The notes under the pieces were generated by a model. The model was not told the origin of the DNA. It saw nothing but the letters and a program-made list of their open reading frames with translations, and ran no database searches. A stretch of 26,955 nt of DNA from positions 1 to 26,955 of the forward strand of contig CAZTHR010000002.1 in assembly GCA_964613265.1 (NCBI GenBank). Reading direction: 5' to 3'. The position numbers and the translations under genes were made by a program. This DNA comes from an uncultured Lentisphaeraceae bacterium. Its GTDB lineage: Bacteria; Verrucomicrobiota; Kiritimatiellia; RFP12; UBA1067. Positions 1-26,955 of this stretch are shown one piece after another (the first letter of the stretch is position 1; each line of letters begins with the position of its first letter).

Positions 1-37
1 TCAACTGCGGATTTTTCCTGCGGAATCGATTTCGCGC

Positions 38-64
38 TTGCAAATAAAAAAAAATGGGTATAAT
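38..64 (+). promoter_or_regulatory. sigma70-like promoter, TTGCAA-N15-TATAAT, with an A9 tract in the spacer
   Basis: TTGCAA at 38-43, perfect TATAAT at 59-64, A run at 46-54. It lies upstream of the SD-like GAAAGGTGG (95-103) and ATG 111. Confidence 0.7.
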
Positions 65-110
65 CGCTTCATCAACTGTTGAAAGCGTTTTTATGAAAGG
101 TGGTAGATCG

Positions 111-3100
111 ATGTTCATGCGGAAAACGATGAGTCTGTTCGGCGGGCTGGCGTTCGCCCTTGCGGCGGCGGGCGCGACGCGGACGTACACGTCCGCGCAG
201 ACGGTGTCCGACGAGCTGACGGGCAACGACGACGTGGTGGTGGATTGCGGCGCGGGCCAGTTCGTCACGTTCACGGGCGCGAACACGTTCACAGGTGGCG
301 TGACGGTCAAGTCCGGCGGTGTGATTGTCTCGAACGCCACCGCTCTCGGTACGGGGCAGATCAAATGCGCCAGTGGTACGGCCGTCCGCGTGTGCGTGAG
401 TTATCGCGGCACGGCGCAGACGCTCAACGAGGCCGTCATCGACCGCATTGAAGTCGGCAAGGCGGCGGACGGCGCGGACGAACCGTACGTCGCGTTCCAG
501 CTGACGGGTGACGGATTGGCGAACGACGTGGATTTCAGCCAGCAGCCATATCTGTGGTTGAGTGCGCCGGTCGCCAACGCGATTGCCTATCTGAACGGAC
601 ACTTCGAACCGTATGACAATGTCTACAAGTTCGGCTATTCGGGCGAGGCCGCCTGGTATGTGCGCGGCATCGTTGTGACGAACCTGACGGACGCGGCGGA
701 CGGCACGTCCCGTCGCGTGCTGCTGCGCGGCACGGGCACGACTTCGTTTGATTCCGGCGCGTCGTTCACGGGTGGCGTCCTCGTCGAGGGGCCGGCTCGC
801 ATCGCGCTCTGGAACGGCAGCGCCCTCGGCACGGGCGTGACGAACCGTCCGAACGACTTTCTCACGTTGCGGAACGGCGCCGGGTTGAACGTCAAAAACA
901 ACAGCCTCTCCTTGCCCGACACGCTGGGGCTTCGCTTCGAGGGAACGAACGACCTCCATTCGTGCGGTGCGACCAGAACCGTCTATACGACGGTGAAAGG
1001 CCCTGTGTCCGGCTGGGGCGAAATTCGTTTCACCGACCAGGGCGGCGTCTGGTTCACGAGTGCTAGTAACTCGTTCTCAGGCGCGTTGCGCGTAACCAAC
1101 GGACACCCCACATACGACGTCGAGATTCGTATCGGCGACGGCGCGAACTGCAGTTGGGCGGGAAGCGAGATCATCCAGCACGCCGATCGCCACAATCAGG
1201 TGTTTTCGATTAACTGTGATTCGGACTTCACGCTGAACACCGCGCTTTCGGCGACGGGCGGGCGCGTCACCAAGTTTGGACGCGGCACGTTGACGTTCGC
1301 GCAGCCGTTTAACCGCCAGCCGTTCGCCGCCGCGCCCGATCGGTCGGTCTTGCGGATTGCCGGCGGCACGGTGAAACTCGACCATCCGTGGAACGTGGTG
1401 CGCGAAGGGGCGATCGAGCTGGAGAACGGCGGGACGCTCGATCTGAACGGCACGGCGTCGACGCGCCTCCCGCTGCCGTACGGGAACGGCGCCGTCGTCG
1501 GCTTCCCCGACGGGGGCGTGACGTTCACGGGCACGACGTGGACGGACGCATCGTTCAACGGGCGTCTGGCGGGGGACGTGACGGTGGACATCGCGAGCGG
1601 AGCGGGCTGGCGGCTCGGTCCCGACACGGACGTCGAGGGGACGCTGAGTGTCGCCGTCGGACGCGTGGAACTTGCGGAGGGCGTGCATATCGCGGGCGAC
1701 TACGTGTCGAGCGCCACTGCGCGGACGTCCTTCCTCGGACGCGACGACGCGCAAATGACCGGATTGGGGCTGTCGGTCTGGTACAATATTTCGTGGGCGG
1801 ATCAGATGGACACGATGATGCAGAACGCCATCGACCATACCGCGACCACGTCGCCCAACTTCATCGGCGACATGGCGAAGTTCACGGAGGGATTCAAGAG
1901 CGGCACGAACGACAGCGCGGGCGGCAACAAGGGACCGTTGGTCGATACCATCGGCGGCTCAAAGGACAATTTTTTGGCGAAGTTCTACGGATCGTTCATT
2001 GCCGAGACGAACGGGACGTATGCGTTCCGCCTCCGCGCCGACGACGCGGCCAAGCTGATCATGGACGGAACGAACGTGGTGGTGAGCGTTGCGGCTGGTT
2101 CGGCCTCCACGACGCAGTCGGGGACGGTCGAGCTGACGGCGGGCCACCACCCGCTGACGGTCTGGTTCTGCGAGAGGATCGGTTGGGAAATCATCTGGGT
2201 TGAGATGAAGGCGCCGGGCGAGACGGAATGGTCGATTGTGCCGTTGCGCGTGCTGTCCGCCTGGAACGGACGCCATACGGAACTGCAGCGTGTGACGGGC
2301 GCGGGGACGCTGGAACTCGGTTCTGCGACGGCCGCGTGGCCGTCGGCGATGGATCTTACGGATTTCTCGGGCAGCCTTTTGGCGAACGCGCATTCGGCCG
2401 CGCCGTCAGCCGGGCGGGTCGTGCCGGCGGCCACATCGATTTCCTTCCTCAATCCGAACGGCCTGTTCGGCTCGAACTGGACGATGAAGGGGCAGGCGAC
2501 GGCGGTGTTCGATGCATCCGGCGCGGTGGTGGACCTTCTGCCGAGCGCGCGCACGAACGCCTACGGGTCGTTGAACACAGCCGCGCCGCTCGACCTGTCC
2601 AAACCGTTCACGTTCGCGTTCGACTATTCCATTCACGAACCGTGGGGTGCGCTGGGCGACGGGTTCTGTCTCGTCCTCCACGACGGGACGAAGGGGTATG
2701 CGAACGGCACGTTCAACTACACAGAGACGGGAAACCGCGTCAACGAACCGAGCGCCTACGGGATGCAGTTCTACCTGATGCCGAGGGACTCGATTTTCTC
2801 CTGGGTCAAGGATTGCAAGGGGCTGGGTGCGCCCGTGACGAACACGGTCTTTACCATGGAAAACATCCTGCGGACGCCTCTGCACGTGGAATGCGCGTGG
2901 GACTTGGAGAACCTAGTCGTCCGTCTGGAGATGGGAACGTCCACCTGGGTCTCGACGAATGCGCTTGCGGCGGCCGACCTGGCGGAGAAATTTCCCTCTG
3001 GCGCCCATCTGGGCGTATGGGGGCAGTGCGGCGGCTACTACACGGGAATGCGGCTTGACAACATCCGTCTCGACGTGTCGGGCGCCGTGTCCGGCGACAT

Positions 3101-3539
3101 GCCCGTCTGCACGTTCAACGGCGTGTTGGGCGTGACGAACGGCGTGTCGGACGTCCGCGTGGACGCGGGCGTGGCGGCGGAACTGGCGGCGGAACTGGAC
3201 GTCGTGGGCGTGGGCGGTCTTGCCGTGGTAGACGGATCTTCGGTGGCGTTGACGTCGCCTGTCTGGACGTTCGATCTGGCGAACCCCGCGTCCTGCCTGT
3301 CGCTGGCCGGTGCGTTTACGTTCCCGAACGCGGCGGAACGGCCGATCGTCGTCGAACTGCGCGGCGAACCGACACCGCGGACACGGATTCTTGCCGACTT
3401 GACGGGCCTCGCCGCCGACGCGGCCGCTGTGCCGGCATTCCGGTTGGGCGAAGGTTATCCCAGCTCCTACCGTCTCGTTTACGAGAACGGTTTTTTGCGC
3501 ATTTCCAATGCCGTCGGAACACTTTTGATCTTCCGCTGA
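111..3539 (+). CDS. large secreted adhesin/lectin-like protein: signal peptide, autotransporter-associated passenger (PATR-like) repeats, PA14 domain, L-type (legume/ConA-like) lectin domain, C-terminal GTLLIFR; no autotransporter barrel
   Basis: Start moved from 54 to ATG 111 because ATG 54 lies inside the promoter and an SD sits at 95-103. Signal peptide MFMRKTMSLFGGLAFALAAAGA. PATR-like FTGANTFTGGVTVKSG and KFGRGTLTF. PA14-like DNFLAKFYGSFIAETNGTYAFRLRADDAAKLIMDG...VELTAGHHPLTVWFCE (about 1760-2250). Lectin-like WTMKGQA...GSLNTAAPLDLSKPFTFAFDY...GDGFCLVLHD (about 2450-3080). Confidence 0.85.
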   Translation: MFMRKTMSLFGGLAFALAAAGATRTYTSAQTVSDELTGNDDVVVDCGAGQFVTFTGANTFTGGVTVKSGGVIVSNATALGTGQIKCASGTAVRVCVSYRGTAQTLNEAVIDRIEVGKAADGADEPYVAFQLTGDGLANDVDFSQQPYLWLSAPVANAIAYLNGHFEPYDNVYKFGYSGEAAWYVRGIVVTNLTDAADGTSRRVLLRGTGTTSFDSGASFTGGVLVEGPARIALWNGSALGTGVTNRPNDFLTLRNGAGLNVKNNSLSLPDTLGLRFEGTNDLHSCGATRTVYTTVKGPVSGWGEIRFTDQGGVWFTSASNSFSGALRVTNGHPTYDVEIRIGDGANCSWAGSEIIQHADRHNQVFSINCDSDFTLNTALSATGGRVTKFGRGTLTFAQPFNRQPFAAAPDRSVLRIAGGTVKLDHPWNVVREGAIELENGGTLDLNGTASTRLPLPYGNGAVVGFPDGGVTFTGTTWTDASFNGRLAGDVTVDIASGAGWRLGPDTDVEGTLSVAVGRVELAEGVHIAGDYVSSATARTSFLGRDDAQMTGLGLSVWYNISWADQMDTMMQNAIDHTATTSPNFIGDMAKFTEGFKSGTNDSAGGNKGPLVDTIGGSKDNFLAKFYGSFIAETNGTYAFRLRADDAAKLIMDGTNVVVSVAAGSASTTQSGTVELTAGHHPLTVWFCERIGWEIIWVEMKAPGETEWSIVPLRVLSAWNGRHTELQRVTGAGTLELGSATAAWPSAMDLTDFSGSLLANAHSAAPSAGRVVPAATSISFLNPNGLFGSNWTMKGQATAVFDASGAVVDLLPSARTNAYGSLNTAAPLDLSKPFTFAFDYSIHEPWGALGDGFCLVLHDGTKGYANGTFNYTETGNRVNEPSAYGMQFYLMPRDSIFSWVKDCKGLGAPVTNTVFTMENILRTPLHVECAWDLENLVVRLEMGTSTWVSTNALAAADLAEKFPSGAHLGVWGQCGGYYTGMRLDNIRLDVSGAVSGDMPVCTFNGVLGVTNGVSDVRVDAGVAAELAAELDVVGVGGLAVVDGSSVALTSPVWTFDLANPASCLSLAGAFTFPNAAERPIVVELRGEPTPRTRILADLTGLAADAAAVPAFRLGEGYPSSYRLVYENGFLRISNAVGTLLIFR

Positions 3540-3615
3540 TGTGCAGTCGTCCCATGTGTCGATGCGCGTGGACGTTAAGTTCGGCGGGGAGCTGCTGTAT
3601 TCGTACTCCGTCCGA

Positions 3616-3709
3616 TGTCCATCCTTTTTCTCACAGTGTCCAGTATTTGGCAAACGGGGTGGGGCGGACACCCCGTCGATTTTTGAGAATGTCCGTTATT
3701 ATGGCAAAC
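3616..3709 (+). promoter_or_regulatory. candidate regulator binding sites (TGTCC and TGTCC-N6/7-TGGCAAAC repeats) upstream of the second secreted-protein promoter
   Basis: TGTCC at 3616, 3637 (21 bp apart) and 3690, inverted copy GGACA at 3666. TGGCAAAC at 3648-3655 and 3702-3709. Confidence 0.35.
3654..3684 (+). terminator. possible weak intrinsic terminator downstream of the first secreted-protein gene
   Basis: 8-bp stem ACGGGGTG (3654-3661)/CACCCCGT (3669-3676), 7-nt loop, T5 at 3680-3684 offset by 3 nt. Confidence 0.35.
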
Positions 3710-3727
3710 TCGGTCTTGGCGAAGGGC

Positions 3728-3758
3728 TTGACGTGGAGAAAAAAAAAAATGCTATATT
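3728..3758 (+). promoter_or_regulatory. sigma70-like promoter, TTGACG-N19-TATATT (TGn extended -10), with an A11 tract in the spacer
   Basis: TTGACG 3728-3733, A run 3739-3749, TGC-TATATT 3750-3758. SD-like GAAAGGTGG at 3780-3788, identical to the one before the first gene. Confidence 0.7.
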
Positions 3759-3792
3759 GCCACCAAAATGACCCAACTAGAAAGGTGGCAAT

Positions 3793-6700
3793 ATGGCGAA
3801 CAAGCGGATATGTAGGTGGTGGCCGGCCCGTGCGGCCTGGTGCGCAGCGTTGTGCGGCGCGGCGTTGTGCGTCGTCAGGGCGGACGGCATTCCCGACGCG
3901 CCGTATGTGGACACGTGGACGAACAATGCGTCGGGAGCCGTCTCTTGGGAGGGGCACGGTTCATACTGGGCGTCCGGCACGGTTCCCGAAATCACCAACT
4001 CGATTCCCTACTCGACCAATCTGACGGTCTTCATCGACCATCAGCCGGAAGCTCCTAGCAATCTGCAGATCATCCAGGGTCCGTGGTCGAAGGAGTCCGG
4101 CGGCAATAACATTGCTTGGGCGTTGAACGCGCTTGTCGGCGGGCCGATGACGGCGTTTGAATTCTATTACGCCAGCTACTGTCGACCGTTGTTGATTCGC
4201 GATCCCTCGCGCTATCAGGGCGTTTGGCAGATTCGCGACGCCCACCAGTCTGGCGCATCGTCCGTCATGCAGCTTCTGTCTGACGCGACGTGGACGTCCA
4301 CGGTCAACCGCGTCAATCTTTCCGGCCGCATGGGTTTCCGTGTGCCGTCCGGTACGACGGCCGCGTTGGAGCATCCTTTTGGCGAGGGGGTCTTCGAGGT
4401 CAATCGCACGTATGGTGACCGTCCTTTCGTCAGGACGCCGACGGACGGCACGTTGGCGATTCTCAACTCGCCCGGCGGCGAGTCGTATCTGCGCGTCCGC
4501 AACGGGTTCGTTTCGCTCCACGGTCGCCTTGGCGGCGATTCTCCCGCCCTCGTCCCTGGCGCGGCTCTGCGTCTCGACGCCTCCGCCGCCGAGACGTTCA
4601 CGACCGACGTGGCGGACGGTCGGACGTTCGTGACGGACTGGCGCGACGCCGACGGCCGTGCGATTTCCGCCAAGTCCGTGGATTCGCTGGGGCGTCCCTC
4701 CCTCGCGACGGATGCCGCGACGGGAAAGCCTGTCATCGATTTCGGCAAGTACGGCGACAATACGCAGTTTGACGACCCGGTTCTCGGCCGGACGGCCTCG
4801 CTGAAACTCGATGTCCGGCTTGATGGCGTTCGCGAGCTTTTCGTCGTCTTCCGCGACAAGGAGGGTGGTACGACCCATCCGCAGTTCGTCGGCTGCTCGC
4901 TGAGAGAGGCCGATCGCATGTTCCTGCGCACGGGCAACGGTGAACTCTTCAACAACGAACATGTCTGCCAGATGCCGCTCCGTGCAGGTGAGATCCGCGT
5001 GAACGACCGTGCCGAACCGGCCAATGCGCCGGACGACTACACGCGCCGTCTGACCGTCGTTTCCGCCGGATTGAACACGAACTTCACACATGCCGTCGCG
5101 CCCGTCCAGTGGATCGCCGGCGCGGAGGAAACCGCACGTAACGGTGGCATCCAAATTGCCGAGCTCGTCCTTTACACGAACACGCTCACGACAGCCCAAC
5201 GGCGGCAGAACAACGCGGCGCTGATGCGCAAATGGCTTCCAGCGGCGGAGGCGGTACCGTGGGACTACGGCGCCGTGTGGTTCGACCAGAAAGACCCCGT
5301 GCTGGACGTGGCGGCGGGAACGGTGGCCGTGCGCGAACTGATGCTCGCCGACGGCACGCGGAAAATCGTGAAGACGGGCGCTGGTACGCTCGTGCTTAAG
5401 CGCATGACGCCCAACCGGTCCGACGTGCGCATTGAAGTCCGGGCGGGCAACGTGTGTTTCGTGGACGACGTGGAGAAGGCCGCCGACCCGCGTCCGGCCG
5501 CCGATCCGTTCTGCTGGTTCGACGCGACGGCGAAAGCGTCGTTCGTGATGGATGCGGCGGGAACGGGCATCGCCCAGTGGCGCGACCGGCGCGACGGTAC
5601 GAACCACTACGGACAGGTGCTCGCGCTGGCGCGGCCGAACGTGGAGAGTCCGCTGACGAATTCGGCCAAGACGCATCTCGCCTATCCGACGTTCGACGCG
5701 ACGGTGGCGGACGGGCGGGGCATGGTCGATCTGGGCGCGTTTTTGTCGAACACCAAAAACGTTTCGGATACAGGTGACACGTCAAGCCTCCGCCTCTACA
5801 AGGACGGCGTGATACAGGGCGTCGGCAACACGGACATGCGCGAAGGATATCTTGTCTACTACAAGAAGGTCGACGACGCGCAGTTCATCGGTTCGGACAA
5901 CTACATGGTCTTCCAGCTGACGGGCGACACGGGCTCGAAAGGCCTCATCGTCAAGGAACTCTACTGCCATACGCGGACGATCGGCGGATACTGGCGGTAT
6001 GACGGAAAGGTCGTTGACCCGTGCGCCTGTCCGAACACCGCGCAGGAAGTCCACATTCTTTCGTTCCGTCTCGCCCACAAGCTCGGCATCAATGCGTTTG
6101 CATCGGATCGCGGCAGTGCGCAGTGGCAGCTGGGCGGACTCAAGCTCGGCGAGGTGCTCTACTACGACCGTCTGCTGACCGATCAGGAGCGGCGCGACAC
6201 GGAAGCCTATCTCTTCCGCAAGTGGAAGGGGACGCCGCCTCCGCAGGACGAACACGCACCCTGCGCCGCGTCGCTTTGGCTGGCGCCGCAGACGGACGAT
6301 CCGGCGCTGGACAGCGTGGCGTCCGAGACACGCTATGCGGGTGTCGAGGGCGTGCTGGACGGCGTCCTCTCCTACACGGGCGCGGGGACGACCGTCTTCA
6401 CGAACGCGGCCACGTCGCGCGTACGGGCGATTGAGATGCGTGGCGGCGGTTCGCTCGATGTGACGATGGACTTTGACATTTGCTCCAACGCCTGGTTCCA
6501 TCTAGACGCCACCCGCGCCGACACGGTGGACTATTTCGCCGCGAACTCGAATGCCGTCGACGTCTGGCGCGACGTCCGCGCCGCCGATGTCTCCGCGTCG
6601 GCGATCCTCAAGGGGCGCAGGGCGCGTCCGTTCCGCTGCGAGACGGACGTCAATGGAACAGACCGGCGGATGCCGGTGATCGACTTCGGAGACTGGTACA

Positions 6701-7611
6701 ACGGCAACGGACCGACGAACGCCGCCGCCTCCATGGAGTGGAGCGCGCGGACGGCGCTGCGGGAGTTCTACATTGTCCAGCGCGACAAGGGACTGCACCG
6801 GCCGGATGCGGAGGGCGGCGCGGAAATCAAGGGCTATCCGTGCCTGTTCGGACAGCTTAAGCAAAACACGAAGGACGACGGCGACTACTACAAGGCGGAT
6901 TCGGACCAGATTGCGTTCTACCGCAATACCAAGAGCCTTCTTACGGAATGGGCGACGCCGCGTGTGTATCACGGTTACATCGGCGTGAACGGCGAGACGA
7001 AGTACGGGGAGTTCGTGCCGGCTACGAACACGTTCTACGTCTACAGTTTCCAGCCGACGGGCGCCGTCCACCATGTACAGACGTTTGCGCGGCGCGACAG
7101 CTATCAGGTCGGCGGGCAGCAGATTGGCGAGATGGTCTGCTTTGCGCAGACGAACACGGTGGAACGGCGGACGGAGATCGAGAACTATCTGATGCGCAAG
7201 TGGTTCGGCCCGACGGCGGGCGCGGCCGCGACGTGGCGGATGGACGCCGTGACGTTCCACGACGCGGCGGAACTGACGGTGCGTGTGCCGGCGTGGCAGA
7301 AACTCGCCGTCGGGTCGTTCGCATTCGTCTTCGACGGCACGTCCGTCGGACATTTCACCGTGGACGGTACGTTCGTGCTGCCAGAGACGGGGACGTGGAC
7401 GGTCGATCTTGCCGCCGATCGCGAACGGGTGGCGTACGGCGTCTATCCGCTCCTGACGGCGACGAACGCGGAAGGGCTGAACAACCTTGACAACTGGACG
7501 AAGACGTTCACGCGGAGCGGCACAGCGAACGTCGCGGCCCGTCTGCGGAAGACGGCGACTGGCGTGTCGCTCGTCGTCTCGCCCGCCGGTACGCTGCTGA
7601 TTCTTCGATAG
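3793..7611 (+). CDS. large secreted protein with three LamG/ConA-like jelly-roll repeats separated by passenger-like beta segments, C-terminal GTLLILR; no autotransporter barrel
   Basis: Signal peptide MANKRICRWWPARAAWCAALCGAALCVVRA. Three copies of the pattern [LF]DA...WRD...P[VM][IV]D[FL]G...GG.[QK][IL][AG]E...[ML]RKW. PATR-like KIVKTGAGTLVL between repeats 1 and 2. Confidence 0.85.
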   Translation: MANKRICRWWPARAAWCAALCGAALCVVRADGIPDAPYVDTWTNNASGAVSWEGHGSYWASGTVPEITNSIPYSTNLTVFIDHQPEAPSNLQIIQGPWSKESGGNNIAWALNALVGGPMTAFEFYYASYCRPLLIRDPSRYQGVWQIRDAHQSGASSVMQLLSDATWTSTVNRVNLSGRMGFRVPSGTTAALEHPFGEGVFEVNRTYGDRPFVRTPTDGTLAILNSPGGESYLRVRNGFVSLHGRLGGDSPALVPGAALRLDASAAETFTTDVADGRTFVTDWRDADGRAISAKSVDSLGRPSLATDAATGKPVIDFGKYGDNTQFDDPVLGRTASLKLDVRLDGVRELFVVFRDKEGGTTHPQFVGCSLREADRMFLRTGNGELFNNEHVCQMPLRAGEIRVNDRAEPANAPDDYTRRLTVVSAGLNTNFTHAVAPVQWIAGAEETARNGGIQIAELVLYTNTLTTAQRRQNNAALMRKWLPAAEAVPWDYGAVWFDQKDPVLDVAAGTVAVRELMLADGTRKIVKTGAGTLVLKRMTPNRSDVRIEVRAGNVCFVDDVEKAADPRPAADPFCWFDATAKASFVMDAAGTGIAQWRDRRDGTNHYGQVLALARPNVESPLTNSAKTHLAYPTFDATVADGRGMVDLGAFLSNTKNVSDTGDTSSLRLYKDGVIQGVGNTDMREGYLVYYKKVDDAQFIGSDNYMVFQLTGDTGSKGLIVKELYCHTRTIGGYWRYDGKVVDPCACPNTAQEVHILSFRLAHKLGINAFASDRGSAQWQLGGLKLGEVLYYDRLLTDQERRDTEAYLFRKWKGTPPPQDEHAPCAASLWLAPQTDDPALDSVASETRYAGVEGVLDGVLSYTGAGTTVFTNAATSRVRAIEMRGGGSLDVTMDFDICSNAWFHLDATRADTVDYFAANSNAVDVWRDVRAADVSASAILKGRRARPFRCETDVNGTDRRMPVIDFGDWYNGNGPTNAAASMEWSARTALREFYIVQRDKGLHRPDAEGGAEIKGYPCLFGQLKQNTKDDGDYYKADSDQIAFYRNTKSLLTEWATPRVYHGYIGVNGETKYGEFVPATNTFYVYSFQPTGAVHHVQTFARRDSYQVGGQQIGEMVCFAQTNTVERRTEIENYLMRKWFGPTAGAAATWRMDAVTFHDAAELTVRVPAWQKLAVGSFAFVFDGTSVGHFTVDGTFVLPETGTWTVDLAADRERVAYGVYPLLTATNAEGLNNLDNWTKTFTRSGTANVAARLRKTATGVSLVVSPAGTLLILR
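4543..7203 (+). repeat. three diverged internal protein-domain repeats (about 4543-5235, 5488-6225, 6481-7203)
   Basis: The repeats end in AALMRKW, AYLFRKW and NYLMRKW and begin with LRLDAS, CWFDAT and FHLDAT. Similarity is visible at the protein level only. Confidence 0.75.
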
Positions 7612-7631
7612 GCCGTATGGGCAAGCCTCCG

Positions 7632-7673
7632 TGCGGAACTAAATGCGTTGAATTGGATGCATTTAGTTCCGCA
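7632..7673. repeat. perfect 15-bp inverted repeat with a 12-nt spacer
   Basis: TGCGGAACTAAATGC (7632-7646) / GCATTTAGTTCCGCA (7659-7673). No U-tract on either side. Confidence 0.9.
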
Positions 7674-7715
7674 AACGACAGGGAAAATTATTTTCGCATT
7701 CACGGAAATTACGGC

Positions 7716-7744
7716 TTGCCGACGGGGACGGGTTTTGATATACT
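7716..7744 (+). promoter_or_regulatory. tRNA promoter, TTGCCG-N17-TATACT with extended -10; AT-rich palindrome GAAAAT-T-ATTTTC (7683-7695) upstream, UP-element-like
   Basis: TTGCCG 7716-7721, TG 7736-7737, TATACT 7739-7744. Canonical 17-nt spacing, 17 nt before the tRNA 5' end. Confidence 0.75.
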
Positions 7745-7761
7745 ACTCCCCGTTTTCAGAT

Positions 7762-7838
7762 GGCGAGAGTAGCTCAATTGGTAGAGCATCAGATTGTGGA
7801 TCTGAGGGTTGCGGGATCGTGCCCCGTCTCTTGCCCCA
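7762..7838 (+). tRNA. tRNA-His (anticodon GTG) with encoded G-1, C73 and CCA
   Basis: Folded by hand: acceptor GCGAGAG/CTCTTGC, D arm GCTC/GAGC, anticodon arm TCAGA-TTGTGGA-TCTGA, T arm GCGGG-ATCGTGC-CCCGT, CCA at 7836-7838. Confidence 0.95.
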
Positions 7839-7844
7839 AATTCT

Positions 7845-7872
7845 CCGTCCGGGGCTTAGCCGGGCGGTTTTT
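7845..7872 (+). terminator. intrinsic terminator after tRNA-His
   Basis: Stem CCGTCCGG/CCGGGCGG (8 bp, one G-U), 7-nt loop, followed by TTTTTCCTTTC. Confidence 0.65.
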
Positions 7873-7892
7873 CCTTTCAAAGGAGTCGTGGC

Positions 7893-9428
7893 ATGACGGA
7901 CAAGGCGCTGCTTGAACAGTATCTGCGCAGGATTCTCAACTCGAACGTCTACGATGTGGCGATTGAAAGTCCGTTGGAGGAGGCGGTCGCGTTGTCCGCC
8001 AAACGGGGGAACACGTTTCTGCTCAAGCGCGAAGATCTGCAGTGTGTGCATTCGTTCAAACTGCGCGGCGCCTACAACAAGATGTCGCGTCTGTCCGTCG
8101 ACGCGCTCCAGAAGGGCGTTTTGGCGGCGTCGGCGGGCAATCATGCGCAGGGTGTGGCGCTGAGCGCGCGCAAGCTTGGTTGCAAGGCCACCATCGTCAT
8201 GCCAGTGACGACGCCGGAAATCAAGATTGCGTCCGTCAAGAGCCTTGGCGCGTCCATCGTTCTCGCGGGCGATTCCTATTCCGACGCGGCGGCGGAGGCG
8301 GCGCGTCTCGTGAAGGAACAGGCGTTTACGTTCATTCCGCCGTACGATGATCCGGATGTCATTGCCGGGCAGGGGACGGTGGCGATGGAGATTCTGCGCC
8401 AGCGGCCGGGGAAACTGGACGCCGTCTTCGTCCCCGTCGGCGGCGGCGGATTTGCGGCCGGTGTGGCCGTCTACATCAAGGCCGTTCGTCCGTCTGTCAA
8501 AGTCTACGGTGTCGAACCGGTCGATTCGGATTGCATGGATCGCTCGATCAAGGCGGGCCGGCGCGTTGAACTTTCCGAAGTTGGGCTTTTTGCCGACGGC
8601 GTGGCTGTGAAGAAGCCGGGCAAGATCACGTACGACCTTTGTCGACGCTTTTTGGACGGCATCGTCCGTGTGACGACGGACGAAACGTGTGCGGCGATCA
8701 AGGACATTTTCGAGGCGACACGTGCCATTTGCGAACCGGCCGGCGCGCTGGCGCTCGCGGCCGCCAAACAGCACGCCGCGAAGAAGGGGGCGCAGGGCGA
8801 AACGTACGCCTGCATCATCTCCGGCGCGAACATGAACTTCGACCGCATACGTTTTGTCTGCGAACAGACGGAGATCGGTGAACGGCGCGAGGCCATCTTG
8901 GAGTGCCGTATCCCCGAAGAACGTGGCGCGTTCAAGGCGTTCATCCGCCATCTCGGCAAACGCAACGTGACGGAATTCAACTACCGCTATTTCGATCCCG
9001 ACAAGGCCTACGTGTTCGTAGGGTTGTCCGTGGCCGATCGCTCGGAGACGCGGCAGATCATTCAGCAGTTGGCGAATGCGCGGATTGGAACGATTGACTT
9101 GTCCGAGGACGCGCTCGCCAAGGAGCACATTCGCCACATGGTGGGCGGCCACACGCGCGGCATCCACGACGAAGTGGTCTACACATTCGAGTTCCCGGAG
9201 CGGCCGGGCGCGTTGGCGGACTTTTTGGAGGCCATCTCGAATTCCTGGAACATTACCCTCTTCCACTACCGCAACCACGGCGCCGACCATGGAAAGGTTC
9301 TTGTCGGACTTCAGGTGCCGAAGAAGGAACGGGCGGCATTCACGCGAACGCTGCGTGCGCTCGGCTACGTGTTCAAGGAGGTTTCGTCCAACCCGGCGTA
9401 TCGCCTTTTCCTTGGCAACCGCGACTAA
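7893..9428 (+). CDS. ilvA: threonine ammonia-lyase, biosynthetic (long form with two C-terminal regulatory ACT-like domains)
   Basis: LKREDLQCVHSFKLRGAYNKM (PLP lysine), ASAGNHAQGVA, GQGTVAMEIL, VPVGGGG, ISGANMNFDR, IPEERGAF and FEFPERPGAL...FHYRNHGAD regulatory repeats. SD AAGGAG upstream. Confidence 0.97.
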   Translation: MTDKALLEQYLRRILNSNVYDVAIESPLEEAVALSAKRGNTFLLKREDLQCVHSFKLRGAYNKMSRLSVDALQKGVLAASAGNHAQGVALSARKLGCKATIVMPVTTPEIKIASVKSLGASIVLAGDSYSDAAAEAARLVKEQAFTFIPPYDDPDVIAGQGTVAMEILRQRPGKLDAVFVPVGGGGFAAGVAVYIKAVRPSVKVYGVEPVDSDCMDRSIKAGRRVELSEVGLFADGVAVKKPGKITYDLCRRFLDGIVRVTTDETCAAIKDIFEATRAICEPAGALALAAAKQHAAKKGAQGETYACIISGANMNFDRIRFVCEQTEIGERREAILECRIPEERGAFKAFIRHLGKRNVTEFNYRYFDPDKAYVFVGLSVADRSETRQIIQQLANARIGTIDLSEDALAKEHIRHMVGGHTRGIHDEVVYTFEFPERPGALADFLEAISNSWNITLFHYRNHGADHGKVLVGLQVPKKERAAFTRTLRALGYVFKEVSSNPAYRLFLGNRD

Positions 9429-10114
9429 TCGCCGCGATATTTGCCGCGACAGTTGCTACAGAAGAAATCCGGGCCCGCCCAGGTCGTTTCCTCCTCGTGG
9501 CCGCATTTCTTGCAGACGCGCAGGGTGCGTTCGCGGACGAGGCGTACTTCCTCGGCGTGGTCGTCTAGATAGAGCGGCGGGAAATCGTTGACCCGCGTTT
9601 TGGAGAAAAGGGTCTGGTTGAACGGGACGGGTTTACCGTCCGGGTTGTGGAAGCCGACGACTTGGATGCGCTTGCCGAAGAGGCGGGCGCGGCGAATCGC
9701 AGGGAGATAGGCGATGTCGTCGCTCAGCAGGATTGCCACATCGTAGGCCGACGGCTGCGCGGCGTAGAACAGAAGGGAGGCGGCAAGGGACATCTTGATC
9801 CAGTTTTCGTCGTCGCCACCGTCGAGTTCGTGGATTTCCGTTTCATAGCCACAGTTCTTTTCGAGGAAGTCGTAGAACGAATACTGCTTGGCCGCACTGA
9901 AGCCGGCACGGGACGGCGGAAGCGTCCCGAAGTAGAGCGTCCGCACAAGAGACACATCCTCGTCCAGACGGTCTGCGACATCTTCGCAGAAAATCTTCGG
10001 GAGTTTCTGGTAGTCGATTTCAAACCCGTTCGTTTCGTTCAAACGTGCGAACAAGGCGGTTCGGCCACGATAAAGCCACCCGCCGTCGATAAACACCATC
10101 GCCTTGACTGACAT
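9425..10114 (-). CDS. NYN/LabA/DUF88 (PIN-like) domain protein with a C-terminal CxxC-x14-CxxC zinc ribbon; active site appears degenerate
   Basis: MVFIDGGWLY, LVRTLYFGT, YDVAILLSDDIAYLPAIRRARLFGKRIQVVGF, C-terminal CKKCGH...FFCSNCR. SD GAGGGA upstream. Confidence 0.8.
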   Translation of the reverse strand: MSVKAMVFIDGGWLYRGRTALFARLNETNGFEIDYQKLPKIFCEDVADRLDEDVSLVRTLYFGTLPPSRAGFSAAKQYSFYDFLEKNCGYETEIHELDGGDDENWIKMSLAASLLFYAAQPSAYDVAILLSDDIAYLPAIRRARLFGKRIQVVGFHNPDGKPVPFNQTLFSKTRVNDFPPLYLDDHAEEVRLVRERTLRVCKKCGHEEETTWAGPDFFCSNCRGKYRGD

Positions 10115-10153
10115 CTGTCATCCCTCGGTTTACGATACGCTATATGTGATGAT

Positions 10154-11212
10154 CTATTTGCTTTCCGGCAGATTGATACGCCAGGGAATTGAATCGTCGT
10201 CGCCTTTCCCAACGTCGAGAATTTCCGTTTTCGGCGCCGCGGTCGTGCGGGTCGATGCGGCGGCCGCCGCCTTGGGCGGTTGCGCCGGCGCAGACGGGGC
10301 CGGGACGTCTTTCCGCTTGGCAGTGCGCGTTTTCTTGAGCAGAGCCTCCAACTCAGGATCGTCCGCCTCGGCGTCCTTGAAGTAGTCGATCGCGCCGTTC
10401 GTCCCCGCAGCGGATTTCGAAGCCGGCGGCAACGGGGCGGCTTTGGCCGGCGGCGGGGGCGGAACGTCTGTTTGCAGCGGCGCAACGGCAGGTTTCGGCG
10501 GGGGCGGCGGCGGGAGAGCCGCTTGGGCGGCGGCCGCCGCGTTCAACGCATCCTGCCGTGCATAATATTCGGGATAGAGACGGCGACGCTGCTGTTCAAG
10601 GATGGCCTTGCTCCGATCCTCTTTTAGTTTCTGGCGTTCGGCCTTGATGCGTTCGCGTTCCGCTTGAAGCGCATCCTGCTGGCGGCGGAGTTCTTCTTTG
10701 AGGCGAATGGCCTCAAGGGATTCCGACAACGCGGTGGGCGACGGCGCGGCCACGACCGGAGCGGCGGGCTGGGCAGCCTGTTTGGAAAGCGCCGTGGCCA
10801 ACGACTCGATTTTCTCCAAAAGCGGTTTCAAGACTTTCGCGTCCGAAGATTCCGCCTGCGCCGGGGTAGCGGGCTGGGGTACGGGCGGCTGGACGACGAC
10901 CGGCGGCTGTTGGACTGGCGCGGGGCGTTCACGCAACGCGATGTCCAGCAGACGGTCGTTCAGCGACTGGTTGCGGTTGATGACGGCCACGACCACGAGC
11001 GTGAACGTTACGACGACAACCACGAGGAGGACGACGAAGAAAACCGAGAGACCAAGCATTCGTTTGCGGGCCTTGGCCTGTTCGGCGTTGAGATATTCCT
11101 GGAACGCTTTCAGGACGGGAAAGTCGTTGGCGCTCGCGCCGGATTGGTCGAAGAGGCTGACGGCCGACGGCTGCGGCGGAACCTGCTGCGGATCTTGTGT
11201 TGTCTCGGTCAT
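10154..11212 (-). CDS. hypothetical bitopic membrane protein with a coiled coil and Pro/Ala-rich linkers
   Basis: One hydrophobic segment (MLGLSVFFVVLLVVVVVTFTLVVVAVI) after a basic patch, heptad-like EAIRLKEELRRQQDALQAERERIKAERQKLKE, poly-Pro tracts. Has its own SD and promoter. Confidence 0.8.
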   Translation of the reverse strand: MTETTQDPQQVPPQPSAVSLFDQSGASANDFPVLKAFQEYLNAEQAKARKRMLGLSVFFVVLLVVVVVTFTLVVVAVINRNQSLNDRLLDIALRERPAPVQQPPVVVQPPVPQPATPAQAESSDAKVLKPLLEKIESLATALSKQAAQPAAPVVAAPSPTALSESLEAIRLKEELRRQQDALQAERERIKAERQKLKEDRSKAILEQQRRRLYPEYYARQDALNAAAAAQAALPPPPPPKPAVAPLQTDVPPPPPAKAAPLPPASKSAAGTNGAIDYFKDAEADDPELEALLKKTRTAKRKDVPAPSAPAQPPKAAAAASTRTTAAPKTEILDVGKGDDDSIPWRINLPESK

Positions 11213-11236
11213 ATCTTCCTTTCTAAAACATCGAAC

Positions 11237-11265
11237 ATTTTAGCATGGTAAGCCCTCTTTTGCAA
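11237..11265 (-). promoter_or_regulatory. sigma70-like promoter for the membrane hypothetical/NYN genes, TTGCAA-N17-TAAAAT with TGn
   Basis: Minus strand reads TTGCAA aagagggcttaccatgc TAAAAT. Confidence 0.7.
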
Positions 11266-11275
11266 CCCCCGCTTG

Positions 11276-11284
11276 TGGTATACT
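11276..11284 (+). promoter_or_regulatory. extended -10 promoter element TGgTATACT for pfkA
   Basis: TG-G-TATACT at 11276-11284, about 50 nt upstream of the pfkA ATG. No good -35 at 17-nt spacing. Confidence 0.55.
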
Positions 11285-11335
11285 ATGTGCCGTTTTTCAA
11301 CGCGGCCGCTGGTTCGGCCATCGGAGACACGACAC

Positions 11336-12703
11336 ATGAATTCGACACTTGAAAAAATCGCGGCCCACCCGGAGGTCTACTCCTGTCTGGTCGATTCCCT
11401 GGGCGAATGCAAGATCCTTTCGCCCATCCGCCACCACGATTTCATCCAGGAAGGCGAGCGCGTCCTTCTCACCGAACACGTCCCGCTGCGCGACTGGTTG
11501 CAGAAGAAGCTCGGCCATGAACCGACGTTCGAGCGCGCCGGTCCGCACGAAAAGATTTTCCACGACCCCAGCTGGACGCGCGTGGGCATCTTGACAGCGG
11601 GCGGCATCTGCCCCGGTCTCAACAACGTCATCAAGGGCCTCGTCGAAATCCTTTCCTTTGACTACGGCATCAAGACGATCTACGGTATCCGCTTCGGTTA
11701 CGCGGGGCTGAGTCCGCGTTTCGGTTATCCGCCGATCATGCTGAATCCGGACGTGGTGGACACGATTCACGAGGTCGGCGGCACGATTCTGGGTTCTTCG
11801 CGCGGGCAGCAGCCGACGGAGGAGATGGTGGACACGCTCGTGCGGATGAACATCAACGTCTTGTTCTGCATCGGCGGCGACGGTTCGCTGCGGTGCGCGC
11901 GCGACATTGCGGAGGAATGCCGGCGGCGCAAGTTGTCGATTTCCGTCATCGGCGTTCCCAAGACCATCGACAACGATCTCCAGTTCGTGGGGCCGAGTTT
12001 CGGTTTCGAGACGGCCGTGGCGGAGGCGACGGGCGTGATTCGGAGCGCCCACGTCGAAGCGCGTGGCACGTTCAACGGTATTGGTCTTGTCAAGCTGATG
12101 GGGCGCGATTCCGGCTTCATCGCCGCCAGCGCCACCGTGTCGAACCCCGTGGTGAACTTCTGTCTCATTCCCGAAGTCGATTTCGAGATGGACGGCCCGC
12201 ACGGCTTGCTGGCCGCTCTTGAACGTCGTTTCGCGAGCGGCAAGACGCATACCGTCGTCGTTGTGGCCGAGGGCGCGGGGCAGAAGCTCGTCGAAGGTGT
12301 CGAGGAACGGGACGCGAGTGGCAACATTCTCAAGAAGGACATCGGCGAGTTCATCAAGCGCCGCATCACGCGTCATTTCAAGGACAAAGGCATCGTCTCC
12401 AGCGTCAAGTATTTCGACCCCAGTTATATGATTCGCAGCGTGCCCGCGCGTGGGACGGACGCCATTCGCTGCTACATGCTCGCCCGTAACGCCGTCCACG
12501 CCGCGATGGCGGGACGCACGAACTGCGTCGTCGGCAGCGTGGGCGAATGGTATACGGTTGTGCCGATCAAGTTGGCGACGATCGAACGTCAGAAGGTGCT
12601 CGTACACAGCGACCTCTGGCGCAGCGTGATTGATGCGACAGGGCAGGAATTCTACTTTTCGACGGATGGCGAAACGCCGCGCGGCGACATGATGGCGCCG
12701 TGA
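11336..12703 (+). CDS. pfkA: 6-phosphofructokinase, probably ATP-dependent clade-X type (G104/K124 signature)
   Basis: ILTAGGICPGLNNVI, GGTILGSSRG, IGGDGSLR, GVPKTIDND, FGFETAV, VKLMGRDSGFIA, YFDPSYMIRSVPA. Start moved to ATG 11336 (SD GGAGA at 11323-11327). Confidence 0.92.
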   Translation: MNSTLEKIAAHPEVYSCLVDSLGECKILSPIRHHDFIQEGERVLLTEHVPLRDWLQKKLGHEPTFERAGPHEKIFHDPSWTRVGILTAGGICPGLNNVIKGLVEILSFDYGIKTIYGIRFGYAGLSPRFGYPPIMLNPDVVDTIHEVGGTILGSSRGQQPTEEMVDTLVRMNINVLFCIGGDGSLRCARDIAEECRRRKLSISVIGVPKTIDNDLQFVGPSFGFETAVAEATGVIRSAHVEARGTFNGIGLVKLMGRDSGFIAASATVSNPVVNFCLIPEVDFEMDGPHGLLAALERRFASGKTHTVVVVAEGAGQKLVEGVEERDASGNILKKDIGEFIKRRITRHFKDKGIVSSVKYFDPSYMIRSVPARGTDAIRCYMLARNAVHAAMAGRTNCVVGSVGEWYTVVPIKLATIERQKVLVHSDLWRSVIDATGQEFYFSTDGETPRGDMMAP

Positions 12704-12717
12704 CGCGGAGGATTCGT

Positions 12718-13575
12718 ATGACCGACGACTATGAACTGATCGATGCCGGCGACGGACGCAAGTACGAGCGTTTCGGCAACATCTCGCTCGTCCGGCCCTG
12801 TTCCCAGGCGCTTTGGCGGCCGCACGATCCTGCGTCCTGGCGTCAGGCGACGGCGAGTTTCGACCGCGAGGAAGGCAACCACTGGCATGGCCGTCAGGCT
12901 CTGCCCGCGTCGTGGACGATTCGCACGGCGGGGATCGCGTTCAAACTGCTGGGGACGGATTTTGGCCATCTCGGCATCTTCCCCGAACAACGCGCACAAT
13001 GGAACTGGATTCGCGAAACCGTCCGTGTCGCCCAGTCTGCCCGTACGGCGGACGCGCCGCGCGTTTCGGTGCTCAACCTGTTCGCTTACTCGGGTGGCAG
13101 CACGATCGCCGCCGCGCAGGGCGGCGCGGAGGTCTGCCATCTGGACGCCTCGAAGGGCATGGTGCAGTGGGCGCGGGAAAACGCCGCGTTGAACGGTCTG
13201 GCCGACCATCCCATCCGCTGGATTGTGGACGACGCGCACAAATTCATGCGTCGTGAAGCACGGCGCGGGCGGCGGTATGATGCGGTGATTTTCGATCCTC
13301 CCACATTCGGGCGCGGCGCGAACGGCGAGATGTACAAGATTGAACGCGACTTGCAGGAGACGCTTGCGCTCGTGCGCGACGTTCTCTCCGAGCGTCCGCT
13401 GTTCGTTCTCTTCTCCTCGCATACGCCCGGCCTTTCCTGCTGCGTGGCCGAGAACATTGTGTCTCAGGCGTTCGGCGTCTCCCGCGTGGAAAGCGGCGAA
13501 ATGCTACTTGAACCGGCGCCGGGGCGGGATACGTCGCCGTGTCCGTCCGGCATTTATTGCCGGGGGATTTTTTGA
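12718..13575 (+). CDS. class I SAM-dependent methyltransferase, RlmI/RlmK-like family
   Basis: DYELIDAGDGRKYERFG, HLGIFPEQ, VLNLFAYSGGST, CHLDASKGMV, RWIVDDA, YDAVIFDPPTFGRG. SD GGAGGA at 12707-12712 supports ATG 12718. Confidence 0.85.
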   Translation: MTDDYELIDAGDGRKYERFGNISLVRPCSQALWRPHDPASWRQATASFDREEGNHWHGRQALPASWTIRTAGIAFKLLGTDFGHLGIFPEQRAQWNWIRETVRVAQSARTADAPRVSVLNLFAYSGGSTIAAAQGGAEVCHLDASKGMVQWARENAALNGLADHPIRWIVDDAHKFMRREARRGRRYDAVIFDPPTFGRGANGEMYKIERDLQETLALVRDVLSERPLFVLFSSHTPGLSCCVAENIVSQAFGVSRVESGEMLLEPAPGRDTSPCPSGIYCRGIF

Positions 13576-13581
13576 TATAAT
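13573..13581 (+). promoter_or_regulatory. extended -10 promoter element TGaTATAAT overlapping the methyltransferase stop codon
   Basis: The TGA stop at 13573-13575 supplies TGn; TATAAT at 13576-13581. The exosortase ATG is only 9 nt further on, with no SD. Confidence 0.55.
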
Positions 13582-13590
13582 CCTTGATCT

Positions 13591-15201
13591 ATGAGACGGT
13601 TTCTTTCATCTCCGCGCGGGGGGCTGTTCCTCGCGACGGTCGTGCTTTTGTTGTTCGGGTTCGCCGGCATGTTCCAGCGGATCATGCAACTCTTTGCCGC
13701 GCCGGACGAGGATTTGTCGTATGGGTGGTTCGTGCCCGTCTTTTCGCTTTTTGTGCTGTGGACGCGGCGGCGTGAGTTGGTGGCGGCCGCGACGGCGGGT
13801 GCGCCCTCGTGGGGCGGTTTGGCGGCGTGTCTGCCGTGTCTCGTTCTCGCGGTTCTGGGAACGCGCGGCCTGCAGGTCCGCTTCGAGCAGCTTGGGTTCA
13901 TCGGCCTTTGCATCACCGTGCCGTGGGCGTTCTTCGGACGTGCCGTGGCGAAGATCTGCGTCTTCCCCGCGCTCTACCTGCTCTTCACGATTCCGCTCGC
14001 GACCTTCCTCGACGTGGTGACGATCCATTTGCGTCTCCTTGCCTGTTCAACGGCGCTTGCGGTGCTGAACGGTATCGGCGTGGAAGTCGTGCAGCAGGGG
14101 ACGGCGATCCTCTCTCAGGGGGCGCATCCGTTTTCAATCGACGTGGCGGAGCCGTGTTCGGGGCTGCGTTCGCTTTTTGCGCTCATGGCGTTGACGGCGG
14201 CCTACGCCTGGTTCACGCAATCGGGCTTTCTGCGTCGTGCGTTGCTCTTCGCCTGTTCGATTCCGCTGGCCGTCTTGGGGAACGTCATGCGCATTGTGAC
14301 AATCTGCCTCGTGGCGGCGGGGGCGGATCCCGATTTCGCAACGGGGTTCTACCACGACTATTCGGGCTACATCGTCTTTCTCGTCGCCATCCTCTGCATG
14401 GTGGGCTGTGGCGAGTTGATCGGGCGAATGCCCGTACGGGCGCACCGGACGGACGCGCCGGACGTATCTCCGGTTCGTCCATCGACAGGTCGTCGCGGAA
14501 TCGTCGTGCCTCTTGCGGCGTCTCTGGTGTTGGGTTCGCTGGCGCTCTTTCAGGCCACGACGCCCAAATCCACCCTCGCCGAAGCGCCGGCCATTTCGCT
14601 GCCGCGCAACGTGCCGGGGCATGTGGACGACGGTTTGCGTTTCTGCCACAACGAGACGTGTCTCCAGTGCGTGACCCTCGCCGAGTTGAACGGCGCGACG
14701 GCGTGTCCGACGTGCGGCGGTGACCTTTTCCACGTGTCGCTGGGCGAGAAGACGTTGCTGCCGGCGGATACAAAGCTCGAAAAGCGCACGTATCGGAATG
14801 CGCACGGCCAGCATTTCCTCGTCAGCGTCGTCATCGGCGGCGCGAGCAAGAGTTCCATCCACCGCCCCGAACTCTGTTTGCCGACTCAGGGTTTCCTCAT
14901 GGCCGACCCCGCGAACTTCGCGGTGGACGGCATTCCGTTCCACGCCATTCATCTGGCGAACAAGCAGATGCCGACGTCCATGCTGGCCTATACGTTCTTC
15001 AACCAGGCGGGGATGCGGACGGCTTCGCACACGCGGCGCATTTTGCAGGACGTTCTGGACCGATCGTTCCTGAACCGCATCGACCGCTGGGTGATGGTGT
15101 CTGTCCAGGCCTCCTCCGCAGCGGGGTTTTCGCTCGATCGGGCGGCGGATCGACAGGCGCTTGAGGCGTTCCTCTCGCAGATGATGAAAGGGTTGCGGTG
15201 A
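13591..15201 (+). CDS. exosortase (EpsH family) fused to an EpsI-like domain containing a Cys-rich insertion
   Basis: Multi-TM N-terminal half with DEDLSYGWFVP, catalytic triad motifs VAEPCSGLRSL (Cys), GNVMRI (Arg) and FYHDYSG (His). EpsI-like KRTYRN...VSVVIGG...SIHRPELCLPTQGF. Confidence 0.9.
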   Translation: MRRFLSSPRGGLFLATVVLLLFGFAGMFQRIMQLFAAPDEDLSYGWFVPVFSLFVLWTRRRELVAAATAGAPSWGGLAACLPCLVLAVLGTRGLQVRFEQLGFIGLCITVPWAFFGRAVAKICVFPALYLLFTIPLATFLDVVTIHLRLLACSTALAVLNGIGVEVVQQGTAILSQGAHPFSIDVAEPCSGLRSLFALMALTAAYAWFTQSGFLRRALLFACSIPLAVLGNVMRIVTICLVAAGADPDFATGFYHDYSGYIVFLVAILCMVGCGELIGRMPVRAHRTDAPDVSPVRPSTGRRGIVVPLAASLVLGSLALFQATTPKSTLAEAPAISLPRNVPGHVDDGLRFCHNETCLQCVTLAELNGATACPTCGGDLFHVSLGEKTLLPADTKLEKRTYRNAHGQHFLVSVVIGGASKSSIHRPELCLPTQGFLMADPANFAVDGIPFHAIHLANKQMPTSMLAYTFFNQAGMRTASHTRRILQDVLDRSFLNRIDRWVMVSVQASSAAGFSLDRAADRQALEAFLSQMMKGLR

Positions 15202-17108
15202 GCGCGTTCATCGGAAATCTGTGCGCGTTCCTGGTGAAGACCGCGCCGTACTGGGGGCTGTTCCTCACGGCATTCATCGCCGCGCTCGTCCTGACGCCGC
15301 TCTGTCGCAATCTGGCGCGGAAACTGGGCATGGTCGACCAGCCGTCGGCGCGGCGGATCAACCGAACGCCGATTCCCCGTGCGGGCGGGCTGGCCATCTA
15401 TCTGGCTGTCTCGTTGGCCCTCCTGCTGGGTGCCGTGTTCTTCGCGGACGTCCTGCGCGATGCGGACGTGCTGGTTCCGCGTACGCTCTTTCGTCTGACG
15501 ATCCTTTCCGGCGTCCTCTGCACGGTGGGGTTGCTGGATGACAAGTTCTCCTTGCCGCCGGTCGTGAAACTGTTGGGGCAGGTGGCCGTGGCGCTCGGCG
15601 CGTTTTTCTGGGCGGGTGTCGGTTTCCATCGGATGTTCCCGTCGCTCCCCCTCGCGTTGGACTGCGCGTTCACGACGTTCTGGATTGTCGGCGCGGTCAA
15701 TGCGTTCAACCTCATCGACGGTCTGGACGGTTTGGCGGCGGGGCTTGCCTGTATCGCCGCGTTCGGCATGGCCGGGGCGCTCTTTTTCGCAGGGGATGCG
15801 TCGAGCGCGTTTGCGTTCTTCGCGCTCGTCGGCGCTTGTCTGGGCTTTCTGCGCTACAACTTCAATCCGGCCTCCGTCTTCCTGGGTGACACGGGATCGA
15901 TGTATCTGGGATTCAGTCTCGCGACGCTGCCGTTGCTCGCGAACGCGACGCATTCGTTGCTCGTCGGCGTTGGCGTGCCGATTCTCGCGATGGGCGTACC
16001 AATCTGCGACACGGCGCTGGCGATTCTTCGTCGCAGCATTCGGGCGTTTCTCCAGCGCGGCAATGTGGCGAACGCGCCGGGGCGTTCGCACGTCATGCAG
16101 GCGGATACGGATCATCTGCACCACCGCATCCTCCGCAAGTTCCTGTCGCAGAAGAAAGCGGCGTTCGGCCTCTACGGATTGGCGGTTCTGCTCGTCGGCA
16201 TCGGCGTGGGCGGCGTGGCGTTGCACGGCCGCGCGGCGGCGCTCTACATCGTCGGTTTCATGGTGGCGGTCGTCATCGTCTTCCGCGACATGAAACGCAT
16301 TGAACTCTGGGACGCCTGCCGTTTGCTGAACGCCGTCGCGCACGACCGTACGCTGGAGACGCGGCGGCGCATCCACGTACTCAAAGTTCCGTTCTTCCTG
16401 ATGTTCGATGTGATCGTTCTTGTCGTCTGCTGGTTGCTGACCGTGTTCTGCCTGTCCATGCCGATCACATCCTCGGATCTTCACCGTTGGCTGCCGTTGC
16501 GCGTGATTCCGATTTTCCTCTGCCTTGTGGCGTTCCGCGTGTACGTGACCGTGTGGGGCCGCGCCGTGATTGCGGACTTCATGCGTCTCGCGGCGGCCAT
16601 CGTCGTCGGCACGGCCGTTTCGGCGGCGGTCGTCGTGACGTTGCAGTTCCCCCACACCCACATGTTCGTCTTTTCCGCGCTCTACGGGGCGTTCACGTTC
16701 ATCGGGTTCATCTCCGTGCGGACGTTGCGGCCGCTGCTGCGCGATTTGTTCTATTCAATCGACTGCGGCCGTCTGGTCGATTCGCCCGACACGAGCCGCA
16801 TCGTCGTCTACGGCACGGGATTACGCTACCAGGGATTCCGCCGCGAACTCGTGCGCACGGCCTCCGCGAATCGCCGCGTGATCGTGGGGCTGTTGGATGA
16901 CGACATTCTTTTGCGCGGACAGTACATCGGCAACATTCGCATCTGGGGCACGCTCGAACAGGCGCCCGCGATTTTGGCGAAACTGAAAGCCGACGCCGTG
17001 GTGATCGCCTGTCAGATGACGCCCGCCCGCCGTGCGGTGGCGAAGGCGATTTTCGCAACGTGCGGCGTCCCCGTGACCGTGTGGCGCTGCGAGGAGACAG
17101 AACTATGA
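15198..17108 (+). CDS. MraY/WecA-family undecaprenyl-phosphate sugar-1-phosphate transferase fused to a C-terminal multi-TM + Rossmann (CoA-binding-like) domain
   Basis: GTG start overlapping the exosortase stop (GTGA). MVDQPSARRINRTPIPRAGGLAI, GLLDDK, NAFNLIDGLDGLAAG, YNFNPASVFLGDTGSMYLG, DTDHLHHR. The tail RIVVYGTG...VIVGLLDDDILLRGQYIGNIRIWG resembles the N-terminal region of CapD/PglF and WcaJ-type proteins. Confidence 0.88.
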   Translation: MSAFIGNLCAFLVKTAPYWGLFLTAFIAALVLTPLCRNLARKLGMVDQPSARRINRTPIPRAGGLAIYLAVSLALLLGAVFFADVLRDADVLVPRTLFRLTILSGVLCTVGLLDDKFSLPPVVKLLGQVAVALGAFFWAGVGFHRMFPSLPLALDCAFTTFWIVGAVNAFNLIDGLDGLAAGLACIAAFGMAGALFFAGDASSAFAFFALVGACLGFLRYNFNPASVFLGDTGSMYLGFSLATLPLLANATHSLLVGVGVPILAMGVPICDTALAILRRSIRAFLQRGNVANAPGRSHVMQADTDHLHHRILRKFLSQKKAAFGLYGLAVLLVGIGVGGVALHGRAAALYIVGFMVAVVIVFRDMKRIELWDACRLLNAVAHDRTLETRRRIHVLKVPFFLMFDVIVLVVCWLLTVFCLSMPITSSDLHRWLPLRVIPIFLCLVAFRVYVTVWGRAVIADFMRLAAAIVVGTAVSAAVVVTLQFPHTHMFVFSALYGAFTFIGFISVRTLRPLLRDLFYSIDCGRLVDSPDTSRIVVYGTGLRYQGFRRELVRTASANRRVIVGLLDDDILLRGQYIGNIRIWGTLEQAPAILAKLKADAVVIACQMTPARRAVAKAIFATCGVPVTVWRCEETEL

Positions 17109-20100
17109 ACCAGTCCCCCCATCCCGGTTCCTACCTGCTGCGTTGGAAAGGCGACGCGCTTGACGTGACGCTGACGCTCGACACGCCGTGCGCAGGCCGT
17201 GCGGCGTTTCGTACGAACCTCGGCGCGGCATCCGTCCGCCGACGGGAAATCATCGACCAGACCGAACAGGGCGTGACGCCGCTTGCCCGCGCCTGGCACG
17301 ATGTGCCGATGCGCGAAACGGCGCCGGGCACGTTCACGTGCCGTCTCCCGTTGGACGAAGTGGGCGTCTTCTCCGGCAAATGCTGTTTCTTCCCGGCGGA
17401 CGCCGAATCACCCGTCTGGCCCGATGGCCCGAACGTCCACATCAAGGTCGAGCCGGCGCAGACGCGCCGCGCGAACGCGATCTACACGGTTTTTCCCCGC
17501 CAGTTCGGTGGCGCGAAATACGTGAACCCGGTCGCGGAACCGGGTGTCGCGGGGGCGCAGACGTTCCTTGACGCGAAGGGCTATACCGTCATTCCGCCCT
17601 CCGGCACGTTGCGCGACGTGAAGCGCTCGCTCGGTCACATTCTGGACGACATGAAGTTCCGCATCGTTCAGCTGTTGCCCATCTTTCCCACGCCGACCGT
17701 TTTCGCGCGGATGGGACGTTACGGTTCTCCCTTCGCGGCGACGGACTTCCTTTCCGTCGATCCGGCCCTCGCCGAATTCGACCGCGCGGCCACACCGCTC
17801 GACCAGTTCCGTGAATTGGCGGACGCGATCCATGCGAAGGGCGCGTCGCTCTATCTCGATCTCCCCGCCAATCACACGGGGTGGGCCGCGACACTTCAAC
17901 TCCACCATCCGAATTGGTATCACCGTGAACCGAACGGTGCGTTCGTCTCGCCCGGCGCCTGGGGCGTCACCTGGGCGGATCTCGTCGAACTCGACTACGC
18001 GCGTCCCGAACTCCGCGCCTATATGGCCGATGTCTTCCTCTTTTGGTGCCGTCACGGCGTCGATGGTTTCCGTTGCGACGCGGGCTACATGATTCCCGTT
18101 GACACGTGGACGTACATCGTGGCACGTGTCCGCGAAGAGTATCCCGACACCGTGTTCATGCTTGAAGGCCTCGGCGGACCGCTCGACGTGACGGATCGTC
18201 TGTTGCGCGAGTCCGGCCTCGACTGGGCCTATTCCGAGATTTTCCAAACCTACGACCGTGCCGCGTTCGAGCGCGATTTCCCATCCGCCATCGCCCGCGC
18301 CGAAACGTATGGCGCACTCGTCCATTTCGCGGAGACGCACGACAACGACCGGCTTGCGAAGGGCGGCCGCGTCTACGCCCGGCTGCGCGTCCAGCTGGCC
18401 GCGCTGTTGAGCCACCAGGGCGCCTGGGGCATCGCCAACGGCGTGGAGTGGTTCGCGACGGAGAAAATCGATGTCCACGGCGCGAGCGCCCTGAACTGGG
18501 GCGCGGCTGACAACATGGTCGCCCTCATCGCCCGTCTCAATACGCTGTTGGCCGAACACCCGTCGTTCGGGCCGGGCGGCGCGTTGCGTCTCGTCACACG
18601 CGGGGGTGGCAACACGCTTGCCGTGTTCCGCGCCGGGATGCGTCCCGTGCTCGTGCTGGCGAATCTCGACTGTGGCCATCCGACGACGATTTACTGGGAC
18701 GTCGCGGCATTCGACGCTACGCGGACGCGCGACCTCGTGACGGGCAAATCGCTTGAAATCGATCCCCGCGCAGGCGTCTACCTCGATCCGGGCGAAGTCC
18801 TCTGCCTCGAACCGCGCGATTTGCCACCCACTCCGCCATCGGCGGATGCCACTCCGGCGCGGGTGCCAGACAAGCCCGTTGTTACATGGACGTGGCCGGA
18901 AGACGCACGGCGGCAGGTTTGCGTGCCGGCCGGTTGCGCACTTCGCGTCGTCGCACCGCACGACTTCCGCGTGGAGGTGACGGACGGGACGCGGACGCTG
19001 GCCGTGGCGTGCGCACAGGGCCGGCAGACGTTCCTTGACTTGCCGCCTTACGCGGGCGACGGAACGCGCGCGGAATCTCGTACGATCGACGTGGCCGCGT
19101 TTACGCCCGACGGCGTCGTGCGCACGTCGTCGCACGTTTTAATAACGCCCCCGGCCGCCGTGAGCCGCGTGAAACTCGTCTGGTCGGGCGCGGAGATTCG
19201 AGCCGATCGGACGCTTGAAACGGTCTTGTCCGACGGTACGGGTTCGATGAGCCGCGTCAAACTCGCCTGGGGCGAAATTCGCAGTCAGTACGACGCGCTC
19301 TTCGCGGCCAATGTGAATCCCGACGTGCCGGGAGATCGCTTGGTGTTGTGGACGCGCTGCCGGTGTTGGTTGCAGCACGAGGGCTTTTCGCGTGAAATCA
19401 ACGCGGACTGCATTGATGCCTTCCACGCCGATCCGGCAGGTCGCACGGCCGTCTGGTTCTTTACTGTGCCGTGCGGCATGGGGCGTTCCGTCCGTTTCTC
19501 CTTTACGCTCGCCTTGGCGCGGCGTGGGACGCGCGCGGCGCGTCTGCGGATTCTGCGTCTGCCGGGCGACGCCGTCGCGGCGCCCGTGCGAATCGTCTTC
19601 CGGCCCGACATGGAAGCCCGTAGTTTTCACGCGACGACGAAGGCCTATCAAGGTCCTGAAGCGACGTGGGAGGAACGTATCCGTGACGCGGCGGGGTTCA
19701 CCGTTATCGGCGGGACGTTCCATCCGGAAGGGGAATGGACGTACAACGTCGCGCATCCCGAAGAGGCCGAACGCGGACAGGAACCGGCGGGCGATCTCTT
19801 TTCGCCGGGCTGGGTGTCGTGCGATTTCACGGCCGGCGCGTCGGCGGATCTGATTTGTTTCGCCAAGGCGACGGAATGCGGCGAAAGCTCCTTCCCCGAA
19901 CCCGCGTCTCTGCCCGCCGCCGAGTCCGTACCCGTCGCGTTGCGGCAGGCGCTCGATCTGTTCGTCGTGAAACGCGACGATGTGAAGACCGTCATTGCGG
20001 GCTATCCGTGGTTTCTCGACTGGGGGCGCGACACGTTCATCTTTTTGCGCGGCGCGATCGCGGCCGACCGTGTGCGGGAAGCGTTGGACATCGTGATGGC

Positions 20101-21046
20101 GTTCGCGCGTTTCGAAGACCGGGGAACGTTGCCGAACATCATCTACGGCAACACGGCCGGCAACCGCGACACGGCGGATGCACCGCTCTTCTTCATCCTC
20201 GCCGTGCGCGATCTCGTGGCAAAGCAGGGGCGTGCCCTGTTGACGACGGATTGCGGCGGGCGGACGCTGGCGCAGGTGCTGGAATCGATTGCCGAAAACT
20301 ACGTGGCGGGGACGTCGAACGGCATTCACGTGGACGCGGCGTCCGGACTGGTTTGGTCGCCGTCGCATTTCACGTGGATGGACACGAACTATCCGGCCTG
20401 TACGCCGCGCCACGGTTATCCCGTCGACATTCAGGCGTTGTGGATCGCGAGCCTCCGTTTTCTCGGCGGCGCGAAGTGGACGGCGCTGGCGGACAAAGCC
20501 TTGGAATCGCTGATGCGGTATTTCACGCGGCATGACGGCGTGGACGGTCTGTACGATTGTCTCGATGCGCCACAAGGCGAACCGGCGGCCGCCGCGCGGC
20601 CGGATCGCGGAATCCGCCCCAACCAGCTTTTTGTCCTGTCGTATGACCTTGTATCAAGCGACGGCCCTGTGGCGCGAAGTGTGTTGGCGGCCTGTGAACG
20701 CTTGCTTGTGCCGGGCGGCATTCGTTCGCTGGCGGCGGGTGATGCACGTTACAAAGGCTGTTACGCAGGGGACGAGGACACGTGCCGCAAGCCCGCCTAT
20801 CACAATGGCACGGTGTGGGCGTGGCCTTATCCGATGTTCGTGGAGGCATGGGCGAAGAGCGGTCTTGTCGCCCAGGAGACGGCGTTGTCGCTGCTGGCGT
20901 CCGTGGTCGAAAACATCAACGCGAGTTGCGTGTGCCATGTGTCTGAAATCGCCGACGGCGACGCGCCCCATGCGCAGAAGGGGTGTCGCGCCCAGGCTTG
21001 GAGCGCTTCGGAGGTTTTGCGCGTATGGTTGGAATTGTCCAAGTAG
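17105..21046 (+). CDS. glycogen debranching enzyme-like fusion: GH13 catalytic domain + GDE N-terminal-like domain + GH133 amylo-alpha-1,6-glucosidase
   Basis: ATG 17105 overlaps the upstream stop (ATGA). GH13 motifs DGFRCDAG, MLEGLG, FAETHDNDR. GH133 motifs VIAGYPWFLDWGRDTFI, TWMDT, YHNGTVWAW, QAWSASE. Confidence 0.9.
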   Translation: MNQSPHPGSYLLRWKGDALDVTLTLDTPCAGRAAFRTNLGAASVRRREIIDQTEQGVTPLARAWHDVPMRETAPGTFTCRLPLDEVGVFSGKCCFFPADAESPVWPDGPNVHIKVEPAQTRRANAIYTVFPRQFGGAKYVNPVAEPGVAGAQTFLDAKGYTVIPPSGTLRDVKRSLGHILDDMKFRIVQLLPIFPTPTVFARMGRYGSPFAATDFLSVDPALAEFDRAATPLDQFRELADAIHAKGASLYLDLPANHTGWAATLQLHHPNWYHREPNGAFVSPGAWGVTWADLVELDYARPELRAYMADVFLFWCRHGVDGFRCDAGYMIPVDTWTYIVARVREEYPDTVFMLEGLGGPLDVTDRLLRESGLDWAYSEIFQTYDRAAFERDFPSAIARAETYGALVHFAETHDNDRLAKGGRVYARLRVQLAALLSHQGAWGIANGVEWFATEKIDVHGASALNWGAADNMVALIARLNTLLAEHPSFGPGGALRLVTRGGGNTLAVFRAGMRPVLVLANLDCGHPTTIYWDVAAFDATRTRDLVTGKSLEIDPRAGVYLDPGEVLCLEPRDLPPTPPSADATPARVPDKPVVTWTWPEDARRQVCVPAGCALRVVAPHDFRVEVTDGTRTLAVACAQGRQTFLDLPPYAGDGTRAESRTIDVAAFTPDGVVRTSSHVLITPPAAVSRVKLVWSGAEIRADRTLETVLSDGTGSMSRVKLAWGEIRSQYDALFAANVNPDVPGDRLVLWTRCRCWLQHEGFSREINADCIDAFHADPAGRTAVWFFTVPCGMGRSVRFSFTLALARRGTRAARLRILRLPGDAVAAPVRIVFRPDMEARSFHATTKAYQGPEATWEERIRDAAGFTVIGGTFHPEGEWTYNVAHPEEAERGQEPAGDLFSPGWVSCDFTAGASADLICFAKATECGESSFPEPASLPAAESVPVALRQALDLFVVKRDDVKTVIAGYPWFLDWGRDTFIFLRGAIAADRVREALDIVMAFARFEDRGTLPNIIYGNTAGNRDTADAPLFFILAVRDLVAKQGRALLTTDCGGRTLAQVLESIAENYVAGTSNGIHVDAASGLVWSPSHFTWMDTNYPACTPRHGYPVDIQALWIASLRFLGGAKWTALADKALESLMRYFTRHDGVDGLYDCLDAPQGEPAAAARPDRGIRPNQLFVLSYDLVSSDGPVARSVLAACERLLVPGGIRSLAAGDARYKGCYAGDEDTCRKPAYHNGTVWAWPYPMFVEAWAKSGLVAQETALSLLASVVENINASCVCHVSEIADGDAPHAQKGCRAQAWSASEVLRVWLELSK

Positions 21047-22701
21047 TCGCGGCGATCGTGAGTGCCGTTCTGTTGTGGGCGGCGTTTCCGCCGTGCGGCG
21101 AGACGGCGGGGTTGGTTGTCGCGTTGACGCCTCTCTTGGCCGTGGCGCGTCTCGCCGCGCCGAAACGCGCGGCGGGCGTTTGGTTGCTGGGCGGCGCGGC
21201 GTTCTGGTTCGCCACGTTGGCGTGGATGCCGGCCATCGTCAAGAACGGTGGGCCGTGGCCGCTCGTCGTACTGGGCTGGTTGGGATTGGCCGCCTACTGC
21301 GCGGGCTATTTCGCGCTCTTCGGTTGGCTTGACGCCCATGCGTGGCGTCTGACGCGACGGTGGGCGGATCGCTATCCGATGGTCGTGCTCGTGCCGATCC
21401 TTCTCGTGGAGCCGTTGGCGTGGGCGTATCTAGAATGGGTGCGCGGCACGGTGTTGACGGGGTTTGCCTGGAATTTTCTGGGGACGGGCCTGGCGCACGT
21501 GCCAGGGTTGGCAGCCCCCGCGAAACTCGGCGGTGTCTATCTTGTGAGCGGACTGGTCGTCCTCGTCAACGGCGTCTTCGCCACGCTCGTCTGCCGTCTC
21601 GTCGCGCAGATGCGGCGGCAGCCGCGTCCGGCGTTCAAAGGCGCACGGTTGTTGCGGTCGGCCGAAACGGCGTTGCCGCTTCTCGCCGTGCTGCTCGTCT
21701 ACGGCGCGGCGCAGACGATTCCTGCGACGCCGATTGTGCAGACCCTGCGCGTGGCGCTCGTCCAGCGAAACATGCCGTGTCTCTTCAAAGAAAAGGATCC
21801 GCTGGAAAAGCCCATTGAAATCTACGATCGGCTGCTCGAAACGGCGGCGGCGGCGCGGCCGGATCTCGTCGTCTGGGCAGAGAGCGCGATGTGCGAGTTC
21901 GGAAAGGTGTCGGGCGCGAACGCCCGGCACATGGCGCGGCGCGTGTCCGAGAAGACGGGCGGCGCCGCGTTGCTGGCGGGTGGCGATGACGTGGAGACGG
22001 TGGCGGATGGCCGTCGGCGCGTGTACAACGCGGCCGCGCTCTACACCATGTCTTCGGATGCGGACGTGACGGTCAACGTCTACGCCAAGCAGCACCTCGT
22101 GCCGTTCGGCGAGTACATTCCGTTCGACAAGTGGATCACGCCGTTGCAGAAACTGTCGCCTGTGGGCGTGTCGATTTGGCCGGGCGAGCCCAAGACGCTG
22201 GAACTGCCGGTGCGGGGGCGGGCAGACGCGGAACGTGCGTCGGTGACGCTGGCGCCGCTCATCTGTTTCGAGGACACGGATCCGCGTCTGGCGCGGCAAG
22301 GGGCGCGGATGGGGGCGCAGGTTTTCGTGTTGATCACGAACGACAGCTGGTTTTCGCGTTCGACGGAGGCGGAACAACATGCGTGGCAGGCCGTGATGCG
22401 AGCCGTGGAGACGGGACTGCCCGTCATCCGCGTGGGCAATTCGGGCGTGACGGGCGTGGTGACGCCCGACGCGAAGACGCAGTGGCTGGGCGCGGACGCG
22501 CCCCGCGTCCGTCCTGCCGTGGACGTGCCGGGCACGATGGTTGCGGCCGTGCCGGTTCCCGCGCGGAACGTGTTGACGCCCTACACGCGGTGGGGCGATC
22601 TGCCGCTTCACCTCCTTGTGTGCTCGACGCTCGCGGTGTTTCTTTTCCTCGCACGGCGGGGAACGACGGTATCGGATTTTCCGAAAGGACAGTTGGCATG
22701 A
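21025..22701 (+). CDS. lnt: apolipoprotein N-acyltransferase
   Basis: Multi-TM N-terminus, GFAWNFLG, nitrilase-fold triad VVWAESA (E), YAKQHLVPFGEYIP (K), LICFED (C), ITNDSWF, QAVMRAVETGLPVIRVGNSGVT. SD GGAGGT at 21010-21015 supports ATG 21025. Confidence 0.93.
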   Translation: MVGIVQVVAAIVSAVLLWAAFPPCGETAGLVVALTPLLAVARLAAPKRAAGVWLLGGAAFWFATLAWMPAIVKNGGPWPLVVLGWLGLAAYCAGYFALFGWLDAHAWRLTRRWADRYPMVVLVPILLVEPLAWAYLEWVRGTVLTGFAWNFLGTGLAHVPGLAAPAKLGGVYLVSGLVVLVNGVFATLVCRLVAQMRRQPRPAFKGARLLRSAETALPLLAVLLVYGAAQTIPATPIVQTLRVALVQRNMPCLFKEKDPLEKPIEIYDRLLETAAAARPDLVVWAESAMCEFGKVSGANARHMARRVSEKTGGAALLAGGDDVETVADGRRRVYNAAALYTMSSDADVTVNVYAKQHLVPFGEYIPFDKWITPLQKLSPVGVSIWPGEPKTLELPVRGRADAERASVTLAPLICFEDTDPRLARQGARMGAQVFVLITNDSWFSRSTEAEQHAWQAVMRAVETGLPVIRVGNSGVTGVVTPDAKTQWLGADAPRVRPAVDVPGTMVAAVPVPARNVLTPYTRWGDLPLHLLVCSTLAVFLFLARRGTTVSDFPKGQLA

Positions 22702-24041
22702 GAACGACAACGAACAGAAATCGGAATGTGAAGAAACTCCTCGTGATGGGCGCGGCGGTCGTTTCGGCGGCGCTTGCGTGGGCGGAGGCGTTGACTTTTT
22801 CAATTGCGGCAGATCGAACGAACGCCCTCTACCAGTGTGGGCAGACGGCGACGTTCACCGTCACGGCCATGAACGCGGCGGGGCAAAACGTTTCGTCAGG
22901 ACGTGTCGACTACGTGGTCGACAATTTCGGTCCGTGTAAAGTCGGTGAAGGGCGGATCGACCTTGCGCGATCAAATCCGTTCACGGTGACGGGGACGCTG
23001 GCCGAACCCGGTTTCCTGCGGCTCAATCTGCGGACGCCGGACAATGCGCGGCCGACGGTTTTCGGCGTGGGCTACGAACCTGAAAAACTAGAGAAGGGGT
23101 CGCCGTCTCCCGCCGACTTCGATGCGTTCTGGGCGCAGGCCGTCGCGCACCTCGATGCAACCGTGCCGGCCGATCCGCAACTCCAGTTCCAGGCCGACCG
23201 CTCGACGGGCGCGTTCAATTTCTGGCGGATCTCGTTCGCCACGTGGGGCGGGACGCGCGTTTACGGGTTTCTGTCGATCCCGAAAGACGCCACCGCGACG
23301 AAGAAATATCCGGTTCGATTCCAGGTTCCCGCCGCTGGCGAAGGCGGTTGGACGAATGACATGCAGGGGGCGCCTGATGCAATCTGCATGTTGATCACCG
23401 TCCATCCGTTCGTTCCTGCGCGTGATTTGGCCGAACTGAAAGAACAGCATCGGCAAAACGCGCAAGCGCTCAAGGCCCGGTACGGCGTTGGATCGTACGC
23501 GGCGGCGGGCATTGCGAAAAGCCGCGAAGACTACTATTTCTATCGGGCGTTGCTGGGCATCAATCGCGCCGTTGAATGGTTGTGTGCGCGGCCGGAAGTC
23601 GACTTGACCGATTTCACCTACTCGGGTACGTCCCAGGGCGGTGGGTTCGGGTTCTACCTGCTGGGGTTGAGCCGTCGCTTCACGCGCGGCGTGATGTTCG
23701 TGCCGGCGATTACGGACACGATGGGCTATCTCAAGAACCGTCAGAGCGGCTGGCCGCGCATCATTGAAAACCAGCGAGCCGAAGAGAAGGCCGCCGCTGA
23801 ACGCCATGCGCCCTATTTCGACGGCGCGAACTTTGCGTCCCGTATTACGTGTCCCGTCCGCGTTGTCGTCGGTTTCGCCGACACCACGTGTGCGCCGTGT
23901 GCCGTCTACGCGGCGTTCAACGCCATTCGTTCGTCGGACAAGAAGATCTATCATGGTATCGGCATGGGACACGGGTGCTGGGGTTCGTTCTATCAGGCGC
24001 TGGGCGTCTGGCAGCGCACGGGCCGTGAACCGAATCTGTGA
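22698..24041 (+). CDS. secreted acetyl xylan esterase / cephalosporin-C deacetylase-like alpha/beta hydrolase (CE7/AXE1 family)
   Basis: True start ATG 22698 (ATGA overlap with the lnt stop, SD AAAGGA). Signal peptide KKLLVMGAAVVSAALAWA. PADFDAFWAQ, nucleophile YSGTSQGGG, YFDGANFASRI, VGFADTTC, GMGH. Confidence 0.88.
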   Translation: MRTTTNRNRNVKKLLVMGAAVVSAALAWAEALTFSIAADRTNALYQCGQTATFTVTAMNAAGQNVSSGRVDYVVDNFGPCKVGEGRIDLARSNPFTVTGTLAEPGFLRLNLRTPDNARPTVFGVGYEPEKLEKGSPSPADFDAFWAQAVAHLDATVPADPQLQFQADRSTGAFNFWRISFATWGGTRVYGFLSIPKDATATKKYPVRFQVPAAGEGGWTNDMQGAPDAICMLITVHPFVPARDLAELKEQHRQNAQALKARYGVGSYAAAGIAKSREDYYFYRALLGINRAVEWLCARPEVDLTDFTYSGTSQGGGFGFYLLGLSRRFTRGVMFVPAITDTMGYLKNRQSGWPRIIENQRAEEKAAAERHAPYFDGANFASRITCPVRVVVGFADTTCAPCAVYAAFNAIRSSDKKIYHGIGMGHGCWGSFYQALGVWQRTGREPNL

Positions 24042-24104
24042 CGGACGGGGGTGTTGGAACGGACGTCGATTTTTTACAAGTACACAAACAGGAGAAATGA
24101 ACAA

Positions 24105-25037
24105 ATGAAAAAGACGATGATGGTGTGCGTGTTCGCGGCGGCGTTGGGCGCGGTTGCGGGTGAATGGGCGAAGCCGGCGCCGATTCCGCGTGAAAAAGGG
24201 CTGTTCCGCAGTCAGATCCACCGGGGCGGCGGCGCGAACACGCGCCCGGACAACTCGATGGAAACGTTTCTCTGGTGCTGGGGCATGGGGTTTGCGCCCG
24301 AAGCCGATGCACGGATGACGAAGGATGGCGTGGCCATTGCCATGCACGACGACAACTTCAAGCGTATCGGTCGGGGCATCACGCCCGAATTTGCCGCGAC
24401 GCCCGTCCACAAGCTGACGTGGGAGCAGGTTCGCGACGTCGACACCGGTTCATACCTTGGCAAGGAATACGCCACGACGCGCATTGCGACGATGGAGACC
24501 GTCTTCTCCGCCATGCGGGGGCGTCCGGAGCGTTTGCTCTATGTGGACGAGAAGGGAGCGCCGCCGGCGGAAATCGCGCGGTTGGCCAACCAGTTCGGCG
24601 TTATCGAGCAGACCTATTACTGTTCGTGGGATTGGCGCAAGGTGGTGGCGTGGCGTAAAGTCGCCCCCAAGGGCCGGTCGATGGTTTGGCTGGGCAACTT
24701 CCCGCGTGACAACAGTCCGGAAAACGTGGCGAAGACCGAAGCGTTCGTGCAGAAGCGTTTGGACGAAATGGCCGCGACGGGATTCGACGGCATTGATCAG
24801 GTGCAGATCCACGTCCGCACGGATCTCTCGAAAGCCGATCCGTTCTGTCCTTCGACGCCGTTCCTCAAACGGACGATCGAGCTGCTCCATCGGCATGGCG
24901 TTTCGGCGCAGACCGTGACGTGGACGGAGGGACAGAACGCGGACGTCCACAAGCGTCTGTGGGATATTGGCTTCGACCACTTCACGTCGGACTATCCGAT
25001 CTTCTTCAACGAATTCGCGAAAACGATTCGCAAGTGA
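24105..25037 (+). CDS. secreted glycerophosphodiester phosphodiesterase-family protein
   Basis: Signal peptide MKKTMMVCVFAAALGAVA. QIHRGG, PDNSMETF, EADARMTKDGVAIAMHD, C-terminal FDHFTSDYP. SD AGGAGA at 24090-24095. Confidence 0.85.
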   Translation: MKKTMMVCVFAAALGAVAGEWAKPAPIPREKGLFRSQIHRGGGANTRPDNSMETFLWCWGMGFAPEADARMTKDGVAIAMHDDNFKRIGRGITPEFAATPVHKLTWEQVRDVDTGSYLGKEYATTRIATMETVFSAMRGRPERLLYVDEKGAPPAEIARLANQFGVIEQTYYCSWDWRKVVAWRKVAPKGRSMVWLGNFPRDNSPENVAKTEAFVQKRLDEMAATGFDGIDQVQIHVRTDLSKADPFCPSTPFLKRTIELLHRHGVSAQTVTWTEGQNADVHKRLWDIGFDHFTSDYPIFFNEFAKTIRK

Positions 25038-25054
25038 CGATCCCTGTATCCTCC

Positions 25055-25126
25055 CCGCCCAATCGTTAGGGCGGTCACTTGTCAGAGTAGAGGCGACTAA
25101 CATAGCCGCCTCTACTCTGACAAGTG
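25055..25126. repeat. tandem hairpins: a 6-bp stem (25055-25074) and a perfect 20-bp inverted repeat (25076-25126)
   Basis: CCGCCC/GGGCGG, then CACTTGTCAGAGTAGAGGCG (25076-25095) / CGCCTCTACTCTGACAAGTG (25107-25126) with an 11-nt spacer. Confidence 0.9.
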
Positions 25127-25198
25127 GTTGTATAAAATCAGCGGGTCACCCCGGTAAATACGCCTGCCGTTCGTACACTGTCCGTTAAGACCACATTT

Positions 25199-25207
25199 TG
25201 GTACAAT
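25199..25207 (+). promoter_or_regulatory. extended -10 element TGgTACAAT upstream of the helicase gene
   Basis: TG at 25199-25200, TACAAT at 25202-25207, about 30 nt before ATG 25240. Confidence 0.5.
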
Positions 25208-25239
25208 TACCTTTTCGCAAAGAAGTCGGCAGGCAAGAG

Positions 25240-26328
25240 ATGGCAACAAAGTTCTTCAACAACGAAAACGGCGATACACTTTTCGCTAAATTTACTGGTA
25301 TCGCCGAGGGGATGGGGGCTAATTTCCACACCTTCCAGGCAGTCTCCGGTTATTTTCGCTCGTCAGGGTACTTTAAGTTGAGGCGAGAACTGAAATCTAC
25401 GCAAAAGATTCAAGTTCTCGTTGGAATCAACATCGACAACGTCTTTCGCAAGTCACAGCGCGAGGGGATGATGTTCCTTGGTGATAAGGCGGATGCCAAA
25501 CGGCAATACACGCGGACGTTTGTCGATGACGTCCGTGCCGCAGGCTACACCAAGGAGATCGAAGATGGCATTGTCCAGCTCTGCGATGATGTTGTATCTG
25601 GAAAACTTGAACTGCGTGTACATTCGAGTCGGAATCTCCATGCGAAGTTCTATCTCTGCCTTCCGGAGAAGCATGGCCCCAACACGGACGGTTGGGTGAT
25701 CATGGGATCGTCCAACCTCACCGATTCCGGTCTTGGCACATCTTCGTCTCCTCGTTACGAACTGAACGTCGCGATGAAGGACTACGATGATGTCGCCTAT
25801 TGCAAGGCAGAATTCGACCGCCTTTGGTGCGAGGGGGTTCCCGTATCGGCGGATGATATTGCCATGGCGCGGAAACAGACCCACCTTGGTCAGCAACCAA
25901 CGCCGTTCGAGATATTCATGCGGGTCCTTATTGATATCTACGGCAGTCAGGTTGAGGATGAGTTTTCAATGGATTTGCCGTCTGGCGTGACAGATCTCAA
26001 GTACCAGCGCGATGCCGTTGTGCAGGGATATCAGATGCTGTGTCGCTACGACGGTTTCTTCTTGTCTGATGTCGTAGGACTTGGTAAAACAGTGGTTGCG
26101 ACGATGATTGCGCGTCGCTTTTCGGAAGCCAACGGAAAGACGACACGCATTCTTGTTGTTCATCCTCCGGCCGTGGAACAGAACTGGAAGGAGACGTTCA
26201 AAACATTTGGCCGAATAAGATGCGCCGTCCGCGTCCGTTCATCCTCGTCGGCACACCATGAAAGGATTTCATTCCGCTTCGCCTCGTCGACGATGAAGGC
26301 CTCGTTGCAACCCGTCTTGATTCCGTAG
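25240..26328 (+). pseudogene. truncated PLD-domain (HKD-like nuclease) + SNF2/SF2 helicase, RM-associated type
   Basis: PLD motif LHAKFYL...VIMGSSNLT, helicase motif I SDVVGLGKT and motif Ia ILVVHPPAVEQNW. Homology stops near 26210, before motif II. The last ~39 codons are the antisense of the RM fragment. Confidence 0.85.
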
Positions 26329-26462
26329 TTGATTTGGATGTTCCAATCCTTCAACGGTGTCCCGACGGCCTCGATCTTGCGCTTGATGCTCTGCTCGATG
26401 GGCGAAAGGATGACCCAGGCGTCGGATGAGGTGAATGCGCAGGGCGTGGCCTCCTGCTTCAC
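26160..26462 (-). pseudogene. fragment of a type IIG (Eco57I/TaqI-C-like) restriction-modification protein, C-terminal specificity region
   Basis: AWVILSPIEQSIKRKIEAVGTPLKDWNIQINYGIKTGCNEAFIVD...ERTRTAHLIRP matches, from recall, the segment preceding the TaqI-C-like domain. Homology spans about 26208-26471 and then runs into antisense helicase sequence. Confidence 0.75.
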
Positions 26463-26955
26463 GAAAACGCCCGATTGTCGAGTTCAGGAAGGAACGTTTT
26501 GATGAATCTGGCAAGCGTGTTGCGGTGAACTTTGCAGATCCTCGCAATTTTGTTGCGTGACTGTCCCAGATGCGACAGTTCGAGGATGAGATTCTTTCGC
26601 GTGTGAAGCTTATGCTTTTCGGGTGCTGTCTTGCGTCCTTTGGGGCGTCCGAGGACGACGCCCTCCGCGCGTTTTCGCGCCAGAGCCTCTTTCGTTCTCT
26701 GGCTGATGAGGTTGCGTTCAATCTCCGCAGACAGGCCGAATGCAAATGCCAGAACTTTGGACTGGATGTCTTCACCGAGACGATAGTTGTCCTTGATTGT
26801 CCAGACGCGACATTCCTTGTTCATGCAGATGTTCAGAATCTCCATGATCATGAAGAGATTGCGCCCGAGTCGTGAAAGTTCGGCGCAGACAATCAGATCG
26901 CCTTTTTGGACGCGCTTGAGCAGTTTGCCAAGTTCGCGTTTCGTAAAGGCCTTCG
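26459..26955 (-). CDS. serine recombinase (resolvase/invertase), Mpi-like family with C-terminal HTH; 5' end outside the window
   Basis: The frame continues to the window edge: KRELGKLLKRVQKGDLIVCAELSRLGRNLFMIMEIL...VLAFAFGLSAEIERNLISQRTKEALARKRAEGVVLGRPKG, then HTH-like SRNKIARICKVHRNTLARFI. Confidence 0.9.
   Translation of the reverse strand, partial: KAFTKRELGKLLKRVQKGDLIVCAELSRLGRNLFMIMEILNICMNKECRVWTIKDNYRLGEDIQSKVLAFAFGLSAEIERNLISQRTKEALARKRAEGVVLGRPKGRKTAPEKHKLHTRKNLILELSHLGQSRNKIARICKVHRNTLARFIKTFLPELDNRAFS

What the first reader, a model, noticed from the sequence alone, without database searches (positions are those of the whole stretch)
38..3758. Poly-A tracts inside the -35/-10 spacers of both surface-protein promoters, with off-optimal spacing (15 and 19 nt)
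Seen: promoter 1 is TTGCAA-N15(A9)-TATAAT and promoter 2 is TTGACG-N19(A11)-TATATT. These are the longest homopolymers I found by eye in a GC-rich window. The two full -35/-10 promoters without A-runs (7716-7744 and 11237-11265) have the canonical 17-nt spacer. Gaining 2 A in promoter 1 or losing 2 A in promoter 2 would give 17. Established: homopolymer tracts in promoter spacers drive phase variation of surface proteins (Neisseria porA, Mycoplasma vlp). Inference: independent slipped-strand ON/OFF tuning of two adhesins. Caveat: promoter 2 has a TGn extended -10 and may not need its -35.
Basis: partly seen in the sequence, partly recalled or inferred. Interest (0 to 1): 0.62.

Follow-up and report, generated by a model that had tools for sequence, protein, structure and literature searches.

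The report
Hypervariable poly-A promoter switches, gut Lentisphaeraceae
Both large secreted-protein genes at the start of this window have a run of 9-11 A's between the two promoter boxes, and that run is the one site that changes between otherwise identical strains, so it is a classical slippage-type expression switch, found here in an uncultured animal-gut Lentisphaeraceae bacterium that carries dozens of them.

Summary
P1 is TTGCAA(38-43)-N15 with A9(46-54)-TATAAT(59-64). P2 is TTGACG(3728-3733)-N19 with A11(3739-3749)-TGC-TATATT(3753-3758). These are the longest homopolymers in the window; the next longest is 6.

- Contigs from other animal-gut metagenomes are identical over 4.3-4.8 kb and differ only at these tracts. 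P1 occurs as A9, A10 and A11. P2 occurs as A9, A10 and A11, and as A10-A12 in the sister species.
- The two tracts belong to a genome-wide class. A/T homopolymer lengths are bimodal, with 35 tracts of 9 or more against about 6 expected.
- About 25 tracts share the layout -35, 0-6 nt, A8-11, 3-5 nt, TATAAT.
- Nearly all of these precede 800-1500 aa signal-peptide proteins that end in GT + four hydrophobic residues + R/K. A few precede defence genes (brxA, an RtcR-like gene).
- Tract-free promoters in the same genome peak at 17-18 nt spacers. Tract promoters sit mostly at 15-16 or 18-19.

No effect on transcription was measured, and heterogeneity within a single population was not tested because no raw reads were available.

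The closest analogue is the Mycoplasma hyorhinis vlp poly-A system. I found no paper reporting this in Lentisphaerae. This scan noted the same kind of switch earlier on another genome (e1-5109233). I class it as a new member of a known kind.

The parts
38..43 (+). P1 -35 hexamer TTGCAA
   Evidence: Sequence. The same hexamer and position are conserved in the sister-species ortholog.
46..54 (+). P1 spacer poly-A tract, A9 here (spacer 15). A10 and A11 occur in other samples.
   Evidence: A11 in X1, A10 in X3 and X9, A9 in X4. L095 (A10) against L096 and L097 (A9), and L091 (A9) against L092 (A10), have the tract as their only difference in 4.3-4.8 kb.
59..64 (+). P1 -10 hexamer TATAAT
   Evidence: Sequence.
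111..3539 (+). Gene 1: 1142-aa secreted protein (signal peptide, weak PATR repeat, PA14, lectin-like region) ending GTLLIFR. SD at 96-103.
   Evidence: Ortholog in G007 is 88-89% identical.
3654..3686 (+). Terminator-like hairpin plus T run after gene 1, which separates the two transcription units
   Evidence: Other samples carry +G at 3660 and +C at 3670, which lengthen the stem by one pair.
3728..3733 (+). P2 -35 hexamer TTGACG
   Evidence: Sequence. Identical in the sister-species ortholog L070.
3739..3749 (+). P2 spacer poly-A tract, A11 here (spacer 19). A9 and A10 occur in the same species, A10-A12 in the sister species.
   Evidence: A10 in X1 and X9, A11 in X3 and X4. L101 A11, L102 and L104 A9, L103 A11. 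L102 and L103 differ only by 2 A in 4302 nt. Eight sister-species contigs are identical over 4619 nt except for A10, A11 or A12.
3750..3758 (+). P2 extended -10, TGC-TATATT
   Evidence: Sequence. The T at 3750 is G in three runs (L102-L104), which removes the TG.
3793..7611 (+). Gene 2: 1272-aa secreted protein with no Pfam or NCBIfam hit, ending GTLLILR. SD at 3780-3788.
   Evidence: Ortholog in G007 is about 92% identical over the first 500 residues.

Best explanation
The two poly-A runs are hypermutable simple-sequence repeats inside the -35/-10 spacers of two independent sigma-70-type promoters. Each promoter drives one large secreted protein. Slipped-strand mispairing during replication adds or removes single A's, which changes the spacer length: 15, 16 or 17 nt seen at P1, and 17, 18 or 19 nt at P2. 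This moves the -35 and -10 boxes in or out of the 17-18 nt register that this organism's tract-free promoters use. The expected result is heritable, reversible and independent variation in transcription of each gene, either on/off or graded.

The window holds two members of a lineage-wide set of such switches. There are about 25 in this 2.2-Mb MAG, and at least 37 and 11 in two sister species. They head a paralogous family of proteins with a GT-hydrophobic4-R/K C-terminus, plus some phage-defence operons, which gives combinatorial surface variation.

Shown here: tract position, hypervariability on identical backgrounds, the genome-wide class, the gene association and the off-optimal spacing. 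Inferred: the slippage mechanism, the effect on transcription and reversibility.
For: 1. Architecture is confirmed.
2. Hypervariability at P1: Logan contigs of four runs from three studies give A9, A10, A10 and A11. Contigs encoding identical proteins differ only by one A over 4829, 4335 and 4338 nt.
3. Hypervariability at P2: A9 and A11 occur on a 4302-nt background with no other difference. In the sister species, 8 contigs from 8 runs are identical over 4619 nt except for A10 x3, A11 x4 and A12 x1.
4. The same variation appears in MEGAHIT contigs (ERZ27271039 A9, ERZ27271042 A10), so it is not specific to one assembler.
5. Run-length distribution is bimodal, with 35 A/T runs of 9 or more against about 6 expected.
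6. There is a shared layout across about 25 sites.
7. All 9 tailed-family genes with a visible upstream region have a tract. In G007 and G044, 37 of 39 complete downstream ORFs of 600 aa or more carry the tail.
8. Tract-free promoters in this genome peak at 17 nt (28) and 18 nt (19). The 60 tract promoters distribute as 15:19, 16:9, 17:3, 18:13, 19:16.
9. Other tract promoters head brxA and an RtcR-like CARF-AAA gene, which are typical contingency-gene classes.
10. Orthologous promoters in G000 and G007 keep their flanks but differ in tract length: A11/A10 and A11/A9.
11. 20 of 40 A/T tracts of 8 or more lie within 60 nt of a contig end, against 1.7% expected. This fits assembly-graph branching at the tracts.
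Against: - No expression data were available, so the link between tract length and transcription rests on analogy and on the spacer preference of tract-free promoters.
- All variation was seen between consensus contigs of different samples. Heterogeneity within one population was not tested because only contigs were available, not raw reads.
- Several runs come from the same studies and may not be independent hosts.
- MutS and MutL are present, so there is no general mutator background.
- Tract lengths cluster tightly at 9-10, and flank sums are nearly always 6 or 9. This could also reflect a structural requirement rather than selection for switching.
Confidence: 0.8

Rival explanations
1. The A tract is a fixed architectural promoter element of this lineage, for example an intrinsically rigid or bent spacer, or a binding site for a regulator shared by the secreted-protein family. 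On this view the length polymorphism is a neutral by-product of homopolymer instability with little effect on expression.
For: Tract length is narrowly distributed, mostly 9-10. The distance from tract to -10 is constant at 3-5 nt, with a conserved T(G)G after the tract. Gene 1 has A9 in both species. P2 has an extended -10 that could work without a correctly spaced -35.
Against: Near-consensus TTGACA boxes are conserved at positions giving spacers of 15-16 or 18-19 nt, whereas tract-free promoters in the same genome use 17-18. A regulator site or bend would not need an uninterrupted homopolymer, yet no interrupted tracts were seen in the family promoters of G000, G007 or G044. Homologous genes in other species of the genus carry poly-G in the spacer instead (G001) or, in G034, a poly-C run lying upstream of the -35 rather than in the spacer. 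That points to selection for repeat instability rather than for A-tract structure. The downstream gene classes are those of contingency loci.
Confidence: 0.14
2. The length differences are homopolymer sequencing or assembly errors, and the true tracts are invariant.
For: Homopolymers are error-prone, all evidence comes from short-read assemblies, and several contigs end at or inside the tracts.
Against: The same discrete alleles recur in independent runs and with three assembly methods: the k=55 graph of the MAG, Logan k=31 contigs and MEGAHIT k141. Contig depths are 13-37x. In up to 4.8 kb of otherwise identical sequence no other indel appears. A9-A12 runs are far shorter than the k-mers used. 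The excess of A9-11 runs sits specifically in promoters.
Confidence: 0.03
3. The tracts are parts of terminators or of the divergent upstream gene's regulatory region, and are not spacers of the promoters for genes 1 and 2.
For: About 5-6 other A/T runs of 9 or more in the genome flank GC-rich hairpins and look like bidirectional terminators (C3, C5, C9, C175). P1 lies about 70 nt upstream of a divergent U32 peptidase gene.
Against: Neither window tract is adjacent to a hairpin. Gene 1 has its own terminator at 3654-3686, upstream of P2. Both tracts sit exactly between good -35 and -10 boxes that face a gene with an SD 30-45 nt downstream. That arrangement repeats at 60 loci in the species examined (G000, G007, G044 and one locus of G014) whatever the upstream neighbour.
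Confidence: 0.03

Closest known systems
Mycoplasma hyorhinis vlp genes (poly-A tract in each vlp promoter; Citti & Wise 1995, as summarised in PMC10502178)
   Same: A homopolymeric A tract lies in the promoter of every member of a multigene family of surface proteins. Each gene is its own transcription unit. Insertions and deletions in the tract switch genes independently, giving combinatorial surface variation.
   Different: There is no homology of genes or proteins. The host here is a GC-rich (62%), diderm, MutS/MutL-encoding PVC-group gut bacterium rather than an AT-rich mollicute. The family is much larger: at least 29 tailed ORFs here and at least 37 tract promoters in a sister species, against a handful of vlp genes (the vlp number is from my own knowledge). 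Tracts are 9-12 A rather than about 17. Switching of expression has not been demonstrated here.
Neisseria meningitidis porA (poly-G) and opc (poly-C) promoter-spacer tracts
   Same: A homopolymer between -35 and -10 sets the spacer length, and therefore graded or on/off transcription of an outer-membrane protein. The organism is mismatch-repair proficient.
   Different: Those are G/C tracts at single loci in a pathogen. Here they are A tracts (G or C tracts in some congeners) used at dozens of promoters in a commensal.
Contingency loci / simple-sequence-repeat phase variation in general (Moxon et al.; review PMC11868660)
   Same: Localised hypermutation at repeats in genes for surface structures and for restriction or defence systems. 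This genome also has an A10 run inside a signal-peptide coding region and G12-14 runs near other genes.
   Different: I found no report for Lentisphaerae or Kiritimatiellae in the paper library.
Invertible promoters of Bacteroides (functional analogue in gut commensals; established knowledge)
   Same: Stochastic on/off control of many surface-structure loci in a gut commensal.
   Different: The mechanism there is site-specific inversion by recombinases, not repeat slippage.

Membership tests
Promoter-spacer homopolymer phase variation (vlp / porA type) | An uninterrupted homopolymer lies between the -35 and -10 hexamers of the promoter of the regulated gene | tested here: met
   Both tracts lie between hexamers matching at least 4/6 and 5/6, which face a gene with an SD. 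The same layout is seen at 60 loci.
Promoter-spacer homopolymer phase variation (vlp / porA type) | Tract length mutates far faster than the surrounding sequence (different lengths on otherwise identical backgrounds) | tested here: met
   The tract is the sole difference in 4.3-4.8 kb in several contig pairs. There are three alleles at each window tract.
Promoter-spacer homopolymer phase variation (vlp / porA type) | Length heterogeneity within a clonal population, and reversibility | not testable with these tools
   Only consensus contigs were available. The indirect hints are contig breaks at tracts and a Logan contig that ends inside tract 2 (L092).
Promoter-spacer homopolymer phase variation (vlp / porA type) | Tract length determines the transcription level (on/off or graded) | not testable with these tools
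   No RNA data were laid. The inference rests on the 17-18 nt optimum of tract-free promoters against 15-16 and 18-19 at tract promoters.
Contingency loci (Moxon) | The regulated genes encode surface-exposed or secreted proteins, or defence and restriction functions | tested here: met
   Signal peptides and a shared C-terminal tail, PA14 and lectin-like domains, brxA and an RtcR-like gene. Actual surface exposure is inferred.
Mycoplasma vlp family (homology) | Sequence homology of the proteins or promoters to vlp | tested here: not met
   Pfam and NCBIfam give only PA14, lectin-like and PATR hits, or nothing. The relation is analogy only.

The most novel reading that the evidence does not exclude
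Gut Lentisphaeraceae run a genome-wide poly-A promoter-switch system that diversifies a family of 30-40 or more secreted proteins sharing an undescribed C-terminal GT-hydrophobic4-R/K signal, together with phage-defence operons. Its promoters fall into two classes that bracket the optimal spacer from below (flank sum 6, spacer 15-16) and from above (flank sum 9, spacer 18-19). Expansion would therefore switch on one class and contraction the other. This would be a built-in push-pull organisation not described for other contingency systems.
Probability: 0.2. Interest if true: 0.7.

Novelty: new member of a known kind. Interest (0 to 1): 0.5.

Why it matters
Slippage-driven promoter switches are known mostly from pathogens such as Neisseria, Haemophilus, Bordetella and mycoplasmas. 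This finding shows the same device at large scale, with dozens of promoters per genome, in an uncultured GC-rich PVC-group commensal of animal guts, and with direct evidence of hypervariability between near-clonal strains.

It marks out which genes this organism treats as contingency genes: a large uncharacterised family of tailed secreted proteins, BREX and other defence loci. It also explains why MAGs of this lineage fragment at these genes. Tract lengths could serve as simple markers for population-level surface variation in metagenomes.

Tried and rejected
- Exact-protein look-ups of P0002, P0001 and an alternative start of gene 1 found nothing. I reached other assemblies only through cluster members.
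- The genome-contig scan with P0002 returned one locus, the G007 ortholog. It gave the taxon name but no wider comparison.
- I tried to read tract heterogeneity from the k=55 contig overlaps. C178/C117 share exactly A9 plus 46 nt, as expected for the vertex where length variants converge. The C192/C2 and C120/C252 overlaps do not fit that simple picture. I therefore use only the enrichment of tracts at contig ends as a hint.
- An Rfam scan of 1-8000 found only a tRNA, so no known RNA element explains the leaders.
- Loss of mismatch repair as the cause of instability is rejected, because MutS and MutL are present.
- A terminator reading of the two window tracts is rejected (and context).
- The literature searches found no prior report for this phylum. 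One search failed on syntax.
Full report
**Observation**

The window is the whole of contig C2 of a 2.21-Mb, 320-contig MAG (62% GC). Reading 1-420 and 3480-4020 confirms both promoters exactly as described.
- P1 is TTGCAA (38-43), a 15-nt spacer with A9 at 46-54, and TATAAT (59-64).
- P2 is TTGACG (3728-3733), a 19-nt spacer with A11 at 3739-3749, then TGC and TATATT (3753-3758).

No other homopolymer in the window is longer than 6. Gene 1 most plausibly starts at ATG 111, behind the SD AAAGGTGG at 96-103, and encodes 1142 aa ending GTLLIFR. Gene 2 runs 3793-7611, has the same SD, and encodes 1272 aa ending GTLLILR. A hairpin plus T run at 3654-3686 separates the two units. One of them drives a tRNA at 7763-7835.

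**More than chance**

Across the genome, A/T run lengths are bimodal. Counts for lengths 7, 8, 9, 10, 11 and 12 are 76, 5, 20, 12, 2 and 1. Log-linear extrapolation from lengths 3-7 predicts about 6 runs of 9 or more, and 35 are observed. About 0.07 are expected in this window and 2 are observed.

Printing all contexts shows that about 25 of these runs share one layout: TTGACN or TTGCAA, 0-6 nt, A8-11, T(G)NN, TATAAT. About 5-6 others flank hairpins and look like terminators. One A10 run lies inside a signal-peptide coding region. There are also six G/C runs of 12-14.

**What the tracts control**

A scan of all long ORFs found 29 family-like ORFs (31 matches, two of them clearly unrelated) that end in four hydrophobic residues plus R/K, usually preceded by GT. 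Many are cut by contig ends. All 9 with a readable upstream region have an A8-11 tract promoter.

Gene 1 carries PA14, a weak L-type-lectin-like stretch and a weak PATR repeat. Gene 2 has no Pfam or NCBIfam hit. Other tract promoters in this genome head brxA, the first gene of a BREX defence system, with A10 and spacer 19, and an RtcR-like CARF-AAA regulator. These are the gene classes typical of contingency loci.

**Taxon and distribution**

- The gene 1 ortholog lies in a MAG titled uncultured Lentisphaeraceae bacterium. The runs that hold the window are animal gut or faeces metagenomes.
- The motif A9-T-N2-5-TATAAT occurs 13 times in this genome, 35 times in sister species G007, 11 times in G044 and 0-3 times in 30 other species of the genus. 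Reversed controls give 0.
- Across the order, TTGAC-N1-7-A9 is frequent only in some genera of this one family (counts there are inflated by overlapping matches).
- In 40 loci fetched from G007 and G044, almost every tract precedes an 800-1500 aa signal-peptide protein with the same C-terminal tail. Of 39 complete downstream ORFs of 600 aa or more, 37 carry the tail.
- More distant homologs of gene 1 carry a poly-G10 in the spacer (G001), a poly-A10 in the spacer (G014) or, in G034, a poly-C15 just upstream of the promoter. In G035 the orthologous spacer is an interrupted G run.

**Spacing**

Tract-free promoter matches in this genome peak sharply at 17 nt (28) and 18 nt (19), against 2-7 at other lengths and 0-4 in reversed controls. 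The 60 tract promoters collected from G000, G007, G044 and G014 distribute as 15:19, 16:9, 17:3, 18:13 and 19:16.

The contrast is strong (Fisher p about 1e-9), but paralogous promoters are not independent. The non-tract part of the spacer is almost always 6 or 9 nt. With the usual A9-10 this puts the promoters just below or just above the optimum. I have no tested explanation for this dichotomy. It would follow if the majority allele at most loci is the off state.

**Hypervariability: the decisive evidence**

Logan contigs of four runs from three studies were laid on 1-4200.
- Tract 1 is A11 in X1, A10 in X3 and X9, and A9 in X4.
- Tract 2 is A10 in X1 and X9, and A11 in X3 and X4.

Cluster members of the two proteins led to contigs that encode identical proteins.
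- P1: L095 (A10) against L096 (A9) differ by that one A in 4829 nt. L095 against L097 is the same over 4335 nt. L091 (A9) against L092 (A10) is the same over 4338 nt.
- In the sister species, two MEGAHIT contigs differ at the tract (A10 against A9) plus 7 substitutions upstream.
- P2 in the window's species: A11-TGC (L101), A9-GGC (L102, L104) and A11-GGC (L103). L102 and L103 differ only by two A's in 4302 nt.
- P2 ortholog in the sister species: eight contigs from eight runs are identical over 4619 nt except for A10 (3), A11 (4) and A12 (1).

The spacers seen in nature are therefore 15, 16 and 17 nt at P1 and 17, 18 and 19 nt at P2, plus 20 in the sister species. The combinations across samples (9/11, 9/9, 10/11, 10/10, 11/10) show that the two tracts vary independently. 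The most frequent alleles, A9 at P1 and A11 at P2, are the ones furthest from 17-18.

**Supporting hints**

Half of all A/T tracts of 8 or more (20 of 40) lie within 60 nt of a contig end, against 1.7% expected, and 10 lie at the very end. Contigs overlap by 55 nt, as in a k=55 graph. This fits branching of the assembly graph at length-variable tracts, but it is not proof. MutS and MutL are present, so instability is local and not due to a mutator background, as in Neisseria.

**Mechanism and rivals**

The best reading is classical transcriptional phase or rheostat variation by slipped-strand mispairing in a promoter spacer (confidence about 0.8). Shown are the tract position, the hypervariability, the class and the gene association. 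Inferred are the effect on transcription and its reversibility.

The main rival is a fixed A-tract promoter element with neutral length drift (0.14). Several points weigh against it:
- conserved near-consensus -35 boxes sit at off-optimal distances;
- no interrupted tracts are seen in the family promoters examined;
- congeners use G tracts at or C tracts near homologous promoters;
- the downstream gene classes are those of contingency loci.

Artefact (0.03) is made unlikely by recurrence of discrete alleles across runs and assemblers on otherwise indel-free kilobases. A terminator or divergent-gene reading (0.03) does not fit the anatomy.

**Comparison and novelty**

The system works like the M. 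hyorhinis vlp system, which has a poly-A tract in each promoter of a surface-protein family (PMC10502178 citing Citti & Wise 1995), and like Neisseria porA and opc. It is not homologous to them.

I found no paper connecting Lentisphaerae or Kiritimatiellae with repeat-mediated phase variation. This scan itself recorded the same kind of poly-A switch earlier in another Kiritimatiellia/Lentisphaerae-like genome (e1-5109233). I class the finding as a new member of a known kind, notable for its scale and for the quality of the natural-variation evidence. Interest is 0.5.

Noticed in passing
window 3516-3539 and 7588-7611; G000 contigs listed: The C-terminal GT + four hydrophobic residues + R/K tail is shared by 29 long ORFs in this genome. 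In sister species it is carried by 37 of 39 proteins that lie behind tract promoters. This is a large family with a possible undescribed sorting signal. An exosortase gene lies at 13591-15201, but the tails are not PEP-CTERM.
   Followed up: partly
window 3545-3716: The gene 1 / gene 2 intergenic region is structurally variable between samples. There is a 193-nt insertion at 3626/3627 in three runs. Contigs break at 3716 with different upstream sequence. In SRR19576302, SRR19576309 and SRR19576305, gene 1 is followed by genes of 90, 116 and 880 aa instead of directly by P2.
   Followed up: partly
window 3660 and 3670: A compensatory pair of insertions (+G and +C) in all four laid runs lengthens the terminator stem after gene 1 by one base pair.
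   Followed up: no
window 3750: The T immediately after tract 2 is G in three runs (L102-L104). This removes the TG of the extended -10. In two of them it coincides with A9, which gives spacer 17.
   Followed up: no
G000:C119:320-350 (L082): A promoter with A10 in a 19-nt spacer heads brxA, the first gene of a BREX phage-defence system. This is a candidate phase-variable defence locus.
   Followed up: partly
G000:C31:13637-13650 (L086): A G14/C14 run lies about 90 nt upstream of a cas1 gene. Other G/C runs of 12-13 lie at C12, C33 (apparently inside a coding region), C35 and C42.
   Followed up: no
G000:C216:2881-2890 (L084): An A10 run lies inside the coding sequence of a signal peptide (MKLKKKIGL...) of a PATR-repeat protein of more than 960 aa. 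This is a candidate frameshift-type switch rather than a promoter switch.
   Followed up: no
G000:C86:1-100 (L089): There are two and a bit tandem copies of a 38-nt unit. Each copy contains an A9-10 run and a TTGCA(A/G) box, upstream of a TATAAT and a gene of more than 790 aa.
   Followed up: no
G000:C42:3300-5110 (L080): Two tandem, apparently identical jukA-like defence genes are present. One has A7 and the other A9 directly upstream of the ribosome-binding site. An RtcR-like gene behind an A9 promoter, and a G13/C13 run, lie nearby. The promoter motif A9-TAGATATAAT found at the RtcR-like gene in this genome also occurs in five other species of the genus; which genes it precedes there was not checked.
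   Followed up: partly
whole genome G000: A/T runs of exactly 8 are depleted (5 observed, about 20 expected) while runs of 9-10 are enriched. Spacer flank sums are almost always 6 or 9, never 7, and rarely 8. Both remain unexplained.
   Followed up: partly
L057 (G001) and L058 (G035), upstream of gene 1 homologs: A widespread congener has poly-G10 in the promoter spacer of the homologous gene. One of its protein clusters has 997 member sequences. This would be a rich data set for tract-length statistics.
   Followed up: no

Follow-up and report, generated by a model that had tools for sequence, protein, structure and literature searches.

The window, by which we mean the whole stretch of 26,955 nucleotides analysed here, encodes two proteins, P0001 and P0002, that both end in the heptapeptide G-T-L-L-I-[FL]-R placed directly before the stop codon (Table 1). 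This shared ending had been claimed in an earlier note on the same DNA and was confirmed from the window, which reads GGA ACA CTT TTG ATC TTC CGC TGA at positions 3516-3539 and GGT ACG CTG CTG ATT CTT CGA TAG at positions 7588-7611. Unlike codons are used for six of the six shared residues, as the note had also stated.

Table 1. Coordinates of the tagged genes, their terminal features and the exosortase gene in the window.
Feature	Position	Strand	Remarks
Tagged protein 1 gene (P0001), likely start	111..3539	+	PA14 match 1.1e-9; lectin match under cut-off
P0001 last folded domain, beta-rich (predicted)	3102..3509	+	residues ~1017-1152; last strand GFLRIS; AlphaFold2
Tag 1, G-T-L-L-I-F-R	3516..3536	+	TGA directly after, 3537-3539
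Terminator-like hairpin with T-run	3654..3686	+	between P0001 and P0002 genes; consensus match only
Tagged protein 2 gene (P0002)	3793..7611	+	1272 aa; without Pfam or NCBIfam match
P0002 C-terminal folded domain, all-beta (predicted)	7222..7584	+	residues ~1144-1264; AlphaFold2 pLDDT 85-96
Tag 2, G-T-L-L-I-L-R	7588..7608	+	TAG directly after, 7609-7611
Exosortase (exosortase-EpsI fusion)	13591-15201		6 kb downstream of tagged genes, in window

The reading frame of P0001 spans positions 54-3539 and corresponds to 1161 aa, or to 1142 aa when counted from position 111, which is the likely start as the orthologues begin MFMRKTMSLF. The protein consists of a signal peptide, a PA14 domain, an L-type-lectin-like domain, a terminal beta domain and the tag. 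P0002 shows a signal peptide, three jellyroll modules, a beta-solenoid-like C-terminal domain and the tag; read by eye, the jellyroll modules appear LamG-like, each ending ...YL.RKW. The two proteins belong to different BLAST groups, and 29 of the 33 relatives of P0002 share 53-89% identity with it. The terminator-like hairpin located between the two genes suggests that they are separate transcription units.

The interpretation given in the earlier note, taken as a whole, was partly supported. Sec-type signal peptides are present on both proteins, and neither of them matches the autotransporter barrel PF03797, in agreement with the claim that they have no translocator barrel. The smaller exported enzymes of the window lack the motif, as had been reported, the CE7-like protein ending ...GREPNL and the GDPD protein ...AKTIRK. 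The passenger-like repeats attributed to both proteins are weakly supported, since P0001 reached a PATR score of 16.8 against a cut-off of 27 bits and P0002 returned no Pfam match.

The occurrence of the motif was evaluated across the genome (2.2 Mb), in which 1531 genes were called by GC content at the third codon position, the genome being GC-rich; the caller missed two of the window genes. Thirty tagged ends were found, as compared with 0.21 expected from the internal frequency of the same pattern. A DNA pattern for G-T-h4-R-stop (h, hydrophobic) occurred 19 times in the genome while the reversed control pattern gave 0 matches, and the stricter form G-[TLFG]-h4-[RK], searched in open reading frames of at least 150 aa, was terminal in 22 cases and internal in 19, mostly in spurious frames. 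A chance origin of the shared tail is excluded. The motif extends well beyond a pair of paralogues, as the 30 genes fall into about 18-20 groups, namely 20 when the proteins are compared by the 200 residues preceding the tail and 18 when compared by the whole protein.

Tagged proteins have a median length of 913 aa against 344 aa for all genes. By a rough rule, a signal-peptide-like N-terminus was recognized in 10 of the 14 tagged genes whose 5' end is intact, compared with 24% of all genes, so that the motif is not equally common in cytoplasmic proteins; about 30 of roughly 316 signal-peptide-like proteins bear the tag. The domains found in the tagged set comprise PA14 with lectin, LamG, BspA-type LRR and GDPD with PATR beta-helix, and adhesin- or lectin-like proteins outnumber enzymes. 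The tag is carried by about 2% of the proteins, and these are mostly very large, Sec-exported and non-catalytic or glycan-binding.

The consensus of the tag is (P)-x-G-T-[LV]-[LIF]-[LI]-[LIVF]-R-COOH, and in this genome the terminal residue is R in 28 of the 30 tags and K in the other 2. The logo obtained from 87 tags of three genomes showed G at 89%, T at 87%, R at 98% and P at position -9 at 37%. Four hydrophobic residues in a row would suit a buried strand and equally self-association or a lipid-facing element. Full-text literature searches returned no description of the tail.

Orthologues of P0001 and P0002 from many independent assemblies, sharing 48-91% identity, keep the tail at the exact C-terminus while the sequence around it drifts. 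The G, T and R of tag 1 are unchanged in 13 P0001 orthologues, and P0002 orthologues end exactly in [GSA]-T-h-h-h-h-R. Orthologues and codons thus agree that the motif is maintained at the protein level and strictly at the C-terminus, as previously proposed. Several families of the order to which the window belongs are rich in the tag, as are two further lineages of the class. Copy numbers per genome climb to 72 within the genus of the window and stand at 47 in G029 and 34 in G031; in G259, a member of another order of the class, 43 tags were counted, compared with 3 in the control. G028, G038, G039 and, like G259 outside the order of the window, G282 are also tag-rich. Only background levels are seen in families f11 and f3, in genera g9 and g16 and in the remainder of the phylum; tag-free genomes include G032, from the family of G039, and G090, from the family of the window. 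The lineage restriction suggested earlier was therefore borne out, with several Kiritimatiellae lineages rich in the motif. Inside one genus, some species use G-T-... and others G-[FLM]-M-I-I-V-R, and each such dialect is uniform over the unrelated proteins of one genome. The use of different versions by species of one genus implies a co-evolving reader, and the uniformity within a genome argues for one shared partner.

The structural context of the tail was investigated with AlphaFold2 models spanning C-terminal fragments of the two proteins. The P0001 model (residues 800-1161) had a mean pLDDT of 81.4 and placed the last strand at model positions 348-353, while the tail (model residues 356-362) was returned as coil with pLDDT below 50. 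Similarly, the last 8 residues of the P0002 model were coil, following the final strand ATGVSLVV. Within the modelled fragments the tag is thus predicted to project freely from the fold, although it may touch an N-terminal part of its own protein lying outside them. Neither Pfam nor NCBIfam matched the C-termini of P0001 and P0002, and for the last 80 aa of a set of 22 paralogues there was no consistent match to either at E values up to 10, nor any match to a T9SS CTD model, and the tail lies outside the modelled fold; these data spoke against its being a strand of a known domain. A Foldseek search of the P0002 C-terminal domain against the PDB gave nothing significant, the best partial matches being 7jvi and 3h09, and the domain shows a weak similarity to beta-helix and autotransporter-passenger folds. 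An HMM built on the last 130 aa also matched internal segments of P0002 and of other tagged proteins.

None of the candidate readers that were tested (exosortase, secretins, Omp85, barrels, C25 peptidases and neighbour genes) tracks the tag. Exosortase occurs in 41 of 41 relatives, including the tag-free G026, G034 and G036. The PorU-type C25 peptidase (PF01364) looked promising on 5 genomes and showed no correlation across 41; it was not found in the tag-rich G000, G022 and G013 and is present in the tag-free G026 and G036. The genome has a single Omp85, as have the tag-free G032 and G090, which leaves no extra Omp85/TpsB paralogue and hence no dedicated TpsB-like reader. PF03797 gave no match above the cut-off in the genome, where one sub-threshold fragment of 18 bits was seen, and a stand-alone autotransporter barrel was not found in tag-rich genomes. 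In a tree of secretins (45 sequences, 10 genomes) the C34/C13 group emerged as a possible dedicated secretin/T2SS that follows the tag; this link was refuted by a class-wide search, which found orthologues in the tag-free G032, G090 and G293, whereas the tag-rich G259 and G282 gave 27-30% matches only. Finally, neighbours were surveyed in the genome's own tagged contigs and, for G029 and G259, in 40 tag-bearing regions measuring 10-20 kb. No recurrent tag-specific gene emerged from these 60 regions of three genomes, in which the neighbour families were generic alone (GFO/IDH/MocA, ABC ATPases, MatE, LeuA).

Several explanations of the tail invoke a known envelope machine. In PilC/PilY1, a 12-residue C-terminal 'plug', a free C-terminal peptide, docks by beta-augmentation onto the minor pilin PilK (Denic et al. 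2026, bioRxiv 10.64898/2026.09.18.752573). By analogy, and as a specific form of the docking model favoured below, the tip of a type IV pilus or of a T2SS pseudopilus might carry a minor pilin to which the tail contributes a strand, with interchangeable adhesins and lectins replacing the single PilY1. The disorder of the plug in the free protein has its counterpart in the last 7-8 residues of P0001 and P0002, which are coil in the single-protein models, and, in common with the PilC N-terminus, the tagged proteins resemble lectins or adhesins. Six secretins are encoded in the genome, which further has about 11 pilin-like genes and a filament cluster where a PilT-like ATPase accompanies pilin-like proteins that are unusually large. 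The PilY1 domain (PF05567 / IPR008707) matched neither P0001 nor P0002 and gave no match above the cut-off in the 41 relatives, a result in line with such a replacement, though from a search of uncertain sensitivity that was also silent in 14 of 14 control genomes. Since no tagged gene adjoins pilin genes and no secretin orthogroup tracks the tag, we regard docking at a pilus tip as rather unlikely. The tail may instead be a T2SS export signal, read by the pseudopilus tip or at the GspC/secretin entry, the proteins being released and not anchored. Large folded Sec-exported proteins do require an outer-membrane route, and the relatives have 2-8 secretins per genome; nevertheless, tag-rich and tag-free genomes are not told apart by the number or the orthogroups of their secretins, the tagged proteins are about 30 among the roughly 316 with signal-peptide-like N-termini, and they are mainly adhesin- or lectin-like and not enzymes, which makes this export role improbable. 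A reading by BamA or another barrel at its lateral gate, by which barrel-less passengers would be tethered or translocated, is likewise improbable, if slightly less so. The OMP beta-signal is a terminal strand whose Gly lies a set number of residues before the end, a description that suits the tail; the tagged proteins are passenger-like yet have no barrel, and among the 41 relatives classical autotransporter barrels occur only in the tag-free family f3. Against it, all 30 tags finish with Arg or Lys in place of an aromatic residue, the hydrophobic positions follow one another instead of alternating, OMP-like ORFs of the same genome keep the canonical ...x-F/W end (...YDF, ...YKW, ...YRF), and its one Omp85 equals the number in the tag-free G032 and G090. 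The idea that the tail is a variant substrate signal of the window exosortase is nearly refuted. The fusion enzyme is encoded nearby, and PEP-CTERM (TIGR02595) was not matched in the genome at E values up to 1; however, the tail, with 4-5 hydrophobic residues and one basic residue, is unable to span a membrane, and ordinary small PEP-CTERM proteins occur beside the tag in 36 of the 41 relatives.

Two further explanations were considered. In the full-length protein the tail could cap or complete its own beta-helix, or pair with another copy by strand exchange, giving rise to oligomers or fibres. Indeed, the tail resembles the PATR repeat strand, which we take to be G-x-G-T-L-x-L, an example being KTGAGTLVLK inside P0002; the HMM of the last 130 aa recognizes internal segments of the same proteins, and the run of four hydrophobic residues is compatible with a buried strand. 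The same tail, however, follows unrelated C-terminal regions in 20 groups, including LRR and PA14/lectin proteins, AlphaFold2 leaves it unpacked on the adjacent domain even if that domain is confidently modelled, and species dialects uniform over unrelated proteins argue for one shared partner, so that self-assembly appears doubtful at best. Less probable still is a role of the tail as a periplasmic quality-control degron or PDZ ligand for Prc/Tsp or DegP-type proteases, marking proteins stuck in the periplasm. PDZ domains do bind free hydrophobic C-termini by beta-augmentation; the ligands of PDZ domains and Tsp normally have a hydrophobic last residue, whereas the tag ends in Arg, and neither the lineage restriction, nor the dialects, nor the giant adhesin-like carriers would be expected of a degron.

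On balance, the heptapeptide is probably a self-standing C-terminal tag that docks as an added beta-strand on an envelope acceptor for surface display. According to this model, the tagged protein would be exported by Sec and its tail would be read by a second cell-envelope protein, most likely by joining an exposed sheet edge or groove of the acceptor as a beta-strand (beta-strand augmentation). The terminal Arg and the free carboxylate would set the register, and the adhesin- and lectin-like proteins would thereby be held at, or delivered to, the cell surface. A pilin-like acceptor is the leading specific candidate because the PilC/PilY1 plug is the closest worked example; no evidence singling it out was found.

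A broader proposal can be put forward tentatively, with less confidence than the docking itself: the tag might be the address label of an as yet unknown many-to-one system for surface display in Kiritimatiellae of gut and rumen, in which a single envelope acceptor, pilin-like or other, would capture dozens of interchangeable giant lectins and adhesins by means of a donor strand of 7 residues, tag and acceptor co-evolving into species-specific dialects. If true, this would represent a minimal, cellulosome-like docking code, reusable as a tiny display tag. Short C-terminal signals have revealed machines before, as with LPXTG and sortase, PEP-CTERM and exosortase, GlyGly-CTERM and rhombosortase, and the T9SS CTD and the T9SS. 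The tag marks the largest glycan-binding or adhesin-like proteins in abundant, almost uncultured animal-gut bacteria, and its reader, once found, would explain how their surface is armed and could provide a tag of 7 residues for display or docking. The phyletic map, with tag-rich and tag-free genomes, some of them within a single family, and with dialects, makes the search for the reader computationally testable.

Comparison with known systems supported the earlier statement that the tag is unlike PEP-CTERM, GlyGly-CTERM, the OMP beta-signal and the T9SS CTD. The PilC/PilY1 plug is similar in that a very large adhesin exported by Sec finishes in a very short peptide, which is disordered when the protein is modelled alone, but the plug belongs to one family with a beta-propeller and one partner, PilK, whereas the present tail is found on dozens of mutually unrelated proteins in a single genome. 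With the OMP beta-signal the tail shares a terminal beta-strand character and a constant spacing between a Gly and the free C-terminus; that signal has an aromatic end and alternating residues and closes a barrel, while the tag ends in Arg, has consecutive hydrophobic residues and comes without a barrel. PEP-CTERM (TIGR02595, PF07589), which is frequent among PATR beta-helix proteins in the PVC group, is also a lineage-restricted C-terminal tag on many unrelated exported proteins, although its PEP motif, transmembrane helix of ~20 residues and basic cluster are all missing from the tail. Type I secretion goes without an N-terminal signal peptide, in contrast with P0001, P0002 and 10 of the 14 tagged proteins with intact 5' ends, which are Sec-type. 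The T9SS CTD of Bacteroidota is likewise a many-to-one C-terminal marker of large surface proteins and enzymes, but it folds into a beta-sandwich of 70-100 aa, for which dedicated HMMs exist, as opposed to the 7-9 residues shared here. Finally, the dockerin-cohesin pair of the cellulosome offers a conceptual parallel, in that exported proteins of many kinds bear a single small C-terminal module that fits a shared acceptor; dockerin is a folded calcium-binding module of ~70 aa with a known scaffold, whereas no scaffold with repeated acceptor modules was found here and the module would be a heptapeptide.

The two large exported proteins encoded by the window, P0001 and P0002, terminate in a heptapeptide of the form G-T-h4-R, where h is a hydrophobic residue, and the codon differs at each residue common to the two, confirming the shared ending with synonymous codons described in the earlier note. 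The Sec-type signal peptides assigned there to both N-termini were also borne out, as was the absence of the tail from the window's CE7-like and GDPD proteins. Since its orthologues begin at the corresponding methionine, P0001 most likely starts at position 111 (MFMRKTMSLF...), 57 bases downstream of the annotated start. It carries a PA14 domain and sub-threshold matches to L-type lectin and PATR; P0002 has no match in Pfam or NCBIfam.

Coordinates of the features in the window, in its own genome (G000) and in two compared genomes (G026, G036); C numbers are contigs
Feature	Location	Strand	Description
P0001 ORF	54-3539	+	3' end GGA ACA CTT TTG ATC TTC CGC TGA = G-T-L-L-I-F-R-stop
Terminator-like hairpin	3654-3686		between P0001 and P0002 genes
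P0002 ORF	3793-7611	+	3' end GGT ACG CTG CTG ATT CTT CGA TAG = G-T-L-L-I-L-R-stop
Exosortase-EpsI fusion	13591-15201		scores under the cut-off of all named exosortase types
Type IV filament cluster (L068)	G000 C13, about 6000-17700		GspE/PilB-like ATPase with MshEN domain, GspF, secretin, PilT-like ATPase
PF03797 autotransporter barrels	G026:C148:1738-2472; G036:C1:38144-38908		family f3

The tail is conserved among orthologues from independent assemblies. The P0002 relatives (29 sharing 53-89% identity, plus four that are more distant) all have [GSA]-[TSM]-h-h-h-h-[RQ] as their exact C-terminus, and 25 of 25 P0001 relatives, at 48-99% identity, terminate in G-T-x-h-h-h-R. In both alignments a variable linker precedes the constant G, T (or S) and R. 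Two of the P0001 relatives are labelled 'Kiritimatiellia bacterium' by NCBI, and the window's DNA is contained in animal gut and faeces metagenomes.

The frequency of the tag was evaluated in G000 (2.2 Mb, 320 contigs, 62% G+C, estimated completeness 93.7%), where gene calling by third-codon-position G+C returned 1642 genes, 1531 of them with an intact 3' end. Among the latter, the ending ([GSAP]x or xT)-h4-[RK] is found in 30, against 0.21 expected from the internal frequency. In ORFs of at least 150 aa, the stricter G-[TLFG]-h4-[RK] was found 22 times at the terminus and 19 times internally, mostly in spurious frames. Tagged proteins are long (median 913 aa vs 344 aa for all), and a signal-peptide-like N-terminus was seen in 10 of the 14 whose 5' end is complete. 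BLAST grouping of the 27 tagged proteins of at least 200 aa, with the last ten residues removed, gave 18 whole-protein groups, P0001 and P0002 falling into separate ones, while the 200 residues preceding the tail gave 20; the tag is thus not limited to two paralogues, a restriction that the earlier note had considered. Domains in the tagged proteins include PA14/lectin, three Laminin_G_3 modules, GDPD with PATR, and BspA-type LRR.

A contig end truncates the 5' end in 16 of the 30 tagged genes compared with 12% of all genes, on contigs including C208, C210, C226, C250, C170, C243, C255, C282, C90, C289, C153, C200, C55 and C300; the assembly breaks at tagged genes, perhaps through repeats or strain-level variation. 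Elsewhere in G000, a 1279-aa ORF (C134:2415-6254) matches four consecutive shorter ORFs on C111:1-3834, a copy that is possibly frameshifted or decayed.

Genomes were then searched at the DNA level for G-T-h4-R-stop, and the reversed pattern served as control (0-2 matches per strand). The window's genome returned 19 matches, the maximum within its genus being 72, and further genomes were tag-rich (G029, 99% complete, 47; G031, 34; G028, 22; G038, 23; G039, 18). A class-wide sample added tag-rich lineages beyond the window's order, namely G259 (43 vs 3 in the control) and G282 (17 vs 3). Outside the class, matches were at background among 201 genomes sampled phylum-wide. The 12 genomes of family f11, in the window's order, gave none, and wider tag patterns were likewise at background in f11 (G034, G084), family f3 (G026, G036), G032 and G090. 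A logo of 87 tags from G000, G029 and G259 showed P(-9) at 37%, G(-7) at 89%, T(-6) at 87% and R(-1) at 98%, the four middle positions being drawn from L/I/V/F/M.

Repeated sequences also produced matches. The 24-mer GGCGCCGTGATCCTTCTGCGGTAG, ending G-A-V-I-L-L-R-stop, occurs in identical copies at at least 10 sites in G029 (e.g. C2:213810, C2:659234 and C3:265655). It probably marks where a multi-copy mobile-element gene ends, and the wide tag pattern picks it up falsely. In G291, a nearly identical 24-mer encoding G-T-[ML]-F-I-I-R-stop closes eight ORFs on 8 contigs (e.g. C6:2649 and C112:16205); these copies represent a repeated gene family or element and not the general tag, and apart from them this genome is at background level.

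In two genomes of the window's genus, G019 and G021, G-T tails are few (7 and 5 respectively). Their G-x tails number 50 and 45 (12 and 6 in the control), and most of these read G-[FLM]-M-I-I-V-R, whereas G000, G022, G029 and G259 use the other dialect, G-T-[LV]-h-h-h-R. Within one genome a single dialect runs across tagged proteins of every family, as predicted by a shared, co-evolving reader, i.e. a protein recognising the tag.

As regards structure, the possibility that the tail is the last strand of a defined domain was discarded: the C-terminal 80 residues of 22 paralogues gave no consistent Pfam-A or NCBIfam match at E up to 10, and the tail is coil in both AlphaFold2 models, which were built from orthologue alignments of the C-terminal segments. 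The P0002 model (residues 880-1272, mean pLDDT 75.7) has a last domain at 85-96 with ATGVSLVV as final strand, the terminal eight residues being coil. In that of P0001 (800-1161, mean pLDDT 81.4) the final strand is GFLRIS, and model residues 356-362, exactly GTLLIFR, have pLDDT below 50. Foldseek searches of the PDB with the P0002 model returned no significant match, only moderately probable partial matches to beta-helix or autotransporter-passenger structures. The HMM built on the final 130 residues picks up internal segments of the same proteins as well, indicating that the pre-tail domain is a further beta-solenoid stalk unit in many members; the P0001 terminal region does not match it.

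Candidate readers were sought among secretion components. The genome holds six secretin genes, one within the L068 cluster, which also encodes two pilin-like proteins that are unusually large, at 387 and 342 aa, and several ORFs without Pfam match. When 45 secretins, taken from five tag-rich and five tag-poor genomes, were placed in a maximum-likelihood tree, a possible association of the C13/C34-type clade with the tag emerged. A class-wide search refuted it: tag-free G032, G090 and G293 have orthologues of the C34 type (50-63% identity), and the matches in tag-rich G259 and G282 reach only 27-30%. No PilY1 domain was found, in a search whose sensitivity the control genomes could not verify. 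No tag-specific neighbour family recurred on the tagged contigs of G000 or in 40 regions (10-20 kb) around G029 and G259 tags, only generic paralogous families. None of the candidates tested tracks the tag, and the reader may be a component of the envelope that is universal. On C24 (L070, 8316-14390), the gene for a protein of 2024 aa, which carries 18 calcium-binding TSP3 repeats of the bacterial type, adjoins pilin-like and PilT-like ATPase genes.

Known signal systems account poorly for the tail. PEP-CTERM/exosortase sorting was rejected because exosortase occurs in 41 of 41 relatives, tag-free ones included, and the tail is too short for a membrane span. PEP-CTERM (TIGR02595) has no match in the window's genome, and 36 of the 41 relatives have small PEP-CTERM proteins (about 200 aa, 1-17 copies); the window's exosortase may have its substrates encoded in sequence missing from the assembly, and reading of the tail itself by exosortase keeps a smaller weight. 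An OMP beta-signal was set aside since the genome's own OMP-like ORFs finish in the canonical ...x-F/W and the tags in Arg; the single Omp85 is the same as in tag-free relatives. Among the 41 relatives, the autotransporter barrel PF03797 is confined to tag-free family f3. As for T9SS, its CTD models gave no match and C25 (PorU-type) peptidases are uncorrelated with the tag.

We consider it reasonably likely that the tag is a docking or sorting peptide, which a second protein would read with the free C-terminus as anchor. The fixed spacing to the free carboxylate, the strand-forming hydrophobic core, the modelled disorder of the tail in the free protein, its presence on many unrelated exported proteins and the species-level dialects all argue for a peptide read by a second protein. 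Action within its own protein or in self-assembly, and a role as a quality-control degron, were each given smaller weight. Candidate acceptors for a docking peptide are a pilin-like protein, an outer-membrane barrel or a secretion-system entry. The best worked precedent for such docking is the plug of PilC/PilY1, 12 residues that are disordered alone and, by beta-strand augmentation, dock onto PilK, a minor pilin (Denic et al. 2026, bioRxiv 10.64898/2026.09.18.752573).

Follow-up and report, generated by a model that had tools for sequence, protein, structure and literature searches.

A probable remnant of an Mpi-family type IIG restriction-modification shufflon, broken at one of its own crossover sites, in an uncultured Lentisphaeraceae bacterium

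Small serine invertases such as Gin and Cin classically exchange alternative C-terminal coding ends on a constant N-terminal part of a protein. The master DNA invertase Mpi of Bacteroides fragilis acts in trans on promoter-flanking repeats that carry an ARACGTWCGT core. The closest described counterpart of the locus examined here was reported by Milman, Yelin and Kishony (NAR 2023; PMC9881135), who confirmed inversions in the same kind of locus with long reads and found Mpi-family recombinases to be enriched beside predicted programmed-inversion targets (Table 2 of that paper). The type II restriction-modification (RM) genes concerned are homologous to C. jejuni Cj0031 and have homologues in several phyla. 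In a Bacteroides ovatus locus (Table 3 of that paper), a methyltransferase/RM gene encoding ~1120 amino acids lies directly downstream of a PLD+SNF gene, and inverted repeats overlap the methyltransferase/RM gene. Finding the recombinase target motifs was named there as future work, and our search of the literature for a characterised Mpi/type IIG system yielded nothing beyond this study. A preliminary reading of the present DNA (the sequence-only reading) had implied that the locus type was new, but it is already described in that paper.

Two further systems offer partial parallels. Type I hsdS shufflons (S. pneumoniae SpnD39III, B. fragilis; PMC7672463, PMC7641763) likewise use inversion, expressed and silent partial copies, and an adjacent recombinase. 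However, they vary a separate S subunit with two target-recognition domains (TRDs) and usually depend on a tyrosine recombinase, whereas here a TRD-methyltransferase fusion is paired with a serine invertase. The BREX type 1 PglX inversions of Lacticaseibacillus (PMC9881135) likewise exchange part of a large Eco57I/PglX-like methyltransferase and involve non-functional intermediates, but they belong to another defence system with another recombinase, and the middle of the protein is exchanged rather than the C-terminal end.

The stretch of DNA analysed here (the window; 26,955 nucleotides) ends in the truncated features collected in Table 1. We consider it probable that the last 1.7 kb of the contig are the dead remnant of a four-part RM shufflon, left by a deletion that starts from one of the shufflon's own sites (site B) and that was most likely made by the invertase. 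Taken alone, the window is one decayed example of the switch described in 2023. A programmed-inversion locus combines a long expressed target gene with a short inverted silent copy sharing its repeats. The copy in the window does not work as a switch of this class: it has lost the target gene and the greater part of the cassette and retains one copy of the repeat, whereas the complete arrangement is present in an allele of the same species and in relatives.

Table 1. Features at the end of the contig, in window coordinates.
Feature	Coordinates	Strand	Evidence
PLD(HKD)-nuclease + SNF2-helicase gene, 5' part (codons 1-324 of 1098)	25240..26212	+	Pfam PLDc_2, ResIII, SNF2-rel_dom
Deletion junction; GGCC common to both parents	26209..26212		Parents read from L003 and X1/X8 ends
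HEAD module, first 88 codons (GVFVKQ...HLIRP) of silent TaqI_C-type target-recognition cassette	26208..26471	-	Protein homology, tblastn
Site A island, where the repeat found inverted in the expressed methyltransferase gene begins	26443..26472	-	L003/L004 match, family conservation
Mpi-family serine invertase gene, 3' 164 codons + stop (26461-26459)	26459..26955	-	Pfam Resolvase, NF009949
Imperfect dyad proposed in the sequence-only reading	26462..26480		Only the inner arm (26462-26469) lies in conserved site A

Homology to RM proteins begins sharply at the residues G-V-F-V-K-Q, the first codon of which occupies 26471-26469, with an in-frame stop five codons upstream. This is the abrupt start that the sequence-only reading had placed near 26471. 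Truncation of the cassette at its other end, and its fusion at 26212/26213 to the helicase gene, itself truncated and read from the other strand, were overlooked in that reading. Only 88 of about 306 codons (the HEAD) are left, the ~218-codon TAIL is deleted, and the third base of the last HEAD codon derives from the helicase side. Thousands of proteins match the HEAD stub, at which tblastn places HEAD residues 2-88, with 75-85% identity. Of the 120 best matches, 92 are shorter (162-523 amino acids, mostly ~300 amino acids with TaqI_C only), and the other 28 are 919-1313 amino acids long and carry N6_Mtase and Eco57I domains, most of them with TaqI_C as well. The 88-codon fragment has no Pfam or NCBIfam match of its own and no catalytic domain. 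It thus lacks the type IIG signature of N6_Mtase/Eco57I with an NPPY motif followed by TaqI_C. Its full-length relatives have N6_Mtase/Eco57I and TaqI_C domains and score 526 bits on PADLOC REase_MTase_IIG. Searches of the metagenome-assembled genome (MAG) by blastn, tblastn and a genome search revealed no further copy of cassette, recombinase or sites.

The recombinase open reading frame (26953-26459, minus strand) is cut at its 5' end by the end of the contig. Its product matches Pfam Resolvase with 72 bits and NF009949 with 241.7 bits, the latter falling short of the curated cutoff of 272 solely through the loss of 44 N-terminal codons at the contig end. A full-length, 208-amino-acid protein of the same species (P0241, from a 907-nt contig; 99% identical) scores 328.9 bits and passes this cutoff, which places the enzyme in the same NF009949 family as B. 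fragilis Mpi and bears out its earlier description as an Mpi-like serine invertase. The N-terminus of P0241 reads MTYGYIRVSSDKQ, and its catalytic-serine motif is YIRVSSDKQ; in the window gene this motif falls in the 5' 44 codons, outside the contig, which stops at 26955. Logan contigs of runs X1 and X8 extend ~3 kb beyond that point, and the invertase gene is probably intact. As the sequence-only reading noted, the recombinase gene directly adjoins the invertible DNA: the first 11 nt of cassette homology include its stop codon.

The helicase part of the window is 100% identical over 322 amino acids to the 1098-amino-acid protein P0121, and this PLD+SNF2 helicase is the partner of the type IIG methyltransferase. 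An alignment of the window with contig L003 of the same species gives 99.3% identity up to 26212 and no match past that position, and in contigs of run X8 intact helicase sequence carries on after 26212. On the other side of the junction, loose ends in X1 and X8 show the cassette running on as P-ILRGRDIKR. A single 2325-nt Logan contig of X6 spans the junction, and in X1 the contig with the junction (13x) converges at 26209 with a minor branch whose tail is intact (4x). The junction is real, although the runs that carry it (X1-X7) may be the MAG's own source samples and hence not independent of it. The deleted DNA is estimated at 6.4 kb at least, an estimate because the intact cassette of this species is visible only as short loose ends. 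No further piece of the helicase or the methyltransferase gene was found in the MAG (93.7% complete, 320 contigs). Another joint, 25319/26468 in run X10, was set aside; it shows 90-95% likeness, has a 41-nt side and may be from another organism.

The species also has intact alleles, and their chromosomal context matches that of the remnant. L003 and L004 (99.3% identity over 11 kb) contain the complete helicase gene and, after it, the methyltransferase gene, and their last 30 nt, within the latter gene, are the exact reverse complement of 26443-26472. An inverted second copy of GCGTTTTCGTG..., which the sequence-only reading had proposed to look for inside the full-length gene, is thus present in L003, as well as in X8 and in about 80 other species. 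In X8, a run of another study, the HEAD (26209-26472) forms a double-depth unitig, which borders at one end on either the methyltransferase (..CRKDL) or the invertase and at the opposite end on an ILRGRDIKR tail. The canonical order, seen in L005-L007 and most of 80 species-representative loci, is helicase and type IIG methyltransferase-TRD on one strand, facing the silent cassette and the invertase on the other. A short inverted silent copy with an adjacent Mpi-family invertase, found in the relatives L005-L007 and in the Bacteroides loci L037, L059 and L072, adds to the class of Milman et al. as that paper describes it. The start of the cassette is fixed to the nucleotide across loci and silent cassettes are present, as opposed to the randomly varying start that simple decay would give. 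The intact loci of the same species and relatives thus agree with the proposal that the window holds what is left of an inversion shufflon whose Mpi-family invertase exchanges C-terminal modules on a type IIG-like methyltransferase.

Sequence variation suggests that modules move between gene and cassette. Of the two HEAD types, N is in the gene and Q in the cassette in 15 loci, with the opposite arrangement in 7, and both types pair freely with the tail families. Five contigs of a related human-gut organism (L093, L101, L106, L108, L112), 99% identical in the gene region, differ by inversions and module swaps; it is in this one related organism, not in the window species, that alternative arrangements were seen. 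In another relative (L008), an inversion has site B and the NPPY motif of the methyltransferase as its two ends.

Comparison of gene and cassette copies revealed islands of within-locus identity at sites A and B, with diverged third codon positions inside the HEAD. Site A (family consensus tG AGCGWTTTCGTGCAGCA) is a 30-nt repeat in which the identity of the two copies stays at 0.9-1.0 between -1 and about +22, even at third codon positions (31 loci), and its DNA is conserved between loci too. Site B (consensus TTATWCGACCGATT) lies at the HEAD/TAIL boundary, LIRP/ILRG, and site C lies within the TAIL at YW/EDF. In the human-gut organism, B x C recombination converted the parents TACGA[CC]GATTCT and AATCCT[CC]CAATAC into the recombinants TACGA[CC]CAATAC and AATCCT[CC]GATTCT, and CC alone is common to these sequences. 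Strand exchange in these recombinants is limited to the CC dinucleotide. LIRP/ILRG is the best-defined crossover point of the locus; the crossover at site A is bounded only to -2 to +79 of the HEAD (L101 versus L093). In the window, the corresponding 2-bp core would be the CC at 26210-26209 (minus strand), with which the proline codon of LIRP begins. Among 107 HEAD copies, 14 (that of the window included) break off directly behind the LIRP codon, mostly as ..CGACC, and then run into unrelated DNA. Loss of the RM genes is seen in other orphans too: in four orphan genomes the methyltransferase was found nowhere.

The sequence-only reading had placed the recombination site at an imperfect dyad, CGAAAACG-CC-CGATTGTCG. 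This string is present and its inner arm lies in the conserved 30-nt repeat, but the dyad fails as a site signal. The arms are at edit distance 2, and dyads at least as good number 130 in the window and 68-90 in shuffled sequences. Moreover, the outer arm (26472-26480) lies in the 3' end of the recombinase gene and is not conserved in the family, and the partner copy in the methyltransferase gene is unrelated there. At the CC core of site B, inspection by eye in two registers gave no clear dyad symmetry. A weak dyad surrounds the AC one base to the left of this core. The absence of a clear dyad at the core is unusual among small serine invertases.

Like Gin, Cin, Hin and Pin (phage Mu G segment, P1 C segment), the enzyme is a small serine invertase encoded beside invertible DNA, and a 2-bp core gives polarity. 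However, the sites of those enzymes are clear 26-bp dyads that require an enhancer and Fis, whereas neither dyad nor enhancer was identified here, and the several site classes per locus (A, B and C) allow combinatorial shuffling. Unlike B. fragilis Mpi, the enzyme is dedicated to its locus and appears to work inside coding sequence. The sites themselves (AGCGWTTTCGTG and TWCGA-CC-GATT), like the site A and site B consensuses, lack the ARACGTWCGT core.

These observations suggest the following model. In an intact locus, the invertase would recombine short inverted sites that lie within coding sequence, namely A where the 88-codon HEAD begins, B where HEAD meets TAIL, and C inside the TAIL. HEAD and TAIL modules of the silent cassette would thereby be exchanged into the expressed methyltransferase gene, presumably altering the target sequence, and thus the specificity, of the enzyme. 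In the window, the deletion has united site B of the silent cassette with a CC-containing sequence at helicase codon 324, with loss of three quarters of the helicase gene, the entire methyltransferase gene and the cassette TAIL. The invertase itself is the most likely agent, through a 2-bp CC exchange with an off-target site in direct orientation. What is left, a probably intact gene for the invertase together with a single site A and a hybrid site B, lacks a partner site in this genome, and switching is no longer possible.

The same remnant could also have arisen without the invertase, by illegitimate (microhomology-mediated) recombination or replication slippage at GGCC, with the coincidence at site B reflecting fragility or selection rather than catalysis. 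The four-base microhomology at the junction fits this explanation, as does the poor resemblance of the helicase partner to site B: likeness ends at GGCC and the partner ranks at percentile 0.39 with a position weight matrix (PWM). Across the 14 junctions, the PWM test of partner flanks against the right half of site B is marginal (mean score, P = 0.05). The off-target partners have T at the fourth base in 12 of 14 cases, a pattern spotted post hoc on which no weight is placed. Against illegitimate recombination, the endpoint equals, to the nucleotide, the breakpoint of the 13 other truncated HEAD copies and the 2-bp exchange point mapped in the contigs of one related organism, and an endpoint placed at random in a ~1-kb cassette has a chance of roughly 0.4% of hitting any particular 4 nt. 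We therefore regard an origin without the invertase as unlikely, though well short of negligible.

The remaining alternatives are much less probable. It is very unlikely that the locus is intact in the cell and that the window is one product of a site B x helicase inversion, with the rest on unbinned contigs. The completeness and contig number of the MAG leave some room for this, and the inversion between site B and the NPPY motif in L008 offers a precedent. However, from the canonical orientation an inversion would bring the TAIL beside helicase codon 324; the window has the HEAD and then the invertase gene, an order that only deletion yields, and inversion is rejected on this ground. The MAG also lacks the methyltransferase gene and the helicase remainder. 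Slightly less probable still is a chimera in which the assembler wrongly joined the helicase fragment and the cassette. The region is rich in repeats, the contig ends 743 nt further on, and assemblies of this locus often break at the HEAD, but the junction occurs in separate Logan unitigs of at least two runs, four shared bases are too few to mislead a graph of k=31 or larger, and the breakpoint has biological meaning. Least probable of all, the invertase and HEAD might form a small mobile module, with site B serving for its site-specific recombination into the helicase gene. Orphan invertase+HEAD units that end exactly at site B do occur in several genomes with no RM genes nearby. Nevertheless, X8, of the same species and with the same chromosomal site, already has the full locus including the invertase side, and insertion would leave the remaining helicase and methyltransferase genes in place.

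Returning to deletion by the invertase, a broader possibility, which we put forward tentatively and believe somewhat less readily than the invertase origin of this deletion, is that the enzyme repeatedly recombines at the LIRP CC core with off-target CC sites, such that the switch doubles as a route to RM OFF states or self-destruction. Candidate off-target partners are the helicase gene here, the codons of the methyltransferase's own NPPY catalytic motif in at least five lineages, and site C, where a flip of the first TAIL sub-module may take place within the expressed gene. Such a route may be frequent and sometimes irreversible.

Relative to PMC9881135, in which crossover points are undefined, the present comparison places sites A, B and C and maps B to a CC dinucleotide, giving nucleotide-level crossover points for a widespread gut-bacterial RM shufflon. 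Also not found in that paper are a map of the modules, namely the HEAD and a first and a second TAIL sub-module, and the evidence that crossover sites are also where dying loci break. If the invertase causes these losses, its action would explain in concrete terms how natural populations shed or silence phase-variable defence systems, and truncated "specificity" open reading frames beside orphan invertases would be scars rather than genes. If the self-destruct route operates, the orphan invertase+HEAD units across many genomes would be scars of off-target events.

The last 1.7 kb of the window carries a non-functional deletion remnant of a restriction-modification (RM) locus. Since the window is an entire contig (C2) of a 2.2-Mb metagenome-assembled genome (MAG; 320 contigs, 93.7% complete), this feature is located at a contig end; the public runs in which the stretch occurs derive from gut or faecal metagenomes. 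The constituent genes include the first 88 codons of a target-recognition cassette (HEAD), which are normally followed by ~218 further codons (TAIL).

Components of the RM remnant at the contig end
Feature	Coordinates	Strand	Remarks
PLD (HKD) nuclease + SNF2 helicase, residues 1-324	25240-26212	+	Truncated gene
Small serine recombinase, C-terminal 164 residues	26953-26459	-	NCBIfam NF009949 "master DNA invertase Mpi family", 241.7 bits; N-terminus lost at contig end
HEAD, 88 residues, GVFVKQEATP...HLIRP	26471-26208	-	Between helicase and recombinase genes

A full-length invertase of the same species (P0241, 208 amino acids, from Logan assemblies) is 99% identical to the window invertase, scores 328.9 bits on the same model (cutoff 272), and carries the usual catalytic-serine motif at its N-terminus. 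An in-frame stop is present five codons 5' of the first G of HEAD, and the recombinase stop codon (26461-26459) falls within the first 11 nt of HEAD. P0121, a 1098-amino-acid helicase from the same species, has an N-terminus 100% identical to the helicase fragment. Its contigs, L003 and L004, match the genes upstream in the window with 99.3% identity across 11 kb. On both contigs, the complete helicase gene is followed by a methyltransferase gene, which leaves the contig after 828 codons. The likeness of L003 to the window ends at 26212. Within its methyltransferase gene, the final 30 nt of L003 (...CRKDL-GVFVKQEAT) match the reverse complement of 26443-26472 exactly. The second, inverted copy anticipated by the sequence-only reading is therefore present inside the full-length gene, and the start of the repeat had been placed correctly to a base or two. 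Thousands of database proteins are 75-85% identical to HEAD. Among the best 120 matches, 28 are proteins of 919-1313 amino acids with N6_Mtase and Eco57I domains (most also with TaqI_C), and 92 are shorter (162-523 amino acids, mostly ~300 with TaqI_C alone); the first 40 of these shorter proteins start at, or a few codons from, M-S-V-F-V-K.

Intact loci of relatives (L005-L007), along with most of 80 species-representative loci, share one gene order: a helicase (~1100 amino acids) and a methyltransferase with its target-recognition domain (TRD; ~1120 amino acids) on one strand, optional half-cassettes, and then a silent cassette (~320 amino acids) and the invertase (~204 amino acids) on the opposite strand, with the invertase stop overlapping the cassette start. 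The hosts are mainly Bacteroidales, but also include Kiritimatiellia, Treponema, Sphaerochaeta, Ottowia, and records labelled as Firmicutes and Actinobacteria genera. PADLOC assigns the large protein to the type IIG restriction-methyltransferases (526 bits); its call for the helicase is "HKD+Snf2". Milman, Yelin and Kishony (NAR 2023; PMC9881135) list this locus type in their Table 3, where a PLD+SNF gene lies upstream of a type II RM gene of Bacteroides ovatus that is homologous to Cj0031. Coexisting inversion variants were demonstrated there by long reads, and Mpi-family recombinases were enriched adjoining predicted programmed-inversion targets (Table 2 of that study). In L056, L066 and L070, the invertase gene is divergent from the adjoining HEAD rather than co-directional, so at some loci an inverted segment can include the invertase gene itself.

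To map the switch, the TRD was divided into HEAD (88 amino acids, to LIRP) and TAIL (218 amino acids, from ILRGRDI), and the gene and cassette copies were compared inside 31 loci. Two islands are identical within a locus even at third codon positions: site A, from -2 to about +28 of HEAD (family consensus tG AGCGWTTTCGTGCAGCA), and site B, from +246 to about +300 (...TTATWCGACC GATTYT...). In the stretch that separates them, protein sequence is conserved despite divergence at third codon positions. A third site, C, lies at YW|EDFxKPKI, the boundary of half-tail modules. The sequence-only reading had proposed a dyad, CGAAAACG-CC-CGATTGTCG (26462-26480), as the signal. This dyad exists and its inner arm lies within conserved site A, but it is no evidence of a site: the window holds 130 equally good dyads (68-90 in shuffles), and the outer arm lies inside the invertase 3' end, is unconserved in the family, and is replaced by a different sequence in the gene copy.

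HEADs fall into an IQINYG type ("Q") and an INIYRG type ("N"), and loci usually carry one of each. Both can occupy the expressed slot: the gene carries N and the cassette Q in 15 loci, with the opposite arrangement in seven. All main TAIL families are found combined with both types. Among contigs of one related human-gut organism, which are 99% identical in the gene region, L106 and L108 have the segment between the two HEADs inverted relative to L093, and the gene slot of L101 holds the other HEAD type. Isolated 264-nt HEAD modules with unrelated DNA on both sides occur in L026 (about 760-1020) and L027 (about 10000-10260), with edges exactly at site A (|AGCG) and site B (CGACC|).

Serine recombinases confine strand exchange to 2 bp. 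In the human-gut organism, the gene HEAD is constant to ..CGACC and diverges from the very next base. Recombination of site B with inverted site C converts parents TACGA[CC]GATTCT and AATCCT[CC]CAATAC into TACGA[CC]CAATAC and AATCCT[CC]GATTCT, so that the recombinants share with both parents only the CC dinucleotide. This core corresponds to positions one and two of the Pro codon in LIRP. No convincing dyad symmetry was found about the CC core of site B. In eight human-gut metagenome contigs (L091, L096, L101, L102, L103, L106, L108 and L112), the first ~46-57 TAIL codons are flipped in place within the expressed gene. This flip is a site B by site C event that breaks the reading frame, and may represent a reversible OFF state. 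In L093, it is the silent cassette that is flipped in this way, with endpoints that differ slightly (18 nt inward).

The window junction is located at the CC dinucleotide of site B. On the minus strand, the cassette parent reads ...CTTATTCGG[CC]GATTCTGCGC (from loose ends of public runs X1 and X8) and the helicase parent ...CATGAAAGG[CC]AAATGTTTT (from L003), while the window reads ...CTTATTCGG[CC]AAATGTTTT. The window therefore joins the left flank of the cassette parent to the right flank of the helicase parent; the break falls in the core of site B (26210-26209 on the minus strand), with GGCC common to both. Because the parents are in direct orientation in the canonical layout, the product is a deletion. 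Its size is estimated as at least 6.4 kb: 4.8 kb before HEAD of the methyltransferase gene, as measured in L003, followed by HEAD, TAIL, a spacer and the cassette TAIL. The corresponding stretch of L005 spans 6.75 kb. An inversion would instead bring TAIL, rather than HEAD and the invertase, beside helicase codon 324. No other helicase or methyltransferase pieces were found in the MAG. An artefact of MAG assembly is rejected given that a 2325-nt Logan contig of run X6 spans the junction and that, in X1, the junction contig (13x) meets an intact-tail branch (4x) at 26209, although these two runs may be the MAG's own sources. The intact allele is carried by X8, from a separate study.

Breakage at LIRP is recurrent. 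In 14 of 107 HEAD copies (including that of the window), the module breaks off immediately behind the LIRP codon and unrelated DNA follows. An invertase gene adjoins 10 of the 14; in L078, the truncated HEAD is fused to a cut-off helicase gene (codon 271), as in the window. At least five sequence backgrounds contain NPP|ILRGRDI junctions, in which catalytic motif IV of the methyltransferase runs directly into the right half of site B. With such repetition, the NPPY codons appear to be a hot off-target partner for this site. The junction of L008 is an inversion, whereas L090 and L092 lack the stretch from NPPY to LIRP. We credit the invertase with the window's deletion chiefly because breakpoints pile up at one dinucleotide. 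However, ordinary microhomology-mediated deletion is a serious rival, as the flanks of the off-target partners resemble site B only weakly (P = 0.05).

Several related arrangements were observed. Orphan units of invertase plus 88-codon HEAD, with edges exactly at site B, are present in L016, L020, L067 and L076 (also L019 and L086), and a methyltransferase was found nowhere in four genomes with such units. The invertase gene itself is split in L016, L035 and L082. Breaks of the NPP|ILRGRDI type, with the methyltransferase split at NPPY, are seen in L008 (9199-14956), P0001, L090, L092, L095/L107 and L099, and the reciprocal product in L008 is a 523-amino-acid ORF comprising HEAD, methyltransferase middle, HEAD and TAIL. 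In run X10, a contig of 150 nt (depth 107, 90-95% likeness) connects window position 25319 with 26468 through 4 shared bases, so that the start of HEAD (site A) meets helicase codon ~27, which lies on the opposite strand. This joint could be an artefact, or a further off-target junction in a relative.

Upstream of the helicase gene, a hairpin (25076-25126; 24-nt stem, 96% complementary, 3-nt loop), also kept in L003, lies between the stop of an upstream GDPD-family gene and the helicase start. At about 25037-25074, contig depth falls about 2.4- to 4-fold in X6 and X8 (47 to 20; 27-31 to 7), and loose ends branch at 25037 and 25065. This pattern suggests that the entire RM locus is a strain-variable island with its left boundary here, beside the hairpin.

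Overall, the observation made from sequence alone is partly confirmed and its interpretation partly supported: shuffling by inversion is backed by the comparative data (31 loci and the human-gut contigs) and by PMC9881135. The new content is modest, and consists of a site map, the CC exchange point, and repeated breakage at CC.
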